Position numbers and translations under genes: made by a program | Shown here: positions 1 through 64,000 of the stretch, piece after piece | How positions within the stretch are numbered: the first letter of the stretch is position 1 | Layout of the letters: every line of letters begins with the position of its first letter | The notes under the pieces: model-generated | What the model saw: the letters and a program-made list of their open reading frames with translations, nothing else | Told to the model about the DNA's origin: nothing | The model's database searches: none | Assembly (NCBI GenBank): GCA_964638425.1 | Contig: CAZWYM010000001.1 | Location: 74,441-138,440, forward strand | Source: an uncultured Candidatus Saccharibacteria bacterium | GTDB lineage: Bacteria; Patescibacteriota; Minisyncoccia; Phycocordibacterales; UBA918 | Length of the DNA stretch: 64,000 nucleotides | Direction: 5' to 3'

Positions 1-718
1 TTGCGGGAAGCTTTTTACCATACTCGGTTTCACGTGTATTAGTCCAGTACCCGTCTGTTGCGTACGCAAATGTACCCAACACATCAAATGGTGATGAGAT
101 CTGGTTACCAATGACCTCAGTCGCTACCTTTGAGGTTGCGACATTTGTTTGGAGGAGTGTTGAGCTTGAGTACAACTTCACGACAACTGATTGCGCTCCA
201 GCAAACGTAGCGTCAGTGAGACCGAATCCTGCAGTGTAACCTTTCAAGATTCCAAGACCGGTGTCGTATGAGACGACCCCGAAGTCTTCAGCACTCAGTG
301 TGCCAATCGGAGTTGCTACTCCAGCACTTGCCGTCCATGTACCAGAACGATTACCCCCTTGGTAATTATCTGACCAGGTACCCGACATAACCCCGCTTGT
401 TGCGACAGTTCCAGTGATATGGAAAGCTGTCTGTGGTGTTACTGCATCAGCAGTCGCGGTGTAATTTGCATGAATATCGATGATATTATTTTGCATGTCT
501 CCTGAGGTAATGACCCATGTGTAGACAGGACTGACCACAGGACTTCCCCCAAATCCAGTAATGCTTCCTGCATTATTTTGGGTGAGTGTCATACTGTGTT
601 CATAGTCAGTACCAAGGTAATTGACTGCAATAGTGTAATTCCCCGTAGCGTTCCACGTTGGCACTTCTGCAGCATGTGCAGTGAGTGACACTCCGAACGG
701 CAGAACGAGAAGTGACAT
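1..718 (-). CDS. hypothetical secreted protein; the ORF runs off the window's left edge, so its C-terminal end is missing
   Basis: Minus-strand ORF with ATG at ~716-718 followed by a signal-peptide-like N-terminus (MSLLVLPFGVSLTAHAAEVP...). Not in the ORF track because it has no stop inside the window. Confidence 0.4.
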   Translation of the reverse strand, partial: MSLLVLPFGVSLTAHAAEVPTWNATGNYTIAVNYLGTDYEHSMTLTQNNAGSITGFGGSPVVSPVYTWVITSGDMQNNIIDIHANYTATADAVTPQTAFHITGTVATSGVMSGTWSDNYQGGNRSGTWTASAGVATPIGTLSAEDFGVVSYDTGLGILKGYTAGFGLTDATFAGAQSVVVKLYSSSTLLQTNVATSKVATEVIGNQISSPFDVLGTFAYATDGYWTNTRETEYGKKLPA

Positions 719-914
719 GATGGCTAACTTTGAGAAGATTGTTGATTTCATAATTATGCGAATGTTATGTTTTGTAATACTTGTTGTGTTCTTAAGTAAT
801 AGAAAGCACCGACCTCTATTCATGCCGACAATGTTCCCACACGATTACACGGTATACCCATTTTTTGTGGTGTAATATACAACTTCAAACAAGACTCAAT
901 ACTGCCTCATGCAA

Positions 915-953
915 TTCTTAAAAGAGCGCTTCAAGGAAGCGCTGTTTTAAGAA
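915..953. terminator. inverted repeat/hairpin (17-bp stem, 1 mismatch) downstream of the SOUL gene stop
   Basis: ttcttaaaagagcgcttc aagg aagcgctgttttaagaa; A/T-rich flanks. Confidence 0.5.
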
Positions 954-993
954 TTATTATTGATGATTATCTTTGAGGTACGGTCGGGTCTTC

Positions 994-1611
994 TTAGTTT
1001 GCTACCTCTACCAAGACCTCATTGCGATTCATCCACGGTGGAGTCCATGGCGCGTTGTATCCTGCGTATGCTACGCCTCCAGTGACCACTACCCCATCAC
1101 GCTTGAGCGCTTCGAGTAACGCTCCTTGTTTTTCTTTAATTCGGGCATCAGTGCGATACCAAGAAAAGCGCATAACCGCAAAAGTCTTTTCAGGAACGAC
1201 GACGAGCTTCACGCGAGGATCAGTCGGAGTAGGAAGTGTTTCGTATGTATATGAACGAGGCATACCAAACGAGACCGTTCGAGAATCCCCTTCTTCTGCG
1301 ACCATCACCGGTGCGGTCATCGCGATGCTTTCACCTTTTTCCACAACAACAGGCGCCGTCATAGCGATACTTTCTTTTTTAACATTGCCTCCAAAGATAT
1401 ACGAAGCCACAATACTGAAGCCCTCGCTCATTGATGATTCAAGTTGTCCACGCACCGTGGTCTGCGCAACGATGTGTTCGGGGTATTTCCGAAGTTCATA
1501 CCCTTCCATTTTCTTCACAACCGTATAGTCTGCTTGTTCAACGCGAGACCCAAAGAACCCCCACACCGACCACAAAACAACCACCACCAAAATAAGAATA
1601 AATATTTTCAT
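994..1611 (-). CDS. SOUL/HBP heme-binding family protein
   Basis: N-terminal TM/signal, then a SOUL-like core (ADYTVV...YELRKY..., C-terminal YNAPWTPPWMNRNEV). Internal duplicated segment ESIAMTAPVVV/ESIAMTAPVMV. Confidence 0.65.
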   Translation of the reverse strand: MKIFILILVVVVLWSVWGFFGSRVEQADYTVVKKMEGYELRKYPEHIVAQTTVRGQLESSMSEGFSIVASYIFGGNVKKESIAMTAPVVVEKGESIAMTAPVMVAEEGDSRTVSFGMPRSYTYETLPTPTDPRVKLVVVPEKTFAVMRFSWYRTDARIKEKQGALLEALKRDGVVVTGGVAYAGYNAPWTPPWMNRNEVLVEVAN

Positions 1612-1639
1612 TAGCTAACTATATCACTGATTCCAATCT

Positions 1640-3613
1640 CTACTTTTTCAATCCAAAATAACGAGTAAAAAGTAGGGGAGTATTATCTGCAGTCACTCCA
1701 TCTGCGGTGATTGGGAGTTGTTCAGAACGAACTGGCCATGGAAGCGGTAGCACTCCTGTAAATGGTTTGTCTCCAAACAGCACATCTGCGACCCCTGCAC
1801 CTTCGCTTCCCGGAAGCCACGCCATCACCAAAGCATCGAACGAAGCGACTTCACGCTCAATCAAAAGTGGCCGTCCCGATACAATCACCACAACAACCTT
1901 GTCACAGGTTGCTTGCAAATTGTGTATCGCACGTAGATCTTCCTCATCGAGTATAGGATACGCTGTATCTCCCCAACCTTCTGCGTATGGTTTCTCTCCC
2001 ACGACCGCTATACCAATATCAGCCTTCTGTATAGAAGAAGGAAAATTTCCGAGACGATCATATTCTACTTCTGTAGCTTGGTTAGCTCGTGCTTGAATCC
2101 CTGCCAAGATAGAGGTAGCGCCTTCGAGCCAGTTTCCATCAACTCCTTGCCATTCAATACTCCACGCTCCCATCTGTTTACCCACGTTATCAGCAGCACT
2201 ACCAGCAACGCGTATGCGTTGAATGTTCGGAGTGAGCGGTAAGAGATTGCCCTCATTTTTCAAAAGGACTAATGATTGTGCTACCGCATCACGCGCAAGT
2301 GTATGGTGCGTTGGGTGAGTGATTGGATTACGTGTCGCAGAGGCCTCCTTCTCATCGAAGAGTCCGAGTGCAAACTTAGCGTACAGAATTCTTCCCACAG
2401 CCTCATCAATACGCTCGTCTGATACAAGACCGAGTCTATTAGCCCATTTCATATGTCGTGCAAACGTCTTGTAGTCAAAGGGTAACATAACCATGTCGAC
2501 GCCAGCGTTTACTGCAGATACGGTGGCAAAAAAAGTATTCACGCTTCCCTCGTGAACACCATACCAATCAGACACCACGAATCCTTTAAACCCGAGCTCC
2601 TGTTTCAATATGTCAGTGAGTAAATGTTTCTGAAATACCATTCGCTCATCCCCCCACGTATTGAGACCAACCATGATGCTTAAAGCCCCCGCATTCACGC
2701 TTTCAGTAAAAGGTGGCAAATATACATCACGAAGAAGGTTTTCGTCAGCAGGTGTCACGCCTTGATCAATTTTAAAATTTTTATTCAGGGAGGTATTCCA
2801 GCCCATATTGCCAAGACCAAGGTAGTGCTTCGCAGTTGCGAGTACAAATATATCTGTATCCAATGGGTCAACATTTTTCTGAAGTCCTTGCAGATACGCG
2901 ACCCCAAGCGATGAGACGAGTGTCGGGTCATCGGAGAACGCCTCATAGACACGACCCCAACGAATATCCCGTGGCTGGTCAAGATTAGGAGCAAAATTCC
3001 AGTTTACTCCCGTCATTGCGAGATCCTCCGCAGTCGCGTTCGCCACCGCCTGTACGAGTGTAGGATTATTGGTTGCCCCAAGACCAATTGCGTGCGGAAA
3101 GACGGTGACTCCTAATACGTGTGCGTGCCCGTGTATCGCATCGGCTCCATACAAAAGCGGGATACTCAGTCGAGACTGCTTTGCGCTTGATTGGTAGGAG
3201 TCAGTCATTGCTTTCCATCCTGCCACCGTATTTTCTTCGGGCTTAGAGCCGGAACCACTGAGGAGTCCACCGAGGTAGTAGGTATTGATATCGCTTTGTT
3301 TCTGGATGCTATTTTTCTCTATCAAGGTCATTTGCCCAATTTTTTCTTCGAGCGTCATGTATGACAAAAGATTTGCCACACGCTCCTCAACAGGCTGAGT
3401 CGAGTCTAGATACAGAGCATCTTTAGGAGGCGTAGGCATGATTGGGTGCATATCAAAAAAATCAGTTTGTACAAAGACAAAAAAAACGACGAGTAAAATC
3501 GCTACTGGAAACAGAAAAAATCTTAACCTTCCCTGTATTTTAAGAGCTTTCACTCTTATAGTATACATCGCTCTCAGCGTAAACTTTGTTTTATATACGA
3601 CCCAATCTCGCAA
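1640..3613 (-). CDS. glycoside hydrolase family 3 (beta-glucosidase/beta-hexosaminidase-like), N-terminal membrane anchor
   Basis: GH3 N-terminal domain motifs (GADAIHGHAH, GVNWNFAPNLD, RDIRWGRVYEAFSDDP) plus a GH3 C-terminal domain. Alternative start at ~3568. Confidence 0.8.
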   Translation of the reverse strand: MRDWVVYKTKFTLRAMYTIRVKALKIQGRLRFFLFPVAILLVVFFVFVQTDFFDMHPIMPTPPKDALYLDSTQPVEERVANLLSYMTLEEKIGQMTLIEKNSIQKQSDINTYYLGGLLSGSGSKPEENTVAGWKAMTDSYQSSAKQSRLSIPLLYGADAIHGHAHVLGVTVFPHAIGLGATNNPTLVQAVANATAEDLAMTGVNWNFAPNLDQPRDIRWGRVYEAFSDDPTLVSSLGVAYLQGLQKNVDPLDTDIFVLATAKHYLGLGNMGWNTSLNKNFKIDQGVTPADENLLRDVYLPPFTESVNAGALSIMVGLNTWGDERMVFQKHLLTDILKQELGFKGFVVSDWYGVHEGSVNTFFATVSAVNAGVDMVMLPFDYKTFARHMKWANRLGLVSDERIDEAVGRILYAKFALGLFDEKEASATRNPITHPTHHTLARDAVAQSLVLLKNEGNLLPLTPNIQRIRVAGSAADNVGKQMGAWSIEWQGVDGNWLEGATSILAGIQARANQATEVEYDRLGNFPSSIQKADIGIAVVGEKPYAEGWGDTAYPILDEEDLRAIHNLQATCDKVVVVIVSGRPLLIEREVASFDALVMAWLPGSEGAGVADVLFGDKPFTGVLPLPWPVRSEQLPITADGVTADNTPLLFTRYFGLKK

Positions 3614-3658
3614 GTCCGTATACGATTATCTCAACTGGGGTTGAGGCTTCAGTGTTTC

Positions 3659-4321
3659 TTATTCAAAACTAATAGGTATCTCAAGCGCATCATCATGCTC
3701 AGGCAAGCCCGATGGATTGTCTTTACGGAAAATAATTGCCCCGCGTGTATAGGGGGTATCTTCTGGAAGCGTGTACATGACGGTACCAGTGAATGGGACA
3801 AATGATTCGGTCATCCAATCACCTACTGCTGTGGCATGTCCTTCTCCAATAATCTTGCCATCCCAGTCCACTACGATGAGTGGAAATGAACCTTCAAAGA
3901 ACCAGTACCCACGCGCTTCGCCAGACACTGTAATGGGATTCCCCACCGCAACTTGCGTACGGGGACTTGCTACTCGAATCAAATCACTCTTTTCATTTTC
4001 AATCACTGCAACGGGTACGTCCTCGATACTATTATTTTCCTTATGCTCAGGTAATTCTGTCTGCAGGAAAAAATAGAGCGTGACGACTATGAGTACCTGA
4101 AGGGCTACCGCTACTAGTATTCGTAAGATGCCTGTAGGTGAAGCAATCCTCCTTGAAACATACAATGGGAACACAAGCACGAATATAACGCTTGCCAGCA
4201 CCGTAACGATAAGCAGGTTTGGACCCTCGGGGTCATCGAGTGACACGAGCATCGTCCGCGAACTCACCATTGCGGTCACCCACAAGATGAGTAATGAAAT
4301 CTCTTTTGATTTGAAGTACAT
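3659..4321 (-). CDS. hypothetical membrane protein with beta-rich C-terminal domain
   Basis: Three predicted TM helices followed by a soluble domain; no diagnostic motif. Confidence 0.4.
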   Translation of the reverse strand: MYFKSKEISLLILWVTAMVSSRTMLVSLDDPEGPNLLIVTVLASVIFVLVFPLYVSRRIASPTGILRILVAVALQVLIVVTLYFFLQTELPEHKENNSIEDVPVAVIENEKSDLIRVASPRTQVAVGNPITVSGEARGYWFFEGSFPLIVVDWDGKIIGEGHATAVGDWMTESFVPFTGTVMYTLPEDTPYTRGAIIFRKDNPSGLPEHDDALEIPISFE

Positions 4322-4333
4322 AGTTCGATACTG

Positions 4334-4552
4334 CTAGTCCGGAGTTTTTTCATCAAACTCCTTTTGCATTCGTTCCATCCATTGGACCTTGTTTTCACCT
4401 GTACGCTCTTCCATGCTCATAATACTCGCTTTGTGTGATTCATCAGACATCATGTGTGGCATGGCTTTCCCGACAATCTCCATGAGGGTATCGCCAGAAA
4501 ACTTCTCCGTGCAAACTCCTCCCAATTCCGTGCATATAAATGTTTTACTCAT
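4334..4552 (-). CDS. DUF1059 family small protein
   Basis: MSKTFICTELGGVCTEKFSG... N-terminus is typical of DUF1059. Confidence 0.55.
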   Translation of the reverse strand: MSKTFICTELGGVCTEKFSGDTLMEIVGKAMPHMMSDESHKASIMSMEERTGENKVQWMERMQKEFDEKTPD

Positions 4553-4572
4553 ACAGAAAGTATACCAAATCC

Positions 4573-5151
4573 TTAACGAGCTTCTCCTTCAAAATCAGGT
4601 TCAACAATTCCCCACCGCATACTCACTGGGTCAAGCTTTAAATATGCACTTTTGCCGACGGATGGTTGCGTCGTCATCGGTTCGCCATCTTCACGGACAG
4701 CATAATTAACGACTATCACATGTATATGACGAGGATTAGGACTCTGTGTAATATTCTGTGGCGCTACACGGTCCCCGAGCAGGTACCCATCCGAACCTGT
4801 ATATCCTTCCTCTGTATTGAGAGCAGCAACAGCATAAAACATGGTGCCGCTTCCCCCTGTCTCCTGTGTAAGCAAAAAAACGACATCCTCACGACCATCG
4901 CCATTTAAGTCGATAACTAAATCATTCCCAAAATACCGAGTCACTGTTTTTGAAGCTGAACCTGGGGCTATCTCCGTTTCTGCAAAGCCGTTGGTGAGGC
5001 GTACTTGTTCACCTTCTATTTCATATGCAATATTTTTATAATCAGACGGAAGGGCTACTGGTGCTTTAGGAGTGCTGTACTTCTGTACGATAAAAAAACT
5101 CATCGCTAGAATTACGACAATCCCTGAAATGAGATATCTTCTTTTTTCCAT
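4573..5151 (-). CDS. hypothetical membrane-anchored protein (FG-GAP-like DLNGDGREDVV motif)
   Basis: The track ORF extends to 5247. The internal Met (MEKRRYLISG...) at 5149-5151 is preceded by the same 20-nt leader found upstream of the DUF1059 gene, so this shorter start is preferred. Confidence 0.45.
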   Translation of the reverse strand: MEKRRYLISGIVVILAMSFFIVQKYSTPKAPVALPSDYKNIAYEIEGEQVRLTNGFAETEIAPGSASKTVTRYFGNDLVIDLNGDGREDVVFLLTQETGGSGTMFYAVAALNTEEGYTGSDGYLLGDRVAPQNITQSPNPRHIHVIVVNYAVREDGEPMTTQPSVGKSAYLKLDPVSMRWGIVEPDFEGEAR

Positions 5152-5265
5152 ACAGAAAGTATACCAAATGTGTAATTTTCCTTCTAATTTAGGGTCATTT
5201 CCATTGAAATAATTTGAACGAAACACGCAACAAACTTTTTCCTTCAATGTGTTGTTTTATACAGT

Positions 5266-5466
5266 ATGGAAAAAGTAACACTGAGATTATTTTGGACGTG
5301 TATGATTGCCTGTGCGAGTTGCGCAGTTATAGGGATATGGTTTGAAGAACGAGTCCCTGAAGCATTTTTTAAAGCTATGGCAACGCTCTTTATCATTGGC
5401 CTCGCAAACTTTCTCGTTTGGGCGCCTATGATGGTGTACCGGTTTCTGAATAAACAGCCACACTAG
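5266..5466 (+). CDS. small two-TM membrane protein (hypothetical)
   Basis: 66-aa ORF with two hydrophobic helices, in an otherwise gene-free gap. Confidence 0.3.
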   Translation: MEKVTLRLFWTCMIACASCAVIGIWFEERVPEAFFKAMATLFIIGLANFLVWAPMMVYRFLNKQPH

Positions 5467-5503
5467 AAGAGATGGTGCATGGTACTTTTTAGTTTTAGGG
5501 ATA

Positions 5504-5911
5504 CTACTTCTCGGACTTACTACGGGGTAACGAATCACCCGTTCGTAAAATCTTTTCCATTGTCTTCCCTTTTGCGAGTTCATCTATGAGCTTGTCCAGA
5601 TAGCGAACTTCACGCATAAGGGGCTCTGTAACTTCTTCCACACGGACTCCGCAAACTACACCGGTTATTAACGTTCGCAGTGGGTTCATTCGTGGCGCCT
5701 CGTCAAAAAATGTTTCGAAGGTGACCTGCTTCTTTATTTGTTTCTCGAGCGCTTTTTGGGTATACCCCGTTAGCCAACATATGATTTTATCAACTTCTTT
5801 TTTCGTACGTCCTTTCTTCTCCCCCTTAGCAACATACAAAGGATACACACTCCCAAATATCATCGCATATACTCTTTTTATTGATGCTGGGTTTTCTGTT
5901 TTCATATTCAC
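5504..5911 (-). CDS. DUF2200 family protein
   Basis: Motif [32 protein letters not shown] is characteristic of DUF2200. Confidence 0.6.
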
Positions 5912-5942
5912 AATGCTATCACGACCTACTCTTCCCCTAAAA

Positions 5943-5996
5943 ACTACCGAATGGTTGCGCCGGGGATTTCCTTGAGGTACTGCTCCGTAGCGAGCA
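5943..5996. repeat. degenerate direct repeat, a copy of the 3' end of the gene at 7194..7748; left boundary of the fic cassette
   Basis: About 53 bp, ~5 mismatches and 1 indel versus 7193..7245. Confidence 0.7.
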
Positions 5997-6015
5997 ACTA
6001 CGCCACTCGTGTGTA

Positions 6016-7086
6016 CTAACTTAACAATTTGAGCAATGCCTGATTGGCAAAGAAGTGGTTTCGACCGACTTTCATTGAACGTAGGACCCCCGCTTCAGAA
6101 AGTTGCAGCAAGTACTTGCTCGCTGTGGTGTAGTGAATGTTAATTTCATTTGCCAGCTTGGTAGGAGTAATGACTGGGTACGAGAAAAGTGCTTCTAGCA
6201 AGTCAGCTGAATAAATCTTAGTGTGGTTGGTCTTAATGTTTTGTCGAAGCTCATGATGAAGTCCTACAATAGCATTGAGTGTCTCTTTGGTTTCTTTGGC
6301 TTGCAAATAAAAACCTTGAAGCATGAAGGCAATATATTCTTCCCAAGCACCTCCTGAAGTGACCGCTCGAAGTAATCGATAATATTCAGCACGATTCTTA
6401 TTAATGTAGCCACTGATAAAAATAATAGGTAGGTCGAGTACTCCATCCTTAACAAGTTCAAGGACCATCAAAATACGACCAGTACGTCCGTTACCATCGA
6501 GGAAGGGGTGGATTGATTCAAACTGTTGATGTGCTATTGCTGCCCGAATGAGTGGATCAATATCCGTATTTTCATTTACAAAATGCTCCCAATTACCAAT
6601 GAGTTCAGGGATTCTGTTTTGCAAAGGCGGTGTGTAGAGTATCTCACCAGTAGTTGAGTTGGCGATGTGATTTTGTTCACGACGATACATACCACCACCG
6701 GTGAGCATAAGTTGTTCGTGAACGCCCAAAATTGTGCGGTTACTGATACCAATGTCAGGCATGTTCTTCATCCCCCAAAATAGGGCCTGTTGATACTTAA
6801 GTACTTCTTTGTTTGGCTTACTCTGCTCATCTGCAGGTAAAAGCTGATTTTCGAGAACATTCGCAACTGTGGTATTGATATTCTCAATGCCTGAAGACTC
6901 GACTGATTCTTTAATGAGTAGCGGTGAAGTAAGTAAAAGTGGGTTCGGAATCTGTCCAGAAGCACCCTTGAGTTCTGCTAATTCCACTCGGGCCTTAAGC
7001 AACAATTCTGAAAAAACCTTATAATCTATGGTTTTTTCAGGTGGAAGCATGGCCAAATCAATTGGATATATTGGATTAAATGACAT
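6016..7086 (-). CDS. fic: Fic/DOC family protein (putative AMPylator) with C-terminal wHTH
   Basis: Canonical Fic motif [12 protein letters not shown]. Confidence 0.85.
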
Positions 7087-7192
7087 ATTGCTACCAATAT
7101 ATCAGTTTTTTTGATTTTTTACCATATATTGAGGTGGGTATGTTACTTTCACCTATGTAAGGCTATCAAGACCAACTCTTTGCACTTTAAAG

Positions 7193-7245
7193 ACTACCAA
7201 ATGGTTGCTCCGTGGATTCCCTTGAGGTACTGCTCGTAGCGAGCA
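7193..7245. repeat. direct repeat, the authentic 3' end of the 7194..7748 CDS; right boundary of the fic cassette
   Basis: Matches 5943..5996. Confidence 0.7.
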
Positions 7246-7748
7246 TCGGCAAGGCGGAGTTTGTAGTGTATGCGGGTGATGACGATTGCGTATGTCTTGC
7301 CGAACGTACCGCGGATGGTGGAGCGTATCTCAAACGAAGCTGTTTTACCTGCGGGTATTTTTGCATAGTGCACTGTACCGACGGTAACTTGCAGTACCCC
7401 TTCTCCACGAACGCGCACATCAGCAGTAGCAATCCTCCCTTCTGCAGTTCCCTCAATCTGGTACATGAAGCCCGCTACCTTCTTCCCCGAAGCAATGGAG
7501 ATAGGAATGAATACATCTCCGTCCTTTGCGGTAATCTCTATCTCAAGGTACGACGTTCCAACGAGGGTGTCGACTGCATCTTTCTGCTTCACCCGTTCTG
7601 CGCGTCCTTGATTCTTTTTTACCTTTACACCAATGAAAGGATCCTTCCCTTCCAGTTTATTCGCCTCTATTAATTCACTCTGGAGTACTTTGAGCTTCGC
7701 GTTTAAATCCTTCACTAGCTTTTTAGTATCACTTGGTACTTTTTTCAT
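7194..7748 (-). CDS. hypothetical protein
   Basis: 184-aa ORF; no recognised motif. Confidence 0.5.
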   Translation of the reverse strand: MKKVPSDTKKLVKDLNAKLKVLQSELIEANKLEGKDPFIGVKVKKNQGRAERVKQKDAVDTLVGTSYLEIEITAKDGDVFIPISIASGKKVAGFMYQIEGTAEGRIATADVRVRGEGVLQVTVGTVHYAKIPAGKTASFEIRSTIRGTFGKTYAIVITRIHYKLRLADARYEQYLKGIHGATIW

Positions 7749-7993
7749 ACTGTAATTATAGAATATGAAAAGTCCCCTTCATGCATGCTGTGGGAATAAG
7801 GTTAGGTTGGTGAGAGTCGAGCTACGGTATATTTGAACCAGAGTGTCATCTTCTACATACCGAGTTCCATACCACGACAACGCTCCACGGTATGGCGGTC
7901 GTAGAGGTCGATGTAGTACTGCTTGTCTTTGAGGTGGGTTATCACCTCAATATTTTATTCCTCTTTTAAGATATTTCCAGTTGCTGAAAATAT

Positions 7994-8563
7994 CTACTGA
8001 TACACGCACAAGCTATTGAATATAGGGTACAACACCTCAAATAACTGACCAAGGATGAGTCCCATAAACGATGCGTACAGAACTAGAATTATATACGAGT
8101 CCTTACCTTCATTTGCATTGCGAAATGATTGTAGAACTCCTACTTTATCAAACTCACGCTTTGCATTAGGATCACCAAAAAGTTCTCGATACAAACGCAC
8201 TCCGAAGGTAACACCAATGAAAATAATACTGATACCAATCAAACTTTGTAGAGAATCATCTGCAACTCTCTTGCTGATATCTAGCGCGCAATACGACTGA
8301 GCAATAAAGAGAATAAGGGATAATCCTGCTCCAATCACCATCAACGATCTGAACACTGCCAGAGCTGCTAGGGACCACGTAAACAAGGAAATGAACGCGA
8401 GTCCGATCAGAGAAAAGGTAAGAAAGATTGTGCTCACCTGCTTTTCCCAGTGAGCGAATGCAAATGAAGTTAGTATTACTGTGACTACGTATAGGACAAA
8501 CAGTACAGTAAATTTTCTGTCAGTCTTCATTCTGTGCAGTATGTATTTTATCTTCTTCAGCAT
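7994..8563 (-). CDS. 5-TM membrane protein; paralogue of 21695..22243
   Basis: Start codon is 2 nt after the KAP NTPase stop. Shares IAQSYCALD / MAQTYCDLQ and C-terminal SLCVYQ / GLCMY with the other paralogue. Confidence 0.5.
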   Translation of the reverse strand: MLKKIKYILHRMKTDRKFTVLFVLYVVTVILTSFAFAHWEKQVSTIFLTFSLIGLAFISLFTWSLAALAVFRSLMVIGAGLSLILFIAQSYCALDISKRVADDSLQSLIGISIIFIGVTFGVRLYRELFGDPNAKREFDKVGVLQSFRNANEGKDSYIILVLYASFMGLILGQLFEVLYPIFNSLCVYQ

Positions 8564-8565
8564 AA

Positions 8566-11500
8566 TTAAGATTCATTCTTCTCCGTCACATTATGAGATT
8601 CTACCTTTTCCCAATAACTTTTTTCAGTCGCACTAATCCTTCCATCAGGTTTTAGTTGCAATAGAAAATCAACAACTGATTTCTTCCCCCCGTTACTCCA
8701 CGAATCTAGGGCAGAAGCAACGTCTTCGTAGTCCTTCTGATATTGACTGAAGGACGGCTTCAACGTTAGTAAATTACTAAATGCCAAATCCAAAACTTCC
8801 TGAGAGTGACCATCTCTGATCATACAAAACAAGCTGAAAATATAATCCTTTTGCAGAGTCTCTTGTAACTCAGAGAAAAATCCAGTAACTACTTTAAGCG
8901 CAGAGGAATTTACTGTAGCTAAAACTTTACCTGGTTGTCTCAAAAATTCTAATGTTGACTTAACTATTTCTCTCTTCTTTTCTATGCTCAAAAAGTCTGC
9001 TTTTTCAAAGAAAAAATGCCCTACTTCGGATGTTTCAAGACTATCCTGGTTAAGTAATTCGATTACTTGCTTTGACACTAACTCCTTTATTGCAACATCA
9101 TTGTTTTTATTAATCTTGTCGGCAACAAAGTCATACATCTTCCTTCTACCCGCAATCCCAATAGTCGGAGCCTTGTTCAGTATTTTTTCAACTATTTCTG
9201 CCCTTGCATAATCTTTAGGCTTCAATGTAGCAATAAATTCTATCGCCTGAAGAGGATCTTGGGCAATTAGTACATCAAGTATTTGAAGTCTAGTTTCATC
9301 AGAAGAAAAATCATATATCACCTTAGTAAAATCTGGTTGTGACAAAACTCTTGGTTGAATGTTTGGTAAAAATTCGGTCACTAATGTTTGAGCATAAGTG
9401 ATTTTCCAAAACGTGAAGAACTCACGGACCGCAACCGCATTAGCATTTTGTAAAAACTGTACAAATAGTTGTTGCGCTTCGGTTTTCTGTGGATCAACAA
9501 GACTACTTCTTAGATAAATAAGTATAAGAGATAGGGTCTTACGCTTTTCCCATAAAGGAATCGCGTTGAAGGTTTGAACTATGTTTTTTATAAAATCAAC
9601 CTTATCTGCGGGCAAAAGTAATTTCAAATCTACTCTGAAAGTAACCAGCAAACCGAGAGCTTCCTTAAAGAATTGTTCTTTTTCTTCAGTAAAACCTGAA
9701 ACTGCTTGATTGTGTGCAATAGTAATTTCAGTAAGTTTTTTGAAGAGTTGAGGAAAGACTTTCTTCTCTATTACCATATCACTCAGGTCAGTCAACAAAG
9801 CTTTCTTTGTACCAAAGTTTTCTAGTGAAGCTGTTTCAACAATCCGTTCAATACTTTTTTTCGTAAGAAACTTGCTTTTATCATCGATTCCAACAAAAAG
9901 ATTCAAGATGTCGTCTCTTACGGAGTAATGTTCCTCAATAGCTTGTGCAATATTCAAAACATGTTCATTTGTTAGTAACTGCTTTTGCTTTACTAGGTTT
10001 TGCAAAATGCTCTTAACAATTGCTATTTCGTTAAAATTTTTAAACTCTTCGGTTGCAGAAAGTGCCAGAACATAACGGTCAAGAATATTCTTTCTAATAC
10101 GAGAATCAAGATTGGGATCCGCAACTACAAAATCAAAAATCACATCAGTTGGCAACTTCTGAAAAGAAGGCCAAACTTTACCATCAAGTAAGCCCGCGAC
10201 AGTATTTATATAATCTCTACTAGTCAGATTTAGCTCACCAAGAACAGTTAACTGAGTTTTAAAAATGGTTGTAACTACATCAATTCCGTGATTTTTATAC
10301 TTGTTGAGGATTGAAATAATGAACTCAAGCAAAGTTGCCTTGTCTGTTTCTGCCTCTATATGAGTTTTTGCCGTAGTTTCATTTCCTTCTATGAGAGAAA
10401 GCCTGATGGACTCATCATCTGTAAGAAGGTCGGAGATAACAGGTTTCTTTAGGTATATAAATGGTTCAGCATCCTCAACAGTGATTCGACTGGTCTCAAG
10501 CATGAAATTCTCAAACTCCTCACGAAAAGGCGGTTCTTCTGCAACCACTACTTTCCTATACGTACCAAGTATCTCTTCAGGTGCATACCAAGATTTTTTC
10601 AAGTTTTGAAATGCCTCGGGGTACTTATGCATTAGCACAAGTACTTTTGCCATATATGCAATATTATTAGAAACAATATCCTTAACCTCAGTATTGAAGG
10701 CAACAAGAACTGCAGAAATTAAATTGTTAATAAATTGTTTTATCTCTCGAGGATTGTTAGAAAATGCAGACTCTATAACCAAGTACACATCATCATTTTC
10801 TAAATAATTTTTAATGTCTCCTGTTTGTTTGATCTGTTCTTTCACGAAAGTACGAATGTCGGTATCAATATATTCCGGAGTCCAAACAACAACATTGAAT
10901 ATCTTTCTTAAAAACTCGTCGGCTAACTCAGCGCTAGGAGCTGCCTTTTTAATTGCTTCAAAATCACATGGGACGAGAAAAACAACATTCTTACCTTTTG
11001 CGTCCACGTCTTTAATTTCAAGAAACGTTTTTAGAGTCGACAGGACTTCCGTAGCAACTTTAGAGTCAACACGGTCAAGATTGTCTATAACAACCACAAC
11101 TCTATTGGTCTTAATTTTTGATAACTTTAAAATCCGTACAAAAGATTTCTCAAATTGTTCGGGAGAACTTAACTGTGATTTTGAGGAAGTTATCGGAGAA
11201 ACCATAATAATCTTTTTGAAGTCCTCCCCAAGTACTTTCTCTATAATTAAAGCAATTGAAAGTGCCAACGAAAAACTTGTTCCGGCCCAAAGTTTCCATT
11301 GTGTGGCAAGATCAGGGAAGACTTGCCACGTAAACAGACCAATTATTATTAGGAACGGCAGCGACAAAATTGCCACCTTCTTCAAATAACCCCAGGAGAT
11401 GGATACCTTTTCGCCTACAGTTTCGCTCAGAGAAAAATAAAGTTCCTTCTCAAGCTTATCAATTTCATTTTTATTTACTTGCAAATCCTTTGCTATCTGC

Positions 11501-11781
11501 AGGAGCAACTGTCTTCTTAAAGAATCTTTTTCGTATTTCCAAGCATCAAATTCAACTATTGTTCCTCCCTCAATACCCTCATCTTTGAGTAACTTAACGA
11601 TTGTACTTTTTCCTGTACCCCATCGACCAAAGAGACCGATGGTATGAACACACGTGTCGCTTTCTAAAATAGATTTAAGTGCCGGTGCAACGCTCTTGTG
11701 GTAGAAATCAAAAAAGTTTTTAGACTCCTTACCAACAGGAGCATCCTTTAAAAAATTAAACTGTTTTGATTTGTTATCCAT
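8566..11781 (-). CDS. KAP family P-loop NTPase
   Basis: Walker A GRWGTGKST. Two TM helices inserted within the NTPase domain (LPFLIIIGLFTWQVF.../SFSLALSIALII), which is the hallmark of KAP NTPases. Walker B/DdLDR-like VVVIDNLDR. Long helical C-terminal region. 15 nt downstream of hsdR. Confidence 0.8.
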   Translation of the reverse strand: MDNKSKQFNFLKDAPVGKESKNFFDFYHKSVAPALKSILESDTCVHTIGLFGRWGTGKSTIVKLLKDEGIEGGTIVEFDAWKYEKDSLRRQLLLQIAKDLQVNKNEIDKLEKELYFSLSETVGEKVSISWGYLKKVAILSLPFLIIIGLFTWQVFPDLATQWKLWAGTSFSLALSIALIIEKVLGEDFKKIIMVSPITSSKSQLSSPEQFEKSFVRILKLSKIKTNRVVVVIDNLDRVDSKVATEVLSTLKTFLEIKDVDAKGKNVVFLVPCDFEAIKKAAPSAELADEFLRKIFNVVVWTPEYIDTDIRTFVKEQIKQTGDIKNYLENDDVYLVIESAFSNNPREIKQFINNLISAVLVAFNTEVKDIVSNNIAYMAKVLVLMHKYPEAFQNLKKSWYAPEEILGTYRKVVVAEEPPFREEFENFMLETSRITVEDAEPFIYLKKPVISDLLTDDESIRLSLIEGNETTAKTHIEAETDKATLLEFIISILNKYKNHGIDVVTTIFKTQLTVLGELNLTSRDYINTVAGLLDGKVWPSFQKLPTDVIFDFVVADPNLDSRIRKNILDRYVLALSATEEFKNFNEIAIVKSILQNLVKQKQLLTNEHVLNIAQAIEEHYSVRDDILNLFVGIDDKSKFLTKKSIERIVETASLENFGTKKALLTDLSDMVIEKKVFPQLFKKLTEITIAHNQAVSGFTEEKEQFFKEALGLLVTFRVDLKLLLPADKVDFIKNIVQTFNAIPLWEKRKTLSLILIYLRSSLVDPQKTEAQQLFVQFLQNANAVAVREFFTFWKITYAQTLVTEFLPNIQPRVLSQPDFTKVIYDFSSDETRLQILDVLIAQDPLQAIEFIATLKPKDYARAEIVEKILNKAPTIGIAGRRKMYDFVADKINKNNDVAIKELVSKQVIELLNQDSLETSEVGHFFFEKADFLSIEKKREIVKSTLEFLRQPGKVLATVNSSALKVVTGFFSELQETLQKDYIFSLFCMIRDGHSQEVLDLAFSNLLTLKPSFSQYQKDYEDVASALDSWSNGGKKSVVDFLLQLKPDGRISATEKSYWEKVESHNVTEKNES

Positions 11782-11796
11782 AATTAAATTTCGAAC

Positions 11797-14700
11797 TCAG
11801 ATATTTACCGTATACACGCTAGTCTTATTATCAACATAACTGTCGTAAACATGCGAATAGACCTTCTGAGTTTTATCTTCACAGTCTTCTTCTGTATAGG
11901 TAGGCTCAGGCAAGTTGTCATACAAAAGAGCGCGGATAGTGACCTTAACATCAGCACGAGTCTCTTCCTTTTTCTTCCAGTCGAGCGCAAGTTTCTCCAT
12001 ACGAAGCTTTATTACCAACTCCTTCGCAACCACTTTCACTTGATTTACTTCGTCTGGATTGAGGTTCTCTTTTTTGAGCAAGTCAAAAATAGCCAGCTCT
12101 TCCTCAGATAGGTTCTCTGCAATTGCACGACTATCTTCCTCGCTTAGATCCTTAGCGAGCTCTACGAGCTGGTCAAAGAACGACTCAAGATCATGCGAAC
12201 CAGCGTTGTATTCATGCAACAGTCGATTGAGGCGATCAAGGAATGCCTTGCGTAGCTTATTCTTTCGAACCATCTCTTTTATCTTCTCTTCCAATTCAGC
12301 ACTTAATTCCTCAGCTTCAATATTCTTCGTGTCTGAGTCATCAAAAAACTTCTTGAGTGCTTCAAAGTCTATCTTGCTTAGGTCTTTTAGGTTTGGTTTA
12401 TCTTTAATGACGTACTCACCGGCACGGATAGAACGGTCGAGCAGATCCTCAAGATCCTTCTTAACCTGAGACACGTCAGTCTCCTCGTCGATAACTTCAC
12501 GGATACGGGAAGCAATAACCTTATACGCAGTCACCTCGTGGTAGAAGTCTTCTGCCTTTGGTTCTGGGAGAACAGCTTTGTAGTATTTGAGTGCATCACC
12601 TGAAAGTTCGAGGTAGCGTTGCTTAGTTTGTTCATCGACAAGGATGCGGTTGGTAAATACGTCGACGAGACGGATCTTTTCAATATCCTTTGCTTCGAGT
12701 AAATCATTGATATTGAGGTCGAGCAACTTGAGGAATTGTCGAGTCTGAGAAACACTTGCAAAGAGGATTTCTACTAGCTCATCCTTATCTTTAATAATCT
12801 CGTCATCACCATCATTCGAGACAGCATAAATAGCGAGTGCTTTCTGGAGGTTTCGGAACACACCAATGTAGTCAACGATAAGACCGTTAGTCTTTCCCGG
12901 ATACACACGGTTTGCACGAGCGATAGTCTGCATGAGCGTATGGTTCTTGAGTGGCTTATCAAGATAGAGCGTTGAAAGGTTTGGCACGTCAAAACCAGTC
13001 ATCCACATAGCACATACGAAGACAATCTTGAGGTTATCGGTAGGCTCTTTGAATTTAGTTTCCAAGTCCTCGTCAATCATACGAGCACGGATCGGACGCA
13101 TATCGATGTCAAACTCCTTCATGTCATCAATTTCGTTCTGGCTTTGACTGACCACTACCGCCATATCAATGTCCTCGTATTTAGATATCTGCTCACGAAT
13201 AGACTCCTTTTCGTGTTCGTCTTTTGCTTTTGAGACAGCAATATTAAGCTTTGCAATGTACCGTTGCATTTGTTCTTTTACCTTCACGTACATGCGAATA
13301 GCTGTCTTCTTATCAATAGACACGACCATCGCTTTACCGTTGTATCCCCGTGAGGTAAAGTGCGTCACAATATCTTCCGCAACCTTATTGAGACGATCTT
13401 CACGAGAGATGAGGTGGTAGAAAGTTGAAAACTCCTGCTCAAGTTTATCCTCCTCATCAGAGGTAAGGTCGTAGTAATCCATTACCTTCTCAATATCCTT
13501 CTGGATATCAGTATTAGTATTCTGAAGTTTTGGAACACGGTTCTCATAGAAGAGCGGTACTGTCGCACCGTCCTCTACAGACTGTGCAAAATTGTATGTT
13601 GAAACATAGTCTCCAAAGGTTGAGCGGGTCTTTTCTTCACCATCCATAATTGGCGTACCAGTAAAGCCAATGAATGAAGCGTTCGGAAGTGCAATACGAA
13701 GGTTTTTTGCAAAAGTATCGTATTGGGTACGATGCGCTTCGTCAGCCATTACAATAATGTCATTTCGTAGATTGAGTTCAATGGGTTCGTTGAACTTCTG
13801 AATCAAAGTGAAGATATGGCGATGATCCTCAGCAAGTAGTTCTCGGAGATTTTGAACAGAATCTGCATGCACTTCTTTATCTTTCTCAGCTCCACAGTCA
13901 ACAAAGTTCTTGTATATCTGTTTATCAAGCTCACGACGGTCAGTAATCAGCACAAAAGTGAAGTTACCATGCATCTTTCTGAATACCTTCTGCGACAAGA
14001 AGAGCATTGAGTATGATTTTCCTGATCCTTGTGTGTGCCAGAACACCCCAAGACGACCTCCATTTTCTTCACGATGTTCAATACGCTGAAAAGCTTTATT
14101 GACCCCGAGGAACTGGAAGTATCGAGCAACAATTTTGGTGAGTTCGCCACGAGAGCCATCAAATAATGTGAAGTTCTCAACAATATCTAAAAGTCGTGAC
14201 GGCTCACACGTACCACGAAGTACAATGTCGAGACTTACGCCACCCTCTTCACTCTCGTCATTAATCTTCTTCCATTCATTAAAGTGCTCATAGGCAGAAG
14301 TAAGGGTACCCACCTTACTCTCAATACCATTTGAAATAATGATAAATGCGTTACACCAAAAAAGCTGAGGAATGGTGTCCTTATAGTCACGAATATTTTC
14401 TTGGTAGGCATTGCGGAGATTCTTGTGCGAAGCTTTCAATTCAATGAGCACTAACGGCAACCCATTTACAAAACCTATAAGATCAGGGCGACGCTTGTGG
14501 AGTTCGCCAGTGATCCACATTTGAGATACGAGAAGGTAGTCGTTTTTTGAGACATCATTAAAATCAACAACTTTGATATTGATGGTCTCTATCGCTCCAC
14601 GATCGTCACGGACCTCAACTTTGACACCATCTTTTATGAGTTTATAGATATCAGCATTCGCATTTACCAAACTCATTGATGAACGGTCACGAGTAAGCTC

Positions 14701-14922
14701 ATCAATAGCTTGAATAATGGCTTCTATTGGAGCATCAGGGTTAAGTCTCTCGAGAGAGGGCTTTAGGTACTTCGCCAAAATAACCTGCCCTTGATTATCA
14801 CGACCTAGGAGTGCGTCACCCTCATCAGAGTATCCATTAATAAAATTTTTAACACCCCAAAGTTCGCCAAAGATTTTGACAGCTGTTTGCTCTATGAGGT
14901 TGTCTTCTGAAAATTCGTTCAT
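11797..14922 (-). CDS. hsdR: type I restriction enzyme R subunit (HsdR)
   Basis: SF2 helicase motifs WHTQGSGKS and DEAHR; size 1041 aa; overlaps hsdS by 4 nt. Confidence 0.9.
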   Translation of the reverse strand: MNEFSEDNLIEQTAVKIFGELWGVKNFINGYSDEGDALLGRDNQGQVILAKYLKPSLERLNPDAPIEAIIQAIDELTRDRSSMSLVNANADIYKLIKDGVKVEVRDDRGAIETINIKVVDFNDVSKNDYLLVSQMWITGELHKRRPDLIGFVNGLPLVLIELKASHKNLRNAYQENIRDYKDTIPQLFWCNAFIIISNGIESKVGTLTSAYEHFNEWKKINDESEEGGVSLDIVLRGTCEPSRLLDIVENFTLFDGSRGELTKIVARYFQFLGVNKAFQRIEHREENGGRLGVFWHTQGSGKSYSMLFLSQKVFRKMHGNFTFVLITDRRELDKQIYKNFVDCGAEKDKEVHADSVQNLRELLAEDHRHIFTLIQKFNEPIELNLRNDIIVMADEAHRTQYDTFAKNLRIALPNASFIGFTGTPIMDGEEKTRSTFGDYVSTYNFAQSVEDGATVPLFYENRVPKLQNTNTDIQKDIEKVMDYYDLTSDEEDKLEQEFSTFYHLISREDRLNKVAEDIVTHFTSRGYNGKAMVVSIDKKTAIRMYVKVKEQMQRYIAKLNIAVSKAKDEHEKESIREQISKYEDIDMAVVVSQSQNEIDDMKEFDIDMRPIRARMIDEDLETKFKEPTDNLKIVFVCAMWMTGFDVPNLSTLYLDKPLKNHTLMQTIARANRVYPGKTNGLIVDYIGVFRNLQKALAIYAVSNDGDDEIIKDKDELVEILFASVSQTRQFLKLLDLNINDLLEAKDIEKIRLVDVFTNRILVDEQTKQRYLELSGDALKYYKAVLPEPKAEDFYHEVTAYKVIASRIREVIDEETDVSQVKKDLEDLLDRSIRAGEYVIKDKPNLKDLSKIDFEALKKFFDDSDTKNIEAEELSAELEEKIKEMVRKNKLRKAFLDRLNRLLHEYNAGSHDLESFFDQLVELAKDLSEEDSRAIAENLSEEELAIFDLLKKENLNPDEVNQVKVVAKELVIKLRMEKLALDWKKKEETRADVKVTIRALLYDNLPEPTYTEEDCEDKTQKVYSHVYDSYVDNKTSVYTVNI

Positions 14923-16100
14923 GATTTTATTTCTAATTTACCGGTGACCAACTGTGGAAGAATCAAGTCACGTGACTTGATCAGTATTTCGTTCTGTTTC
15001 TCAAGTTTATACTTTAAAACAATACATTCTCGCACCTCTCTACCAAATTTATCTGTAACTTCAACTGGCGGAACATTCAATTTCTTTGTCATAAATTCAG
15101 GCCAGTGTCCTTTGTAGTCGTTGAATGAGATTAAGTTTTTTGTTGCAAAATGCAACCAAAATACATTCCTATCATCTAATGGGAGAAAAGGTAAAACATT
15201 TTGTATTGCAGAAAATGCAAACATTATTAAATTTTGATAACAAGTATGATTCGCAAATACAATTATTGGATCGTCTGTCGAAGCTACAACACTCGGCTCA
15301 TCATTATGATAGCCAATTATCCCTGACCTACCTTGATCTAAAACTGGCACTTTACCTGTAGGTTTAACAGTTTTATTTTCGTATCTCCTGCCAGCTGAGA
15401 CTCTTTTAATCACATCTTCTACTCTCTTTACTTCCCAGCCATCAGGAAGACCATCATTCCCAAATCTTATTTTTTCAGACCCAGGAAAACGAAAATTTAC
15501 AAACCATTCAGTATAAATTTTTTGAGCTAGTGTCTCAAGAATGTAGATGCGACGTTTGTTGTTTTCAATTAAATCATCAAAAAGGGACAAAGTTGAAGCA
15601 ATTGCTTTTTGAGTCTTCAATGGAAGATAATCAACATTGAGATTTTCTAGTTCACTCCCTCTGATTCCAGCTGCAGCTACCTGCATCACCAGTGATTGGG
15701 TTTTAGCTTTTCCTCTAGGAGATGAAAAGTAATAGTAGAAGAAATCAGGGTTTGCAATATCTTTTTTTAATCGCACTCTTATAAGGTGCGACTCGAAGGT
15801 TGTCTGACGTGTTGTCCCTTTAAAAATTGAACATTTACCAGCGCCTTCTGCCACTAATGACTGTCTTGCAAAAAGTAGATCGCCATCCATAAGTAGACTG
15901 TTCGCTTGCTCCTTTAACGTTAACGGGGCAAGCTCCATCCCAATAGAATCGTATATCTTGTCATACTTAAAAATCTCACCCATATTCACCATAGGAAAAC
16001 CTGAGCCTCTTACTCTCTTCGGCTTACTCACGCCATTACGAGAGGGGATTTCGTAAAGATCACCGAATCGTATTTCTTTTGTTTCTTGATTGATCTGCAT
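14919..16100 (-). CDS. hsdS: type I RM specificity subunit (HsdS), two target-recognition domains
   Basis: Position between hsdM and hsdR; two-TRD architecture with conserved central and C-terminal helices. Confidence 0.8.
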   Translation of the reverse strand: MQINQETKEIRFGDLYEIPSRNGVSKPKRVRGSGFPMVNMGEIFKYDKIYDSIGMELAPLTLKEQANSLLMDGDLLFARQSLVAEGAGKCSIFKGTTRQTTFESHLIRVRLKKDIANPDFFYYYFSSPRGKAKTQSLVMQVAAAGIRGSELENLNVDYLPLKTQKAIASTLSLFDDLIENNKRRIYILETLAQKIYTEWFVNFRFPGSEKIRFGNDGLPDGWEVKRVEDVIKRVSAGRRYENKTVKPTGKVPVLDQGRSGIIGYHNDEPSVVASTDDPIIVFANHTCYQNLIMFAFSAIQNVLPFLPLDDRNVFWLHFATKNLISFNDYKGHWPEFMTKKLNVPPVEVTDKFGREVRECIVLKYKLEKQNEILIKSRDLILPQLVTGKLEIKS

Positions 16101-16104
16101 ATTA

Positions 16105-17640
16105 CTATTCTAATCCCAAGAGATTTCGAAAATTATTCAAAATACTCTTTTCAAGAGAACGTGCCTCAACAGTAAGTTTTTCAAACTCGGTGTAAAGCTC
16201 TCTTGCAGACGTTTCAAAATCCTCATCTGAAATATCCGATTCGACAGTTCCTACATATCGACCTGGATTTAGAGAGTAACCAGTATCGGCTACTTCTTGG
16301 ATTGTAACGACCTTACAAAACCCCTTTACGTCTTCATATTTAGCTAAAGTTTGCTCGCCACGATACCTTCGTACAACGTCAGTAATCTGCTGTATTTGTT
16401 CATCAGTCCATTCACGATGTGAACGATCGACTTGGGTGAAGGTATTTCGTGCATCAATGAAAAGAATTTTGTCTTTACGCTCAAGATACCTCTTACCTTT
16501 GTCGAGAAACCAGAGAGTTACAGGAAGAGTAACGTTATAAAACATGTTTGGACCAACAGAGACCATCACATCAACAACATTGTCATCAACAAGCTTCTTA
16601 CGAATTTCTTTTTCACTATTTCCAGCATCACTGGCAGAGTTTGCCATAACAAAACCTGCACGACCTCCATCTTTGAGAGCGTTCAGGAATATTTGTATCC
16701 AGAGATAGTTACCGTTATCTGTACGTGGGAGACCGTATGAAAATCGGGGATCATCTTTGATACGTTCTTTATCAATACCATCTACATTGAATGGTGGATT
16801 TGCCATTGCAAAATCAAACTTTCCGACAGAGCGGTGTAGATCTTCGTAGTAAGTGTTTCCCTGACGTATATCTCCAGAAAGACCATGAATAGCGAGGTTC
16901 ATCTTAGCAATACGAACTGTCTGATCAGTCTTTTCTTGCCCATAAATAGAAATCTCTCGTGAGGCTTTTTCTTTTTTTCCATTTTCAAGATGACGCTTAA
17001 TGAACTCAAGGGACTGCACAAACATACCTCCTGAACCACAAGCAGGATCGTATATCTTTCCTTGATAGGGTTCAAGAATTTCTACGATCAACTTTACAAT
17101 CGATGTCGGAGTAAAGAACTCTCCACCACCCGAACCGTCTGACAGCGCGAACTTGCCGAGAAAGTATTCGTAAATAAGACCGAATGCATCGCCTTCAATT
17201 GTGTCGGGGATATGATTTAGATTTTTGAGAAGCGTAACAATTGCAGAATTGTCGAGCAGGTTGTAATTTTTCGGAAGAATGCCTGCGAGGTCTTTGTTTG
17301 ATGTTTCAATTTCCTTCATTGCATCATTAACTGCCTTTCCCATATCCGTTCCTTCTGGAAGTGCAATGAGATACGAAAAACGAGCGTGCTCAGGAACGAA
17401 AAGCACAGCTCGTGATTGATAGTCCTCAGGAGTGATAGGTCTCTGACGTTTAGAAGTAGACGTCTTTGTCTCAGCTTCAATTTCTTTCTGTGCAACAGTG
17501 AATTTTACGTCAGCGAACTTGAGAAAAATAAGACCTAGAACTGGCTCAGCAAACTCGTTGAGACGCAAAGAAGAGTTGGCTCGAAGATGATCTGCCGCCT
17601 CCCATAGTTTACTCTCAAGTTGTTTGATGTCTGATGCCAT
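16105..17640 (-). CDS. hsdM: type I RM N6-adenine DNA methyltransferase (HsdM)
   Basis: HsdM N-terminal domain, SAM motif, and catalytic NPPF (ANPPFNVDG). Confidence 0.9.
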   Translation of the reverse strand: MASDIKQLESKLWEAADHLRANSSLRLNEFAEPVLGLIFLKFADVKFTVAQKEIEAETKTSTSKRQRPITPEDYQSRAVLFVPEHARFSYLIALPEGTDMGKAVNDAMKEIETSNKDLAGILPKNYNLLDNSAIVTLLKNLNHIPDTIEGDAFGLIYEYFLGKFALSDGSGGGEFFTPTSIVKLIVEILEPYQGKIYDPACGSGGMFVQSLEFIKRHLENGKKEKASREISIYGQEKTDQTVRIAKMNLAIHGLSGDIRQGNTYYEDLHRSVGKFDFAMANPPFNVDGIDKERIKDDPRFSYGLPRTDNGNYLWIQIFLNALKDGGRAGFVMANSASDAGNSEKEIRKKLVDDNVVDVMVSVGPNMFYNVTLPVTLWFLDKGKRYLERKDKILFIDARNTFTQVDRSHREWTDEQIQQITDVVRRYRGEQTLAKYEDVKGFCKVVTIQEVADTGYSLNPGRYVGTVESDISDEDFETSARELYTEFEKLTVEARSLEKSILNNFRNLLGLE

Positions 17641-17645
17641 AAATG

Positions 17646-17849
17646 TTAAATACTCTTATCCAAAAATTTAATGATGTCTTCCTTGCGGTAACGTCGGTCT
17701 TTGCGAGTACCGAAGCGTAGCGCCTTAAGAATTCCTTTGTTGTCCCACTTGCGAAGCGTGTTCGGATGGCAATTTAGAACATCACATGCCTGCTGTAATG
17801 TCAGGATATCCGGTAACTCCAAAAGCTTCTTTTCGTGTTTCGTTGGCAT
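17646..17849 (-). CDS. excisionase/MerR-like HTH DNA-binding protein upstream of hsdM
   Basis: LTLQQACDVLNCHPNTLRKWDNKGILKALRFGTRKDRRY is an HTH_17-like sequence. Confidence 0.55.
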   Translation of the reverse strand: MPTKHEKKLLELPDILTLQQACDVLNCHPNTLRKWDNKGILKALRFGTRKDRRYRKEDIIKFLDKSI

Positions 17850-17902
17850 AATGCTAACTTAACACAAGTTTACATCACATTTTAAGAAAGATAAACTCGC
17901 AT

Positions 17903-18502
17903 TTAAGCTGTATTTTCAACGATTGCCTTTGCGAGATCGTTAAATTCAAAGGGTTTTATAGCGTGCTTTTCTAGACGAGCCAGAGAGATACTGTTGCCAT
18001 TCTTCGATAGCTCCTTAAGGTGGTCTCTTGAAAGAACATAGAAACACCACTGACTAAGGTCGACGATATCGAGAGTGACATGGTCTTGGTGCTTAAACAG
18101 TGCAAGAACATATACATCAGATTTGTAGTCAGCAACCCTGCTAAGCTCTGATTGCTTCTTAACAGCGTCTGAGTAATACAGTTCTGTTGCCTTAAGCCCA
18201 GACCAGAGAATCTTTGTAAATTGATTTTGATCCCAGTCTTGAATATATGAGCAACACTTCACCTCAATCTTTGTATTCTGATACAAAACATCGTAGTCTC
18301 CCCAAGGACTACGAACATCGATCTCTTTATTCTGTTTGAGTGCGTTCTCGACTAGAAATTCTGCGAGTGCACCTCGAAGTACATTTGAGTTAAGGCTGGA
18401 AAAGCCGTACTGCCAGAACTCTAATACGTTGAAAGATTTTTGTCCTGAGTTTTTAAATGTCTCAGAGCCCGAAAGTTTTTTCACTGGAAGTTTTTTATAC
18501 AT
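17903..18502 (-). CDS. hypothetical protein with a putative PD-(D/E)xK nuclease-like motif
   Basis: GDYDV...EVK spacing resembles a restriction-endonuclease-fold core. Lies upstream of the RM operon. Confidence 0.35.
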   Translation of the reverse strand: MYKKLPVKKLSGSETFKNSGQKSFNVLEFWQYGFSSLNSNVLRGALAEFLVENALKQNKEIDVRSPWGDYDVLYQNTKIEVKCCSYIQDWDQNQFTKILWSGLKATELYYSDAVKKQSELSRVADYKSDVYVLALFKHQDHVTLDIVDLSQWCFYVLSRDHLKELSKNGNSISLARLEKHAIKPFEFNDLAKAIVENTA

Positions 18503-18544
18503 GGGAGAAATTAAAATACCAGCATTTTATAATGAAAACCCTCC

Positions 18545-18967
18545 CTACATTACCTTTTCAAGTATCGTGAAGAGGCCTTGGGAGGTGAACTTTGCCCAGC
18601 TGTTTGGCTTGAGGTCTTTGGTCAGAATTATCGTTCCTTTTGCAGTAATGCGTTCTCCGTCTCTGAAGTCTGCCATGCTTCCTGCACCTGCTCCGAAATT
18701 AACCGCGTAGTATTCACCCTCATCGGTATGAATGCCAAACGCGCAGTCCGCTGTGACGGTACCCCCTGCAACAGGTGGTAGACATACGTACGTTCCCGAA
18801 AGTGTTACCGTCTCTGCCTTCTGTGTTACGTTCTCACCTTTTGTCTCTACACGTTCCTCGCTAGGTGTACCTCCGTTTGGAGTCGAAGTACTCCCCTGCC
18901 TCAGACTGCTATACCCCACAAATAAAACAACGAGTACCACCGCACCGATGAGTATGTTTCGATTCAT
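18545..18967 (-). CDS. hypothetical secreted protein
   Basis: N-terminal signal/TM segment; Gly/Thr-rich. Confidence 0.4.
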   Translation of the reverse strand: MNRNILIGAVVLVVLFVGYSSLRQGSTSTPNGGTPSEERVETKGENVTQKAETVTLSGTYVCLPPVAGGTVTADCAFGIHTDEGEYYAVNFGAGAGSMADFRDGERITAKGTIILTKDLKPNSWAKFTSQGLFTILEKVM

Positions 18968-18984
18968 ATAAAAAGTATATCAGA

Positions 18985-19022
18985 AACCCCAACGCGAAGC
19001 GCTAGCTTCGCGTTGGGGTTTC
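18985..19022. terminator. perfect palindromic hairpin (aaaccccaacgcgaagc gctagc ttcgcgttggggttt)
   Basis: Seen directly; between two minus-strand genes. Confidence 0.45.
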
Positions 19023-19041
19023 TCCACGTTGGTCAAACTTA

Positions 19042-19082
19042 AAAAATAATCCCGAAGGTCGCCATGGCGACCTTCGGGATTA
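19042..19082 (-). terminator. rho-independent terminator of the DUF1653 gene
   Basis: Hairpin aatcccgaaggtcgcc atg gcgaccttcgggatt followed by a T-run on the minus strand. Confidence 0.6.
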
Positions 19083-19092
19083 TGGGCGTATC

Positions 19093-19446
19093 CTACGGAT
19101 ACATTTCGTTTCTGATTTTGGTCAGCACCTGTGTGACGGCTGGGTCGGTGACTTTCGTGAAGCGTGGAAACTTTCTTCCATCCTTCTCTACATCACCCAT
19201 CCACATCTCAAGCGGACGGTTATCGAAACACGGAACACCAAGTTCTTTTGAAGCCTTGTACACAGAAGCTTCATACAAAGGACGGTACACAATGAAATGT
19301 GCTTCACCGGGGCGAGGGTCGTCTTCGGTGTGGAAACCGACACCTATCACCTCATAGGCATAATTGTTTACCAATCTGTTTGGGTCGTGCTTGTAGTGGT
19401 AGTAGAAGCCAGGTTCAGGCACTCGTTGTGGCATGGGTAATGACAT
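19093..19446 (-). CDS. DUF1653 family protein
   Basis: GFYYHYKHDPNR...YEVIGVGFHTE pattern. Confidence 0.5.
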   Translation of the reverse strand: MSLPMPQRVPEPGFYYHYKHDPNRLVNNYAYEVIGVGFHTEDDPRPGEAHFIVYRPLYEASVYKASKELGVPCFDNRPLEMWMGDVEKDGRKFPRFTKVTDPAVTQVLTKIRNEMYP

Positions 19447-19556
19447 ATATTTCTCCTGTTTGGGTTGCTCTGGGACAAGACTAACCTAATTACATTCCTT
19501 TGAAAAGTTCAGTGGCTTTAGCCCACAGGGTTACCCTGTGAGTGACACGATTGATG

Positions 19557-20150
19557 TTATTTCTGGAATGTCTTGTACTTTTCAATAAGCTCCTTATATC
19601 CAATTTCTTTAACTAACTCAATTGCCCGGGCGTACCCTGGTGGTAAATTGTCCCGACCGAAGTCTAGCGGCTCTTTATCAAACAGTCTTTGATACATTTC
19701 ATACAGCATGGCATACAGAAGTATATGGTTCCTAGATACTGGTTCTTCACCTGCATATTGCGTTTGTGCATAATCCCAATACTGTTGATTATCTGTGACT
19801 AGAAAAATATGCAGTAATTCATGAATGATTAAATCCAGAAATTTTTCGTCAGACCATTGTTTATTCTCCTTATTCCACATCGGAAGAAGAAACGGAGTAG
19901 ACATCGCTTGTAGTCCTGCTCCAAAAACGAAACACTCCAAGTTACGCTCGGGGACTTTCCCTGTTAGATCAGCAAGGTTAGCAATTATATGTTTCGATGA
20001 GTCCGCTTCGCTCCAGATTCCTTCCCAGTACTTGAGAGTAGACTTAACTTCTTCCATAGATGGATACTCAAGACCCTTCTCTAAAAATAATGCTCTCCGT
20101 CCACGATCAAGAGGGTACGCGTAAATGAATGATAATTTTGGTAAATCCAT
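19557..20150 (-). CDS. hypothetical protein with HExxH (HELLH) putative zinc-metallopeptidase motif
   Basis: IIHELLHIF motif is the only diagnostic feature. Confidence 0.35.
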   Translation of the reverse strand: MDLPKLSFIYAYPLDRGRRALFLEKGLEYPSMEEVKSTLKYWEGIWSEADSSKHIIANLADLTGKVPERNLECFVFGAGLQAMSTPFLLPMWNKENKQWSDEKFLDLIIHELLHIFLVTDNQQYWDYAQTQYAGEEPVSRNHILLYAMLYEMYQRLFDKEPLDFGRDNLPPGYARAIELVKEIGYKELIEKYKTFQK

Positions 20151-20157
20151 ATAATCA

Positions 20158-20583
20158 CTATGCTTTCGGATTAAATTCTACAATCCACTCAATACCGTAT
20201 TTGTCTCTGAACATTGCGAAGGCTTCTCCTTCAGCGCTGTCATCCATCGGTACTTCTACTTCTGCACCAACAGAAAGCCCTTTGAATATCCTTCCCGCTT
20301 CTTCTCTACTCTCAGCATCTACAAAGATTTTACTTCTGTTTTCGCTTTCACTTACCTTCCCCATGAATGAGGGTACGTCATTTCCGACGAGCATTGTGCC
20401 GTTCCCTATGGAGAGTACGATGCGCATGATTTTGTTTGCGTCTTCATCTCCGACTGGGAATTCAGGAGTTGCAATATCTTTGAAACGGGTCACCTTCGAA
20501 AACTCACCACCAAACACTGACTGATAAAAAGTAAACGCCTCTTCTGCGTTGCCATTAAAATTAATCCACGGGTTTATTGTCAT
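20158..20583 (-). CDS. VOC/glyoxalase-like (PhnB-like) family protein
   Basis: MTINPWINFNGNAEEAFTFYQSVFGG... is a typical PhnB/VOC N-terminus. The track ORF extends to 20661; the Met at ~20583 is preferred. Confidence 0.6.
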   Translation of the reverse strand: MTINPWINFNGNAEEAFTFYQSVFGGEFSKVTRFKDIATPEFPVGDEDANKIMRIVLSIGNGTMLVGNDVPSFMGKVSESENRSKIFVDAESREEAGRIFKGLSVGAEVEVPMDDSAEGEAFAMFRDKYGIEWIVEFNPKA

Positions 20584-20763
20584 ACGTGTAAGTATACAAT
20601 ATTTAGGATAGTGTAACCTTCCCAGATGTATTGGACGATGCCGGAAAACTTCTCTATCCAACTTCCACAGAAAAACCTCCGACAGCCATTTTGCTCATAT
20701 CAAACGGCATTGGCATGTCTACATTGGCGTATTTTTCATTGAAAAATTCCATTACTTTTTTAT

Positions 20764-21045
20764 TTACTTGGTTTCTCTGGGTTTTATTTTATAGGTAATG
20801 AAAGAAAACCAGATAGTATCACTTGCTTTTGCTCCGGTCAGTTTGGTAAACGAGAGTGGTGCTGGCATACCATGCGACGCTTTCTTTGAAAGCTCTTCTC
20901 CTATACATTCTTTATAATCTAAAGCTCCAAAACGCTTCCACACCTCCTCCGCCTCACGAGCCATCTTCTTGTACTTGGCGATGTTCTTTTTAGGAATAAC
21001 GAGTACAAACCCATCTACATATGTTGCAGTTTGCTTTTTTGTCAT
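20764..21045 (-). CDS. DUF1428 family protein
   Basis: ATYVDGFVLVIPKKNIAKYKKMA...FGALDYKEC matches the DUF1428 pattern. The upstream extension to 21141 is probably not translated. Confidence 0.55.
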   Translation of the reverse strand: MTKKQTATYVDGFVLVIPKKNIAKYKKMAREAEEVWKRFGALDYKECIGEELSKKASHGMPAPLSFTKLTGAKASDTIWFSFITYKIKPRETK

Positions 21046-21694
21046 ATCCTTAAATGATAGCAGATCTGTGTTTAAAAGTGAGTTGCGTTTCTCCAGAGCG
21101 CTGCCAGACTTGGAATCTCTCTCATTACATGAGCAGTACACCTTGTCGATATTTTGTTTCCTTACATCACAAAATATCTGGCAAGGTCTTCGAGGTCAGG
21201 GACTCGTCCCGCTTTTTCTAGTTCACTTCGTTCACAAGAACGCTGGACGCGGCTCGCTGTTTCGTCGCAAGCTCCTCATATCGCTCCGCCGTTCGAGTCC
21301 CTGACTGGCTAGCAACGACAAAGGCCACAGACGTATTCACGTTTGTGGCCTGTCGATTGCTGCCAGTCAGGGACTCGAAGCTTACAGCTTCAGTTCAGGT
21401 TGTATGATATTTTCTTTCAGAAAATCTCGACAACCTCCTTAAAAGTCTCCCAGACTTTTAAGCCCCAATAAAATGCGAATGAGGCGTGTCCTAGAGCCGA
21501 ATGAGTGAGTGTGAAAGAAAATGTGTTGAGTTTCCACAGAGCGCTGGCCGTCTCGGGCTAGAACCGTAGGTGACCAAGCCCAGCTTGACGGAATCAGCTC
21601 ATTTTACACTACCTTACCGACGCGTCTCGTGCATCTCAAAAAGTGACAAAAGTGACACGGAACAGCCTGTAATAGTTACAGTCATCTGTAACTA

Positions 21695-22243
21695 TTAGTA
21701 CATACAAAGACCCGAAATAATTGGCGTTAGTACTCTATAAATACAAATAAGGTAGAACAAAACAAAGAGAATATATGCAATTATGGTCAATCTGCTTTCC
21801 CATGATGAGCCACCTTTCTCAAACCGCTTCCTATGCTCTTTGTATGCCTCCTGAAATTTTGTAATGAAATCGTAGGAGATAAAGACGAGTCCTGTACCCC
21901 ACAAGAACGTGAGGGCTTGGAGTCCTTCAGGTGTTTGGCTTTGGAGATCACAATATGTCTGTGCCATAAAAATGAGCACACCAAATCCAACGCTTGCATG
22001 TAGTAAGGCTTTGTATACTGCATAGCCAGATACAAGCATGATGACAGTGAGGACAAATCCAATGGAAGAAACAGCGACAATAGAAAGACCAGAAAGAAGT
22101 TGGTGATTGAAGTAGTTGTTGTCAGCAAATATCAGAGCAGTAAAAAGAACCGCAAAGATGAGCGGTACTAATTTCTCCTTATTAAACCCAAGTTTCATAA
22201 GTCCAACTATACGCCCACAATACGAGTCTGCAACTATACCCAT
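21695..22243 (-). CDS. 5-TM membrane protein; paralogue of 7994..8563; last gene of the LexA-TIR-caspase operon
   Basis: Overlaps the upstream gene by 10 nt; shares conserved blocks with 7994..8563. Confidence 0.5.
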   Translation of the reverse strand: MGIVADSYCGRIVGLMKLGFNKEKLVPLIFAVLFTALIFADNNYFNHQLLSGLSIVAVSSIGFVLTVIMLVSGYAVYKALLHASVGFGVLIFMAQTYCDLQSQTPEGLQALTFLWGTGLVFISYDFITKFQEAYKEHRKRFEKGGSSWESRLTIIAYILFVLFYLICIYRVLTPIISGLCMY

Positions 22244-22932
22244 TCTTCGGCCCGAGCATATTCAATCCTTGTTTTTGCGCCATCGAGTATCTTGTCATCG
22301 AGGGAGACTAGCGGTGGTTTCCCTCTCGCTGAGTACTCCAAGGTCTTGAATAGGTACCCCAGAAACGATCCTGTGTATCTACAGCACCGAATGCAACATC
22401 GTATTTTGTCGGGCACCTCGTCCTCATATCCTTTCCAACGATACATTTGTGGGTAACGATCTATCCAGTCGTCAGTAATGAATGTCACCCACTTTATAAG
22501 TTCCTCTTGAGCGCAGACGTTACCCCTTTGACCCAATCGCACCAAACGAATCACCATGCGATCTTGAATGTGTTTGTCGCGGTCATCTGCTGGCGAAAGA
22601 AAAACATACAATTTCTCTTTATATCTCTCAAGGATCAAGTCAACTTCTGTCTGACGTCGGTACGGTCGTGCCTGTTTATATCGATAGCGAATCCATCTTT
22701 TTTGATACTCACGGGAAATGTGACGAGTTAAAGAGTCCCAATCAATACTATTGTTTTCGTTACGTAAGTTCTGTCGTGCATATTGGTACACAGGTTTTGC
22801 ATGTATAAAAATCCACGAGCTAGTGAGTGCCGGTGGTTGCTTCTCGTCAAGAGCCTGATTAAGTAATGCAATAGCGGTACAAAAATCCATAAGTGCCCAT
22901 TTGGGACACTTATATTTTACCTTCTGAAACAA
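22234..22932 (-). CDS. hypothetical protein with CCxRCC cysteine cluster
   Basis: 232-aa ORF overlapping the caspase-like gene by 23 nt; contains DKIRCCIRCCRYTG; no recognised fold. Confidence 0.45.
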   Translation of the reverse strand: MFQKVKYKCPKWALMDFCTAIALLNQALDEKQPPALTSSWIFIHAKPVYQYARQNLRNENNSIDWDSLTRHISREYQKRWIRYRYKQARPYRRQTEVDLILERYKEKLYVFLSPADDRDKHIQDRMVIRLVRLGQRGNVCAQEELIKWVTFITDDWIDRYPQMYRWKGYEDEVPDKIRCCIRCCRYTGSFLGYLFKTLEYSARGKPPLVSLDDKILDGAKTRIEYARAEEWV

Positions 22933-23857
22933 GTCTCCAATAGTGGTATCCGAGAGCCGTTAACTTACAGGATTTTGAGTTTTGAGCTGCGTAATACATG
23001 TGTTCTTCCCCGACAGGGACAACTAGTCCAATGCTCACAAATTTCTGTAAATTTTTAAGGACAGCAACCTTTTCAGGTATGGCAATATCTTTATTATCAA
23101 ACTCATACGTAGGGTCTAATGCGTATTCTTGTTCAGGCGTTGGAAAATACTCTGTTATTTTTCTAAGCGTCTCTGTAGGAACAGGAGGATTTATAGTTCT
23201 CAATGAAGTGAATCTAGTTACATTAGTCTTAAAGACTGGACGTTGATCCCAAGGACCAAGCGCTTGATCAATGTAAGCATAAACACTTCCAGGAGTTATA
23301 TGACCCCTTAAGTCGGCGGCACCTCCTTGCAATGCATCAATAAGCAAACTAGTAAAAATTCCATGACCATTAATCTCCAAAGCAACTTCGCTATCACGAC
23401 TGGCAGTTAGAACAACTACACCTTCAATAATTTGAGTTGTCGGTGCGGTAGTTCCTGTAGTGACAGGTGAACCAAATGAACCTGAATGACAACAGTCAAG
23501 AATGATTATCTTGTCCTTTGATTTAGATTGGTTTGCAATAGTAAGAATTTGATCCATCGAAACACCCTCATCATTTAGTTTGTAATCTGGGGTTACTAAG
23601 TAACCACCAAGAGTGTTCAGGTACCCATGACCTGAAAAATATAAGAGGGCAATATCGCTATCGCCAGCAAAAAGCTCTTTAATCGCCGTCATAAGATCAG
23701 ATTTTGTTGGAACATCAGTCTCAAGTCTGACATCGAAGTTAGGTGATCCATCACCATTCTTGCTGATAGTATTTGCAAAAGCTGAAGCGTCATTAATGCA
23801 CCCTGTTAGAGGCGATTGTGGGTAGTTATTAATCCCAACTACAAGCGCTTTTCTCAT
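22910..23857 (-). CDS. caspase-like peptidase C14 (metacaspase/orthocaspase-like) with a C-terminal domain of unknown function
   Basis: KALVVGINNY...L.GCINDA start; catalytic His in YFSGHG; catalytic Cys in IILDCCHSG. Confidence 0.8.
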   Translation of the reverse strand: MRKALVVGINNYPQSPLTGCINDASAFANTISKNGDGSPNFDVRLETDVPTKSDLMTAIKELFAGDSDIALLYFSGHGYLNTLGGYLVTPDYKLNDEGVSMDQILTIANQSKSKDKIIILDCCHSGSFGSPVTTGTTAPTTQIIEGVVVLTASRDSEVALEINGHGIFTSLLIDALQGGAADLRGHITPGSVYAYIDQALGPWDQRPVFKTNVTRFTSLRTINPPVPTETLRKITEYFPTPEQEYALDPTYEFDNKDIAIPEKVAVLKNLQKFVSIGLVVPVGEEHMYYAAQNSKSCKLTALGYHYWRLVSEGKI

Positions 23858-23858
23858 A

Positions 23859-24230
23859 CTACAGTTTGTTGATGAATGACTTTATATTGTCCCAATTCCA
23901 AACATTAACAAGACGACCATTCAAAGAAGATGGAAGCATAGGTCTATCTGAACCTGTATACATAAGCATTACTGGTACTTTTTCTTCGTTCGCAGTCTTA
24001 ATTTCATACAATTCACCAGTCGCCCGTGGTGTGTTGTTACTGATAAGCGCAATCATTCCGTCACAACCCTTAATTTTTGTTCGACATTTAGACTCCCAAT
24101 CTGTTTCCCACGGTGTTTTTACGGACATATCTACAAACTCAAATGGTGAGTTGTCATTTTTTGCTTGACCTACAAGAAAGTCACGGAACTTTTTGTCTTC
24201 AACAGCGAATGCAATAAATATTCTTTTCAT
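23859..24230 (-). CDS. TIR-like domain protein (DUF1863/MTH538-like)
   Basis: RIFIAFAVEDKKF...MIALISNNTPRATGELYEIKTANEEKVPVMLMY follows the DUF1863 TIR-like pattern. Confidence 0.6.
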   Translation of the reverse strand: MKRIFIAFAVEDKKFRDFLVGQAKNDNSPFEFVDMSVKTPWETDWESKCRTKIKGCDGMIALISNNTPRATGELYEIKTANEEKVPVMLMYTGSDRPMLPSSLNGRLVNVWNWDNIKSFINKL

Positions 24231-24251
24231 AATATGTTGTGGTTAAATCAA

Positions 24252-24491
24252 TTAATGTTTTGTATCTTTCGGTGGGTTTGGGTCCTTGCCGTAACTATCC
24301 TTGTCGGTAATCGTTCCGTCTCTTTTATGTATCACATGCTCAACTTGTCTAGACCTCGCCTCTTTTATTGATTTATCAATGGCCGTTTCTTTGGTATGAG
24401 AACTTACGACCGGTTTCGATTGATTTTCGACTTTGGTTTCCCACATACTTCTATCCTTATTGTATACGGTATGAATATTTCTTTTGGTCAT
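24252..24491 (-). CDS. DUF2188 family small protein
   Basis: ...VIHKRDGTITDKDSYGKDPNPPKDTKH C-terminus is characteristic. The track ORF extends to 24548; the Met at 24491 is preferred. Confidence 0.6.
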   Translation of the reverse strand: MTKRNIHTVYNKDRSMWETKVENQSKPVVSSHTKETAIDKSIKEARSRQVEHVIHKRDGTITDKDSYGKDPNPPKDTKH

Positions 24492-24496
24492 AATAT

Positions 24497-25114
24497 TTAA
24501 TACAGATCTGATGGAAGTATCGCAACAACAACTCCTTGGATCTGACAATTATCGGTTAATATGATTGGTCTATACGTTTTATTGGATGATTTTGGTCTTA
24601 GGATCACCGCACCATCAGCTCTTTCAAAGTATTTGAGAGTTGTCTCATCATTGATGAGGGCAACAACTTTATCTCCAGTCTCTGCTGACTCTTGCTGTCG
24701 AATGAGTAGAAGGTCACCACTATTGATACCAGCAAGATTCATCGAGTCGCCCATAGCACGCAAAAGAAAATAAGTAGAACCACTTCTCGCCATCTCAGTT
24801 GAGACTGGAATGTAGTCTAAAATATTTTCCTCGGCTAGCATTGGAGTACCACACGTCACTGCACCTACTAGGGGTACGTCAATCGTGTTAACTGAATTAT
24901 TGAGCCTCGGGGATGTTAAGACGAGACTTCGCCCGCTTCGCTTCACAAGTCCTGCTTTTTCTAAGCGATCAATTACTAGACTGGCTGATCGGGGTGATTT
25001 ACCGCCAGTAACCTCATTGATCTCCTGTAGGGTAGGGCTTTTGCCATACGTAGTAATCTTGTTGCGGATAAGTCCAAGGGCTTTCTTGTCTTTGTCACTG
25101 AGATTATTTATCAT
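24497..25114 (-). CDS. lexA: LexA repressor (wHTH + S24 peptidase)
   Basis: N-terminus ALGLIRNKITTYGKSPTLQEINEVTG...PRSASLVIDRLEKAGLV is LexA-like. S24 Ser-Lys dyad (GDSM, TTLKYF). Confidence 0.8.
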   Translation of the reverse strand: MINNLSDKDKKALGLIRNKITTYGKSPTLQEINEVTGGKSPRSASLVIDRLEKAGLVKRSGRSLVLTSPRLNNSVNTIDVPLVGAVTCGTPMLAEENILDYIPVSTEMARSGSTYFLLRAMGDSMNLAGINSGDLLLIRQQESAETGDKVVALINDETTLKYFERADGAVILRPKSSNKTYRPIILTDNCQIQGVVVAILPSDLY

Positions 25115-25174
25115 GGTATAAATAGTATAACAAATGCTATACAATCCAGCAAACAGTGCTAAAATTAGGATACT

Positions 25175-25843
25175 ATGAGTAATGAATCAGAGAAAGAATA
25201 CAAAGTACAGATACCTGAGAGTCTACTCTCTTTCACGCAGTTTCCTGATCTCTCTGCTATTCAAAAGTCACTTAAGCCAATTTTTGAACAACGTGAGACT
25301 TTTCTAAATTTAGCTAAAAGTATGAAGCCAATTGCAGATATGGCTGTACAACTCCAGAAGCGGTACAAGCAACATAATTCTCTTACACGTGAAATGGTTA
25401 TTCCGTATCACCGACCTGTTGAGTACAAAATTTTGGATGAGCTGAGAAGCATCAATGAAAACCAACAAGAGATAACCAAAAATCAGCAAGCTATACTTGA
25501 TCTCCGTGAAGATGGTGTCGATTGTATCATTTATGATGTGGGGGATGGATCACTCTCACATGTGCTGGGTGGGAGTAATTTTTCGTACGACATGACGAGT
25601 GATGGAAAACGAAAGCAAATGTTTGAGATACTGTTTCGGACTAGGAAGTATGTAAATACAAATGACTTAAAGGAGTCATTGGGGTGTCCGTCAACACAAG
25701 CGGTGGCAAAGATTGTACAGACGTTTAATGCCTACGCGAGTGACATGCTTCGGCTTAACGGTGAAAAACTTATTCAAGGGAGGAAAGGTTCTGGCTATCG
25801 AATTAATCCGAAAATAAGAGTTGAGAGCAGTCGAAATTATTAG
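25175..25843 (+). CDS. hypothetical protein; first gene divergent from lexA
   Basis: 222-aa ORF with its own downstream terminator. Confidence 0.45.
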   Translation: MSNESEKEYKVQIPESLLSFTQFPDLSAIQKSLKPIFEQRETFLNLAKSMKPIADMAVQLQKRYKQHNSLTREMVIPYHRPVEYKILDELRSINENQQEITKNQQAILDLREDGVDCIIYDVGDGSLSHVLGGSNFSYDMTSDGKRKQMFEILFRTRKYVNTNDLKESLGCPSTQAVAKIVQTFNAYASDMLRLNGEKLIQGRKGSGYRINPKIRVESSRNY

Positions 25844-25872
25844 GTGGACATCAAGGTGAGTGGATAATACAG

Positions 25873-25905
25873 AAAACAGCCTTTTAAAATAAGGCTGTTT
25901 TCATT
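25873..25905 (+). terminator. rho-independent terminator
   Basis: aaaacagcctt ttaaaataa ggctgtttt followed by a T-run. Confidence 0.6.
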
Positions 25906-25931
25906 TATCGACTCCATCTGGTGTCTATTAC

Positions 25932-27269
25932 GTGACTAGGTATCTATTTGCTTTGATAGAGCCATATCAACATAAGCAAGTAGTTATGAAGAAACTAATT
26001 TGGCATACCGCACAGAAACGAGTGAACGATCTTGTTCCGCAAGAAATTAATCCCCGCAAGATCACTGACGTACAGATGAAGGCTCTAACTGTGAGTCTGA
26101 GGAAATTTAATCTAGTGGAAATACCAGCTATTGATGCTGACGGTACTATCCTCGCTGGACACCAGCGTATCAAGGCACTCCAGCTCTTGGGTCGAGGAGA
26201 AGAGTTAATTGACGTACGAGTACCAAACCGCAAACTCACTAAAAAGGAGTCAAAGCAGTATCTCATCGGCTCAAACAAGCTTGGTGGCTATTGGGACTAT
26301 GATCTTCTCAAGGCGTTCGATATGGACACTTTGTCTTTTGCTGGCTTTGAGTCAATGGAACTAGCGAAGTTTTGGGATGAGGACAACGCTACCAAGGATG
26401 ATGACTTCAATGTAGAGAAGGAGCTAAAGAAGATTGTTATCCCAAAGACTAAGCTCGGCGATATTATCCATCTCGGACGGCATAAGCTCATTTGTGGTGA
26501 CTCCACAAAACCTGAAACTCTTGCACGACTCTTTGGTAATGAACGAGCGTCGATGATTTATTCAGATCCAGTGTACAACATAAAAATTAATTACGACGGT
26601 GGTATTGGTGGCAAAAAAGATTATGGTGGCAATGTCAATGATTCTCGTACCTTTGAGGAATACAAGACATTCATCAAAGATAGCTTGAGTTCCGCACTAG
26701 CAGTCTCAGACCCGAATACTCACGTCTTCTACTACTGCGATCAAATCTATATAGGACTGATTCAGGAGGTATACCGATCACTAGGTATTGCCAATAAGCG
26801 AGTGTGTTTGTGGCTTAAAAATTCTCAAAATCCTGTCCCGAAAGTATTTTGTAACAAGGCATATGAGCCTGCTGTTTACGGTGTGCGTGGTAAACCTTAT
26901 CTCGCAGGTAGTATTCAGGATTTAAACGAAGTTCTCAATAAAGAGTTTGGAACTGGTAATGAACTAGTTGCACAAGTTGATAGCTTTCTTGAAATATGGA
27001 CTGCCAAACGACTCTCTGCTAAAGACTATCAGCACGCTACGTCTAAACCCATCACACTCCACGAGAAAGCGATTAAACGCTGTACCAAACCAAACGACAT
27101 TATCCTCGATAGCTTCCTTGGTTCTGGTAGTACGCTTCTTGCCGCTGAACAGCTGGGTCGTCGAGTGTATGGCTGTGATCTTGAACCGAGATTTTGCGAT
27201 CTCATCATTAACCGCTTTGAAGCTCTGACTGGCACAAAGGTAACTGTTGAACACTATGAAGAAAAATAA
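25932..27269 (+). CDS. ParB-like nuclease domain fused to N4/N6 DNA methyltransferase (phage-type orphan MTase)
   Basis: ParB/Srx N-terminal domain (LAGHQRIKAL), DPPY-like motif SDPVYN, SAM motif DSFLGSGST. Alternative start at 25986. Confidence 0.8.
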   Translation: MTRYLFALIEPYQHKQVVMKKLIWHTAQKRVNDLVPQEINPRKITDVQMKALTVSLRKFNLVEIPAIDADGTILAGHQRIKALQLLGRGEELIDVRVPNRKLTKKESKQYLIGSNKLGGYWDYDLLKAFDMDTLSFAGFESMELAKFWDEDNATKDDDFNVEKELKKIVIPKTKLGDIIHLGRHKLICGDSTKPETLARLFGNERASMIYSDPVYNIKINYDGGIGGKKDYGGNVNDSRTFEEYKTFIKDSLSSALAVSDPNTHVFYYCDQIYIGLIQEVYRSLGIANKRVCLWLKNSQNPVPKVFCNKAYEPAVYGVRGKPYLAGSIQDLNEVLNKEFGTGNELVAQVDSFLEIWTAKRLSAKDYQHATSKPITLHEKAIKRCTKPNDIILDSFLGSGSTLLAAEQLGRRVYGCDLEPRFCDLIINRFEALTGTKVTVEHYEEK

Positions 27270-27669
27270 ATACCAAGAGCAGTTTCTCCTAGAGCTAGCC
27301 AAAGTACCGATTGTTCAAGTTGCGTGCGAAAAAACAGACTTATCACGCAATACGATATACCGTTGGCGGAAAGAAGACGTTTCGTTTGCTAAGAAAATGG
27401 ATCAAGCACTAGCTGATGGCGTGGCTTTGGTAAATGACATGGGTGAAAGCCAGCTTCTTACCCTGATTAAGGAAAAGAACTTCCCAGCGGTGCGCTTTTG
27501 GCTCAATAAACGTCATCCAGCATACAAAGACAAAATTGAAGTTACGACTAAAGAGGATATTGAAGCACTAACGCCGTCACAGGCAAAGATTGTAAGGCGA
27601 GCTCTTAAGCTCGCTTCAATTACCAAAACCACTTCCATTAAAAAGATAAATACTAAACATCATGAATAA
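27247..27669 (+). CDS. putative terminase small subunit (HTH)
   Basis: Small basic HTH protein immediately upstream of the terminase large subunit, overlapping it by 8 nt. Confidence 0.45.
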   Translation: MNTMKKNKYQEQFLLELAKVPIVQVACEKTDLSRNTIYRWRKEDVSFAKKMDQALADGVALVNDMGESQLLTLIKEKNFPAVRFWLNKRHPAYKDKIEVTTKEDIEALTPSQAKIVRRALKLASITKTTSIKKINTKHHE

Positions 27670-29152
27670 AATTATTCCCAACGCACTGGTGAACAAGATG
27701 CTGAAAGACCGTCTGATCCGTACATCTATCACCAAAGACAGTTTCCTCTACTTCTTCCACTTCTACTACGCCCACTACGTGAAGTACGAAACGGCAGACT
27801 TCCAAAAAGAAATTATTCACCATCTTGAAAGTAGTCCTACTGAGAACTTCTACGTTGTCGCTTTTCGTGGATCAGGTAAATCCACAATGGTTACCACCGC
27901 CTATCCAATATGGGCAATCCTCGGTAAACAACAAAAGAAGTTCTGCATTATCTTCTGTCAGACACGGGCACAGGCGAAGCAACACATGATGAACATCCGC
28001 ACTGAGCTTGAGGGAAACGATCTGCTTAAAAAAGATCTTGGTCCGTTCCAAGAAGAGAGTGATGAATGGGGTTCGCATTCACTAGTATTCAGAAAACATG
28101 GTGCTCGGATTACGGTTGCTTCGAGCGATCAGAGTATTCGTGGACTCCGCCATAACGAACACCGACCCGACCTTATCATTTGTGACGACGTTGAGGATGT
28201 ACAATCTACCAAGACTCGCGAAGGTCGGGAGAAAACCTATAACTGGCTTCGAGGTGAAGTAATTCCATCAGGTGATAAAAAGACTCGGCTAATTATTGTT
28301 GGAAACCTTCTCCATGAAGATTCTCTTCTCATGCGTATTAAAGAGGAGATTGGAAAAGGAAAAGCCAAGGGAGTATTCAAGGAGTACCCGCTTCTCGATA
28401 AAAATGATGTCTGTCTTTGGACTGGGAAATACATGGACGTAAAAGATATCGAGGACGAGAAGCTCAAAGTTGCGAGTGATATCTCGTGGCAACGTGAGTA
28501 TCTCCTTCGAATTATTCCAGCAGAAGATCAGGTTATCTATCATGATTGGATACAGTACTACGATGAACTTCCTCCAGTGAGTCATCGTGCTTTTCGTGGT
28601 CGGTATGCAGCCGTTGACTTGGCTATATCTGAAAAAGATTCAGCAGACTATACCGCTCTTGTGTCGGCGCACATTTATGGACGACGAGAGAAGTTGCGCA
28701 TATACATTCTCCCCAATCCAATAAATAAGCGACTCAATTTTCCAGCACAAGTCGATTTGCTAAAAGACTACAAACTTACCTATATGCCGAGTAGCTATGA
28801 TCTTATGTTTGTAGAGAGTGTTGCGTATCAAGAAGCACTTCCGCAGATGCTTGAGCTACACGGGATTGACGCTGAAGCCATAAAGCCAAAAGGTGATAAG
28901 CGAACACGATTATCGCTCACTTCGACTTCAATAAAGGCAGGTGTCATTAAGTTTCCTCGGCAGGGATGCGAGCGCTTGATAGAACAATTGGTTGGATTTG
29001 GAGTCGAAAAACACGACGATCTGGCAGATGCGTTTTCACTGCTCGTAAATGCTACACTTAAAAAACATATGGACGAATCTACGTGGTTAATGGCAAGTAT
29101 GGAGAGTACTCTTTTCTACAGTGACTATATTGATGTTGAAACAGGTAAATAA
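27662..29152 (+). CDS. phage terminase large subunit
   Basis: Walker A AFRGSGKST; ATPase plus C-terminal RNaseH-like nuclease layout with acidic residues (DDLADAF). Confidence 0.8.
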   Translation: MNKIIPNALVNKMLKDRLIRTSITKDSFLYFFHFYYAHYVKYETADFQKEIIHHLESSPTENFYVVAFRGSGKSTMVTTAYPIWAILGKQQKKFCIIFCQTRAQAKQHMMNIRTELEGNDLLKKDLGPFQEESDEWGSHSLVFRKHGARITVASSDQSIRGLRHNEHRPDLIICDDVEDVQSTKTREGREKTYNWLRGEVIPSGDKKTRLIIVGNLLHEDSLLMRIKEEIGKGKAKGVFKEYPLLDKNDVCLWTGKYMDVKDIEDEKLKVASDISWQREYLLRIIPAEDQVIYHDWIQYYDELPPVSHRAFRGRYAAVDLAISEKDSADYTALVSAHIYGRREKLRIYILPNPINKRLNFPAQVDLLKDYKLTYMPSSYDLMFVESVAYQEALPQMLELHGIDAEAIKPKGDKRTRLSLTSTSIKAGVIKFPRQGCERLIEQLVGFGVEKHDDLADAFSLLVNATLKKHMDESTWLMASMESTLFYSDYIDVETGK

Positions 29153-29157
29153 CGTGG

Positions 29158-30192
29158 TTACTCACACTGCGGACTCTTTGTTCGTTGGTATGAAGCAAGG
29201 AGTTCCTCAAGTGAGTTAAAGGATTTAAGATTTGAAGCACTGAGACTTTTCCAGCCATCACAATCTTCAGGATAGTAGTATTTCGCACTGTAATGTGAGG
29301 AAGTGTAGTATTTCGTTCCAGAAGTATTTGATACTGGAACGGCTGTATTTGTCTGTGTGTCCGTCTCAACCGCTGTTCCCGTAAGCGGATCACCGTCACA
29401 TGTATTCGATGACCATAATCCTTTTTCGGAGCTACGTGCACTTTCTTGTGCCGATTTAAATTCTGCCTGATATTTATACGCTACGTTGTATGTGTACTCA
29501 TACGCATATCCTTCTGTAATCATGTGTTTGTTGAAGAAAAGTCCATCATCTCGAAATACATACACAAGGAGTCGTCCATATTTATCACGAGTATCTTGCG
29601 TGGAGTCAGATTCAATACGCACACTCTTTCCTAAAAGGAGCTGTTTTGCCATGTTAGATGCTTCTTTTCCAAAACACTGCACGGGCTTTCGTGGATCAAC
29701 TGTTTCAGGCGTATCAATACCAATGAGTCGGAGTGTTTCAATGACTCCGTCTTTACGAATTTTAATAGTATCTCCATCAACGACATCAGTAATTGAATAA
29801 GTATCACCGTTTGTAACGGGTTGTTCTGTTGGAGTAATTTGAGAGGTGTTGTCGCCAGTTTGAACATTTGTATTTAAAACAGCTGGTGAGTCGGTACTTT
29901 CCAATACTTGTTCTTGCTGTGTTTCTCCCTCACTTAAAATGGATTCTGATTCAGTTACTTGCGTCTCAATGATTTTGTTCTCGCTCAATTCTCTCGGTTG
30001 TGTCGGTTCACCAAAAATATTTCCTATGAGACCGATTATAAAAAGAGTAATAAGTGCCAAATATATTGGATGTCGTTTCATCCATCGTATATACGATTTC
30101 TCTGCACCTGAGGTGCTTTGTGTTTGATCTGTATTCATAATGTGCTTGATAGGACTTAAATTTAAAGTAGCGAGATACAAAAAGCCCGCCAC
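29158..30192 (-). CDS. thermonuclease (SNase-like) family protein, membrane anchored
   Basis: DGDTIKI...RLIGIDTPE...GRLLVYVF...NKHMITEGYA matches SNase motifs. Confidence 0.75.
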   Translation of the reverse strand: MAGFLYLATLNLSPIKHIMNTDQTQSTSGAEKSYIRWMKRHPIYLALITLFIIGLIGNIFGEPTQPRELSENKIIETQVTESESILSEGETQQEQVLESTDSPAVLNTNVQTGDNTSQITPTEQPVTNGDTYSITDVVDGDTIKIRKDGVIETLRLIGIDTPETVDPRKPVQCFGKEASNMAKQLLLGKSVRIESDSTQDTRDKYGRLLVYVFRDDGLFFNKHMITEGYAYEYTYNVAYKYQAEFKSAQESARSSEKGLWSSNTCDGDPLTGTAVETDTQTNTAVPVSNTSGTKYYTSSHYSAKYYYPEDCDGWKSLSASNLKSFNSLEELLASYQRTKSPQCE

Positions 30193-30280
30193 GGGTAGAG
30201 GGCGAACCCTCTCGTACCAGTTTCCCGATACGGCCTATCAAGCAACCCCATGACGGGTTTTTTATGCTTGATAGGACTTT
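30144..30280. repeat. 15-bp direct repeat tgcttgataggactt (30144-30158 and 30266-30280) with an inverted copy at 30233-30246, in the nuclease/recombinase divergent region
   Basis: Seen directly. Confidence 0.5.
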
Positions 30281-30476
30281 TCGCCATGCCTCGGATAACT
30301 CTGAGGTTTAGGCTACTTCTATATATTCTGTTGTTGCACAATGATAACAGATTTTGCTACCGATTTACACCTTAACGCACAGATGCTGTTTTGTTAAGAG
30401 TATGACGCGAGTATGCGTCGTTTATCTAGTTCTGCATAGACTATGCACCACTGATGGTTCTGTCATTAATGGTCGT

Positions 30477-31826
30477 ATGGAAACACAAGTGATTAACAAT
30501 TTCGGTGTTAAGACGGAAGTACCGGCCACACCAGTTCGCTACGTCTTGTATGCGAGAAAAAGTACCGAAGATTCCAGCGAGAAACAAGCACTTTCAATCG
30601 ACTCTCAAGTCAAGGAAATGCTCGCAATTGCAGAGCGTGAGGGGTTAGACATAATTGATATACGGCGCGAAGCACACTCCGCAAAAGACTCCGGGCAACG
30701 ACCAGTCTTTAATGAGATTTTAAGAGATATAAAATCAGGAAGATACAACGGAGTGGCAACGTGGAGTCCGGATCGCCTAAGTCGTTGTGGGGGTGACTTA
30801 GGTTCACTTGTTGATCTTATGGATGAGAAACATTTAATTCAAATCAGGACATATGGACAGACATTCACCAATACTCCAAGTGAAAAGTTTTTACTGATGA
30901 TCCTGTGTAGCCAAGCTAAATTAGAAAATGACCAAAAAAGTATCAACGTGAAGCGAGGACTTAAGACCAGAGTAGAAATGGGATTGTGGCCTGCACCGGC
31001 ACCAACGGGGTATATCAAAGAGAAACGGATGGACAGAAAGTGCGAGACTTTGATAGATCCAGACAGAGGTCATATTATTAAGCAAGTATTTGATAAAGTC
31101 GCATACGAAAAATGGAGTGGTCGAAAAGTATATAACTGGCTAAAATTTGATTTGAACTTTAAAACAGCTGGAGGGAACAAAAATCTTTCGTTGAGCAATA
31201 TATTTGTAATACTTCAAAATCATTTCTATTACGGTGTATTTGAATATCCAAAAAAAAGTGGCAACTGGTACAAAGGAAAACATGAACCGCTTATATCAAA
31301 AGAACTCTTTGATGCAGTCCAGATGCAAGTAAAGAGTCAGTTTGTCCGATCTGAGAATAAAGAGTTTGCATTCACCAAGCTCATGACATGCGGACTCTGT
31401 GGTTCAGGTATCTGTGCTGATGAGAAGTTCAAGAAACAGAAAAATGGGAATGTGCATCGACACGTATATTACGGGTGCACCAAATCAAAAGACAAAAACT
31501 GCAGGTGTGGCTATATCAACGAAATTGATCTTCTCAAACAATTTGAAGAGCTGATGGATAAAATTGATATAGATGAGATAGGTATCAAACAAAAATTGAA
31601 AGAAGAAGTGGAACGATTCAAAAAGTTCCAGAGAGTACTACTAGGAAAACCAACTCAAGTGACCGTTGAGGAGGTTGATATACGAAATTATGCAAAATAT
31701 TTACTCAGGGAAGGTAAGGATGTAGAGAAGAGAGAATTGCTAGGATGCATAAATAATACAATATATTTAGCAAGTAAAATAATAACTCTACAGATGAGTA
31801 AAAATTGCTTTATTATTGAAGAATGA
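30477..31826 (+). CDS. large serine recombinase (resolvase/invertase catalytic domain + recombinase domain + zinc ribbon)
   Basis: YVLYARKSTEDSS...LSIDSQ catalytic region; ATWSPDRLSR; C-terminal CGLCGS...YYGC zinc ribbon. ORF opens at 30354; Met at 30477 chosen. Confidence 0.8.
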   Translation: METQVINNFGVKTEVPATPVRYVLYARKSTEDSSEKQALSIDSQVKEMLAIAEREGLDIIDIRREAHSAKDSGQRPVFNEILRDIKSGRYNGVATWSPDRLSRCGGDLGSLVDLMDEKHLIQIRTYGQTFTNTPSEKFLLMILCSQAKLENDQKSINVKRGLKTRVEMGLWPAPAPTGYIKEKRMDRKCETLIDPDRGHIIKQVFDKVAYEKWSGRKVYNWLKFDLNFKTAGGNKNLSLSNIFVILQNHFYYGVFEYPKKSGNWYKGKHEPLISKELFDAVQMQVKSQFVRSENKEFAFTKLMTCGLCGSGICADEKFKKQKNGNVHRHVYYGCTKSKDKNCRCGYINEIDLLKQFEELMDKIDIDEIGIKQKLKEEVERFKKFQRVLLGKPTQVTVEEVDIRNYAKYLLREGKDVEKRELLGCINNTIYLASKIITLQMSKNCFIIEE

Positions 31827-31861
31827 ACTCAATCAAAGCAAACATGTTGGAAATGATTGAC

Positions 31862-32359
31862 TCAATTATTTTTTTGCAAAATTGATAATCGGTCTGCGTA
31901 GTGTATTCGTACCAAACTCACCACATACGATGCGAGTGTAACTGCACCTATCGCAATACCTACACTACCAACAACATCTATGCTGTGATGTACATTTGCC
32001 AGTACGCGAGAAATGCCAACGCCGACAGCAAGTATCGCAAGTACTACTCCAAGAACTTTATTCTCCGTGTACACGAGGGCAGAAATTGTGGCAACCAGGA
32101 GCGTGTGCTCCGATGGAAAACCATTGTCGGGTATATGAGCAATGAGGGGTTGTATATTTTCAACCACAAAAGGACGAGGGTTGGAAATGAATAAACTAGC
32201 AAGTCGTCCCAGTAGAAAGGCTATAGGGAGTGCCACAATCACTCTTCCTACAAAGATAATTCTTCTCTGCGTAGGTAGTATCAGAAGAAATACAATTCCC
32301 GTCAGCACAATGCCTACGTGTAGTTTGGTTGCGAAGAAAACAGTGATTGCATCCATCAT
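31862..32359 (-). CDS. PAP2 family phosphatase (undecaprenyl-diphosphatase-like)
   Basis: PAP2 motifs PSEH and SRVLANVHHSIDV. Confidence 0.7.
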   Translation of the reverse strand: MMDAITVFFATKLHVGIVLTGIVFLLILPTQRRIIFVGRVIVALPIAFLLGRLASLFISNPRPFVVENIQPLIAHIPDNGFPSEHTLLVATISALVYTENKVLGVVLAILAVGVGISRVLANVHHSIDVVGSVGIAIGAVTLASYVVSLVRIHYADRLSILQKNN

Positions 32360-32360
32360 A

Positions 32361-34289
32361 TTATTTGGTCGAAAATAGTCTCAAACTATTGAGAATAACA
32401 ATAAGTGCCATTCCTGAATCTGCTGCAATGGCAACGACAAGATTCGACATACCGAAAATTACTAGTATGAGAAATACGACTTTCACACCCAGAGCGAGAG
32501 CGATATTTGCTCGAATGACAGACATGGTCTTTCGTGCAAGCCGTATTGCATATGGAATGGTTTCCAAGTTTCCTGAAAGGAGAGCAATATCAGCAGTCTC
32601 TATTGCGACATCAGTACCCCCTGCACCAATTGCAAAGCCCACATCAGAAAGTGCGAGTGCCGGTGCGTCATTAATGCCATCGCCCACCATTGCAATGGTC
32701 CCGTATGTCTGTTTTTGTGTTTGCACAACTTCCACCTTTTCCTCAGGTGAAAGAGACGCGTGAATATCCGTAATACCAACGGTCTTTGCCACAGCTGTAG
32801 CACTGTGCACGTTGTCTCCCGTAAGCATAGAACTCTGCACCCCGAGACGCGTGAGTGATGCGATTACACTTTGTGCTTCCTCACGCACAACGTCAGAGAT
32901 ACCAATGGCACCAATGACCTGTTTTCCTTCTGCAACGAGGACGACCGTCTTACCCTCTTTTTCTAGACGTTCTACGTCTTGCATGAATACACCGTCTTCA
33001 ATCCCATACTCACGCATCATTTTTGTGTTGCCTATGTAGTTGTGAGCATCACATATCGAACACTCTGCATGCCCGCCCTTACCAGCGACATTTTCATACG
33101 TATGCATAACGTGTGGAATAATGTTCTGTTCTTTTGCATACGTGAGAATAGATTCTGCGAGAGGATGTGACGAGAATTGTTCAATTCCTGCTGCATCAGC
33201 AATTACATCGTCCTTACTATGATCGCCGAATGTTACGACATCAGTGACACGGTGGCGACCGAAGGTAAGGGTGCGTGTTTTATCGAATGCGATACTTTTT
33301 AGTTTTGCGAGCTTCTCAAGATACACACCACCCTTTACGAGTACTCCATGTCGCGATGCTCCTCCTATTGCTGATGCAATAGCGACAGGTGTGGAAATCA
33401 CGAGTGCGCACGGACAGGCGATTACCAAGAGCACCAATGCGCGATACAGCCATGTATCAAATGATTGACCAAAGAGAAATACTGGCACTGTTGCAACGAG
33501 CATTGAAAGAACGACGACCGCTGGCGTGTAGTACCGAGCAAACGAGTCGATGAACGCTTCGGTGGGTGCTCTTGAAGCTTGCGCTTCTTTCACCAATGCG
33601 ATAATTCGAGCAAACATGGAATCATCGCTTCTCTTCACAACCATGACCTCGAGATATCCTTGGATGTTCATTGTTCCTGCAAAGACGGTATCTTTCACCT
33701 GTACCTCAACAGGAGCAGATTCACCGGTGACCGCTGACGTATCAATGGAGGATGACCCTTTCGCCACAGTTCCATCAAGCGGTATCTGCACTCCGGGTCG
33801 GACGACAACAATTGAACCTACGGTGACGCTCTCAACAGGAACAATAGTTCCATCAAGAAGCTCTGCTGTTTTTGGTGAACGTTCTATGAGCGCAGCAACG
33901 GCACGCTTCGATCGCTCAATGCCAAAAGACTCAAACAACTCAGAAAGTGAAAATAGAAATATGACTGCGGCTGCCTCACCATATTCACCAATATACAAAG
34001 CGCCAATCGAAGCGATGACAACGAGAAAACTAATATTAAGAAATCGCTGTTTCAGGAGTCCTCGCACTGCACTACGAACTACAAACACTGACCCTACCAG
34101 TATCGATAGAATATAGAACACCGTGCTCCATCCTTGGGAAAGTGAAAACGAGCTCAAAAAACCAACTGCCAGCAGGAGACCAGCAATGGGTGTAAGTGTC
34201 TTGAGTATCTGCGTAGAGGAAAAGAAGTTAGTCTGGTGAGATGATTCGTCATGTTCACAATGGTCGCATCGTGTATGTTCGTGTGCCAT
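32361..34289 (-). CDS. heavy-metal (Cu/Zn-type) P1B-type ATPase
   Basis: His-rich N-terminus, TM CPC motif (ACPCALVISTP), phosphorylation loop FDKTRTLT, hinge VGDGINDAPAL. Confidence 0.9.
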   Translation of the reverse strand: MAHEHTRCDHCEHDESSHQTNFFSSTQILKTLTPIAGLLLAVGFLSSFSLSQGWSTVFYILSILVGSVFVVRSAVRGLLKQRFLNISFLVVIASIGALYIGEYGEAAAVIFLFSLSELFESFGIERSKRAVAALIERSPKTAELLDGTIVPVESVTVGSIVVVRPGVQIPLDGTVAKGSSSIDTSAVTGESAPVEVQVKDTVFAGTMNIQGYLEVMVVKRSDDSMFARIIALVKEAQASRAPTEAFIDSFARYYTPAVVVLSMLVATVPVFLFGQSFDTWLYRALVLLVIACPCALVISTPVAIASAIGGASRHGVLVKGGVYLEKLAKLKSIAFDKTRTLTFGRHRVTDVVTFGDHSKDDVIADAAGIEQFSSHPLAESILTYAKEQNIIPHVMHTYENVAGKGGHAECSICDAHNYIGNTKMMREYGIEDGVFMQDVERLEKEGKTVVLVAEGKQVIGAIGISDVVREEAQSVIASLTRLGVQSSMLTGDNVHSATAVAKTVGITDIHASLSPEEKVEVVQTQKQTYGTIAMVGDGINDAPALALSDVGFAIGAGGTDVAIETADIALLSGNLETIPYAIRLARKTMSVIRANIALALGVKVVFLILVIFGMSNLVVAIAADSGMALIVILNSLRLFSTK

Positions 34290-34297
34290 ATAAATGT

Positions 34298-35110
34298 TTA
34301 ATTATTATGTGTGTAAATTCTTTGATCGGTACTGAGTCTTTTTTGAAATTCTCGCAAAATAAAGAGACTTACGTCATCCATCGTAGTATGCCCACCACGA
34401 AACGGTTTTTCAATGACTTGAATGAGTCGATAGATGTACATAAACAGGTAGGAAATGAAGCCGAGTAAAAATGCCGATTCGATGGAACCCTCTGTCTTCA
34501 GAAACAAGAGCAGACCGATGACACCAAATATCAATGTCGTTGCTAATGTATGTGCTGAGGGAAGAAACATTGTGCGTTGAATGTGGTACACACGCAACAC
34601 ATGTTTACGTAAGAGCGACTGCTCATTTTCAAGTCGTACAATGTAGTTGGCGGGCATACCCAGTGCCTCCATCTGAGAGAATTGGTTTGATAGCGCATTG
34701 ATAGAATCAACACATGGTTGTAAATCATGATGTCCTCCTTGATGTGATACCCCTGAAATAAAATCTTCAGTAATTCGCTGCAACACTTGTCGTGTACTTT
34801 CTAAGTCAAAAGTAGAATTTTTCTGCTTAAACACAAGTGCCTTTTCGTAGATACTCTCTAGTGTTGAGCGAAATTCAACTGGAAATTTATCTGCTTCCTT
34901 ATAATCTGCAATAATGCCCGAAAGAAGAAATCCTATGATAAATACCACACCACCAATAGCACTCGTGAAAAGTGCGTTGAGTGTGAAGATTTCCAATCCA
35001 AAGTAGTGAATGCCCGCTTTGACAAGAAGTAGTGCACTTACCCCGATTACGGTAAATACACTGACTGAGGAAATCAATGACGTGAGTGATTCTTTATTCT
35101 CGGTATACAT
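34298..35110 (-). CDS. hypothetical membrane protein (possibly bestrophin-like)
   Basis: Four TM helices with a cytosolic helical domain; assignment is weak. Confidence 0.35.
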   Translation of the reverse strand: MYTENKESLTSLISSVSVFTVIGVSALLLVKAGIHYFGLEIFTLNALFTSAIGGVVFIIGFLLSGIIADYKEADKFPVEFRSTLESIYEKALVFKQKNSTFDLESTRQVLQRITEDFISGVSHQGGHHDLQPCVDSINALSNQFSQMEALGMPANYIVRLENEQSLLRKHVLRVYHIQRTMFLPSAHTLATTLIFGVIGLLLFLKTEGSIESAFLLGFISYLFMYIYRLIQVIEKPFRGGHTTMDDVSLFILREFQKRLSTDQRIYTHNN

Positions 35111-35113
35111 ATA

Positions 35114-37264
35114 CTACTCTGAAAAATTATTCTCTTGTAATAGTTTTCTTAGTGTCCTTGAGTAGATTGTTACATCGTATTCATCTTTAAGTTTTGCAGA
35201 GAGGCCTAGAGCCAGATCCTCGTGCTTTTGGGCCATAATCGCCTCACGAATAAACTCCTTGGCCTGTTCAAAAGCAATGAGTTCTGGATTTGTGCGTTCG
35301 AGCACTTCGACAATATATAGGTAACCATTTGCCTCGAATGGTCGACTGATTTCCCCGACTGCGGTCGCCAATACTTCTGCGTGATATCCGTGTTCGGAGA
35401 ATTCGCCGAGCAATTCATTACTCTCAGACACCCATCCGTTCACTTCTCCTCCGTTCGTCTTCGTCTCCTCGTCTTCAGAATATTCGTTTACCACAGTGGC
35501 AAAATCGCTGGCTTCACCAAACGCACCGGGCACGAGTTTTTTATATGCCTCTTCTGCCTTATTCATTGCCTGAGTGTGTTCCTCTTCCGATTCGCCAGAA
35601 CGGATCGCAATCTGCCGCACGCGCGATTTCGGCGGGAGCATAAGTTGATCTTTCCTTTCATCGTAAAAGGCACGCAGTTCAGCGTCATCAACAGTGATTT
35701 TTTCGTCAACTTCTTCTTGCTCGAGCATCTGCGCGAGCACTTTGAGTTTCATTTCATCTATTTTTTCCTGCGACTTTGTTTGTGAGACTTTAGTAATACT
35801 GTCTTCATAAATGAGCATTCGTTCAATAATGCGTTCAACCAAATTTTGTTTCCCCTCAATGCCAGTGTATGTGGCTAGAAATGATGAAGGTAATTCTTGA
35901 TACTCACTCCAAAAATCACCGAGTGTTAACTGTTTGCCGTTTAGTGTCACGAGCACACGATCGGCATTGTCAGCATAATATTTCTCTTCAGTAGTTCGAT
36001 ATACTTGATCAAAGATTTCTGTCCATACTTCATCAAAGGCCCGTTGCCGTGGTGGGTTTTTCTTTGTCACTTGTGCAATAGTAAATCCGTCACTCGTTTC
36101 AAGCACATCACTTATCCTACCTACTTCAAGACTGAAGAGCGTTGACTCGTATGTAGTATCCTGTGACGATCCTCGCGCGATTGTATGCGGTTCCGACGTC
36201 AGACCATCCATCTGTTCTGTCATTGGTGGAAATCCTGCTCCAGAGCGGATTGCCGTTATGAGCGCGAGAGCACGCTCTCGCGCCTGTTCTTTGTTTGAAC
36301 CTAATGGGATATGAATCTCATTCACCTCAATCTGCTCTGGAATGTTAAAACTCTGTGCGTTCTCAGTGTAATATGCAAGTAACGAATCTTCAGTTGGTTG
36401 CGGAGCAGCGAGAATTCCCATATCTCTTGTGATAGATGCTCTTTGTTTCAGTGAAGCAATGTAATCTGCAACAAATGTATCCTCATTCGCATTTTTCAAA
36501 GTATCTTCTATTTCTTTTCTTACATCGGTGAGCGTTCGATCACCAAATGTCTCTTTATTTGCTTCATAGTATGCCTGTATATCGCCCTCACTGACGCCAA
36601 GTTGACCCTCGTGCATTTGCGTATGTAACTCATCAAGATTTATTTCCTCGGCAATATGTTGCATCGTGTGTGAAAATCCATCTCCTTGGTCTGGCTGTTG
36701 TGTTGCTTGCCCTTGCTGTACTAACGTATCACTTACCATGTCCTCGAGTATTGATGCATATCCGTTAGGTGTGCGTAGTCGCTCCTGCGCTGACTCATCA
36801 CTTACAAGTGTTTTGAGGTGCTCCTCAACATCTTCTATAGTAATTTGACCACCACTCCACGTCACGAGAACATTTGGTGCTGGTGGATACGGAGCGAAAA
36901 GAATGTCTTTGAAAAATACCGCGATTGCTAAAATCAGCACGAACGCTCCTATAACTATTTTTCTTTTCCAAAATGGGCGTTGCTGTGAGAACGGGGCGTC
37001 TTCAGTATCTGAAACATCTACGGATACGTCTGGTGTTGCTATATTGCTTGGTTCATTCGGTGTCTGGATACTATTTATTTGATTGGTAGATTCTGTACGT
37101 ATTTGACTATCATCAGACGACATATCTGACGACAAGGGACTCTTGTTGTCATCAGTAACGGAAGATACACCAAGTGCCACTCGCATATCAGCCCACACTT
37201 GTCGCCACGTATGGGAACGTGTCGGTACTGTTTCATTATTTTTGTATTCTTGATTGTCAGACAT
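35114..37264 (-). CDS. membrane-anchored peptidyl-prolyl isomerase/chaperone of PpiD/SurA type (two parvulin-like domains)
   Basis: N-terminal TM; two parvulin-like segments (…FTIAQVTKKN…, …GYLYIVEV…). Confidence 0.55.
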   Translation of the reverse strand: MSDNQEYKNNETVPTRSHTWRQVWADMRVALGVSSVTDDNKSPLSSDMSSDDSQIRTESTNQINSIQTPNEPSNIATPDVSVDVSDTEDAPFSQQRPFWKRKIVIGAFVLILAIAVFFKDILFAPYPPAPNVLVTWSGGQITIEDVEEHLKTLVSDESAQERLRTPNGYASILEDMVSDTLVQQGQATQQPDQGDGFSHTMQHIAEEINLDELHTQMHEGQLGVSEGDIQAYYEANKETFGDRTLTDVRKEIEDTLKNANEDTFVADYIASLKQRASITRDMGILAAPQPTEDSLLAYYTENAQSFNIPEQIEVNEIHIPLGSNKEQARERALALITAIRSGAGFPPMTEQMDGLTSEPHTIARGSSQDTTYESTLFSLEVGRISDVLETSDGFTIAQVTKKNPPRQRAFDEVWTEIFDQVYRTTEEKYYADNADRVLVTLNGKQLTLGDFWSEYQELPSSFLATYTGIEGKQNLVERIIERMLIYEDSITKVSQTKSQEKIDEMKLKVLAQMLEQEEVDEKITVDDAELRAFYDERKDQLMLPPKSRVRQIAIRSGESEEEHTQAMNKAEEAYKKLVPGAFGEASDFATVVNEYSEDEETKTNGGEVNGWVSESNELLGEFSEHGYHAEVLATAVGEISRPFEANGYLYIVEVLERTNPELIAFEQAKEFIREAIMAQKHEDLALGLSAKLKDEYDVTIYSRTLRKLLQENNFSE

Positions 37265-37269
37265 ACCTA

Positions 37270-38385
37270 TTAGGGATTATTGATCGACGGGAAGACAGAC
37301 GCATTTTCTCCGCCATCAAGGAGTTTTAGATTTACCTGATCTCCAGGCTCAACAACATACATCTTCACTCGGGGAATAACCTGCTCCATTCGCTCTAGGA
37401 ACAGACGATTTCTCGTAATACCCTCACCGTAGATGCGACTGTTTTGCTGATATTGTGCAAGCATCGTGTCAAATCCAGCACCTAGACCGCGAGCGTTGTT
37501 AATCTCCGCTTTTGCGGTACTTGTAGCCTCAGTCAGTAGTTTTTGTGCCTGCCCACGCGCTTCAGGCACAACACTATTTCTGTACCCCTCAGCCTCGTTC
37601 ATCGCTTTCCCTTTATCTTCGCGAGCGCTCGCCACATCTCGAAATGAATCGGCAACTTCTTCAGGAGGATATGCTTTTTGGAAGTTGACGTTTACGATGC
37701 GCACGCCACTTTTATATTCGTCGAGAAGTCGTTGTGCCTCTTGACCAAGTGCAAGTAGAACCTGCTGACGATCTGTCGTGAGTATGCCATCAACGGATGT
37801 CCGTGTGCTCACTGAAGTTACTGCGGCGCGTATGGTATCACGCACAATTTGATACGGTTCATACTCAAGTGTGAAAAGGTACAAAACCGGATCAATTATC
37901 TGATATTGAACAACAACTTCATAATCCAGAATGTTAGTGTCACCGCTCAGCACTTGGAGCGTTCCTGCTTTTCCTGCGTGTTCAGGGTGTTCTGGCTCGC
38001 CAGTTTGTAAGCCGACACTCTCACGGCGAATTTCTGAAGTGTTTACCACAAGCTCGCGTTCAAGTGGCCACGGGAGGCGATAGTGAAGTCCTGCCGTAAC
38101 TCGCGGGTTCACCACCTTGCCAAAGCGTGTCACCACAGCAACTTCACCTGATTTAATCATGTATATTCCAGATAGCAGGTATACAGCCAGAATCGCTAGC
38201 ACAAATAACGTAAAAGCACGTTGTGGGCGTATGTGTGAAAAAGCTGCACGCATATCTCTCATCGTGTCCGAATCGGAATGTATAATCTTCACCGTCACCG
38301 ACCAAAGATAGGTTGACATGTACAACACAGCAAAAATTATTCTGCGTATATATTTTGTACTGTTTCCTTCGTTATTATTTTCCAT
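37270..38385 (-). CDS. SPFH/band-7 protein, HflK-like
   Basis: SGEVAVVTRFGKV..., SGDTNILDYEVVVQY, ADSFRDVASAREDK. Confidence 0.7.
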   Translation of the reverse strand: MENNNEGNSTKYIRRIIFAVLYMSTYLWSVTVKIIHSDSDTMRDMRAAFSHIRPQRAFTLFVLAILAVYLLSGIYMIKSGEVAVVTRFGKVVNPRVTAGLHYRLPWPLERELVVNTSEIRRESVGLQTGEPEHPEHAGKAGTLQVLSGDTNILDYEVVVQYQIIDPVLYLFTLEYEPYQIVRDTIRAAVTSVSTRTSVDGILTTDRQQVLLALGQEAQRLLDEYKSGVRIVNVNFQKAYPPEEVADSFRDVASAREDKGKAMNEAEGYRNSVVPEARGQAQKLLTEATSTAKAEINNARGLGAGFDTMLAQYQQNSRIYGEGITRNRLFLERMEQVIPRVKMYVVEPGDQVNLKLLDGGENASVFPSINNP

Positions 38386-38398
38386 AGTATGTTACTAA

Positions 38399-39334
38399 TT
38401 ACGGATTGAGGTACTTAAGGAGTTCCGAATCGGAAGGAAGAATGAGTGTCGTACCAGGCGTGATAATCTTGTCATACGACTCAAGTGTACGTAGGAATTG
38501 ATAAAAGCCAGGATCTTTTCCAAATGCCTGCGCATATATACGAATGGCTTCCGCTTCACCTTCACCCTTTGTTTTACTTGCTTCTTCTTGTGCCTTAGAG
38601 AGCAATTGAGTTTTCTCCGCATCTGCCTCTGCACGAATTTTTGTCGCCTCTTCAGTTCCTTCGGCGCGAAGTTGGCGTGCAATTTGTTGCCGTTCAGCCC
38701 GCATTCGCTGGAAAACGCTTTGTCTGTTTGCCTCAGGGAAATTTATCTGCTTCAATCGCACGTCGGTCACACTGAAGCCGTATTCCTTGGTACGATCGTT
38801 CGTTTGCTTTGTCAGATTCTCAAGCATTTGCGAAAGTTGTATCTGGGATGGATCAGTTGAGACGAGGTTGGAAAGTTCGTATTGACTGAGTGCAATGCCC
38901 AGTTCAGAAATCATAATGTCCGAAAGACGCGAAGCTGCACCCTGATTATCTCGGACACTTCTGTAGAATTGCACAGGATCTTGAAGTTGCCATGTTGCAT
39001 ATGCTTCAACCAATACATTTTTCTTGTCTTTGGTAAGGAACTCCGATTCGCCAATCGTAAATATTTGTGTTCGCCGATCAAGACGAGTGACACTCTGAAT
39101 AGGATCAGGCAACTTGGCATATAAGCCTGGTGCGGTAATTGTCCTGACCGGATTTCCGAACTGCGTTACGATGGCATATTGAGTCGTATCAACTTGAAAC
39201 GCAACAAGAAAAGAGACGAGCAGGGTCATAAAAATTCCGAATATCAGAATGTTTCTGCCACGAGAATGTGAGCGATGCATGCGTGAGGGTTCTCCGGCGC
39301 CAGCTGTCATTGTCTGTGTAGTGTGTGTTAACAT
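38399..39334 (-). CDS. SPFH/band-7 protein, HflC-like
   Basis: QYAIVTQFGNPVRTITAPGLYAKLP... with a coiled-coil C-terminus. Confidence 0.7.
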   Translation of the reverse strand: MLTHTTQTMTAGAGEPSRMHRSHSRGRNILIFGIFMTLLVSFLVAFQVDTTQYAIVTQFGNPVRTITAPGLYAKLPDPIQSVTRLDRRTQIFTIGESEFLTKDKKNVLVEAYATWQLQDPVQFYRSVRDNQGAASRLSDIMISELGIALSQYELSNLVSTDPSQIQLSQMLENLTKQTNDRTKEYGFSVTDVRLKQINFPEANRQSVFQRMRAERQQIARQLRAEGTEEATKIRAEADAEKTQLLSKAQEEASKTKGEGEAEAIRIYAQAFGKDPGFYQFLRTLESYDKIITPGTTLILPSDSELLKYLNP

Positions 39335-39356
39335 AAAGGTATAATTTTAAAAGTTA

Positions 39357-40862
39357 TTAATTTTGATTGCCAATCCAGATATCAGTAGCGTTTGTCTGTA
39401 CTTGCGGATCAAGGATAAATTTTTTACTTTCTGGTAACACTTGTTCCAACATTTCAAGATAGAGACGAGTCCTCGTTACTGCAGGCGCAGTCTGGTAGGC
39501 AATGAGTTTACTGCTAAACTGCGTACTCTCCCCAGTCGCAATTCTGATTTTCCTCTCCTTCTCTGCCTTTGATTCGGTAACGAGCTTGGCAGATTCGCCA
39601 CGGGCGAGGGCAATGGTCTCATTTTTATACGCGAGTGCTTCGTTAATGTATGTACTTTTGTCCTCACGTGCACTTGCGACATCTCGAAATGCATCAGCAA
39701 TCTCCTCTGGAGGAGTAATCGTGACTAACTCAACACCAACCACATCTATACCAAATATGTCCTCGGCAATACGCTTGCGTACACGTTCTCGTGCGTCTGA
39801 GAGGATTAACCCTCTCCCATCAGTGAAAAGTTTGTCTGCTCCTTGTTCTGATACTACTTGCCGAAAAGACGTCTCAACCTCTTCCATTAAGAACTGATCA
39901 GGATTTGTGGCGGCAAAAAGATACTGCTTGATATCAGTGACACGGTACTGAACTGCAAGTGAAGCTTCAACAAGATTATTATCACCACTCAGCACAAGAA
40001 GTTGAGGAGTTTTCGCTGAAATCACCGCGCCAATATCGTGGAGTGTAATTTGATCAAATAGTGGTAGTCGCACATGAATGCCTGGTTGAACCACCTGTAT
40101 AACTTTCCCAAAGCGTTGGACGACCGCTTGCTGACCAAGTGGTATCGAGTAGATGCTGGCTGAAACAACAAACAGTACTGCGAGGAATCCTCCCAGTAAG
40201 GATACGTGCGTACCCTTGAGGTGATATTTCGGATGCAAGTATCGTTCGGGTTCCAAAACACGTTGCTGTTTGAAAGCTGCGAGCGCAGCAAGACCAATTT
40301 CCAAGCTTGATACGACGATAAGTACGACGACAACGGCTGCGGCGATACGATCAAGAGTAGGAAAACCAATCAATGCTGCAATAAGTCCAATAACAATAAG
40401 TGCTGAGGCGTAGAGATCCATCCGTGAGTGGTATCCACTTGCGATAAGACTCAGTGATTGCGTTGCCTGACCAACATATTCTTTATATCGAGCAGTGAAG
40501 TACGTTATGCCTATGGTAACAAAGGCTCCGAGAGTCACAGGCCAGATATTTGTGAGGTCTGGCAGCTCTCCAATCCCTGACACGTCCCTAAAAATATCAA
40601 ACGCTGTATACATCATGAATACGGACACCATAAGTGCAAGTCCATTTTCAACTATACCCACTCGTTGTTGTGTAGAGAAACTACGTCGTGACATAAATAA
40701 TCCCACAAGAACAACACCTGACACGAACACATCGCTCACCGAGTGCCATGCACTCGCTCGGAGCGCGAGACTTCCCGATACTGCACCGAGCAAAAATTTC
40801 ATGAGCACAAGGCTCAATTGTGCAACAATCGTTATGAGGATGGTTTTTTCTTTTCTATCCAT
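39357..40862 (-). CDS. fusion of a CDF-type cation-efflux membrane domain and an HflK-like SPFH domain
   Basis: N-terminal ~220 aa with CDF signature SLALRASAWHSVSD and 6 TM; C-terminal VVQRFGKV...ADAFRDVASAREDK. Confidence 0.6.
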   Translation of the reverse strand: MDRKEKTILITIVAQLSLVLMKFLLGAVSGSLALRASAWHSVSDVFVSGVVLVGLFMSRRSFSTQQRVGIVENGLALMVSVFMMYTAFDIFRDVSGIGELPDLTNIWPVTLGAFVTIGITYFTARYKEYVGQATQSLSLIASGYHSRMDLYASALIVIGLIAALIGFPTLDRIAAAVVVVLIVVSSLEIGLAALAAFKQQRVLEPERYLHPKYHLKGTHVSLLGGFLAVLFVVSASIYSIPLGQQAVVQRFGKVIQVVQPGIHVRLPLFDQITLHDIGAVISAKTPQLLVLSGDNNLVEASLAVQYRVTDIKQYLFAATNPDQFLMEEVETSFRQVVSEQGADKLFTDGRGLILSDARERVRKRIAEDIFGIDVVGVELVTITPPEEIADAFRDVASAREDKSTYINEALAYKNETIALARGESAKLVTESKAEKERKIRIATGESTQFSSKLIAYQTAPAVTRTRLYLEMLEQVLPESKKFILDPQVQTNATDIWIGNQN

Positions 40863-40894
40863 ACACGTTACATTAAATTAATAAAGGTACGATA

Positions 40895-41626
40895 TTAAAT
40901 GTTCTCAAGTACGGCGCGCAATTCGTCACGCACGCTATTGAAATCAGATATTCGTGATGACTCAAGTATCTTACCCTTCGGCAGATCGTCACCGAGTGGG
41001 TTGACTGGAGCACCATTTTGAAATAATGCATATTGCAAGTGGGGTCCCGTTGAGATTCCAGTGGACCCTACATACCCGATTATTTCCCCCTGTGTAACCT
41101 GACTGTCGCGCTTCAATTCAGCTGCAACCTTTGAAAGGTGTGCATACTGACTCTTATAACCATTTGCGTGTGTTATCTCAACACTCTTTCCGTATGCATT
41201 GTCTTTCCATCCAGCAAGTGAGACTGTTCCGTCAGCAGTTGCATATACAGGGGTGCCTTCAGGTGCACCATAATCAAGTGCTCGGTGTGGCTGCACAACA
41301 CGAGTCACGGGGTTCACACGACTTTGACTGTATCCAGAGGTAATAGCACCAAACGCGAGAGGTGTCCGCAAAAATGATCGGGCAAGCGCGATTCCTGATT
41401 CGTCATAATACGCTCGTTCATCACCTTCACCAAACAAGAATGCCCAGTAATCTGTATCACCGAGTCGCGCACGTGCAGCGATAATATTTCCATCACCTGC
41501 AGATACACCATTGAGAGAACGCTGTTCGTAGACCATGTCAATCCAGTCACCTTGTGCGACATCAGCAGCAAAGTCAATGTCCCAACTATACAGATCTACC
41601 AGATTCATAATAGTATTGTCACTCAC
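40895..41626 (-). CDS. M23 family metallopeptidase (LytM domain)
   Basis: HRALDYGAPEGTPVYA and HLQYALFQNG (HxxxD/HxH motifs). Confidence 0.8.
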   Translation of the reverse strand: MSDNTIMNLVDLYSWDIDFAADVAQGDWIDMVYEQRSLNGVSAGDGNIIAARARLGDTDYWAFLFGEGDERAYYDESGIALARSFLRTPLAFGAITSGYSQSRVNPVTRVVQPHRALDYGAPEGTPVYATADGTVSLAGWKDNAYGKSVEITHANGYKSQYAHLSKVAAELKRDSQVTQGEIIGYVGSTGISTGPHLQYALFQNGAPVNPLGDDLPKGKILESSRISDFNSVRDELRAVLENI

Positions 41627-42147
41627 CCCTGATCAAGGGCGTCTAAGTAAAATATTCCTGTAATGGGAACTTTCACGACTCGAGTCGTTACATCGTAGGA
41701 GATTGGCTCTGTCTTTGCCAAAAATCCATCCACGGACCGCTCAATAACGAGTAGGTTCTCTTCGTCGAGAGGATATTCAACCGCAGCGAGTACCTTTTCT
41801 GCAAAAACTACCCTGAGCACACGCCCAACTTGGATCTTGTTGAAGTCATAGATATCTTGTACTGCGTCAAATATTGTGCGTGCATCTTCCTTTTGAACAT
41901 CTAACTCTTCTAACACCGTATAGAATGTGTCATCAGAGCTGATAGGTCGTTCCACGACTTTAATAGTAGACGATGAGACTTCATCACCTCGTGTAGTTTC
42001 TCTAGCGAGAGTAGTTTGTGTGGTAGCATCGGTAGTATATGACAATGGTGATACATCGAACTTTGAGTACACATATCCAAAAATCAGAAACACCACTATC
42101 CCGACAAGAATAATGAGACTGAAATGTGTGCGTTTAATAATTTGCAT
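41623..42147 (-). CDS. membrane-anchored protein resembling the N-terminal region of M23 peptidases (possible split gene)
   Basis: ATGA overlap with the M23 ORF; TM plus linker region. Confidence 0.45.
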   Translation of the reverse strand: MQIIKRTHFSLIILVGIVVFLIFGYVYSKFDVSPLSYTTDATTQTTLARETTRGDEVSSSTIKVVERPISSDDTFYTVLEELDVQKEDARTIFDAVQDIYDFNKIQVGRVLRVVFAEKVLAAVEYPLDEENLLVIERSVDGFLAKTEPISYDVTTRVVKVPITGIFYLDALDQG

Positions 42148-42790
42148 AATACTTTATAGTTGCCTTTTCGGTGATATCAGCAACCCACTTTTGCGCTTCT
42201 GCCTGAAACTTCTCTTGTTTCAACTGCTCTCCGACTTGGGTTTTTACATCTTCAAGACTTACATCCTTCGGTGGAGTAATTTTATTTTCAGTGATGTACG
42301 CATCTATCTCTTCGGGAGAAACCTGCACTTTCGTTGCCAAGAGTTTCTCAAGCTTTAATTGTGTTTCCAACTGTGCACGCAACTGATCCATAGTCATTCC
42401 CTGTGATGCAAGCGCGTCCTCAAGTGTGCCTCCCTGCGTAGCGACCTGCGCTTCAATTTCCTTTATTTTTGTATCAACGGCACTCGTCTCAATGGTGATT
42501 CCGTTCTTTGCAAGCTCCGTTTCGATAAGTTTTTTATCTACCATTGCCTCAAGCGCTTGTTTGCCGCCTTGCTTTTCAAGTTCCTGTATAAGTGCTAACC
42601 GACTAATGGGACTGCCGTTCACGGTAGCCGCCACAAGAAATCCGTTGGAAAAAAGTAGTGAAAGCACAACAGCGAGAACTGCCGTCCCTAATGCAATTAG
42701 AAGCAATTTAGATTTTTTGAATTTAAAACTCATGTAGCCAGTTTTCTCCTGTGGTACAACTACGGTTTCTGATGCAGTACTGTTTTCCAT
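42134..42790 (-). CDS. SurA N-terminal domain-like periplasmic chaperone
   Basis: TM/signal, then VNGSPISRLALIQELEKQGG...; helical chaperone-domain pattern. Confidence 0.5.
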   Translation of the reverse strand: MENSTASETVVVPQEKTGYMSFKFKKSKLLLIALGTAVLAVVLSLLFSNGFLVAATVNGSPISRLALIQELEKQGGKQALEAMVDKKLIETELAKNGITIETSAVDTKIKEIEAQVATQGGTLEDALASQGMTMDQLRAQLETQLKLEKLLATKVQVSPEEIDAYITENKITPPKDVSLEDVKTQVGEQLKQEKFQAEAQKWVADITEKATIKYYANY

Positions 42791-42804
42791 ATTATGTGTG
42801 ATGA

Positions 42805-43551
42805 TTAGTTTTTAAGAGCCCCCTCTAATATCTTTTTGAAATCTTCATATCCTCTTGGATTTTCTATCTTTTTGCCGTTAAGGAAAAAAGATGGAGTGCC
42901 TTGGATATTTAGCTTTATCCCAGCGTTCCTGTCGCGTTCAATGCGGTCTTTAACCTCCTGTGATAACACGTCTTGCTTAAATTTCTCCATATCAAGGCCA
43001 AGTTGTTGCGCATATTCCTCAAAAATCTTTGGTTCGGGAGTTTTCTTTTCGCCCCATGCACTTTGGTTTTCAAAAACCATATTGTACATTTCCCAATATT
43101 TTCCTTGTTTGCCCGCAGCCTCTACAGCTGATGCGGACGTCATGCTGTTCCTATGGCTCGGAATTGGGAAATATCTGCTGACAAAGGCTACCCTGTCGCC
43201 ATATTCCTCGGTCAGGCGCTTAACAAGAGGGAAATACGCTCCACATGCCTCACATTCAAAATCAAGATACTCCACCAAAGTTACTTTCGATTCTTTGTTT
43301 CCTTTAATCCAATCATCAGTCTTGATGGAAAAAGGGTCACTTGTAGGAGTGGGAAGAGTAGTAGTAGGTTGCAATGACCTAAGTCCAATAATGCCTCCAA
43401 TACTTGCTACCGCAACAAGTGTAATTGCCACTATTTTAATCCATTTTGTAGCCGTCCCTGAATGATGTTGTTGAGTCTTTGCAAGTTGCTTTTCTTGTCG
43501 ACGCAGTTCTCGTCGTTCGCGTTTTGTGAGTTGCTGATTTTTCATGTTCAT
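42805..43551 (-). CDS. DsbA-like thioredoxin-fold protein, membrane anchored
   Basis: CxxC motif CEAC in a thioredoxin-like context. Confidence 0.7.
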   Translation of the reverse strand: MNMKNQQLTKRERRELRRQEKQLAKTQQHHSGTATKWIKIVAITLVAVASIGGIIGLRSLQPTTTLPTPTSDPFSIKTDDWIKGNKESKVTLVEYLDFECEACGAYFPLVKRLTEEYGDRVAFVSRYFPIPSHRNSMTSASAVEAAGKQGKYWEMYNMVFENQSAWGEKKTPEPKIFEEYAQQLGLDMEKFKQDVLSQEVKDRIERDRNAGIKLNIQGTPSFFLNGKKIENPRGYEDFKKILEGALKN

Positions 43552-43571
43552 GCGTACCTCTGTATGATTAA

Positions 43572-44645
43572 TTATTTTAATTTTCCCGGTTCGACTGCAC
43601 GGTCGTATCTTCGTCCATCAAAAATGATTGTCGGGATTTTAATGGTTTGAATTTGCTCTTCTACAATTAACTTCTGTCGAATGAGACTGGCCTTTACTGT
43701 TTCAGAATTTGACTCTTGTCGGATTTCATTGAGTTGCGATTCCGAATATCCAATATCGATAAGCCATGAAAGAAGTGTATTTTCAGCCTCCGTTGCGGTA
43801 TAGACCGTATTAAATTTAATTTGATACGCCACATTGTCAGAGTCTTTGCCGGTAAAAATCTTTTCTAGTATTTGCCAATCAGTAGGTATGTTCGCGTTCG
43901 CCAACGGGTATCGTTTCATTGCCTCTAAATAACTCGCAATGAGCCACGAGTGTGGAAACCTGTATCCATCAGACTGCATTGAATCGGGTATCGGATATAC
44001 TAAATAGGTAAGATTGTATCTGTCGGCAAACCCTGTTTCTTTGATGTTGCCAAATAATTTTGCGCAAAACTTGCAGCTCGGATCAATGACCTCCAATGCT
44101 GTCGATTTATTTTGGTCGAACGGCTTGTAATAGGTATTTGAATTTACAACAAACTCTTCCGCATTCCATGTTTTTAGTCTGTTTGGAATTCTACTGACGG
44201 TTTCCCCGAATGTGAGTACACCGTCTTTTACCCACGCAATTACATTTCCCTCCTTGAGAGAAAGCCAAAATCCTGGCTTACCAGAAGTTACACCACATCC
44301 TGCACCTGCTAATGAGCACGACTCTGGATTGTTAGGGTTGCAGGTATCGTAGACGAATAGATTGAGACCACTGTTCAGTACCACCACAAGGCTCCATACG
44401 CTCAAAATCACAAAAGCCCATGCAAAAGTATTGGCCCAGCGGTCGATGTACTTGGCCAATCTCGGTCGTGTGAGAATAAATTTTCCCATTAGTCTACTCT
44501 TTATCTCCTCCTGTACACTTATATCGCACGGTTTGAATGTGAGTTTTCGAAGTACGCAACCCCACGCTTTTTTAGCCAGAGTCCGATAGGATGCTGAAAA
44601 GACACCAAGAATTCCAAAAATTACAAATGCAACTATACAAAACAT
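43572..44645 (-). CDS. membrane protein with thioredoxin-like C-terminal domain (CKFC)
   Basis: Two TM helices, loop cysteines, C-terminal DPSCKFCAKLF. Confidence 0.45.
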   Translation of the reverse strand: MFCIVAFVIFGILGVFSASYRTLAKKAWGCVLRKLTFKPCDISVQEEIKSRLMGKFILTRPRLAKYIDRWANTFAWAFVILSVWSLVVVLNSGLNLFVYDTCNPNNPESCSLAGAGCGVTSGKPGFWLSLKEGNVIAWVKDGVLTFGETVSRIPNRLKTWNAEEFVVNSNTYYKPFDQNKSTALEVIDPSCKFCAKLFGNIKETGFADRYNLTYLVYPIPDSMQSDGYRFPHSWLIASYLEAMKRYPLANANIPTDWQILEKIFTGKDSDNVAYQIKFNTVYTATEAENTLLSWLIDIGYSESQLNEIRQESNSETVKASLIRQKLIVEEQIQTIKIPTIIFDGRRYDRAVEPGKLK

Positions 44646-44651
44646 AGAAGT

Positions 44652-45860
44652 TTAAGAATGAGCAATTATTGCTTTAAGGATTCCAGTAAATTTTTCAACT
44701 TGTTCCTTGGTATTGTGTAGTCCCAACGAAACTCGCACGAGTGGCGGATGATCTTTTAGGTTTTTCAGATAGTAGTGACAACAAAAGTAACCGCTTCGCA
44801 CCATGATGTTCTGGGATGAAAGAAATATGGCCAAACGATGAGCATCAATTTTTTCAGAATAGAAACTCACAATAGGTGCGGGTTTAGTGTTAACCAGTTT
44901 GATTGTTGGTATTTCAGTCAATGCATCAAACAGGAGCTTAGATACGTTTTCCTGATGGACGTCTTTGTTCTGATTTTCAGGTCGGTAACTTTCATACCAC
45001 TTGATTGCTGCACCTAGGCCGATAATCCCAGCAAAATCTTGCAGACCTATTTCTAGACGACTATGCAGGTCTTCGTCGGATGAAACAAGAGAATAGTTAC
45101 TCAACGCTACATCTTCAACCATTCCACCACCAATAAAATTGATATCCAATTCTTTTACGAGCGAGCGTTTAATAACTATCACGCCAAGACTGGGTCCATA
45201 GAATTTATGACCAGAAAAGAATAGTGCATCAAAGTCACATGCACGCAAAAACTCTTTCTGGTGGCTTATCCCTTGTGCCGCGTCTATAAGGACAATGCCA
45301 CCGTCTTTGTGAGAGTCATTAGCAATATCTTTCAAGTTACATAGTTCTCGGCCGTCGATGTTTGACATGCTATTTAAGACAGCGACTGCTCCTGAAAGAT
45401 TGCTTGGGTCATATTCTAGTGACCCGTCTTCTTTCCGAGGTAAAACTATTCTTGGTATGTGCAACCTTTTTGCAGTCGCAATCGTCGAAAGAAAAACAGA
45501 GTTATGCTCAATCTCGGATGTAACAATCTTTCCGAATTTCGGTGGTAACTGACCAAGAACAAGATTAATGCCGTACGTGGTGTTGAGTGTAAATGCTACG
45601 GTATATTCTGAACTTGACTTGCCCAAAAATGTCAGTATTTGCTTTCTGGTTTCATTAATTTTCTCATCCACCTTGATACCCCAGTCATATTTTACCCGAC
45701 CCCCACAAGCATTGTATGTAAGGAAGTATTCGACCACTGCGTCAACAACTGGTTGAGGTCGCAATGTTTGACAGGCTGAGTCTAGGTATATCAACTTTTC
45801 GTCCAAATACTGAAAACCTTCCACTCCCGTTAACGTTTGACGTGCTTTGAATAACTTCAT
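44652..45860 (-). CDS. class V aminotransferase / cysteine desulfurase family (SufS/CsdA-like)
   Basis: PLP-lysine motif SGHKFYGP. Confidence 0.75.
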   Translation of the reverse strand: MKLFKARQTLTGVEGFQYLDEKLIYLDSACQTLRPQPVVDAVVEYFLTYNACGGRVKYDWGIKVDEKINETRKQILTFLGKSSSEYTVAFTLNTTYGINLVLGQLPPKFGKIVTSEIEHNSVFLSTIATAKRLHIPRIVLPRKEDGSLEYDPSNLSGAVAVLNSMSNIDGRELCNLKDIANDSHKDGGIVLIDAAQGISHQKEFLRACDFDALFFSGHKFYGPSLGVIVIKRSLVKELDINFIGGGMVEDVALSNYSLVSSDEDLHSRLEIGLQDFAGIIGLGAAIKWYESYRPENQNKDVHQENVSKLLFDALTEIPTIKLVNTKPAPIVSFYSEKIDAHRLAIFLSSQNIMVRSGYFCCHYYLKNLKDHPPLVRVSLGLHNTKEQVEKFTGILKAIIAHS

Positions 45861-45877
45861 ACAAGGTAATGTGCCAC

Positions 45878-46651
45878 TTACTTACTCTGCAGAGCAGCAT
45901 CAATTTGTTGCTTTATTGATGCAAGTGGTTGTGCACCATTTATAGGAGACGTTTTTCCGTTTGGCGCAATGATAATACTCCATGGCGTACCTCTACCACC
46001 TGTCGCAACGGCATTAGCAATTTCACTTTGTATATGCTCGTCATACTTTCCGCTTTGTCGACACGTATTGAATGTACTTGTATTAAGTCCGATTTCACCT
46101 GCAATTTGTGGGATGACTGTTTCGATATCAGTGCGATTATTGCTGAGTGTCAGTTCGAAGTACCTATCAGCGAACTTCCAGAACATATCGTTGCCTCCTT
46201 GCTCGTTTGCGCATTCAGATGCCACCGCTACAGCCTGTGCTTTTACAGGATGTAATTGTTCAAGTGGGAATTGTCTAAATACCCACGCGACGTCACCTGA
46301 AGCTTTGTACGTATCCATAATCTCATTCATCGTATTGTGGAACTGCTTGCAGAAGGGGCATTCGAAATCAGAATATACAACAATTTTCACCGGAGCATCA
46401 GGATTCCCTTTGATATGATCTTTTTCTGTCACTTTCGCCACAGCAGTTGTGTTGTCGGCTTGTTGCTCAATACCTTGCGCGATTGGATTTGTGTTTTTCT
46501 GTGGTGATGTTGATGTTGTACCACCGTTTAAAAGAACCGCACCAGCAATCAATCCACCTGCAATAACTACGGCAATTGGCATGAGATACGGCTGTATCCC
46601 ACGAGTCAGTTTCTGTGTTTGCGATTGTGTTTGTGTATTATTATCGTCCAT
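45878..46651 (-). CDS. DsbA-like thioredoxin-fold protein, membrane anchored
   Basis: CPFC motif (DFECPFCKQFH). Confidence 0.7.
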   Translation of the reverse strand: MDDNNTQTQSQTQKLTRGIQPYLMPIAVVIAGGLIAGAVLLNGGTTSTSPQKNTNPIAQGIEQQADNTTAVAKVTEKDHIKGNPDAPVKIVVYSDFECPFCKQFHNTMNEIMDTYKASGDVAWVFRQFPLEQLHPVKAQAVAVASECANEQGGNDMFWKFADRYFELTLSNNRTDIETVIPQIAGEIGLNTSTFNTCRQSGKYDEHIQSEIANAVATGGRGTPWSIIIAPNGKTSPINGAQPLASIKQQIDAALQSK

Positions 46652-47027
46652 ACCATTTGTTTAACCACTCTTTCATCAGCGTTATCTCTGATGTTTGAGT
46701 ACTTATAATATCTTCCGCCTCTTTTTTGATTTCAGGTCGCTTTGTCGCAGTGACTACTGCTTTTGCCATATTGACTGCCCCTTCATGGTAGGCAATCATA
46801 CCTTCAAGAAAAGCAATGTCTTGTGCTTCGCCACTTTTTGCTTGCAATTTCTCGGCCGCTTCTGTCAATGTGACGTCCTTCTGCATTTTTCCATACACTT
46901 CAGATGGGGCTGTGGCTTCGGTTAGTGAATCTGTGATGTCTTCTGTATCTGAATCCAACATAAAACCACTCCCAATTCCTACCGTAAATGCCAACACTCC
47001 AATGATACCCACTACTTTTATAGACAT
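46641..47027 (-). CDS. DUF305 family protein
   Basis: MIAYHEGAVNMA motif. Confidence 0.6.
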   Translation of the reverse strand: MSIKVVGIIGVLAFTVGIGSGFMLDSDTEDITDSLTEATAPSEVYGKMQKDVTLTEAAEKLQAKSGEAQDIAFLEGMIAYHEGAVNMAKAVVTATKRPEIKKEAEDIISTQTSEITLMKEWLNKWYGR

Positions 47028-47089
47028 ATCTACAAAAAACTACACGGATAATGACTCTCAATATGAAGAGAATCAAATATTCTGTGTAG

Positions 47090-47500
47090 CTAAAAAAGCT
47101 TTGGGTTCAAGATGCCTCTTGAGAAAGATTCCTTGAGATAATTATAGGTGAATTGATTTTGAGTCGGAGAAAAATATTTCCGCAACGATACAATTATGCG
47201 AGGGGGATTGAAAAAATTATGAAGTGCTTTTGAGCCAAAGAATAGCAATAAACAAATGAGAAGCATCAGTGGAAGCGTCTCTGATGTTGCGGTAAACATA
47301 TGTTGCCACGCTTCTATATGCTCGATAGGGTTCATGGTACATACCACCGCAGTTTGATTCATGAGTGGACAACCGAATATGGGCATATCCATAGTGCTCA
47401 TATTTTTTACGTGCCCATACACAAAAAGTAGCGGAACAAAGAAAGAGAGGAGAAAGACTATCCCTATTACTTTTTTTACAAATGATGTCTTAGAAAACAC
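47090..47500 (-). CDS. hypothetical membrane protein with Met/His/Cys-rich segment (possible metal binding)
   Basis: HVKNMSTMDMPIFGCPLM...VCTMNPIEH. Confidence 0.35.
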   Translation of the reverse strand: MFSKTSFVKKVIGIVFLLSFFVPLLFVYGHVKNMSTMDMPIFGCPLMNQTAVVCTMNPIEHIEAWQHMFTATSETLPLMLLICLLLFFGSKALHNFFNPPRIIVSLRKYFSPTQNQFTYNYLKESFSRGILNPKLF

Positions 47501-47544
47501 TTCATAAGTATAGCAAATAATCTTTAAATTAAAACACGTCTCAC

Positions 47545-48285
47545 TTGAGTTTGTTTTTTAAGAAACAAGGGTGGGTGCTACAATATCTCAATATGGAGTC
47601 TGTATATGTTGCTGTTGCATTTACAGCTGGTTTGTTACCAGCTCTTTTTTGGTTATGGTTCTGGTTACGTGAAGACAGTTACCATCCAGAACCAAAAAGA
47701 CTGATCGCGTCGGCATTCATAACAGGTATGCTTATTGTTCCACCAGTCCTTTATTTAGAAAAAGAGGCCATGGCACTCTATACCGATAACTCTCTTGTAG
47801 TTGTTTGGGTAATGATTGAGGAAATTTTGAAATATTCCGGTGCACTTATTGTTGTATTATGGAATAGAGCTGTTGATGAGCCGATAGACACCATCATTTA
47901 TATGATTTCTATAGCACTCGGTTTTGCTGCGCTTGAAAATGCACTGTTTATCTTTAATCCACTTTCGTCAGGAGAGTACACCAATGCCCTGATTACAGGA
48001 AGTTTTAGATTTTTGGGATCAACTCTACTCCATACGCTTGCCTCTGGAACTGTCGGAATCTTTATGGCTTTAGCTTTTTACAAGAGAGACTTCATAAAGA
48101 TATTCTTGGCCACATTTGGGCTACTTGTTGCCATTATCTTACATGCATTGTTCAATCTTTTTATAATGGATGCAAGCGGACAAACTGTATTGGTAGTATT
48201 CATGTTTGTGTGGATCGGTATTGTTATTTTAATGCTTTCCTTTGAGATTGCTAAAATGATAGAAAAAAAGCATCGACTGAGCTAG
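47545..48285 (+). CDS. prsW: PrsW family intramembrane metalloprotease
   Basis: EEILK, FAALENALF and HTLASG motifs; multiple TM helices. Confidence 0.7.
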   Translation: MSLFFKKQGWVLQYLNMESVYVAVAFTAGLLPALFWLWFWLREDSYHPEPKRLIASAFITGMLIVPPVLYLEKEAMALYTDNSLVVVWVMIEEILKYSGALIVVLWNRAVDEPIDTIIYMISIALGFAALENALFIFNPLSSGEYTNALITGSFRFLGSTLLHTLASGTVGIFMALAFYKRDFIKIFLATFGLLVAIILHALFNLFIMDASGQTVLVVFMFVWIGIVILMLSFEIAKMIEKKHRLS

Positions 48286-48296
48286 TGGCACTAAAA

Positions 48297-48323
48297 AACC
48301 ATCCAAAAATGGATGGCTTTTTA
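48297..48323 (+). terminator. rho-independent terminator after prsW
   Basis: aaccatcc aaaaat ggatgg followed by ctttttag. Confidence 0.55.
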
Positions 48324-48411
48324 GTTTGGATACTGCTCTCAGCAGGTATGCCATTTCAGAATAGTCCTCGGGTGGTCTCGACGCGTCTCGTGCGCGATAA
48401 CCTACCTCGAG

Positions 48412-48486
48412 TTGGCTGCCAGACTTGGACTCGAACCAAGATAACATCCTCCAGAGGGATGCGTCCTACCATTAGACGATCTGGCA
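48412..48486 (-). tRNA. tRNA-Gln (anticodon CTG), CCA encoded
   Basis: Hand-folded cloverleaf: acceptor TGCCAGA/TCTGGCA with U1:A72 and G73, D-stem GTCT/GGAC, anticodon stem CATCC/GGATG with loop CTCTGGA, T-arm CTTGG TTCGAGT CCAAG. Confidence 0.8.
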
Positions 48487-48722
48487 GCGCTTTGAACAAA
48501 CAATATTTTCTTTCAACCGAACGAATGAAGGCTGTATGGTTTCCATACCATTAGACAAGAAGACGAACTGGCAATGGAAACGCTCGACGTGGGTCGAGCG
48601 AGAATAGCCTATCATATTTTAGTGAGCTACTCTAGCTCCTATATGGCGGGTTATTAAACTTAGGTGTTATCTGGATTGTCCTGTATACTCCTGTGTCGTT
48701 TAGTAGCTAAGTATATATACAT

Positions 48723-48854
48723 ATGACAGACGAAACTAAAGAAGTAGTCGGAGAAGCGGTTGCTACAGAAACAGAGACTCCAGTTGAAACAGCAGAAGTT
48801 GCTTCTGAGGTTGTAGCTGAAACAGCAGAAGTTGTTGTTGAAAAGGCGGAATAA
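48723..48854 (+). CDS. possible 43-aa acidic small protein with internal ETAEV repeat
   Basis: ORF below the track's length cut-off, followed directly by a strong terminator. No obvious SD. Confidence 0.25.
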   Translation: MTDETKEVVGEAVATETETPVETAEVASEVVAETAEVVVEKAE

Positions 48855-48868
48855 CTTCCGTTTTGCAA

Positions 48869-48906
48869 CGCACGAAAAAACACCCCTTGGGGTGTTTTTT
48901 CGTGCG
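48869..48906. terminator. bidirectional rho-independent terminator
   Basis: cgcacgaaaaaacacccc ttgg ggtgttttttcgtgcg. Confidence 0.7.
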
Positions 48907-48923
48907 TTCTTTAGTCGTTCCTA

Positions 48924-49196
48924 TTACGCCTTACTCTTCTTGAAACAATCGATACACTTCAAGTTCGATGTATCGCGTGGAGAAAATGGGAGTGAGGTAA
49001 TCGCAGCACTGCATCCACTACACTTCCAGTCACCTTCGAAGCGCGGCTTATCTCCTCCTTGTGTCTTTGGAGCAGTACTTCCCTTTCCCTTTCCGTGACA
49101 GTCGCGACAGAGGAGTCCGTCGGTGCGTCGTGGTTCAAATGGTAATTCAGTAATTGCTGAGTTACATCCGCTACATGTCCAATTTCCTTGATGCAT
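48924..49196 (-). CDS. tandem zinc-ribbon small protein (two CxxC-x17-CxxC units)
   Basis: Two repeats of WxCSGC...ITxLPFxPR...LxCxDC. The overlapping ORF at 48959..49252 is judged spurious. Confidence 0.5.
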   Translation of the reverse strand: MHQGNWTCSGCNSAITELPFEPRRTDGLLCRDCHGKGKGSTAPKTQGGDKPRFEGDWKCSGCSAAITSLPFSPRDTSNLKCIDCFKKSKA

Positions 49197-49404
49197 AATC
49201 TAAACTTATTTCGTAAGTCCTCTAGTATACTCCCCTCCCTGCGATGATACAAAAGTGCCCCTTAATAGGGGCGTAAATACTACTTTTTTTGAAAAACTAA
49301 AAAATTGCTTTAGATGCGAGGCAGACAAAGAATTTGAAGTGAAACGTACATAGGTACGGTGAGCTTCAAACTACTGCAGTCTAACGACGCAGATGAAGTG
49401 ATTT

Positions 49405-51075
49405 TTAGTTTTTGCTCTCGTAGGAGGCCTTGATGAAGGCGGTAAACAAAGGATGCGGACTCAAAGGACGCGCATGGAACTCTGGATGGAATTGCACGCC
49501 AACAAAGAATGGGTGGACCTCACGAGGAAGTTCCATAATTTCCATGAGCTTTTGGTCGGGCGATGTTCCTGAGAAGACGACCCCTTTAGCACTGAGACGC
49601 TCAACGTACGCTGGATTCACCTCGTAGCGGTGACGATGACGTTCGGTAACCTCAAGCGCTCCATAAGCACGCGCAGCGATACTTCCCTTCTTGAGTGAAG
49701 CGGTGTATTCACCGAGACGCATGGTGCCTCCCATTTCGCCTCGTGCAATCTTCTCCTTCTGGTCGGGCATCACACCAATGACGAGATGTTCTGCGTTCGG
49801 ATTTATTTCCTCGGTACTCGCATCCTTAAGCTTGAGAATGTTCTGTGCATACTCAAGAACAGCGAGTTGCATACCATAGCAAATACCGAAATACGGGATG
49901 TTATTTTTGCGGACATACTCAATCACATTGAGCTTCCCCTCGATACCGGTAGTACCAAATCCCCCAGGGATGAGTACCCCGTCGTACTCTTGCAAGTTCT
50001 TCAACTTCTTCTTATCTGAGAATGAAACAGAAGAAATGTAGTGAATCTCTGGCTTGAGGTGGAGCGCGTACGCTGAGTACTTAATTGCTTCGAGGACTGA
50101 GAGGTACACATCCGATAGGATGAAGTCACCCGAATTAAAGTACTTCCCAACAACGGCAATCTTCACCACGTCCTTTCCGTTCTTTGAACGCTTCACAAAG
50201 TTCTTCCAGTTGGTGAGGTTGGATGGTTTCTTTTTCTTGATACCGAGCACGTCGCAAATACGAAGTGAAAGATCGTCTTTTTCAAAATTCACTGGGACGT
50301 CGTACACACTCGCTACATCAGGAGCTGAGATAACATGCTCAGGCCGTACGTTGCAGAAGCGTGCGATTTTTTCCTTTCGCTTCTTATCGAGTGGTACGGG
50401 ACCACGTGCGAGGATGAAGTCTGCAAAGACGCCCGTGCTGTTGAGGATGCGTGCGGCGGTTTGGGTAGGCTTTGTTTTCATTTCGCCGATGCTTCCCGGG
50501 ACAGGAAGATAGCTCACCATAACGACTGCAACTGAGTCGGGCATCTCTGTCTTCATCATGCGGACAGCTTCAAGGAAGAGTACGTTCTGGTACTCGCCCA
50601 CTGTTCCACCGATTTCGATAGTGGTGACGTCTGCGTTTGCTGTTTCGGCAGCCTTCTTGATACGACGAATCACCTCCTCAGGGATGTGTGGCACTACTTC
50701 AACGTTGTGTCCTCCGTACTCGAGGTTGCGCTCCTTCCTGATGACGTCTTGGTACACGCTCCCCGTCGTCATGTAGTTGATGCCAGGAATATTGGTATTG
50801 AGGAAACGTTCATAGTTCCCCATGTCTTGGTCGGTCTCGAGACCATTCTCGAGGACAAACACTTCACCGTGTTCGGTAGGGTTCATGGTTCCTGCATCGA
50901 CGTTGATGTATGGATCAATTTTGATTGAGGTAACGGTAAGTCCTCGCGCCTGAAGGAGAAGCGCTATTGAAGAAGAGGCAACACCCTTCCCCACTCCACT
51001 CATAACGCCACCGACGACAAATATGTACTTATGTTCTTTTTTCTTTGGTGTTTTCTGATTTTTTTTGACTGCCAT
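49405..51075 (-). CDS. pyrG: CTP synthase
   Basis: Synthetase domain (YIFVVGGVMSGVGKG) and glutamine amidotransferase domain (GICYGMQ). Start chosen at MAVKK...; the track ORF extends to 51144. Confidence 0.9.
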   Translation of the reverse strand: MAVKKNQKTPKKKEHKYIFVVGGVMSGVGKGVASSSIALLLQARGLTVTSIKIDPYINVDAGTMNPTEHGEVFVLENGLETDQDMGNYERFLNTNIPGINYMTTGSVYQDVIRKERNLEYGGHNVEVVPHIPEEVIRRIKKAAETANADVTTIEIGGTVGEYQNVLFLEAVRMMKTEMPDSVAVVMVSYLPVPGSIGEMKTKPTQTAARILNSTGVFADFILARGPVPLDKKRKEKIARFCNVRPEHVISAPDVASVYDVPVNFEKDDLSLRICDVLGIKKKKPSNLTNWKNFVKRSKNGKDVVKIAVVGKYFNSGDFILSDVYLSVLEAIKYSAYALHLKPEIHYISSVSFSDKKKLKNLQEYDGVLIPGGFGTTGIEGKLNVIEYVRKNNIPYFGICYGMQLAVLEYAQNILKLKDASTEEINPNAEHLVIGVMPDQKEKIARGEMGGTMRLGEYTASLKKGSIAARAYGALEVTERHRHRYEVNPAYVERLSAKGVVFSGTSPDQKLMEIMELPREVHPFFVGVQFHPEFHARPLSPHPLFTAFIKASYESKN

Positions 51076-51076
51076 G

Positions 51077-51997
51077 CTATACACTGAGATACCGAGCAAT
51101 TGCGAGTGTACTTGATGCTGTACCAAGGACAATACCTGAACCAACGAGAACGAAGAAGAGGTATCCGAAGTTGGTCACAAAGTACGTGAATATATTAAAT
51201 GAGAAGAATGCTTCTGTGTGTGGGCCAAGCCAGAGGACGGTTGGGTACAAGATGAGGAGTGCAACGACGCCTGCAATAAGACCATACATAATCCCCTGCA
51301 ATACGAACGGACCACGGATGTACATGTTGGACGCTCCAACGAGTCGCATGACACCTATTTCCTCGCGTGAGGTATAGATGGTGAGACGAATAGTATTAAA
51401 TGCAATCAAGACTGATGAGATGATGAGAACAATCATGGTGATGTAGCTCACTCGCTCGACGGTATTGATGATGTTGGTGAGCTTGTCGATGGCGTTCTTG
51501 TTTTGGTTGAAGTTGATACGGTCGATAAGTGGTGACTCTGTTGCTTCTATATCGCGATGCTGTTCGAGGAAGAGTGCAATGCTTTCGTACTGAGAAGTCT
51601 CCTTTGCGCGGATTGAGAGTGACGCTCCGAGTGGGTTCTCGCCGAGTTCTTCGAGTGCTTGGATGGTGAGCTCGTCGTTCTTGTGTCGTTCACGGAATTC
51701 ACGAAGCGCATCTTCACGTGAGGTGTACACCACTGCTCGTACGTCTGGGAGCGTCTCGATAGAAGTCTTCAAATCGAGCACTGCTTGTTCTTCTGCAGTC
51801 GTCACCATGTAGACATTGATGTCTACCTTATCCTTCACCTGTACGAGTGACGCATTGAGAAGCTGTCCTAGGAGTATCATCGCTCCGACGACGGTGAGTG
51901 TAACGGTAATCACAAAAATGGCTGAGAGCGAAACGAACGCACTCCGCCAAAACCCAACAAACCCTGCACGAATAATTCGTTTGAGACTCGTAATCAT
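51077..51997 (-). CDS. ftsX: cell-division permease FtsX
   Basis: FtsX topology immediately downstream of ftsE. ORF opens at 52033; Met at 51997 avoids overlap. Confidence 0.7.
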   Translation of the reverse strand: MITSLKRIIRAGFVGFWRSAFVSLSAIFVITVTLTVVGAMILLGQLLNASLVQVKDKVDINVYMVTTAEEQAVLDLKTSIETLPDVRAVVYTSREDALREFRERHKNDELTIQALEELGENPLGASLSIRAKETSQYESIALFLEQHRDIEATESPLIDRINFNQNKNAIDKLTNIINTVERVSYITMIVLIISSVLIAFNTIRLTIYTSREEIGVMRLVGASNMYIRGPFVLQGIMYGLIAGVVALLILYPTVLWLGPHTEAFFSFNIFTYFVTNFGYLFFVLVGSGIVLGTASSTLAIARYLSV

Positions 51998-52004
51998 AAC
52001 TATA

Positions 52005-52688
52005 TTAAAGCACGTACTTACCCTCTGCGTCATCCCTTACTATCCGACCTTCATCCATCGTGATGACTCGACGACCAAGTGCATCAATAACGCCCTTATT
52101 GTGGGTCGTCATAATGACCGTTGTGCCGAGATCGTTGATTTTCTTGAGAATTTGAACCACCTCGTATGTCGCAATCGGGTCGAGGTTTCCTGTTGGTTCG
52201 TCGGCAATAATCATGTCGGGCTGGTTCACAATCGCTCGCGCAATAGCGACACGCTGTTTCTCCCCTCCTGAAAGCTCATGGGGGAAATTCCATACCTTGT
52301 CGCCAAGGTCGACGAGTTCGAGTGCTTGTGGCACGTTTTCTGCAATTTCTGCATCGGTGCGACCGTTCGCCTCCATTGCAAAGGCAATATTCTCATACGC
52401 GGTTTTGTTAGGAAGGAGTTTGAAATCCTGAAATACCGTTCCAATCTTTCTTCGGAACTTTGGGAGCGCCCCTCGTGAGATGGTGTGGATGTCGAGTGAC
52501 TCAAAAAAGACCTGCCCCTTTGTCGGAGAATCTTCAGCAATGAGCATCTTAAGGAGGGTCGTCTTGCCCGCTCCTGAGTGTCCGACGAGCGACACGAATT
52601 CACCTGGAGCTACCTGAAACGTTACTTCTTGGAGTGCAACCGAACGTCCACCGTTGTAGATTTTCGAAACGTTATCAAAGTAAATCAT
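52005..52688 (-). CDS. ftsE: cell-division ATP-binding protein FtsE
   Basis: Walker [13 protein letters not shown] signature [14 protein letters not shown]. Confidence 0.85.
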
Positions 52689-52701
52689 ATACTCTTCTAT
52701 T

Positions 52702-53595
52702 TTAACCTAACTGGGTCTCTGAGTCTATAAATATCTGAATATCACCTTGTAATACCTTCTCAATATCGCGCACCTCTGTGTCGGTGCGATGATCTTTTAC
52801 GAGCTGGTACGGATGGAGTACGTATGAACGTATCTGACTTCCCCATTCAATCTTGAGAGTCTTCTCTACCGACAAGCCCTTGAGCTCGCGCTTGTGTTGC
52901 TCTTCTTCAAAGGCGTATACCTTTCCTGCGAGGAGTGCGAGTGCCTTCTCTTTGTTTTGTTGTTGACTACGCTCTGAAGAAACGTGCACTGAAATTTTGG
53001 TCGCGAGGTGTGAGGCACGCACTGCGGTCTCGCGTTTGTTTACGTTTTGCCCTCCTGCTCCTCCAGCTTTTGCATAGGTAATCTCTATATCGTCGTCATG
53101 TAGTCCAACCTCCTTTACGTCGTCAATACGTGGTGAGATTTCAACAAGTGCAAAGGAGGTCTGTCGCTTCGCGTTTGCATTGAAGGGAGAGATACGCACC
53201 AAGCGGTGCACCCCCGACTCGAGTCTCAGTGTCCCGTACGCTTCTTTTCCTCCTATTTCAAATACGACGTTGCGGTATCCATTGTGGTCGTTTGTATTTG
53301 AATCAATAATCGAAACTGACCACCCTCTCCCCTCAGCATATTTCTGGTACATCTCTACAAGCATCCGCGCAAAGTCTTCTGCATCGTCTCCTCCTGCACC
53401 AGCAACGACGGTAACGATTGCGTTGTTCCTGTCGTACTTCCCCTTCCCGTCTTTTTCTGCCTTGAGTGTTTCAAGTTCCTTAAACATTGCCTGCGCTTCC
53501 TTGGGGTTGTTCCAAAAATCAGAGCGCACCATTGCGTCTTCAATTTCCTTTATTCGTTCCTCAGGCGAGAGTGACATAGAATATGAGTATACCAC
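52702..53595 (-). CDS. prfB: peptide chain release factor 2 (N-terminally short; GTG start)
   Basis: SPF tripeptide (RISPFNANA) and GGQ motif (AGGQNVNK). No in-frame CTT TGA frameshift site seen. Confidence 0.8.
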   Translation of the reverse strand: MVYSYSMSLSPEERIKEIEDAMVRSDFWNNPKEAQAMFKELETLKAEKDGKGKYDRNNAIVTVVAGAGGDDAEDFARMLVEMYQKYAEGRGWSVSIIDSNTNDHNGYRNVVFEIGGKEAYGTLRLESGVHRLVRISPFNANAKRQTSFALVEISPRIDDVKEVGLHDDDIEITYAKAGGAGGQNVNKRETAVRASHLATKISVHVSSERSQQQNKEKALALLAGKVYAFEEEQHKRELKGLSVEKTLKIEWGSQIRSYVLHPYQLVKDHRTDTEVRDIEKVLQGDIQIFIDSETQLG

Positions 53596-53710
53596 TTAAT
53601 CCTTACCAAGCATTTCGTTGCTTTTACAATGCGAAAGGAACATTATTTCCTCCTTTATTTCTTGACATGCGGTACCAAAGAGATACTGTGGATAGAGAAA
53701 GGAGACGACC

Positions 53711-53929
53711 ATGACCAAGCTCACATTTAAACCTCTTTCGAGAGGACGGTACCGATGTAATCAAACAGGAACAATCATGACACAACGGCAAATTCTTGCC
53801 TACGTATCTGGCTTCCTTGCTACGGGACATGAAGTGAAGATTGCACCAACACACTCCCCTTCACCAAACGCACCCGCGGAGGAAAAGAAACAAGACCATC
53901 CATCAAAATACAGGACAAAACATTCATGA
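53711..53929 (+). CDS. small hypothetical protein
   Basis: 72-aa ORF with SD-like AAAGGAGA 8 nt upstream and a hairpin terminator at ~53945-53975. Confidence 0.35.
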   Translation: MTKLTFKPLSRGRYRCNQTGTIMTQRQILAYVSGFLATGHEVKIAPTHSPSPNAPAEEKKQDHPSKYRTKHS

Positions 53930-54144
53930 AAATACGACCAACGGACACTCTCAAGTGTCCGTTTCTTTATAAAAAATACCCCCGCGGTGGGTATTTATGT
54001 TTTTGACGTCAGCTCACTAATTCGCTTACGCTCAAAAGTGGCTCCTGTCCGACCTCGCGGTTTTGGCATTATAAATAGCCAAAACATCGCTCCGGTTCTC
54101 AAAGCTAAAAAACAACACGCAGGTGTTGTTTTTCTTTACGCCTT

Positions 54145-54162
54145 GAGCCATCTCCCGGGATT
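54145..54162. repeat. direct copy of the 3' 18 nt of tRNA-Thr(GGT)
   Basis: gagccatctcccgggatt is identical to 54301-54318. Confidence 0.7.
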
Positions 54163-54256
54163 GGCGTCCAACTCTAGTTCACTACGTTCACAAGAGTTAC
54201 CTGCCCGCGGTTTGCTGTTTCGTGACATTAGGAATAATGTCACTCACATCGCAAAC

Positions 54257-54276
54257 CGTTCAATCCCGGGAGATGT
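54257..54276. repeat. inverted partial copy of the tRNA-Thr(GGT) T-arm/acceptor 3' end
   Basis: ccgttcaatcccgggagatg. Confidence 0.6.
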
Positions 54277-54301
54277 CTCCCTCGTCATTATATTCCTCGT
54301 G

Positions 54302-54374
54302 AGCCATCTCCCGGGATTGAACCGGGGACCTCATCCTTACCATGGATGCGCTCTACCGACTGAGCTAAGATGGC
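54302..54374 (-). tRNA. tRNA-Thr (anticodon GGT)
   Basis: Acceptor GCCATCT/AGATGGC, D-arm GCTC AGTCGGTA GAGC, anticodon stem CATCC/GGATG with loop ATGGTAA, T-arm CCCGG TTCAATC CCGGG. Confidence 0.8.
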
Positions 54375-54518
54375 AATAGTACAGTGTGAAGGTGGTTAAA
54401 AATTCATTGACATAGGGAGTGTCAATTTAGGACCACTATAGGTATGGTCAACGCCCCTCACACTGCGATAGAAGAATACCAAAGTTTTCACTGAAAACAA
54501 AACGTATCGATACCTAGA

Positions 54519-55361
54519 TTAGAGGGAAAGTTCATTCATCCGAGCAAATGTAAATCCTTCGTCTTCCAATGCATCAAGGAGATTGGTGTAATATTCTTGA
54601 TACTTTTCGGCACTATGCGCAGGACCATCTGCAAAATCTTGTGGGTGCAACATAATAATGCAGTAGGTACTTGTCTCAAATCCAACCTTGCATGATTCCA
54701 CAATTTTTTCTGGGGTAAGAAGCGAATCTGTATCATAGTTAAATGTAGATGTGTCGTAATCGAATTGCCCTTTCCCTTCCGATGAGAGGTGTGTGAATCC
54801 GAGTTCATGGAGGGCCTCTACGGTACCTTGCGAATGTACGTTAAACGGAGGAATCCATGTCACAACAGGCTCTTCCGTAACCCCACGTAGCACTTCTAAA
54901 CCAAACAAGATGTGTTCGCGCGCTTCTTCTTTTGTGTATGTACCAAACTCTGGATGGTTGCCATATTCTCCTCCATCGTGTGTTAGCCCATGTAGTGCAA
55001 TTTCATTACGACATGCCGTGGCTTTAAGAAAAGCGCTCAGTGCTTTGTCATCATTAAGACCTAACGGAATGAGTCCTAGAGTAAGTGGTATGTCACGCTT
55101 CCCTGCATCAGTGATCATTTTTTCGCTTGTTTCCCTCCATGAGTAGGCTTGAATGTCGTCAATACGTAGTACGACTGTTTTATCACTCACCGTTCCCTCA
55201 AGTGGTATACAGGTTTTATTAATAGAAACATCGACTGGTAATACACCAGAATTACTGAAAAAAGCAACATAAATAACTCCTGCAACCATTCCTCCAAACA
55301 CGGCAATAATACCGACGAGACGGAGTGCTTGTGTAAATTGTTTTAAAAGTGACGGCTTCAT
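54519..55361 (-). CDS. polysaccharide deacetylase (NodB-homology) family protein, membrane anchored
   Basis: RIDDI (TFDDG-like) and HGLTHD motifs. Confidence 0.6.
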   Translation of the reverse strand: MKPSLLKQFTQALRLVGIIAVFGGMVAGVIYVAFFSNSGVLPVDVSINKTCIPLEGTVSDKTVVLRIDDIQAYSWRETSEKMITDAGKRDIPLTLGLIPLGLNDDKALSAFLKATACRNEIALHGLTHDGGEYGNHPEFGTYTKEEAREHILFGLEVLRGVTEEPVVTWIPPFNVHSQGTVEALHELGFTHLSSEGKGQFDYDTSTFNYDTDSLLTPEKIVESCKVGFETSTYCIIMLHPQDFADGPAHSAEKYQEYYTNLLDALEDEGFTFARMNELSL

Positions 55362-55449
55362 GAATGTACAATATATAGTATCATTCTAAAAAGACAATCA
55401 GGGAAGATTGTTTGATACTGAGGTATATATGTACTAGAGTAATTTAGTT

Positions 55450-55522
55450 GCCGTTTTAGCTCAGTTGGTAGAGCATTGCATTCGTAACGCAAAGGTCCGG
55501 AGTTCGATCCTCCGAGACGGCT
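55450..55522 (+). tRNA. tRNA-Thr (anticodon CGT)
   Basis: Acceptor GCCGTTT/AGACGGC, D-arm GCTC AGTTGGTA GAGC, anticodon loop TTCGTAA, T-arm CGGAG TTCGATC CTCCG. One A31/C39 mismatch. Confidence 0.75.
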
Positions 55523-55632
55523 CATGAAGTAAATGAGGGGTCTCGGATATATGTTTCAATATATACCTAGGATCGAAAAGGATGTCGGGATTTTCTCCCG
55601 AAAATACCATACAACCTGAACAGAATCTGTAA

Positions 55633-55656
55633 GATTCGATCCTCCGAGACGGCTCA
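55633..55656. repeat. direct partial copy of the tRNA-Thr(CGT) 3' end (22/24 nt)
   Basis: gattcgatcctccgagacggctca versus 55501-55524. Confidence 0.7.
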
Positions 55657-55734
55657 GAATAAAGCCTGGATATAGCGTTGCAAAATATGTATAGAACGGC
55701 TATACTCATCGCTATCGCATGTGTTGATACATTT

Positions 55735-55808
55735 GCGGTGGTAGCTCAACTGGTTAGAGCACCCGCCTGTCACGCGGGAGGTTGCGGGTTCGAGTCCCGT
55801 CTACCGCG
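55735..55808 (+). tRNA. tRNA-Asp (anticodon GTC)
   Basis: Acceptor GCGGTGG/CTACCGC, anticodon stem CCCGC/GCGGG with loop CTGTCAC, T-arm GCGGG TTCGAGT CCCGT, discriminator G. Confidence 0.85.
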
Positions 55809-55816
55809 CAATTAGT

Positions 55817-55848
55817 AAAACGGCAATTTCAAACGAAATTGCCGTTTT
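55817..55848 (+). terminator. hairpin terminator after tRNA-Asp
   Basis: aaaacggcaatttc aaacg aaattgccgtttt. Confidence 0.55.
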
Positions 55849-55989
55849 ACGTTATGAGCGGTAGTTTCAAATGTGTGGGACACATTTGAAAAGGGGCTCG
55901 AAGAATCTGAGCAGGCTCTGCGAAGAGTGTACTGAACAAAACAATTTCGAGATATTTTCCTTAAAATATGGGATAAGACGCCAAGGATT

Positions 55990-56185
55990 GGTCACGAGTT
56001 GCTAAGTATTATTCGAAGCAAAGCTTCTTAAATCCTAAGCACTCTCGACTCCACCTCGACTCTACCTCCTGCCCCGCAGGCAAGTCTGCGGTTTTCAATC
56101 CTTGCCGTCGAAAAACTTAGTACACAAAACACCAGATGTGTATCTGGTGTTTTGTGTACTTGTGTCGACGGCAAGGATTGAAACG
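55990..56185. repeat. structured repeat element X (~190 bp): GC motif, inverted tRNA-Met 3'-end arm, 42-bp palindrome, direct tRNA-Met 3'-end arm
   Basis: Homologous (~75% by eye) to element Y at 57372..57560. Outer arms at 56097-56112 and 56162-56184 equal the tRNA-Met 3' end. Confidence 0.65.
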
Positions 56186-56293
56186 TACCGTTTCCGTTTA
56201 GGTTGTATGATACTTTCCTCCTTCGGTCGAAAGTATCGACAACCTTTTCAATCCCTGACGTACTCTTTCCCAAAGAGTACTCCCTCGCCAGTC

Positions 56294-56316
56294 AAAAACC
56301 GCCGTGAGGCGGTTTT
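56294..56316 (-). terminator. rho-independent terminator just after the tRNA-Met 3' end
   Basis: aaaaaccgccgtgaggcggtttt. Confidence 0.6.
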
Positions 56317-56321
56317 ATTTG

Positions 56322-56394
56322 TGTCGACGGCAAGGATTGAACTTGCGACCTTATCTTTATGAGTGATATGCTCTACCAACTGAGCTACGCCGAC
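56322..56394 (-). tRNA. tRNA-Met (anticodon CAT; elongator or Ile-lysidine type)
   Basis: Acceptor GTCGGCG/CGTCGAC, D-arm GCTC AGTTGGTA GAGC, anticodon loop CTCATAA, T-arm GCAAG TTCAATC CTTGC. Confidence 0.75.
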
Positions 56395-56603
56395 AGGTGA
56401 ATGCGCGAGCGAAATAAGAATATGTATATTCTTATTTTCGAGCAAATGAAATCTGTATGGTTCCCCTACGAGTGAGGAAGGGGGTGAAAATTTATTTTCA
56501 CCCATTTTCCGAACGAAGTCGGCGGAAGCTTTGCTTACACCGACATACACATAATGTGCGTGTGCAAGAATACCATTAGATATCCTTCCCTTCAACCTTC
56601 TTA

Positions 56604-57281
56604 TTATCGCATTGATAAAATTGTTTCCGCCTTCACTATATCTTCTGGGTATCCTATTGGAATCCAGAATTGCTCCTCAACTACCGCAACAGGATACTCC
56701 CGCGCATACCGCTCAATCACTTCAGTGAGATAATACTCGCCATTGACTGGATTTGCTGGTTCAAATTGAAATATACGGTCATCGAGAACCATGACTCCTG
56801 TCGAAACGAGATTAGAAGGAGGGTGTGTCGGTTTTTCAACAATTTCTGAAAGTGTTCCATCTGGGTTACGCACGACTACTCCGAAACGCTCTGGTGTATC
56901 ACTTGTTTTTGCGAGCATACCCCGACTGTATGATGCGACGCGTGCAATATCATCCTTGCCGTGGATATCGTCGGCAAACATAAAAAGGAAACGTCCCTTC
57001 AGAAGGTCTTTACATAACCAAAGTGCTCGCGCTGTTCCATCTTGCTCAACTTGCTCGATATAGGTTACCTTCTTCCCTTGGAATTCAGAACCGTAATATT
57101 CACGGATTTGGTCACCTAGATAACCCACCACAATGATAAGCTCGTCGACAGCGCTCGGGAGCGCATCAATGATGTGATTGAGGAGTGGCTTCCCCGACAC
57201 AGGAACGAGTGGCTTAGGAGTATTTTCTGTAAGCGGGCGGAGACGTGTCCCCTTTCCTGCTGCTAAAATGACGCATTGCAT
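56604..57281 (-). CDS. sugar-phosphate nucleotidyltransferase (NTP_transferase family)
   Basis: N-terminal VILAAGKGTRLRPLT signature. The track ORF extends to 57596; ATG at 57279-57281 chosen. Confidence 0.75.
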   Translation of the reverse strand: MQCVILAAGKGTRLRPLTENTPKPLVPVSGKPLLNHIIDALPSAVDELIIVVGYLGDQIREYYGSEFQGKKVTYIEQVEQDGTARALWLCKDLLKGRFLFMFADDIHGKDDIARVASYSRGMLAKTSDTPERFGVVVRNPDGTLSEIVEKPTHPPSNLVSTGVMVLDDRIFQFEPANPVNGEYYLTEVIERYAREYPVAVVEEQFWIPIGYPEDIVKAETILSMR

Positions 57282-57371
57282 ATACTCGTATTTATAGCAT
57301 GAAAGCATAAAACAAAAAAACACCCCATACGGGGTGCTTTTTGTAACGTGTTGCGAGAGGTGTGGAATCGA

Positions 57372-57560
57372 CATCGAGTTCCTAAGTATTTTTCGCAAAC
57401 TCAAAATACTAAGGACTTGTCGGCTCACCTCGGCACTTACCCCCGCCCCGCGGGCGTGCCTGCGGTCGTTCGATTCCAGACATTTTCGCAGAGAATACAA
57501 AAAGATCTGCATAATGCAGATCTTTTTGTATTCTTGTTGCGGAGCCTGGAATCGAACCAG
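57372..57560. repeat. structured repeat element Y; second copy of the X family
   Basis: T-arm-like inverted arms gttcgattccag (57468-57479) and ctggaatcgaac (57547-57558) around a 41-bp perfect palindrome (57493-57533). Confidence 0.65.
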
Positions 57561-58008
57561 GGTCTGGAGGTTATGCTTACCTGCTACAATTTTCATTGCT
57601 CAAGCGATAGCTTGATTTGTGGTCTGGACTATACCTTCATCTTTCTTAAAAAAGTTAAGATGCCTACCATCTAGTCTCTACACCTTCCCATCACTTTGAT
57701 GGGCTTGGCTCGGTATTGCCATGTGCTATACGCACGAAGGTTTCACCGAATTTGGCAGGATTCCATAGAGCATTTCTGCTTTACGAGCCCAATTGAGCCT
57801 CCCGAGGTACCTCTCCTCTACTCCGCGATGATGTGTTTGCTTACCTCTCCTCGTCCCTACTTGAACAAGTGAGGGCGGAAGAATGAATTTATTCATTCTC
57901 TACGTACGAACGCAGTTCAAGCAAGCTTTGCTTACAGGACCTGTTCTTCTACTCACCTCAAAATAATGAGTACACATGAATGTACCGCATGTTTTGAATA
58001 TACGCAAA

Positions 58009-58611
58009 TTAAATAACCCCGAATTCTTGGAATACACGTTCGAATCGAACAAGTGTTTCTTGCGCCATTTTGCGGGTGAGGATGAAGTCGCTTCCAGCGT
58101 GAGCAATTTCATTTCGGACTTTGTGTGCCTCCCATGCGTCTTGAATTGTGGTAAATGAATGTGGATTTGCCATCTTTAGTTTCTCCCCAACGCTCTGCCC
58201 GACATACCCTGCATTGGTAAGCGTCTCATCGAGGAAAATGTCTGCTTCAATGATTCCCACTCGCCATGACTCAGGATTGTTTTCGGTAAGGTGTGCTTTG
58301 ATGAGGCTCCATCTTGAATTCTTTGAACCAACGCGTTCGTGGTGCATCGCCCAGTGATGCTCTGCTTCGTGTAATTGGTGGTGTTCAATCTCATGCAACT
58401 GCCCATAGCGAATTTTTGCATAGATATACCCTACAAAGAAAAGAAGCGATAGGAGTATTGCAATGACTGAATAGATGTTCCACCAGTGTTGGAGTGTCGT
58501 AAGAATAGAATCCCAATCACCCCCAAACAGCTTCTCATACAAAAAGCGAAATATACTCTCGATATCGAGTCCGTATGTTTGGTACAGAATGTCGTTTTCG
58601 TCTGGTGTCAT
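58009..58611 (-). CDS. hypothetical membrane protein with His-rich segment
   Basis: One TM helix; HEIEHHQLHEAEHHWAMHH. Confidence 0.4.
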   Translation of the reverse strand: MTPDENDILYQTYGLDIESIFRFLYEKLFGGDWDSILTTLQHWWNIYSVIAILLSLLFFVGYIYAKIRYGQLHEIEHHQLHEAEHHWAMHHERVGSKNSRWSLIKAHLTENNPESWRVGIIEADIFLDETLTNAGYVGQSVGEKLKMANPHSFTTIQDAWEAHKVRNEIAHAGSDFILTRKMAQETLVRFERVFQEFGVI

Positions 58612-58628
58612 GTGATGACCACTTCTCC

Positions 58629-60068
58629 CTATGCAATCCCCTTCTCTTTATCGTAGATTTTTTTTCCGAAATCAAAGAGTCGTTCATCGCCGGCGTGTGG
58701 TGCTATATATTGTACCCCAATTGGGAGCGCAATTCCTTCTCTCTCTACAGTTCCACTAGGAATAGAAATAGCCGGAACTCCAATGAGGTTTGCGGGAACG
58801 GTAAATATATCAGCGAGGTACATAGATAGAGGATCTTTCTTCTCACCAATTTTAAATGCTGGTGTTGGTGCTGTTGGTGTCATGATGATATCGACATCTT
58901 TAAATACAGCGTTGAGTTCATCACGCATCATTGTACGAACAAGTTCTGCCTTTCCGTAGTACGCATCATAGTATCCAGCAGAAAGTACGTACGTTCCGAG
59001 AATAATTCGTCGCTTTACCTCTTCACCAAATCCTGTTGCGCGGGTCTTCATATAATCTTCGAGGAGTGTGTCGCCCTCTACACGAAGTCCAAAACGCATA
59101 CCATCGTATCGTGCAAGGTTAGAAGATACCTCTGCTGGCATCACAATGTAGTACGCTGCGAGTCCCTGCTTCATGAGCGGAAGTGACACGTCGATAACTT
59201 CGTGCCCTTGCGCGACGAGGTCTGCAACGGTTTTATTAAAAACTTCGAGAACATCCGCATCCATTCCCTCCCCGAGAAAATCACGTGGTATACCAATGCG
59301 ATACTTTTCCTTTGCTGAAACTGGCGGGAATGTATCTTCTTCAATTGTCGTTGCGTCGAATCTATCCTTACCACTCATCACCTCAAAAAGAATTTCTGCA
59401 TCACGTACTGAGTTTGTGAACGTCCCTGCTTGGTCGAGTGATGAACCCATCGCAATGAGACCGTGTCGTGAAATTCTTCCATATGTCGGTTTGAATCCTA
59501 TGTTCCCACAGAAACTTGCGGGAAGGCGTACCGAACCTCCTGTGTCAGTACCGAGCGCTGCGACTGAAGCACCCATAGCGACCGCAGCACCTGACCCACC
59601 TGAAGAACCTCCTGGTACGCGACTCGTGTCGACAGGGTTTTTAGTCATTCCGAATGCAGAATTTTCTGTTGATGAACCCATCGCGAACTCATCAAGGTTT
59701 GTTCCTCCCATAAAGATAACTCCCTGCTCCTTCAATCGAGCGATTACTGTTGCATCATAAGGAGCAACATAGTTTTCAAGCATTTTCGATGCTGCAGTTG
59801 TTCGCTTTCCTTGTATGAGAATATTGTTTTTGTTTGCAATCGGCATTCCGAGGAGCATCGGCGCTGACTCTCCTTCTTTTGCATAGCGCTCAGTTGCCTC
59901 TTTTGCTCCTTCTTCTGCATCATCATACACTTCAAGAAATGCGTGAATGTCGGCATCTTGCGCATCAATAATTGCACGCATATCCTTGTACGCTTGGAGT
60001 GGAGTGTATGATCCCTCTATGAATTTTTTTCGAAGTTCGGTAATTGTCATACTATGATTTTTCGCCAA
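58629..60068 (-). CDS. gatA: Glu-tRNA(Gln)/Asp-tRNA(Asn) amidotransferase subunit A
   Basis: Amidase signature GGSSGGSGAAVA. Start may be MTITEL at 60050. Confidence 0.9.
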   Translation of the reverse strand: MAKNHSMTITELRKKFIEGSYTPLQAYKDMRAIIDAQDADIHAFLEVYDDAEEGAKEATERYAKEGESAPMLLGMPIANKNNILIQGKRTTAASKMLENYVAPYDATVIARLKEQGVIFMGGTNLDEFAMGSSTENSAFGMTKNPVDTSRVPGGSSGGSGAAVAMGASVAALGTDTGGSVRLPASFCGNIGFKPTYGRISRHGLIAMGSSLDQAGTFTNSVRDAEILFEVMSGKDRFDATTIEEDTFPPVSAKEKYRIGIPRDFLGEGMDADVLEVFNKTVADLVAQGHEVIDVSLPLMKQGLAAYYIVMPAEVSSNLARYDGMRFGLRVEGDTLLEDYMKTRATGFGEEVKRRIILGTYVLSAGYYDAYYGKAELVRTMMRDELNAVFKDVDIIMTPTAPTPAFKIGEKKDPLSMYLADIFTVPANLIGVPAISIPSGTVEREGIALPIGVQYIAPHAGDERLFDFGKKIYDKEKGIA

Positions 60069-60345
60069 TGATTTTCTTTACCTTTACGTACTGTCCGTCT
60101 CGTTCTGGAGCAAGGTTGAGGAGATCTTCGGTGTACTTACCTGCTTCATGCGGCTGTCCGTCTTCACGCATCACGTTGTAGAGTGCACCCACGACTTTTT
60201 TCTCCTCACTACTTCCGGTGATTTCTTCAATTTCGCTCACGTACCCGAGAATACTCGTAATATCATGTGCAATATTTTCTGCTTCAGCATCGCCAATTTC
60301 AATACGGGCGAGCTTTGCTAGGTGCGCAACATCTTCTCGTTTCAT
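60052..60345 (-). CDS. gatC: amidotransferase subunit C
   Basis: 95-aa acidic protein directly upstream of gatA; LAKLARIEI...ILGYV pattern. Confidence 0.65.
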   Translation of the reverse strand: MKREDVAHLAKLARIEIGDAEAENIAHDITSILGYVSEIEEITGSSEEKKVVGALYNVMREDGQPHEAGKYTEDLLNLAPERDGQYVKVKKIIGEKS

Positions 60346-60387
60346 AATGAGGGTATAGTAGCACTACGTAACTAAACTCGCCACTTT

Positions 60388-60451
60388 ATATCAAGTTATA
60401 TCAAGTTTTGAACATACATCATAACGTACGGCCGTACGTTATGATGTATGT
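60388..60451. repeat. tandem 10-bp repeat (atatcaagtt x2) followed by a perfect 18-bp-stem palindrome
   Basis: acatacatcataacgtacg gc cgtacgttatgatgtatgt, between the ligA stop and the gatC start. Confidence 0.6.
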
Positions 60452-60500
60452 TCCGTATTATGTTAAAAGATACACGTAGGGTCAAAGAACTCATCACTCG

Positions 60501-62549
<2,049 letters not shown>

Positions 62550-62742
62550 TCAGTTTCAGAGTTGTAACATAACCAATCATTCAAAAAGCAGAAAGCAGGC
62601 GTCGTTTGATCTCCATAGGAGCTTAAAGAATTGAGGAAAGTTCGAGGCGAAACAAGGTTTTTGAATGAGACGTACATAACGTACGTTGAATGAAAAAAGC
62701 GCTGTTTCAACAAAGAAATTTGCCAATTCTTTAGGCTCCTGG

Positions 62743-63309
62743 TTAATAGACTTGGGTGTATTCGCGCTCCACCACCCTCCCCCCTCCCGCAATACTCGCA
62801 CACGTCACATTGTACCCACGTGACTGCACCACAGTACACACAGACCCTGCTGGGCAATCTCCACTTGGACGCATATTAACTCCATTTACGGTTACAGGGA
62901 CAGGATTTGTTGCGTTATAAAATTTATAAATACTCATCTCAGTACATATTTCTGGACTCCCCCAACTAAATCTGAATCGCTGTTCGCTTCCGCTTGTAAC
63001 ATTTCCCGAATTTAAATCTGAAGCAGATGGCTTATCGAAACACGGAATGCTCGTTCGCGCTGTTGTCCCGGTGACAACTTGGTTGAATTTATTATTTACC
63101 TGATCTTGGTATACAGCGCACTCCATACCAGCACTCGCTGCTTGAAAGGCAACTTCAGAAACAACAGCAATCCCAGATAACTGGAATTGCTTCAGAGTGA
63201 CATTGAGAAGTGACGAACTCACTCCCAGAAGGACACCCATAAGGAGGAGTGTGATAAGAAGTGTAATACCATCTTGATTACCATTGATGCGTGTTGGTTT
63301 AATCTTCAT
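62743..63309 (-). CDS. type IV pilin-like/pseudopilin protein
   Basis: N-terminal GITLLITLLLMGVLLG hydrophobic segment directly downstream of a pilin gene. Confidence 0.5.
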   Translation of the reverse strand: MKIKPTRINGNQDGITLLITLLLMGVLLGVSSSLLNVTLKQFQLSGIAVVSEVAFQAASAGMECAVYQDQVNNKFNQVVTGTTARTSIPCFDKPSASDLNSGNVTSGSEQRFRFSWGSPEICTEMSIYKFYNATNPVPVTVNGVNMRPSGDCPAGSVCTVVQSRGYNVTCASIAGGGRVVEREYTQVY

Positions 63310-63880
63310 AGCGTTTGTAATGATTATATACCCATGACTGCAACTTGATGCTTCGTGCATTCCCAGAAGCTCCGAAAATCTTTGCATCCCACGTCACTTC
63401 AACCGTAACGGGTACCCACTCGTTGGTCGATGGTCCAACAAATACCTTTCGAGTAAAGAGCGAATCTACTCCCCCGGCTTGATAATTGTAAGCTCCCGTT
63501 GCACTTACTCTTAACTTACATGCATTGTTACTCCCACATGTTTCAAAGGCTTTACTGACGACGTCAAATGCGCACCCGTTTGTATTTTTACAATCACTGA
63601 CCAAATTACCGTACCAATTCCATGTATTCCCTCCTGGATCGGTATCATACGCATCGAGCGCATCACTATCGCGCAATTCCCGAACTGCCTCAATTGCTTC
63701 TTGCGCAAGAAATACTGCAGTTACTTGCTCGTTTGCAAAGTATGCGTTTTGGATCCCCTTCTGAGCAACCGTCATCGGGCCAATAATCACGAGGAGGAGT
63801 ACTGTAATAGCAACGAGGGTCTCAACAAGGGTAAATCCTGAGTGATGTGTGTTACGTGTTTTTATTGAAGTTGTGTACAT
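63299..63880 (-). CDS. type IV pilin (class III signal peptide)
   Basis: Prepilin motif SG/FTLVETLVAITVLLLVI. Confidence 0.7.
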   Translation of the reverse strand: MYTTSIKTRNTHHSGFTLVETLVAITVLLLVIIGPMTVAQKGIQNAYFANEQVTAVFLAQEAIEAVRELRDSDALDAYDTDPGGNTWNWYGNLVSDCKNTNGCAFDVVSKAFETCGSNNACKLRVSATGAYNYQAGGVDSLFTRKVFVGPSTNEWVPVTVEVTWDAKIFGASGNARSIKLQSWVYNHYKRYED

Positions 63881-64000
63881 ATGTGTTATATAACATCGAG
63901 ACGACGTCCCACCATGTGCGTTTGAATATTGAAGTCAGTATTGGTATCCAAGCCGTTATTGACATGTCCTTTGACGGACAAGTCAGCGGTTGGTTGATTT

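What the first reader, a model, noticed from the sequence alone, without database searches (positions are those of the whole stretch)
24497..31826. Compact phage-like module without structural genes (lexA | hypothetical, ParB-MTase, TerS, TerL | SNase nuclease, large serine recombinase)
lexA is divergent from a plus-strand block: a 222-aa hypothetical protein, a ParB-DNA methyltransferase, and terminase small and large subunits (overlapping by 8 nt). The block is followed by a convergent thermonuclease and a large serine recombinase at the right-hand edge. No capsid, portal or tail genes occur in the ~7 kb. This is either a decayed prophage or a satellite-like element that uses a helper phage's capsids. 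Together with the RM/KAP and fic cassettes, the region 5.9-31.8 kb looks like one accessory island.
Basis: partly seen in the sequence, partly recalled or inferred. Interest (0 to 1): 0.55.

Follow-up and report, generated by a model that had tools for sequence, protein, structure and literature searches.

The report
Capsid-less terminase island of Patescibacteria
The flagged genes are the intact core of a mobile island, widespread in ultra-small Patescibacteria bacteria, that sits at a tRNA gene, carries its own DNA-packaging enzyme but no virus-shell genes, and ferries anti-phage defence genes, so it probably spreads inside capsids borrowed from a helper phage.

Summary
All seven genes are present as described.

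The block is not a decayed prophage. The same order (repressor | small regulator, ParB-methyltransferase, TerS, TerL, variable cargo, large serine recombinase) recurs in about 80 Patescibacteria species genomes. TerL catalytic residues are invariant and dN/dS is 0.02-0.03. No capsid, portal or tail gene was seen in the loci examined. Phage structural genes first appeared beside a TerL relative of about 30% identity.

The islands have defined ends:
- A near-invariant left-end repeat, AAAGTGACAAAAGTGACA, occurs in 65 of 87 loci.
- Direct repeats of a tRNA 3' end flank the islands.
- Tandem copies occur.
- Recombinase sequences cluster by the tRNA they sit beside.

In this window the island most likely runs from about 21.1 kb to tRNA-Gln at 48.4 kb, not 5.9-31.8 kb.

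The cargo is anti-phage defence: TIR-caspase and SNase here; CBASS, Thoeris, restriction-modification systems and diversity-generating retroelements elsewhere.

Best reading: an SOS-type-repressed integrative island, packaged by its own terminase into a helper phage's capsids. Integration and selection are shown. Helper dependence and transfer are inferred.

The parts
21100..21114 (+). Left direct repeat (attL candidate): a 15-nt copy of the 3' end of tRNA-Gln, GCTGCCAGACTTGGA
   Evidence: The exact repeat occurs only at 21100 and 48415. With up to 2 mismatches allowed, 0.14 matches are expected by chance. Six other loci have the same layout, with tRNA 3'-end or trailer copies of 15-29 nt.
21115..21617 (.). 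Spacer with degenerate tRNA-like fragments between the tRNA copy and the island terminus
   Evidence: Read directly from the sequence. In related loci the spacer is 120-260 nt.
21618..21632 (+). Terminal box CGACGCGTCTCGTGC, repeated at the right end (48379-48393)
   Evidence: Equivalent boxes of the form GAC-NNN-TCTCG(T/A)GC lie at both ends of related islands.
21640..21693 (+). Conserved left terminus: AAAGTGACA x2 (21640-21657) followed by the hairpin AGTTACA-N6-TGTAACT (21674-21693). Candidate packaging or recombination accessory site.
   Evidence: The 18-mer is exact in 47 of 91 loci. With up to 3 mismatches it is in 65 of 87 sources, and every copy with 2 or fewer mismatches lies on the + strand to the left of the module except one inverted second copy in L025.
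21695..24548 (-). Left cargo: 182-aa and 232-aa unknowns, caspase-like C14 peptidase (22910-23857), TIR-like protein (23859-24230), DUF2188 (24252-24548)
   Evidence: Pfam and PADLOC. The same cassette sits left of the repressor in L013, L026, L031, L033 and L035.
24497..25144 (-). LexA-type S24 autocleaving repressor (probable start at 25114)
   Evidence: PF00717 and PF01726. The Cys-Gly cleavage site, the GDSM serine and the lysine are readable in the translation. Related islands carry a different S24 type or an ImmR/ImmA pair instead.
25124..25142 (+). Candidate operator AGTATAACAAATGCTATAC in the 60-nt divergent promoter region
   Evidence: It is unique in the window. The intergenic sequence is conserved across loci with this LexA type. 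Two independent assemblies break exactly here.
25175..25843 (+). 222-aa regulator: long helical N-terminal part plus an OmpR/PhoB-type winged-helix DNA-binding domain
   Evidence: AlphaFold2 mean pLDDT is 74.5, and above 85 for residues 120-220. Foldseek matches the DNA-binding domains of RitR, ToxR, CadC, AdeR and PhoP. Many related islands have an unrelated 137-aa protein in this position.
25932..27269 (+). ParB-N domain fused to an N6/N4 DNA methyltransferase
   Evidence: PF01555, phrog_498, phrog_620. Present in 75 of 79 loci with a full TerL, in two sequence types.
27247..27669 (+). Small terminase subunit (HTH)
   Evidence: PHROG TerS families. Identity is 56-77% across loci, and its pairwise distances track those of TerL (rho 0.67).
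27662..29152 (+). Large terminase subunit, T7-like clade, intact ATPase and nuclease
   Evidence: phrog_38 2e-75. PDB hits to 8dgc and 4bij. Walker A and B and the nuclease residues D319, E385, D452, D453 and D456 are invariant. dN/dS is 0.02-0.03.
29158..30192 (-). Membrane-anchored staphylococcal-nuclease-like protein (cargo; probable start at 30138)
   Evidence: PF00565. PADLOC candidate C3a212 'SNc+LTD', 3e-46. Present in only 6-7 related loci.
30187..30324 (-). LOOT RNA (Rfam match at 30197-30314)
   Evidence: 94.8 bits against a gathering score of 46.4. My own covariance model finds it in 39 of 86 sources, in most of them directly beside the recombinase gene. 96.5% of cells are paired and 30 of 33 pairs show compensatory changes.
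30354..31826 (+). Large serine recombinase (probable start at 30402 or 30477)
   Evidence: PF00239, PF07508, PF13408; phrog_95 integrase 5e-59. Its sequence clusters by the flanking tRNA type.
31862..48285 (.). Right-hand segment inside the direct repeats: PAP2, P-type metal ATPase, PpiC-like, three SPFH proteins, CDF efflux, M23 peptidase, SurA-like, two DsbA-like, cysteine desulfurase, PrsW. May be cargo or trapped chromosomal DNA.
   Evidence: Pfam. GC is 0.433, between the island core (0.413) and the flanks (0.455-0.457). Parts of this gene set lie right of the recombinase in at least 12 related loci, in variable order.
48379..48429 (+). Right end (attR candidate): terminal box 48379-48393 and the tRNA 3'-end repeat 48415-48429
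   Evidence: A related TCTCGTGC(TAGCACGA) box abuts only the island-associated tRNAs, apart from two others that may border further islands, not the other tRNAs checked.
48413..48486 (-). tRNA-Gln(CTG), the integration target. Its 3' end faces the island.
   Evidence: ARAGORN and Rfam. tRNA-Gln(CTG) also lies right of the island in L001, L009, L018, L019, L029, L045, L050 and L077.

Best explanation
The 7.3-kb block is the conserved core of a 27-kb integrative island of a Patescibacteria (CPR) bacterium.

Proposed working:
1. While resident, a LexA-type self-cleaving repressor shuts off a divergent operon. The operon encodes a winged-helix regulator, a ParB-methyltransferase, TerS and TerL.
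2. DNA damage or phage infection removes the repressor.
3. The large serine recombinase excises the island from the 3' end of tRNA-Gln.
4. The island's own complete terminase recognises an island-specific site. The best candidate is the near-invariant AAAGTGACA repeats at the island end.
5. The terminase then packages island DNA into procapsids supplied by a helper phage, because the island has no structural genes.
6. The methyltransferase pre-protects the DNA against restriction in the next host.
7. The recombinase re-integrates the island at a tRNA gene.

Variable slots carry anti-phage defence genes, which probably pays for the island's retention. The slots lie left of the repressor, between TerL and the recombinase, and right of the recombinase.

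Shown here: family conservation, purifying selection, defined ends at tRNAs, tandem copies, mosaic exchange, absence of structural genes, and a repressor-operon layout.

Inferred: induction, excision, packaging site, helper dependence and transfer.
For: **Conserved module.** Related TerL genes were fetched from 80 species genomes. All carry Patescibacteria-type titles apart from a few that look mislabelled. The order ParB-MTase, TerS, TerL, (cargo), recombinase holds in nearly all of them, with a divergent repressor upstream.

**Functional genes.** TerL dN/dS is 0.02-0.03, the recombinase 0.04-0.06 and the methyltransferase 0.03-0.14. Walker A and B and the nuclease acidic residues are invariant.

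**No structural genes.**
- None of the recurrent gene clusters in about 85 loci that were annotated is a structural gene. Several recurrent clusters and nearly all single-copy ORFs were not scanned.
- TerL relatives down to 38% identity still sit in the same capsid-less module.
- At about 30% identity, TerL is followed by portal, head-morphogenesis and major head genes.
- The best isolate-phage TerL is 26% identical.

**Defined ends.**
- tRNA 3'-end or trailer repeats of 15-29 nt flank islands of 12-27 kb in L009, L027, L043, L047, L067, L073 and this window.
- In six of these seven the left copy is a tRNA 3'-end fragment 120-540 nt left of the conserved terminal motif. In L067 it is the trailer box beside the motif.
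- The terminal motif is present in 65 of 87 sources.
- A right-end box occurs next to the island-associated tRNAs and only two others.

**The recombinase determines the target.** Recombinase identity is 75.9% within a flanking-tRNA type and 62.3% between types (permutation p < 0.0005). TerL and the methyltransferase show no such clustering.

**Repeated integration.**
- Tandem islands occur in L010 and L046, and two module copies (L099 and L100) lie on one 39-kb viral contig.
- Two diverged copies sit on different contigs of one MAG (L026 and L036).

**Mosaic exchange typical of mobile elements.**
- TerL distances do not correlate with those of the methyltransferase (rho 0.12), the recombinase (0.11) or the flanking ATPase (-0.14).
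- A relative with a 99% identical TerL shares 97% nucleotide identity from the TerS start rightwards and nothing to the left.

**Regulators of the kind used by inducible elements.** Islands carry either the LexA-type S24 repressor or an ImmR/ImmA pair (XRE HTH plus M78 protease). The operator region is conserved.

**Defence cargo, as in known satellites.** TIR-caspase, SNase, CBASS, Thoeris, RM types I and III, and DGRs.
Against: - No replication gene was recognised in the core.
- No helper phage is known, and no excised circle or empty site was observed. No held contig has terminal overlaps, and the metagenome scan failed.
- Nucleotide divergence between this window and L036 is the same inside the core (69%) and in shared flanking genes (68%). 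That fits long vertical co-inheritance.
- TerL is unusually conserved for a mobile-element gene: median 74% identity across the family.
- Large serine recombinases are not, to my knowledge, typical tRNA integrators.
- The 16.6 kb between the recombinase and the tRNA looks like ordinary envelope and metal-homeostasis genes. The 15-nt repeats in this window are short.
- The role proposed for the AAAGTGACA repeats is a guess.
Confidence: 0.55

Rival explanations
1. A domesticated, largely immobile chromosomal module. An SOS-controlled terminase, methyltransferase and recombinase are kept by Patescibacteria for a host function, such as a gene-transfer-agent-like system with structural genes elsewhere, or DNA processing. 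The neighbourhood merely acts as a hotspot where defence genes accumulate.
For: - Very strong purifying selection, and TerL more conserved than neighbouring genes.
- Usually one copy per genome.
- Recurrent neighbourhood of a metal-ATPase cluster and tRNA-Gln.
- Equal nucleotide divergence in the core and in the flank between this window and L036.
- The repressor has the full LexA architecture.
Against: - Flanking tRNA direct repeats and conserved termini.
- Different tRNA targets that covary with the recombinase.
- Tandem and double copies.
- Swapped regulators and a two-type methyltransferase uncoupled from TerL.
- A sharp recombination breakpoint in a near-identical relative.
Confidence: 0.2
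2. The core is itself an anti-phage system. On infection the island's terminase competes for, or cleaves, phage DNA and procapsids (packaging interference). The methyltransferase marks self DNA. Mobility is secondary.
For: The module is embedded between defence systems in nearly every locus. It is controlled by a damage or infection-sensing repressor. Known satellites do interfere with helper packaging (abstracts listed).
Against: TerL gave no PADLOC hit and the methyltransferase matched only generic methyltransferase models. This reading does not explain the recombinase, the att repeats or the conserved termini. It is compatible with the satellite reading rather than a replacement for it.
Confidence: 0.12
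3. A decayed prophage remnant that has lost its structural and lysis genes.
For: Phage-type genes without structural genes. The GC is slightly lower than in the flanks.
Against: The same minimal gene set is conserved across about 80 species and down to 38% TerL identity. There are no pseudogenes. dN/dS is 0.02-0.06 and the catalytic residues are invariant.
Confidence: 0.03
4. An integrative island that moves by a capsid-independent route, such as natural transformation or vesicles. The terminase would serve only to cut or resolve island DNA.
For: No structural or replication genes and no known helper. Strong homologous-recombination mosaicism.
Against: A complete TerS and TerL pair with an intact translocating ATPase is kept under strong selection. 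That is hard to explain without a capsid to fill.
Confidence: 0.1

Closest known systems
Phage-inducible chromosomal islands (PICI/SaPI) and minimalist PICMI
   Same: - A site-specifically integrated island flanked by direct repeats.
- A master repressor divergent from the main operon.
- A TerS that redirects packaging.
- No structural or lysis genes.
- Carriage of accessory and defence genes.
- Like PICMI, no recognisable replication module.
   Different: - The integrase is a large serine recombinase, not a tyrosine integrase.
- It carries a complete terminase (TerS plus TerL) and a ParB-methyltransferase.
- It has a LOOT RNA.
- It has no primase-helicase, AlpA or capsid-size genes.
- The host phylum is Patescibacteria.
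- Helper induction is untested.
Capsid-forming PICIs (cf-PICI)
   Same: Satellites that encode both TerS and TerL, and so package only their own DNA.
   Different: cf-PICIs also encode capsid, portal, protease and head-tail connector proteins. None is found here or in the related loci examined.
Vibrio cholerae PLE
   Same: An anti-phage satellite that integrates with a large serine recombinase (PMC6002521 abstract) and interferes with helper packaging.
   Different: PLE has no terminase, integrates in integron repeats rather than tRNA genes, and shares no other genes with this island.
Tycheposons and other tRNA-targeting cargo islands (from my own knowledge; not checked here)
   Same: Tandem arrays at tRNA genes with partial tRNA repeats and variable cargo.
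   Different: Those use tyrosine recombinases and carry replication modules, and they have no terminase.
LOOT RNA motif (Rfam RF03000)
   Same: The window RNA is a full-length, high-scoring member. From memory, the name refers to its position next to terminase genes in metagenomic sequence.
   Different: This work places the motif in a defined element. In most cases it sits directly beside the serine recombinase gene, either divergent upstream or 60-90 nt downstream. Its function remains unknown.

Membership tests
Rfam LOOT RNA (RF03000) | Covariance-model score at or above the gathering score, full-length match | tested here: met
   94.8 bits against 46.4, model positions 1-121 of 121.
Rfam LOOT RNA (RF03000) | Conserved secondary structure supported by covariation | tested here: met
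   In 38 distinct sequences, 96.5% of cells are paired and 30 of 33 pairs show compensatory change. The covariation score is 0.93, against about 0.1 for the slid controls.
Large terminase subunit (TerL) | N-terminal Walker A/B ATPase plus C-terminal RNase-H-like nuclease with acidic catalytic residues | tested here: met
   phrog_38 covers residues 15-467. G70-T75, D175, D176, E178, D319, E385, D452, D453 and D456 are invariant.
Large serine recombinase (phage-type integrase) | Resolvase catalytic domain, recombinase domain and zinc-ribbon domain | tested here: met
   PF00239, PF07508, PF13408; phrog_95 'integrase' 5e-59.
Large serine recombinase (phage-type integrase) | Catalyses integration and excision at specific att sites | tested here: inconclusive
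   Direct repeats at tRNA ends and clustering of recombinase sequence by tRNA type support it. No empty site or attP junction was seen, and no directionality factor was identified.
LexA / S24 autocleaving repressors | N-terminal winged-helix LexA DNA-binding domain, S24 domain with Ser-Lys dyad, and a cleavage site | tested here: met
   PF01726 and PF00717. The Cys-Gly site (VTCG), the GDSM serine and the TLKYF lysine are read from the translation. Whether it is also the cell's global SOS regulator was not tested.
PICI / SaPI | Integrated at a specific site and flanked by direct repeats | tested here: met
   15-nt repeats at 21100/48415 and 21618/48379. Repeats of 15-29 nt occur in six other loci.
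PICI / SaPI | Tyrosine integrase next to a divergent repressor and regulatory module | tested here: not met
   The only recombinase is a serine recombinase at the far end of the core. The divergent repressor-operon layout is present.
PICI / SaPI | Own replication module (primase-helicase and origin) | tested here: not met
   No such domain was found in the core proteins or among the recurrent clusters annotated.
PICI / SaPI | Packaging-redirecting gene (TerS) and absence of structural and lysis genes | tested here: met
PICI / SaPI | Induced by, and packaged by, a helper phage | not testable with these tools
   This needs experiments or particle-fraction read mapping.
cf-PICI | Encodes capsid, portal, protease and connector proteins | tested here: not met
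   None was found in the window proteins scanned or in the flanks of about 85 related loci, where recurrent clusters were annotated but most single-copy ORFs were not. Such genes appear only next to a TerL of about 30% identity.
Defective prophage | Remnants or pseudogenes of structural genes, relaxed selection, sporadic and non-conserved content | tested here: not met
   The content is conserved and intact, with dN/dS of 0.02-0.06.
Gene transfer agent | Terminase co-inherited with a head-tail structural cluster in the host genome | tested here: inconclusive
   There is no structural cluster within 10 kb in any locus.

The most novel reading that the evidence does not exclude
This is the first recognised phage-satellite lineage of the Candidate Phyla Radiation. 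It would be a very large family of capsid-less 'terminase islands' that carry a complete terminase, a ParB-methyltransferase, a tRNA-targeting serine integrase and the LOOT RNA. These islands would serve as the main shuttle and storage site for anti-phage defence systems across Patescibacteria. In the boldest version, LOOT is a packaging or regulatory RNA of this machinery.
Probability: 0.4. Interest if true: 0.8.

Novelty: new variant of a known kind. Interest (0 to 1): 0.68.

Why it matters
Patescibacteria are a large share of bacterial diversity. According to a 2025 paper read here (PMC12366544), only one of their phages has been described and few defence systems have been identified in their genomes.

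A conserved, well-delimited island gives several things:
- an entry point to their mobile elements and a predicted hidden set of helper phages;
- a map of where their defence genes are kept and exchanged (CBASS, Thoeris, TIR-caspase, RM, DGR);
- a genomic home for the orphan LOOT RNA;
- a set of serine integrases with predictable tRNA targets, and a candidate packaging site that can be tested directly.

It also shows that an element with both terminase subunits and no capsid genes can persist under strong selection. None of the satellite families I compared it with (PICI, PICMI, cf-PICI, PLE) has that gene set.

Tried and rejected
**Attempts that gave nothing**
- No held contig has terminal overlaps.
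- The 2017 paper that Rfam cites for LOOT has no supplementary text in the library, so the motif's original description could not be read.
- Literature searches for a Patescibacteria terminase island or satellite found nothing specific.
- The PDB sequence search gave nothing for TerS or the 222-aa protein.
- PHROGs and Pfam gave nothing for the common 137-aa first-gene variant or for several cargo proteins.
- Promoter and terminator scans around LOOT and the left end were uninformative.

**Ideas rejected**
- The LSR-PAP2 junction at 31.83 kb as the right end. There is no repeat or tRNA fragment there.
- The TCTCGTGC box as a general tRNA trailer. Of the tRNAs not at an island's right end that I checked, only two of 21 have it.
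- The RM/KAP/Fic block as part of the same element. It lies outside the repeats, and there is no second terminal motif in the window.
- The AAAGTGACA repeats as the repressor's operator. The repressor type varies while the motif does not.

Full report
**1. Observation**

- LexA-type S24 repressor, 24497-25144 (-);
- 222-aa protein, 25175-25843 (+);
- ParB-N plus N6/N4 methyltransferase, 25932-27269 (+);
- TerS-like HTH protein, 27247-27669 (+);
- TerL, 27662-29152 (+), overlapping TerS by 8 nt;
- staphylococcal-nuclease homologue, 29158-30192 (-);
- large serine recombinase, 30354-31826 (+).

One feature was missed. A full-length LOOT RNA (Rfam RF03000, 94.8 bits against a gathering score of 46.4) lies at 30197-30314 on the minus strand, between the nuclease and recombinase genes.

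No structural or lysis family was hit by the window proteins scanned. These covered most, though not all, of the ORFs of at least 100 aa.

**2. The block is a conserved module, not debris**

TerL has more than 3,500 relatives in the protein collection. The best 120 are 77-99% identical, and those that carry a name are from Patescibacteria.

I fetched 80 species genomes and some further contigs. tblastn and clustering of all ORFs show nearly the same layout everywhere:
- a repressor on the minus strand;
- a small variable first gene;
- ParB-methyltransferase, TerS and TerL;
- 0-8 kb of variable genes;
- the serine recombinase.

Evidence that the genes are functional:
- Pairwise dN/dS is 0.02-0.03 for TerL, 0.04-0.06 for the recombinase and 0.03-0.14 for the methyltransferase.
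- Walker A and B and the nuclease acidic residues of TerL are invariant.
- TerL belongs to the T7-like clade (phrog_38; weak PDB hits to 8dgc and 4bij).

Evidence on structural genes:
- The nearest isolate-phage TerL is 26% identical.
- In IMG/VR contigs, relatives down to 38% identity still sit in the same capsid-less module.
- A relative at about 30% identity is followed by portal, head-morphogenesis and major head genes.
- An exhaustive search finds 456 cluster representatives at E <= 1e-30, so the clade is large.

A decayed prophage is therefore excluded.

**3. The module sits in an island with defined ends**

*Left end.*
- The 18-mer AAAGTGACAAAAGTGACA is followed by AAAGTTACA-N6-TGTAACT.
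- It occurs exactly once, on the + strand, 0.7-7.5 kb left of the methyltransferase gene in 47 of 91 loci.
- With up to 3 mismatches it occurs in 65 of 87 sources.
- Most loci without it are truncated on that side.
- In the window it lies at 21640-21693.

*Right end.*
- Island-bearing loci commonly have a minus-strand tRNA whose 3' end faces the island. The types seen are Gln, Glu, Ser, Trp, Lys, His and Asn.
- Exact copies of that tRNA's 3' end, 15-29 nt long, lie 120-540 nt left of the terminal motif in L009, L027, L043, L047, L073 and the window.
- The window copy is GCTGCCAGACTTGGA at 21100 and 48415.
- In L067 a 17-nt trailer-box repeat lies beside the motif.
- These repeats delimit islands of 12-27 kb.
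- A box of the form TCTCGTGC(TAGCACGA) abuts the island side of these tRNAs. Of the 21 other tRNAs checked, only two have it.
- A related box lies just before the left motif. In the window it is CGACGCGTCTCGTGC at 21618 and 48379.

*Link to the recombinase.* Recombinase sequences cluster by the type of the flanking tRNA: 75.9% identity within a type against 62.3% between types (permutation p < 0.0005). TerL and the methyltransferase do not cluster this way. This ties the recombinase to target choice.

*Repeated integration.*
- Tandem islands occur in L010 and L046.
- Two module copies lie on one 39-kb viral contig (L099 and L100).
- One MAG carries two diverged copies on different contigs.

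*Limits in this window.*
- The island most likely spans 21.10-48.43 kb.
- The 16.6 kb between the recombinase and tRNA-Gln encodes metal-efflux and envelope proteins.
- Its GC is intermediate at 0.433.
- Whether this segment is cargo or trapped chromosomal DNA is open.
- The RM/KAP/Fic block at 5.9-21 kb lies outside the repeats.

**4. Mosaic evolution**

- TerL and TerS distances correlate with each other (rho 0.67).
- TerL distances are uncorrelated with those of the methyltransferase (0.12), the recombinase (0.11), the repressor (0.23) or a flanking ATPase (-0.14).
- The methyltransferase comes in two types: about 45% or 75-92% identical to the window copy.
- One contig has a 99% identical TerL. 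It is 97% identical in nucleotides from the first base of TerS rightwards and unrelated to the left.
- Two independent assemblies of this very island break at 25124, the start of the candidate operator.

On the other hand, the window and L036 differ by the same amount in the core (69%) and in shared flanking genes (68%). Long vertical residence also occurs.

**5. Regulation**

- The repressor has the LexA DNA-binding domain, a Cys-Gly cleavage site and the Ser-Lys dyad.
- The 60-nt divergent region is conserved among islands with this repressor type and contains AGTATAA-N6-CTATAC, which is unique in the window.
- Other islands carry a different S24 repressor, or an XRE-HTH plus M78 (ImmA/IrrE) pair, in the same place. 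Both are classic switches of inducible mobile elements.
- The 222-aa protein is predicted to have long N-terminal helices and an OmpR/PhoB-type winged helix. Mean pLDDT is 74.5, above 85 in the C-terminal 100 residues. Foldseek matches the DNA-binding domains of RitR, ToxR, CadC, AdeR and PhoP. It is probably a transcription regulator.
- Many islands have an unrelated 137-aa protein in this position.

**6. Cargo and LOOT**

The variable slots hold defence systems:
- TIR-like plus caspase (here and in five other loci);
- the SNase, a PADLOC candidate 'SNc+LTD';
- CBASS (CD-NTase plus Cap15);
- Thoeris (ThsA-macro plus ThsB);
- type I and type III restriction-modification systems and MmeI/Eco57I-type methylase-SNF2 helicase pairs;
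- reverse transcriptase plus Avd, that is, diversity-generating retroelements.

My own covariance model finds LOOT in 39 of 86 sources. In most it lies directly beside the recombinase gene, either on the opposite strand just upstream or on the same strand 60-90 nt downstream. In each case it points into a cargo slot. Covariation is strong. Its function is unknown.

**7. Mechanism**

The best-supported reading is an integrative island that a damage- or infection-sensitive repressor keeps silent.
- On induction it would excise with its serine recombinase.
- Its own TerS and TerL would then package it into procapsids of a helper phage.
- The ParB-methyltransferase would protect the DNA in the next host.
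- The defence cargo would pay for retention.
- The invariant terminal repeats are the most plausible terminase recognition site, because only TerS and TerL are comparably invariant. This is an inference.

Weak points:
- No replication genes are recognisable.
- No helper is known, and no excision products were seen.
- The tRNA target is unusual for this recombinase class.
- There are signs of long vertical inheritance.

Rivals:
- a domesticated host module, possibly GTA-like;
- a packaging-interference defence system;
- capsid-independent transfer;
- a dead prophage, which is rejected.

**8. Comparison with known systems, and novelty**

The island works most like PICI and PICMI satellites. It shares a serine integrase with PLE and a complete terminase with cf-PICIs. 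It fails defining features of each:
- no tyrosine integrase;
- no replication module;
- no capsid genes.

The held literature contains no description of such an element in Patescibacteria. The only earlier trace is the LOOT motif's noted proximity to terminase genes, which I recall from memory and could not read here.

I rate it a new variant of a known kind. The finding is real and of above-average interest. Its mobility by helper capsids remains to be shown.

Noticed in passing
window 57611-57805 (-): An Rfam group I intron (72 bits, full-length) lies between protein-coding ORFs. It is just upstream of an NTP-transferase ORF whose Pfam domain only starts at residue 107. The host gene of the intron was not identified.
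   Followed up: no
window 5900-21100: A second low-GC accessory block (GC 0.406) lies outside the island repeats. It holds a Fic/DOC protein, a KAP P-loop NTPase (QatA/PifA-like in PADLOC) preceded by a paralogue of the island's 182-aa protein, a type I RM system (HsdR, HsdS, HsdM), DUF1653, a glyoxalase-like protein and DUF1428. It has no terminal motif or recombinase of its own.
   Followed up: partly
L011, L020, L021, L025, L039, L040, L046, L047, L051, L061, L084, L085 (mostly between TerL and the recombinase): Diversity-generating retroelement cargo: a reverse transcriptase (PF00078) with an Avd-like protein (phrog_3206) in most of these loci. In several there is also a 311-aa candidate target protein.
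   Followed up: partly
window 21695-24230 and L013, L026, L031, L033, L035: A recurrent cassette of TIR-like and caspase-like (C14) proteins travels together at 66-89% identity. In the window, L013, L026 and L033 the 232-aa unknown protein accompanies them. This is a candidate defence system that no PADLOC model covers as a whole.
   Followed up: partly
L049 12020-14562, compared with window 29158-31826: The recombinase-LOOT-SNase segment is inverted relative to TerL in L049. In other loci only the recombinase gene is flipped relative to LOOT. This hints at recombinase-mediated inversions.
   Followed up: no
L001, L008, L010, L014, L016, L018, L019, L028, L046, L065, L070, L076, L077 (immediately left of the terminal motif): In one class of islands a small minus-strand gene starts directly at the AAAGTGACA repeats. 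Its product begins MNQEDKRNPKNWTKEE. It has no Pfam or PHROG hit. It is absent from the window's island, where tRNA-like fragments occupy that position.
   Followed up: partly
L026, L032, L033, L073: ARAGORN reports tRNA-Ser genes with the unusual anticodon ACT next to several islands. This could be a miscall or an atypical tRNA.
   Followed up: no
L011 (MAG nzgw467): A published study reports three predicted prophages and one genomic island in this island-bearing MAG (PMC12455944). Possible helper phages may therefore exist in the same genome, or the island itself may have been counted as a prophage.
   Followed up: no

Follow-up and report, generated by a model that had tools for sequence, protein, structure and literature searches.

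The question raised by this locus is why a tRNA-Thr(GGT) gene should be followed closely by two further copies of its own 3′ end, one direct and one inverted. The preliminary description left two answers, either a relic of integrase-mediated insertion at the tRNA gene or a miniature structured element transcribed as a trailer of the tRNA. The whole stretch of DNA analysed here, 64 kb in length, will be referred to as the window, and its relevant features are collected in Table 1.

The tRNA gene is recovered by ARAGORN and also by Rfam (54302-54374, 65.4 bits), confirming the assignment made earlier. Both copies of its 3′ end are real, and are slightly longer than first described. The direct copy, originally given as 18 nt at 54145-54162, is an exact repeat of 20 out of 20 nt between 54144-54163 and 54300-54319 (TGAGCCATCTCCCGGGATTG on the plus strand). 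In tRNA terms, it runs from the T-loop base C56 to position +2 after the discriminator. The inverted copy, thought to include one indel, is 22 nt long with one mismatch (95% complementary to 54301-54322), and stretches to about 24 nt if one indel is allowed. A 19-mer of the tRNA end, with up to three mismatches, is found exactly three times in the window, compared to 0.00 expected from 100 shuffles. No additional tRNA or pseudo-tRNA is detected by ARAGORN or Rfam in 54100-54300, and the distal copy covers C56 to the 3′ end only.

The 156-nt unit behind the tRNA is made up of a spacer (s), an antisense arm (B), a conserved core (I) and a distal sense copy (A′), following the tRNA's own end (A). 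The 3′ part of the spacer resembles the spacer of another unit, of type B, behind tRNA-Thr(CGT) (..TAAATGAGG). The 9-bp-stem hairpin noted previously (GTGACATTA-GGAA-TAATGTCAC) is present, and is the variable hairpin of the core. The GC-rich motif (CCTGCCCGCGG) is present as well, in an internal loop of the core. However, its supposed sharing with two other repeat elements (X and Y) is only loose, the motif having a single occurrence in the window at up to one mismatch, and the corresponding junction differs in sibling copies (for example GCCGCGTCCAGCG or TGCGGGGCAGG). The terminator reported at about 54108-54135 is a real hairpin (AAAAACAACAC-GCAG-GTGTTGTTTTT), kept in the relative L207, which a simple terminator scan misses because the T-run sits within the stem. 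The unit contains no ORFs.

Table 1. Positions of the tRNA-Thr(GGT) locus, the parts of its 156-nt unit and the sister units in the window.
Feature	Position	Strand	Basis or remark
tRNA-Thr(GGT) gene	54301-54374	-	ARAGORN; without encoded CCA
Promoter-like TTGACC/TAAATT of tRNA-Thr(GGT)	54451-54424		Promoter scan
A, proximal repeat copy (the tRNA's own end, C56 to discriminator +2)	54300-54319	-	CAATCCCGGGAGATGGCTCA on the tRNA strand
s, 20-nt spacer, hairpin-free	54280-54299	-	CGAGGAATATAATGACGAGG; read from sequence
B, antisense arm	54258-54279	-	GAGACATCTCCCGGGATTGAAC; reverse complement of tRNA 3′ end, 1 mismatch
I, conserved type-A core	54164-54257	-	CM R1, covariation, fold
P1 helix of core	54208-54215 with 54251-54258
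Variable hairpin of core	54222-54243
GC-rich internal loop of core	54200-54210
m hairpin of core	54172-54196		CTCTTGT-GAACGTAGTGA-ACTAGAG
A′, distal exact sense copy of tRNA end	54144-54163	-	Pairs with B, closing the core
Resident terminator-like hairpin of the tRNA gene	54108-54133	.	Directly after the tRNA in L207
Second type-A element, in tandem	54000-54108	-	CM R1 E=3.5e-11; common to L207; outside seed
Type-B unit behind tRNA-Thr(CGT)	55524-55657	+	Absent in L207
tRNA-Met(CAT) trailer	55975-56320	-	Repeats read; CM R1 E=6e-6
Type-A2 unit behind intron-containing tRNA-fMet	57330-57545	-	CM R1 E=3e-4; absent in L207
Orphan array, no tRNA gene, tRNA-Gln-like arms	21060-21480	-	CM R1 E=1.4e-21

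The unit belongs to a family, type A, which is defined in the present analysis by a core matching CM R1, antisense and sense copies of the upstream sequence, and a co-oriented tRNA or terminator. At this locus the core matches R1 (54155-54269, E=6e-17), antisense and sense arms are both present, and the co-oriented tRNA ends 32 nt upstream of the match. A search of 100 metagenome contigs or loci gives 100 matches, about 55 of them strong. A same-strand tRNA ends within 400 nt upstream, mostly at 54-115 nt, in 34 of these 55, with 6 further strong matches on contigs too short for the linkage to be judged. Some of the matches scored as tRNA-less do follow a tRNA that was missed by ARAGORN, for example an intron-containing one. 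Strong matches to type-A cores are linked to 17 tRNA species, and the tRNA-linked copies are all in the orientation of the tRNA.

The core, of about 95 nt, is a three-way junction. Its limbs are the P1 helix, which contains tandem G.A pairs, a variable hairpin, and a long hairpin with an invariant GAAC-GNA-GTGA motif as its cap. In the alignment, 88.6% of the core pairing cells are paired, compared to 67.9% in shuffles (0/500). Compensatory changes are observed for 31 of the 36 core pairs, and slid controls give 34-44%. The sense strand has the more stable fold in all elements compared (23/23). The ratio of G.U to A.C mismatches is 75:67 overall, 12:2 in P1 and 15:17 in the arms. At the locus itself, the 201-nt trailer folds at -84.5 kcal/mol (z = -8.8). 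There is no terminator between tRNA-Thr(GGT) and the unit, and the unit has none of its own; transcription of the tRNA is therefore predicted to run on through the unit, giving a very stable trailer that 3′ processing would cut off. In this respect, the second of the two original suggestions, a miniature structured element in the trailer, is essentially right.

No known family was found to account for the element. Rfam gives nothing for it at gathering thresholds over the whole window; with E values up to 10, only tRNAs and spurious miRNA hairpins appear over 53900-56450, and no family for the element is found in the L207 trailer. Hammerhead and other ribozyme cores were rejected by eye and with Rfam. 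A literature search found no description of the family, and a repeat family located behind many Patescibacteria/CPR tRNA genes has apparently gone undescribed.

Parts of the core are found in other settings. The m hairpin also occurs around start codons, where it has local arms, and the tandem G.A motifs and GNA-capped hairpin of the core are also found ahead of start codons and in intergenic regions of phages. A scan of viral contigs for the m-hairpin loop returned mostly chance matches; a few phage intergenic hairpins share the loop, and none of these phage intergenic matches is linked to a tRNA. The occurrence of the invariant GAAC-GNA-GTGA hairpin in gene 5′ regions as well as between phage genes suggests a putative common binding partner.

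These properties bring up the possibility that the unit is a functional structured RNA, or a protein-binding RNA or ssDNA module, of tRNA trailers and terminators, its spread among tRNAs being secondary. The covariation of all its helices, the invariant loop bases, the consistently more stable sense strand and the G.U excess in P1 would be expected of such a module, as would the fixed orientation and the recurrence of the m hairpin around start codons and in phage contigs. The antisense arm B is also more constant than A′, and the copy in the window would have to be transcribed together with its tRNA. However, most loci have a terminator between the tRNA and the core, which would leave the core poorly transcribed, the overall G.U to A.C ratio is balanced, and Rfam has no match. 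Overall, we consider a primarily functional RNA possible but unlikely. Under this proposal the core could be a binding site or a processing or termination device; as to the arms, the core would need a closing helix, and B would extend the terminator stem into the tRNA end.

Five type-A cores are found by CM R1 in the 64-kb window, the one at this locus and four others, three of which are outside the seed, and cassettes that duplicate the tRNA end lie behind five of the six tRNA genes. The left boundary of the duplication differs between the element types, lying at C56 in type A and at T54 in type B. In the type-B unit behind tRNA-Thr(CGT), the antisense arm is interrupted by a small hairpin and is accompanied by an AAGGATG..CAACCT hairpin and a 17-nt linker; a sense copy of the tRNA end, exact over 22 nt, comes last. 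The trailer of tRNA-Met(CAT) contains, in order, a terminator, an antisense arm, a type-B hairpin, a 26-nt sense copy (56157-56182), hairpin 2, antisense arm 2 (56094-56111), a type-A2 core (55983-56103) and a partial sense copy 3. For the tRNA-fMet unit, the order is a long palindromic hairpin, an antisense arm, the core (57362-57479), a diverged sense copy and the resident terminator. The orphan array consists of a type-B hairpin, a sense copy, a hairpin, an antisense arm, a type-A core (21198-21302), another sense copy and a second type-B hairpin. Tandem arrays exist, and so do decaying orphans with no tRNA; they resemble selfish DNA, which speaks against an RNA kept for its function.

The locus was compared with those of relatives. 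In L207, which has the same synteny (75% identity in the adjacent protein), tRNA-Thr(GGT) is followed directly by the same terminator and then by the second element. The two sequences differ by a 156-nt indel bounded exactly by the repeat. The site is empty in L005 too, and in L004 the same tRNA carries a core of a different subfamily, which argues for independent gain. The comparison shows that the 156-nt unit was gained in the lineage of the window, between the tRNA and its resident terminator; the tandem element beyond the terminator is older. Units are also lacking in L207 behind tRNA-Thr(CGT), tRNA-Met (A2) and tRNA-fMet, so that four units differ between the window and this relative. Some tRNAs, and whole relatives, have no element. 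Such turnover and patchiness are again difficult for the functional RNA, while the units of tRNA-Asp and tRNA-Met, which are retained between genomes 59-75% identical in the adjacent protein, support it.

The chance that the copies are accidental or an assembly artefact is close to nil. The sequence comes from a metagenome-type assembly. The only independent assemblies of the strain are 1.2-kb Logan contigs that end inside both flanking tRNAs, where short-read contigs break, and a look-up with prfB for further assemblies of the strain gave no match. On the other hand, chance predicts 0.00 matches, and more than 100 independent contigs, taken from many samples, show this architecture too, which makes an artefact unlikely; the structure is also consistent in the NCBI MAGs L004 and L207.

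A direct repeat that starts in the T-loop and continues past the 3′ end, and that exactly bounds presence and absence, fits an att core and a site-specific route. The corresponding explanation is a miniature integrative element or its relic, in which a tyrosine-type recombinase supplied from elsewhere joins a small DNA to the T-loop of the tRNA. Such a block is said to be the classical identity block of T-loop-type tRNA integration, as Williams reportedly set out in 2002. The dependence of the left boundary on the element type and the tandem arrays agree with this explanation, as do the two hairpins of many loci, T1 before B and T2 (the terminator) after A′, which are unrelated to each other, as in an inserted cassette. 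The inserted DNA may be a circle of folded ssDNA in which the B:A stem imitates a duplex tRNA end, in the manner of CTX phage and integron attC. The tRNA would then be completed by the A brought in, with its former end displaced to become A′.

There are several difficulties with this explanation, however. Each tRNA species would need a matching element, yet the cores of one genome are nearly identical across different tRNAs. The same core is found behind 17 tRNA species with arms matching each, at variance with the tie of attP and attB to one tRNA. The antisense arm is constant, and att scars have none; arms may be non-tRNA sequence; and A′ starts are at times chimeric or truncated. No relative bearing an integrase is present in about 0.8 Mb of fetched loci. 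A Pfam search of about 50 window ORFs finds no tyrosine integrase, transposase, reverse transcriptase or Nop-domain protein, and the sole recombinase of the window is of the large serine type (30354-31823, 23 kb away). Large serine recombinases are not known to make 20-nt repeats. Circles of double-stranded DNA as small as 130-160 bp would, moreover, be sterically unfavourable. We therefore regard an integrase relic, the first of the two original suggestions, as improbable.

The arms provide further information on how the unit was formed. In every copy, two arms border the core, one antisense and one sense, and both are copies of the sequence lying upstream at that locus. The antisense and sense arms are 8-22 nt long, locus-specific and outside the family consensus. 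Exact sense copies are 12-59 nt in length; for many different tRNAs they start 19 nt before the tRNA end, and they begin about 9 nt after the m hairpin. In one subfamily, the arms instead take in trailer and the final 3-6 nt of the tRNA, or consist of non-tRNA sequence adjoining a terminator. The arm columns vary freely and covary, 10 out of 10 pairs being changed on both sides. The start of A′ is chimeric or shifted in L181, L100 and L117, and A′ is truncated or absent in some copies. Such sloppy starts would fit microhomology better than a precise recombinase. There is also a hint that A′ may follow changes of the tRNA, by conversion or re-creation, as B decays.

Two possible sources of the arms were rejected. 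The antisense arm is not a copy of the tRNA 5′ strand, as in a degenerate tRNA, for it contains the complement of the discriminator and later bases, and where tRNA-Met has a G.U pair, it agrees with the 3′ strand. The mature tRNA is also not the template or primer: B contains the complement of trailer bases and never that of CCA, and was therefore copied from the gene or its precursor.

The latter result bears on a retro-element-like (SINE-like) or guide-bearing mobile RNA, with B as the guide or primer-binding site and a remote reverse transcriptase that copies the RNA, re-inserts it and rewrites the arms. Mature tRNA could serve it as neither primer nor template. Otherwise, the strict polarity with transcription would suit this proposal, as would the complementarity of B to the 19-22 3′-terminal nt of the tRNA (comparable to a primer-binding site), the position of the arm boundaries at landmarks of tRNA folding (the elbow at C56 and the point where the acceptor helix starts), and the alternation of constant spacer, variable arm, constant core and variable arm, which resembles a scaffold with programmable segments. 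On the other hand, the window has no reverse transcriptase, antisense templates would have to exist for the core to be copied in sense orientation, and poly(A) and other hallmarks of retro-elements are absent. We find this proposal very doubtful.

The reading that we tentatively prefer, at a little less than an even chance, is that the 156-nt stretch is a locus-adapted copy of a widespread, non-autonomous, hairpin-forming repeat family of Patescibacteria (type A), with arms copied from the local sequence by copy choice. The arms were likely written from local DNA as the unit formed, by copy-choice or fold-back DNA synthesis. In this process, a nascent strand would fold back at a hairpin and copy its own 5′ flank to produce B, switch to another copy of the core through short AAC/GTT and CGAAT microhomologies in the T-loop, and then return to the local template to produce A′. 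Copy choice at T-loop microhomologies would explain why the boundaries are located in the only sequence common to all tRNAs. This template-switch route of spread is purely what we infer. We regard the unit mainly as DNA of a selfish or structural kind, which may incidentally affect termination and processing.

Several observations are not readily accommodated by copy choice. The tRNA-Thr(GGT) copy has no hairpin between A and B to prime the fold-back, and its 20-nt spacer is unstructured. The unrelated T1 and T2 hairpins fit the insertion of a ready-made cassette better than a re-copied local terminator. The strong covariation and invariant loops suggest that the fold is selected for a function (protein binding, or RNA or ssDNA recognition) and not merely tolerated, and the fixed orientation relative to the tRNA is not obviously predicted by a palindrome process purely at the DNA level. 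The evidence on the strand is mixed, the sense strand folding better in 23/23 elements while the G.U to A.C mismatches are nearly even overall.

A new kind of mobile element, whose ends are re-written from the target at each insertion, is quite improbable but would unite a constant spacer and core with programmable arms. A hairpin-recognising enzyme would bind the GAAC-GNA-GTGA and G.A motifs, and the antisense arm would address tRNA 3′ ends. Candidate enzymes are a polymerase or primase, a reverse transcriptase and an HUH/Nop-type protein, and the wider targets of the antisense arm could include the 5′ flank of terminators or start codons. If true, the element would correspond, in bacteria, to SINEs linked to tRNAs or to guides of the bridge-RNA type. 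An autonomous version, with 5′ and 3′ core modules split by an ORF, was not found in the roughly 0.8 Mb of fetched loci.

If the preferred reading is true, tRNA genes of Patescibacteria commonly bear cassettes that duplicate their 3′ ends in both orientations. Duplications of this type are routinely read as integration scars or att sites, and calls of island and prophage boundaries in CPR may be in error. The repeats may hamper short-read assembly near tRNA genes; a link to the contig breaks seen here is possible. A covarying core that gains its arms from the landing site would represent an unrecognised copy-choice mode of spread or a programmable, guide-like element.

A comparison will be made here with known systems. 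TIGR arrays are present in CPR bacteria and phages, with 9-nt spacers, CCA/UG boxes and an adjoining Tas gene; the tandem units have two 8-12-nt repeats and the Tas protein has a Nop domain (PMC12045711). Like the type-A element, TIGR and IS110 bridge RNAs are non-coding and structured, and each unit has two variable segments, directed at the two strands of one DNA target (PMC12045711). In comparison, type-A units are single or few, their arms are 8-22 nt long and fully complementary to each other, and the motifs differ. By the published description (PMC12045711), a TIGR array is rejected on architecture, and no Nop-domain gene is found in the window.

Like att blocks and CIME-type derivatives, the type-A unit has a direct repeat of the tRNA end that runs from the T-loop past the 3′ end and leaves the tRNA intact, and its presence and absence are bounded by the repeat. 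CIME-type elements are integrase-less derivatives of insertions at tRNA genes. They differ from the type-A unit in that the insert here is only 156 nt, the antisense arm is constant, non-tRNA sites are also occupied, the same interior is found at 17 or more tRNA species with matching arms, and no integrase-bearing parent was found in the fetched loci.

The family also resembles MITEs, REPs and REPINs, being small, non-coding, multi-copy, hairpin-forming, intergenic, often beside terminators and patchy in distribution. Its copies are dispersed and polymorphic for insertion (five in 64 kb, with L207 and L005 empty at the locus). In MITEs and REPINs, however, the consensus of the element includes its inverted repeats, and insertion duplicates a short target of fixed length. 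In the type-A family each locus has its own inverted arms, copied from 8-22 nt of the DNA upstream, the "duplication" measures 12-59 nt, and there are neither conserved terminal inverted repeats nor a fixed short target duplication. REPs and REPINs have a short conserved palindrome mobilised by a RAYT (Y1 HUH) transposase. The m hairpin is REP-like, and RAYT is absent from the window, which covers about 64 kb of the genome.

Bacterial class C group II introns insert right after terminator hairpins, with a guide that pairs to the upstream exon. The type-A site is likewise just downstream of a terminator or tRNA end, and the internal B is complementary to the upstream sequence. Unlike these introns, the element has a core of only about 95 nt, no Rfam intron match, no intron-encoded protein, and a downstream sense copy. 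The variants of the Neurospora Mauriceville retroplasmid are small elements that gain tRNA sequence by template switching and integrate at tRNA genes, so coming to lie beside the tRNA gene with duplicated tRNA sequence on their flanks. In contrast to the type-A element, the captured tRNA there includes CCA and the retroplasmid has its own reverse transcriptase.

Template-switch (quasipalindrome) mutagenesis, fold-back synthesis and MMBIR are, to our knowledge, sporadic mutational events, and we know of no case where they spread a conserved family to specific sites. They share with the type-A unit an inverted copy of the 5′ flank placed 3′ of a hairpin and followed by a return to the template, as well as junctions at microhomologies and the succession of an inverted copy, a foreign segment and a direct copy.

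The tRNA-Thr(GGT) locus carries a member of a widespread Patescibacteria family of tRNA-trailer hairpins with locus-derived arms, which supports and extends the miniature structured trailer element suggested in the preliminary description. ARAGORN and Rfam both place the tRNA gene at this locus, and CCA is not encoded in it. The reported copies of the tRNA 3′ end are real, and their positions were correct within 1-2 nt. The tRNA end (A) is followed by an antisense arm (B), a conserved interior or core, and a distal sense copy (A′). A 19-mer of this end occurs three times in the window, with 0.00 expected. The predicted fold of the 201-nt trailer (-84.5 kcal/mol, z = -8.8) is a three-way junction closed by a B:A′ stem. 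The claimed recurrence of its GC-rich motif in other repeats holds only loosely, because the exact 11-mer occurs once in the window; the other repeats carry looser GC-rich equivalents.

Features of the tRNA-Thr(GGT) locus and of related loci in the window
Feature	Position	Strand or direction	Remarks
tRNA-Thr(GGT)	54301-54374	minus	ARAGORN; Rfam 65.4 bits
A, tRNA end CAATCCCGGGAGATGGCTCA	54319-54300	tRNA direction	
Spacer between A and B		tRNA direction	20 nt, unstructured
B GAGACATCTCCCGGGATTGAAC	54279-54258	tRNA direction	reverse complement of tRNA end, one mismatch
Interior between B and A′			94 nt
A′, second CAATCCCGGGAGATGGCTCA	54163-54144	tRNA direction	exact
Hairpin AAAAACAACAC-CTGC-GTGTTGTTTTT	54133-54108	tRNA direction	10 nt beyond A′
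tRNA-Thr(CGT)	55450-55523	+	unit-bearing
tRNA-Asp			unit degenerate
tRNA-Met			unit-bearing
tRNA-fMet(CAT)	57545-57835	-	unit-bearing; anticodon loop split by group I intron (57611-57805; Rfam RF00028, 72 bits); missed by ARAGORN
LOOT RNA	30197-30314	-	RF03000, 94.8 bits
Large serine recombinase	30354-31823	+	Resolvase + Recombinase + Zn ribbon

Repeat finding over the whole window, followed by reading of the loci found, places at least one unit of the same layout behind five of the six tRNA genes, tRNA-Gln being the only one without. At tRNA-Met(CAT), a 26-nt copy of its own 3′ end lies 159 nt downstream, and interior sequence is common to several tRNA trailers and a locus at 21 kb. The interiors are of two types, type A (that of the tRNA-Thr(GGT) element) and type B, an AAGGTTG...CAACCT hairpin with a 17-nt linker. 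Both have the antisense arm 5′ and the sense copy 3′ of the interior, the latter starting at T-loop base C56 in type A and T54 in type B. Five matches to a covariance model of the type-A core (R1) lie in the window, every one on the minus strand and three of them outside the model seed.

Several other features were observed here. The ORF at 56604-57596 has a spurious N-terminal extension across the tRNA-fMet 3′ exon and its type-A2 unit. The tRNA-Asp terminator hairpin (55801-55864) is lengthened, with the acceptor 3′ strand CTACCGCG pairing with downstream AGCGGTAG. An orphan array at 21060-21480 (one type-A and two type-B elements, tRNA-Gln-like arms, no tRNA gene) lies at the left edge of a putative mobile island; similar orphans lie next to decayed tRNA remnants in fetched loci L103 and L146. 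This region (~21.7-31.8 kb), which looks like an integrated mobile island, also encodes a caspase-domain protein, a LexA/S24-like repressor, a DNA methylase and an SNase, and the LOOT RNA is immediately upstream of, and divergent from, the serine recombinase gene. At 5500-17640, a complete type I restriction-modification system (HsdR, HsdS, HsdM) is accompanied by a Fic protein and a 1071-aa KAP-family NTPase in an accessory or defence cluster, and GC content falls to 0.37 between 8 and 12 kb.

The exact pattern of the capping hairpin (m, 25-27 nt) is found at at least 120 loci in the metagenome collection. By this pattern, 47 copies follow a same-strand tRNA at a distance of 9-417 nt, and 15 of them have an exact 12-59-nt repeat, which starts mostly 17-19 nt before the tRNA end (3 nt in one case) and resumes 8-12 nt past the m motif. 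An alignment of 23 elements led to a proposed four-part structure: besides the arms, it comprises P1, which contains a conserved CGGAG/CGAG tandem G.A, together with a variable hairpin and an extended hairpin that has a GAAC-GNA-GTGA cap. The core covaries, with compensatory changes in 31 of the 36 proposed pairs. Paired cells amount to 88.6%, compared to 67.9% in shuffles (0/500 as high) and 34-44% in slid controls, supporting the structure. R1 yielded 100 hits across 100 metagenome loci, 55 of them strong. In 34 of these 55, a tRNA on the same strand lies no more than 400 nt upstream, six are on contigs too short to judge and 15 have no called tRNA; the tRNA-linked matches span 17 tRNA species. 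Some of the 15 are behind intron-containing tRNAs that ARAGORN misses, and others are orphans with tRNA-like arms, adjoining decayed tRNA remnants.

The elements occur in association with tRNAs and terminators and share their orientation. The order at most loci is tRNA (A), a terminator hairpin (T1), B, core, A′ and a second terminator (T2), an arrangement in which A-T1-B forms one long palindrome. Both arms consist of local sequence. B, absent from very few copies and often interrupted by a small lineage-specific hairpin, is the true reverse complement of the tRNA 3′ strand, including the discriminator and trailer bases and never CCA. Its source is thus the gene or precursor rather than mature tRNA or the tRNA 5′ strand. 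A′ is bimodal, either exact or matching just 7-13 of 19 nt, with chimeric starts in some copies. In one subfamily, the arms are confined to the final 3-6 nt of the tRNA and ~9 nt of trailer, and outside tRNA sites the arms match the flank of a terminator. The m hairpin alone also occurs just 5′ of start codons of unrelated genes, where an inverted copy of the start region, 8-12 nt long, flanks it. Having a 3′ flank that copies the 5′ flank is thus common to these hairpin modules in general.

The m hairpin was also observed in other settings. A second family, GAAGTACTCTTGTGGTGCGACATTGTT-m-AACAAGAAGTACTCTTGTGGTG, has its own ~20-nt flanking direct repeat (for example L143:930-1050, L140:9880-9990, L101:2400-2520), and in L101, L112, L157 and L174 lies 10 nt upstream of an opposite-strand tRNA-Arg(GCG). 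The start-codon hairpins are on the opposite strand (L134, L147, L148, L154, L178, L182, L206 and others; genes rplL, rplX, nusA, ppsA and others), with the conserved sequence CCCYGTKAAAT following as a tail; the stem would bury the start codon. In viral contigs (L052, L067, L077, L080 at ~14100-14250, L009, L012, L068), intergenic phage hairpins share the GAACGNAGTGA loop; these and the related CGACCGAAGGGAG mini-hairpins (C-GNA-G triloops) are located between promoter-like sequences and genes and are not linked to tRNAs.

Units have been gained and lost between relatives. Searching with the adjacent DUF2334/deacetylase protein, to which the identities below refer, gave MAGs of Candidatus Paceibacteria and Patescibacteria that have the window's gene order (deacetylase, tRNA-Thr(GGT), prfB, ftsE, ftsX, pyrG). 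In L005 (54%), the terminator directly follows tRNA-Thr(GGT), with no unit between. L004 (59%) has a type-A unit there with an exact 92-nt direct repeat, and type-B plus type-A units in its tRNA-Asp trailer. In the closest relative, L207 (75%), tRNA-Thr(GGT) is followed directly by AAGCGTTT and then by the window's terminator and second type-A element, so that alignment gives a clean 156-nt indel with the repeat as its edges. L207 also lacks the units behind tRNA-Thr(CGT), tRNA-Met (A2) and tRNA-fMet, while older units are common to both. The A-T-B palindrome at tRNA-Asp is present in L004 and L207 as well, and this part is therefore old and conserved. Since the cores at tRNA-Thr(GGT) differ in subfamily (..CGGGCAGGTAA-m-TTGGACGC in the window versus ..GGTCGGGGAGGAAG-m-ACTTGACC in L004), independent gain of the 156-nt unit in the window lineage appears more likely than loss in L207. 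With units recurring in these MAGs, we give virtually no weight to an artefact. The L207 tRNA-Thr(GGT) (L207:11543-11818) has a ~200-nt insertion in the anticodon loop after CATGGTAA, matching no Rfam family at E<=1, with two small unannotated ORFs just upstream (L207:10939-11549); the window copy has no intron.

We tentatively favor, at somewhat less than even odds, a non-autonomous element with arms made by copy-choice synthesis. Local DNA would serve as template for the arms: synthesis would fold back at a hairpin, switch to another core via AAC/GTT and CGAAT T-loop microhomology, and then return to the local template. Copy-choice would explain locally matching arms, T-loop boundaries, spread across tRNA species, variable repeat length, tandem arrays and sloppy junctions. 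However, the tRNA-Thr(GGT) copy lacks a hairpin between A and B, the strand test is equivocal, and a search of the fetched loci for an autonomous version found none. Pfam across ~50 window ORFs found the large serine recombinase beside the LOOT RNA and no tyrosine integrase, transposase, reverse transcriptase or Nop-domain protein. The strict orientation and invariant motifs also count against copy-choice, suggesting a specific protein partner or RNA-level role; a functional RNA or protein-binding module, the strongest rival, is less likely than copy-choice. T1 and T2 are often unrelated, which is more like cassette insertion. A miniature site-specific integrative element is rather improbable, and a retro- or guide-type element is more doubtful still.

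No Rfam family matches the element, its architecture is not that of the TIGR arrays described in PMC12045711, and full-text literature searches found no description of such a family, which is undescribed as far as could be found. Taken by itself, the direct repeat resembles a T-loop-type att identity block. For an integrase scar, one would expect a parent that carries an integrase, a single tRNA for each element family and no antisense arm; all three defining expectations fail here, the antisense arm being present, and the integration relic proposed earlier is not supported. MITEs and REPINs are similar in size, copy number and hairpin nature, but differ from the type-A element in their conserved terminal repeats and fixed target duplication. 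The evidence for the family and its anatomy is solid, and both are unusual.

Follow-up and report, generated by a model that had tools for sequence, protein, structure and literature searches.

The tRNA-Met locus and its hairpin

The locus under study is a tRNA-Met gene with the anticodon CAU and no encoded CCA, located on the minus strand at 56321-56394 of the window, by which we mean the whole 64-kb stretch of DNA that was analysed. The gene was identified by ARAGORN and recovered by the Rfam tRNA model at 56322-56394 with 66.5 bits. The neighbouring genes in the window are housekeeping genes, namely gatA, ligA, prfB, ftsEX, pyrG, and a nucleotidyltransferase gene, the best relatives of which are found in Candidatus Kaiserbacteria/Paceibacteria MAGs. 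The true start of the nucleotidyltransferase lies at 57281, and exact-protein look-ups of it matched no record. A phage or plasmid origin of the region was considered and rejected, as megablast of positions 54000-58000 against phage records returned nothing but a tRNA match of 38 nt. The window represents chromosomal DNA of a Kaiserbacteria-like CPR bacterium.

The 18-mer TCGACGGCAAGGATTGAA from the 3' end of tRNA-Met occurs exactly three times in the 64-kb window: within the tRNA gene (56324-56341), as a direct copy at 56165-56182, and as an inverted copy at 56094-56111. The expectation from shuffled sequence was 0.07 copies, and three copies were reached in none of 100 shuffles. By ungapped extension the direct repeat grows to 26 nt with one mismatch (56157-56182 versus 56316-56341), starting in the T-loop and ending 5 nt beyond the tRNA, while the inverted arms match exactly over 19 nt (56093-56111 and 56165-56183). 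Between these arms lies an exact palindrome of 19 + 19 nt with a 4-nt loop (56119-56137 and 56142-56160). Positions 56085-56192 form one hairpin, its stem of about 40 bp interrupted by a 4 × 7 internal loop, with an energy of −67.0 kcal/mol on the minus strand (z = −14.7) and −69.2 kcal/mol on the plus strand (z = −12.5), in both cases matched by none of 200 shuffles. An earlier sequence-only reading had described the tRNA-Met 3' end as duplicated both directly and in inverted form, with the copies as the outer arms of a hairpin of about 90 nt, a perfect palindrome between them and a stem of about 40 bp. These features were all recovered, the stem on both strands and the repeats with slightly wider extents than had been noted. 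The tRNA also has its own terminator at 56294-56316, as that reading had stated, and the hairpin is additional to it. Two further copies of the tRNA-Met 3' end had escaped notice, a degenerate inverted one at 56247-56261 and a truncated third direct one at 55977-55990.

Read on the tRNA strand, these parts follow an order that recurs elsewhere: a copy of the tRNA 3' end (a), a palindromic terminator, an inverted copy (a'), a module of class A or B, and a again (DR2). At tRNA-Met, the repeat copy a (DR1, 56316-56341), as delimited by repeat analysis, comprises the last ~21 nt of the tRNA from the T-loop and a 5-nt trailer. Directly after the tRNA comes terminator 1 (56294-56316, AAAACCGCC-loop-GGCGGTTTT), the first part of unit 1, and then the degenerate inverted copy (56247-56290), which is split by a hairpin, H1, with the loop GGGA (56260-56281) into a'1 (TGGCGAGGG, 56282-56290) and a'2 (GTCAGGGATTGAA, 56247-56259). 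The homologue of this a' in L001 is better preserved and reads CTGTCGACGG-hairpin-CAAGGATTGAA. A class A module of subtype A4 follows at 56180-56249 (covariance model R1, 59.5 bits, E = 7e-13) and ends in a small hairpin, GAAAC-GGTAC-GTTTC, its final TTC adjoining DR2. DR2 itself (56157-56182), the second direct copy, closes unit 1, opens unit 2 and also provides one of the outer arms of the ~90-nt hairpin.

In unit 2, the 19-bp palindrome at 56119-56160 forms the centre of the hairpin. On the minus strand it resembles a Rho-independent terminator, with a GC-containing stem and a T-run behind it (56160-56119, 19 pairs, tail AAGTTTTT). The other outer arm is the a' of unit 2, an exact and unsplit 19-nt inverted copy (56093-56111). 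Behind it lies a class B' module (55991-56092), assigned from sequence by comparison with the class B' modules of L043, L052, L059, L062, and L100, with a hairpin CCGCAG..CTGCGG at 56074-56091 and then a long one, GAGTCGAGAGTGCTTAGG...CTTAGCAACTCGTGACC. Next comes DR3 (AATCCTTGGCGTC, 55977-55990), a truncated direct copy of 13-14 nt holding the rest of the T-loop, the 3' strand of the T-stem, and 3-4 further nt; truncated copies of 11-15 nt are common in relatives. All of these features lie on the minus strand. No promoter-like site was found inside the tRNA-Met units, and terminators bracket them. Since the inner palindrome is terminator-like on the tRNA strand, the hairpin is a repeat unit with its own terminator and not an extra decoration of the gene: it consists of DR2, the terminator, and a' of the second of two tandem tRNA-Met units.

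Units behind the other tRNA genes of the window

The same pattern, beyond what the sequence-only reading had reported, was seen behind four other tRNA genes, and units thus lie behind five of the six tRNA genes of the window, including an initiator tRNA gene that contains an intron. The tRNA-Asp gene (55735-55809, plus strand) is convergent to tRNA-Met, and together with its own unit it extends over 55735-55976 and adjoins the tRNA-Met units. Its unit begins with a palindrome with 30-nt arms made of the acceptor end, the terminator, and a'1 (55801-55864), followed by a hairpin H1b with the loop TGGGA (55865-55891), a'2 (AGGGGCTCGAA, 55892-55902), and a degenerate module. The tRNA-Thr(CGU) gene (55450-55523, plus strand) is followed by one class A unit that reaches to 55659, with the module at 55575-55637; the tRNA 3' end is repeated directly and exactly at 55638-55655. 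On the minus strand, tRNA-Thr(GGU) (54301-54374, with its unit 54143-54374) has an unsplit a' (54258-54279) only 21 nt after the tRNA and without an intervening terminator, then a class B module and an exact direct copy at 54143-54162. The initiator-type tRNA(CAU) and its unit occupy 57340-57827 of the minus strand. This gene is split by a group I intron into exons at ~57794-57827 and ~57537-57573, with boundaries read from the sequence, and its unit consists of a terminator palindrome (57492-57534), a'2 (TGGAATCGAAC, 57468-57478), a class B module, and the truncated direct copy GATTCCA (57363-57369).

One cluster of modules lies away from any detected tRNA, at 21085-21500 on the minus strand. 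It contains H1b with a module A (21377-21438), a second module A (21120-21191), one class B module, and a tRNA-3'-end-like a/a' palindrome at 21292-21379.

A family of cassettes in related genomes

The comparison set consisted of 81 orthologous loci around the nucleotidyltransferase gene that neighbours tRNA-Met, and a further set of nine metagenome contigs with the same tRNA-Met 3' end was used. The tRNA counts cover 82 related sources, with 242 tRNAs under strict criteria and 236 under looser ones. Among the 242 tRNAs, 51 were followed 123-344 nt downstream by an 18-nt direct copy of their own 3' end with at most one mismatch. In these 51, the direct repeat always starts in the T-loop, at tRNA position 52-58, and it ends 0-6 nt past the tRNA or further where the terminator is also duplicated. 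The repeat includes the terminator in 12 of the 51 cases, which indicates local duplication. The tRNAs concerned are elongator Met, initiator Met, Asp, Thr-CGU, and Thr-GGU. Under the looser criteria, an a' and/or a direct copy was found behind 111 of the 236 tRNA genes, and the picture implied by the sequence-only reading, of an appendix peculiar to tRNA-Met, is not supported. The match is to the cognate tRNA: a complement of the acceptor end was found downstream in 44/236 cognate against 32/1180 non-cognate comparisons, and a direct copy in 69/236 against 37/1180.

The second inverted half begins about 32 nt after the first, which itself starts 29-46 nt after the tRNA, and the modules come next. 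The split in a' usually falls at the boundary of acceptor and T-stem, where the small conserved hairpin H1 has a loop of YGGGA or of the AGCAAACTGCTTTGCT type. Modules of class A end in ...GTACYGAAnnTGTAAnnTTC; the other modules were assigned to class B/B'. Each of the subtypes A1-A4 occurs at several different tRNAs (Asp, Met and/or Thr), so the modules must pass from one tRNA to another, whereas a and a' correspond to the tRNA at which they lie. Perfect hairpins equivalent to that of tRNA-Met were found at tRNA-Asp in L097 and at tRNA-Thr-GGU in the window. DR2 is of full length or truncated to 11-15 nt, and its overall range, from 0 to >100 nt, does not agree with an att core or a target-site duplication of constant size; a single target-site duplication of fixed length was rejected on this ground. 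The units are about 110-330 nt in size, and no credible ORF was present in the 123-344-nt inserts. The cassettes form a family of small, protein-less, highly structured DNA units behind about half of the tRNA genes sampled in this group of CPR/Patescibacteria.

Direct repeats that begin in the T-loop, end shortly after the tRNA and leave a complete tRNA gene are the classical signature of tRNA-targeting integrases. The units could be scars of conventional integration of phages or islands into tRNA T-loops, with attL/attR direct repeats, in which internal deletions left only the arms of the attachment sites. Their tandem arrays also resemble the direct-repeat arrays of the ssrA islands in Dehalococcoides (PMC3146451). 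We consider such an origin improbable. The inserts are tight in size (123-344 nt) with conserved modules abutting both repeats, no case of genes between the repeats was seen in 82 sources, and five different tRNAs share module subtypes. An ordinary attP has no cognate inverted copy, the T-loop boundary is common to direct and inverted copies, and selection that preserves stems, described below, is unexpected in decaying scars. Moreover, in a search of 2.9 million viral contigs the module A core GACAACCTGTACYGAA gave 15 hits, all of them chance coding matches without the surrounding module.

Gain, loss, and replacement of units

The closest relative, L001, with 91% amino acid identity in the neighbouring gene, shares unit 1 of tRNA-Met and lacks DR2 and unit 2, and all nine metagenome contigs with the same tRNA-Met have neither unit. 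The exact hairpin, which the sequence-only reading had proposed to look for at tRNA-Met loci of relatives, is therefore not conserved: the ~90-nt tRNA-Met hairpin is lineage-specific. A recent source copy of unit 2 was not found.

Differences between close relatives were also seen at other loci. L021 and L031 are about 96% identical, and L021 carries a clean 83-nt insertion consisting of H1b, GCAA, and module A inside a class B' module. The insertion has neither a target duplication nor terminal inverted repeats, and its empty site, GGTGTGG followed by TCAAGAAC, is T-arm-like. Between the same two loci, the whole cassette behind an identical tRNA-Asp has been replaced. L100 and L105 have one extra unit of ~190 nt compared with L101, again behind an identical tRNA-Asp, and L101 keeps only the tRNA, the terminator, and a degenerate a'. 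Tandem arrays reach four units (L069).

Local replication errors offer another account, in which repeated template switching at the terminator palindrome would have lengthened it into the tRNA 3' end and unequal crossing-over would have given rise to the direct copies, with a role of the structures only in termination. In many units a, terminator, and a' form one continuous near-perfect palindrome, the terminator sequences differ, the direct repeat spans the terminator in the 12 cases mentioned above, and the inner palindrome is terminator-like, all as expected of such errors. We nevertheless give this account only a small chance. Across dozens of genomes and five tRNA species, direct and inverted copies alike end at one common position in the T-loop, the sequence between them holds conserved modules and H1 hairpins that are shared in sequence, and the 83-nt insertion has sharp ends. 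In the window, the long inverted repeats that include flanking gene sequence lie at tRNA ends or at tRNA-end-like sequence and not at protein genes. Fold-back copying as the origin of DR2 and terminator was rejected, as the terminator copies of L100 are direct and not inverted.

Searches for enzymes and known families

No unit was found to adjoin a recombinase or transposase gene. Within the 64-kb window a single recombinase was seen, of the large serine type and 25 kb away (30354-31826; Pfam, scanned ORFs); no tyrosine recombinase was present among the Pfam-scanned ORFs of the window. An HNH-like ORF beside the tRNA cluster of L001 was dismissed as a general enzyme, since it has no Pfam hit and is confined to that locus. 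Neither a free or circular form nor an autonomous copy of the cassettes was seen.

Rfam 15 gave no family match beyond tRNAs and the group I intron in window positions 53000-58000 and seven further loci. The scores for miRNA precursors were only sub-threshold noise, and hammerhead or other small ribozymes were dropped on inspection, given junction strands that do not fit and the lack of an Rfam hit. A box C/D guide was likewise discarded on inspection, as proper C/D boxes are lacking and the organism is bacterial. A retroviral-type primer-binding site does not agree with an a' that lacks the TGG that would pair with CCA, and an omega-RNA-like guide, composed of the module and a 20-nt flank, would also target the intact tRNA. 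A degenerate tandem duplicate of the tRNA was rejected because a' is complementary to the T-loop and the discriminator and hence a true inverted copy. No description of such elements was found in the literature, the coverage of which was incomplete, and this is weak evidence that the family is previously undescribed.

Maintenance of folding and strand bias

In module A, RNAalifold identified 15 pairs, of which 14 showed compensatory changes, and the corresponding covariance model gave 89 hits in 641 kb. Ninety-three per cent of the alignment cells were paired, as opposed to 61% in shuffles and 35-46% with slid partners, and 336 cells carried double changes compared with about 100 in shuffles. 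The folds are also biased with respect to strand. Decay of a double-stranded palindrome would yield equal numbers of G·T and A·C mismatches. When folded on the tRNA strand, internal G·T outnumbered single A·C by 27:4 in a/a' stems, 41:2 in modules, and 28:2 in terminators, while folds of the opposite strand shifted toward A·C (class A, 12 G·T and 22 A·C; class B, 36 and 26). The excess of G·T over A·C on the tRNA strand indicates that folding of the tRNA-sense single strand is maintained, as RNA or as single-stranded DNA. The modules also contain G·A, G·G, and U·U mismatches and GAAA loops.

These observations bear on the main rival to a mobile-DNA reading, namely that the units encode structured non-coding RNAs, as genes or as trailers, which are made by read-through from the tRNA promoter. 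According to this proposal, a' would pair with the downstream a into a helix of 19-22 bp identical to the stacked acceptor and T stems, H1 would emerge where the tRNA body would sit, and the module would be placed at the tip. RNase P and RNase Z could cleave this mimic of an acceptor stem and so set free a stable module RNA, and the ~90-nt hairpin would be an alternative pairing of a' with the upstream copy. Pre-4.5S RNA and minihelix substrates are analogues for such cutting. The strong covariation, the tolerance of G·U only on the tRNA strand, the mismatches and GAAA loops of the modules, and the position of H1 exactly at the junction of acceptor and T-stem are all in line with an RNA. The Thr units, which lack a terminator between the tRNA and a', are necessarily co-transcribed with the tRNA, and module sequences are conserved across species in which the neighbouring enzyme is only 65-85% identical.

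Several features, on the other hand, are difficult to reconcile with an RNA. Most units are parted from the tRNA by a strong bidirectional terminator and show no promoter-like site, and in many units DR2 is missing or only 5-15 nt long, which precludes the acceptor-like helix. Of the orthologous tRNAs, about half are free of units, and gain, loss, or replacement of whole units is unusual for a needed RNA. An RNA would also have no requirement for a helix that copies the neighbouring tRNA, and no Rfam match was obtained. We therefore regard read-through RNA as unlikely, though as the main rival; integrase scars and template-switch palindromes are less likely.

Comparison with known systems

With elements that use tRNA genes as attachment sites of tyrosine integrases, including their integrase-less, att-flanked derivatives (CIMEs) and the Dehalococcoides ssrA islands, the cassettes share direct repeats that start in the T-loop, reproduce the remaining 3' portion of the tRNA and leave the tRNA intact, tandem accretion, and the decay of older repeat copies. 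They differ from them in being 110-330 nt long without an ORF or a nearby integrase, and in having a cognate inverted copy, covarying hairpins, and a DR2 of variable length. The single-site specificity of such elements was not encountered, as the module types are found at five tRNAs.

Structural parallels are also seen with the attC sites of integron gene cassettes and the folded single-stranded attP of CTX-type (IMEX) phages. In all of these an imperfect palindrome of 60-110 nt with a variable centre folds on one strand, the stem rebuilds a duplex recombination site, arrays are formed, and the hairpin can double as a terminator. The cassette repeats have their boundary at G/TT in the T-loop or no more than a few nt away (the slash marks the boundary), which is reminiscent of the G/TTRRRY crossover of attC. 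However, the cassette core is GTTCRAN and not GTTRRRY, core sites of the type RYYYAAC...GTTRRRY were not encountered, and the base of the hairpin reads ...YGAA and TTCRA, corresponding to the T-loop GTTCRAN. Further differences from attC are the lack of an intI/attI or dif context among the scanned ORFs of the window, a cargo that is a structured non-coding module instead of an ORF, and a stem that copies the neighbouring tRNA.

The 83-nt unit resembles IS200/IS605 PATEs and REPINs in having hairpins near both ends, no terminal inverted repeats, no target-site duplication, a fixed orientation, and strand-specific folding. A short T-arm-like target with a GTTC-like sequence may be shared with these and with IS91 (target GTTC/CTTG), and the left and right flanks of units resemble GGGKT/TCRAG at three kinds of site. 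Unlike the IS200/IS605 family, the cassettes carry target-derived direct and inverted copies, and no Y1/Y2 transposase was seen in the 64-kb window. DDE-type MITEs do not fit, since the 83-nt insertion lacks terminal inverted repeats and a target-site duplication, and a/a' is not terminal and varies with the tRNA.

GC-cored stems flanked by A/T tracts directly after the tRNA end are shared with Rho-independent bidirectional terminators; the cassette stem, however, continues for another 19-22 bp, in which tRNA sequence pairs with its complement, far more than termination requires. A predicted likeness also exists to tRNA-like processing signals such as pre-4.5S RNA, minihelices, and RNase P external guide sequences, as the a'/a helix mimics the stacked acceptor and T stems of the adjacent tRNA, including the discriminator. 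In the cassettes, however, the T-loop is paired and not looped.

A model of cassette mobility

The explanation that we tentatively favour, at close to an even chance, is that the units are miniature non-autonomous mobile cassettes that target tRNA T-loops in Kaiserbacteria-like Patescibacteria. A cassette would occupy the position from the T-loop to the 3' end of a tRNA gene. Its own a, which starts in the T-loop (T54-R57) of the tRNA and stops a few nt after the gene, would keep the gene intact, and it would bring along a palindromic bidirectional terminator, then a', often interrupted by H1, and a module A or B. The displaced older copy of a would become DR2, free to decay and often truncated. 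Cassettes could be gained, lost, or exchanged by recombination or transposition at a T-loop sequence resembling GGGKT/TCRAG. As substrate we envisage the tRNA-sense strand in folded, single-stranded form: pairing of a with a' would restore a duplex version of the target, and the enzyme would be provided in trans. The a/terminator/a' hairpin may thus act as a mimic of the duplex target, as do integron attC, the folded CTX attP, and IS200/IS605-type ends, and we infer mobility at the DNA level through a single-stranded intermediate.

How both a and a' are matched to each tRNA, when different tRNAs share module subtypes, is not accounted for by the model. The copies in the window look about 70-75% alike as judged by eye from the alignment, not by computation, and they give no sign of very recent bursts here, which counts against the cassette reading. 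The G·T bias, the GNRA-type loops, and the G·A and U·U mismatches fit an RNA equally well. A bolder version, which we find rather doubtful, is that the element on arrival writes a direct and an inverted copy of the T-loop-to-3'-end part of its target tRNA, and would then be a new protein-less mobile element, or else that the units are a new tRNA-linked RNA family. By such target-templated copying, the element would re-target itself, rebuild the interrupted gene, and supply a terminator. To our knowledge, no comparable mechanism has been described for integrases, HUH transposons, integrons, or retroelements. We would place the cassettes with tRNA-targeting mobile DNA, with a real chance, although one below even, of a novelty in the form of either the target-copying hairpin mechanism or an RNA that mimics a tRNA.

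If the cassettes are indeed mobile, the small genomes of CPR bacteria carry a large and actively turning-over set of tiny structured cassettes in the T-loops of essential tRNAs, and killing of the host would be avoided through the replacement tRNA end and terminator. They would represent a compact natural case of a mobile element that consists of little more than an imitation of the site it targets, and a system for studying the recognition of single-stranded hairpin sites and the acquisition of target copies. Their movement would also explain orientation flips of tRNA genes, swaps of tRNA alleles between close relatives, and variable 3' flanks of tRNAs. For annotation, partial tRNA 'pseudogenes' and long palindromes would be expected behind tRNAs in Patescibacteria assemblies.

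The orientation of the tRNA genes in the cluster varies among relatives, and tRNA-Asp differs strongly between the window and L001, while its promoter is conserved. Both the orientation differences and the divergence of tRNA-Asp are compatible with recombination among dispersed repeats.

Variation within the tRNA cluster and adjoining ORFs

In the conserved Met-Asp-Thr-Thr cluster, the orientation of single tRNA genes varies between related genomes (orthologous loci L001-L081), and this applies to tRNA-Asp, tRNA-fMet, and both tRNA-Thr genes. Comparison of the tRNA-Asp gene of the window with that of its closest relative, L001, revealed differences at many stem positions and conservation of the upstream promoter region. 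Next to tRNA-Thr-CGU, L001 carries an ORF of 152 amino acids (9308-9766, minus strand), in which the HNH-like motif CCLCGW...DHIDGNWRNN...LRLVCPNCD was recognized by eye. The ORF had no match in Pfam and was not found in the window or in the other 80 loci. It may encode a free-standing homing endonuclease, which might be linked to the swapped tRNA-Asp allele of L001.

In two metagenome contigs (L098 and L103), an ORF is located directly downstream of tRNA-Met, at the place where the window has its repeat units, the small structured cassettes behind tRNA genes. Apparent LAGLIDADG-type motifs (GFLYADGN... and GYFDGDGN...) were read by eye from its DNA.

Introns in tRNA genes and partial copies of the initiator tRNA

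A tRNA(CAU) of the initiator type in the window (57537-57827, minus strand) has a C1xA72 mismatch and received no ARAGORN call. Its anticodon loop is interrupted by a group I intron of approximately 220 nt, matched by Rfam RF00028 at 57611-57805 with 72 bits. A group I intron is also present in the anticodon loop of tRNA-Asp in the related locus L069 (6426-6634, 45 bits).

Fragments copied from the 5' part of the initiator tRNA, at times as a tandem pair, precede the real gene with a period of 92-98 nt, and in other loci a unit composed of the small conserved hairpin H1b and the structured module A is inserted after nt 8 of a fragment of this type. These arrangements were seen in L039 (3657-3912), L062 (3493-3660), and L066 (2082-2251), and upstream of tRNA-fMet in L027, L048, L052, and L053.

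Gene models, palindromes, and a possible island

The mechanically called nucleotidyltransferase ORF (56604-57596, minus strand, 330 amino acids) is longer than the true gene. Its domain begins at residue 108, and its upstream portion crosses the fMet-associated repeat unit. The start codon is likely at 57281, giving 225 amino acids, in agreement with homologues. The release-factor gene (52702-53854, minus strand; PCRF and RF-1 domains) shows up as two ORFs, 53624-53854 and 52702-53595, a split that fits, as expected, the programmed +1 frameshift of prfB.

Two perfect palindromes without a loop, at 60410-60453 (22+22 nt, between the gatC-side and ligA-side genes) and 19046-19083 (19+19 nt), show no relation to tRNA ends.

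A LOOT RNA (30197-30314, minus strand; RF03000, 94.8 bits) directly adjoins a large serine recombinase gene (30354-31826, plus strand; Resolvase, Recombinase, and zinc ribbon domains). The pair lies at the border of a stretch of lower GC content (about 6-31 kb), which may be an integrated island; this stretch encodes a type I restriction-modification system, Fic, a caspase-like protease, a LexA-like repressor, a DNA methylase, and an SNase.
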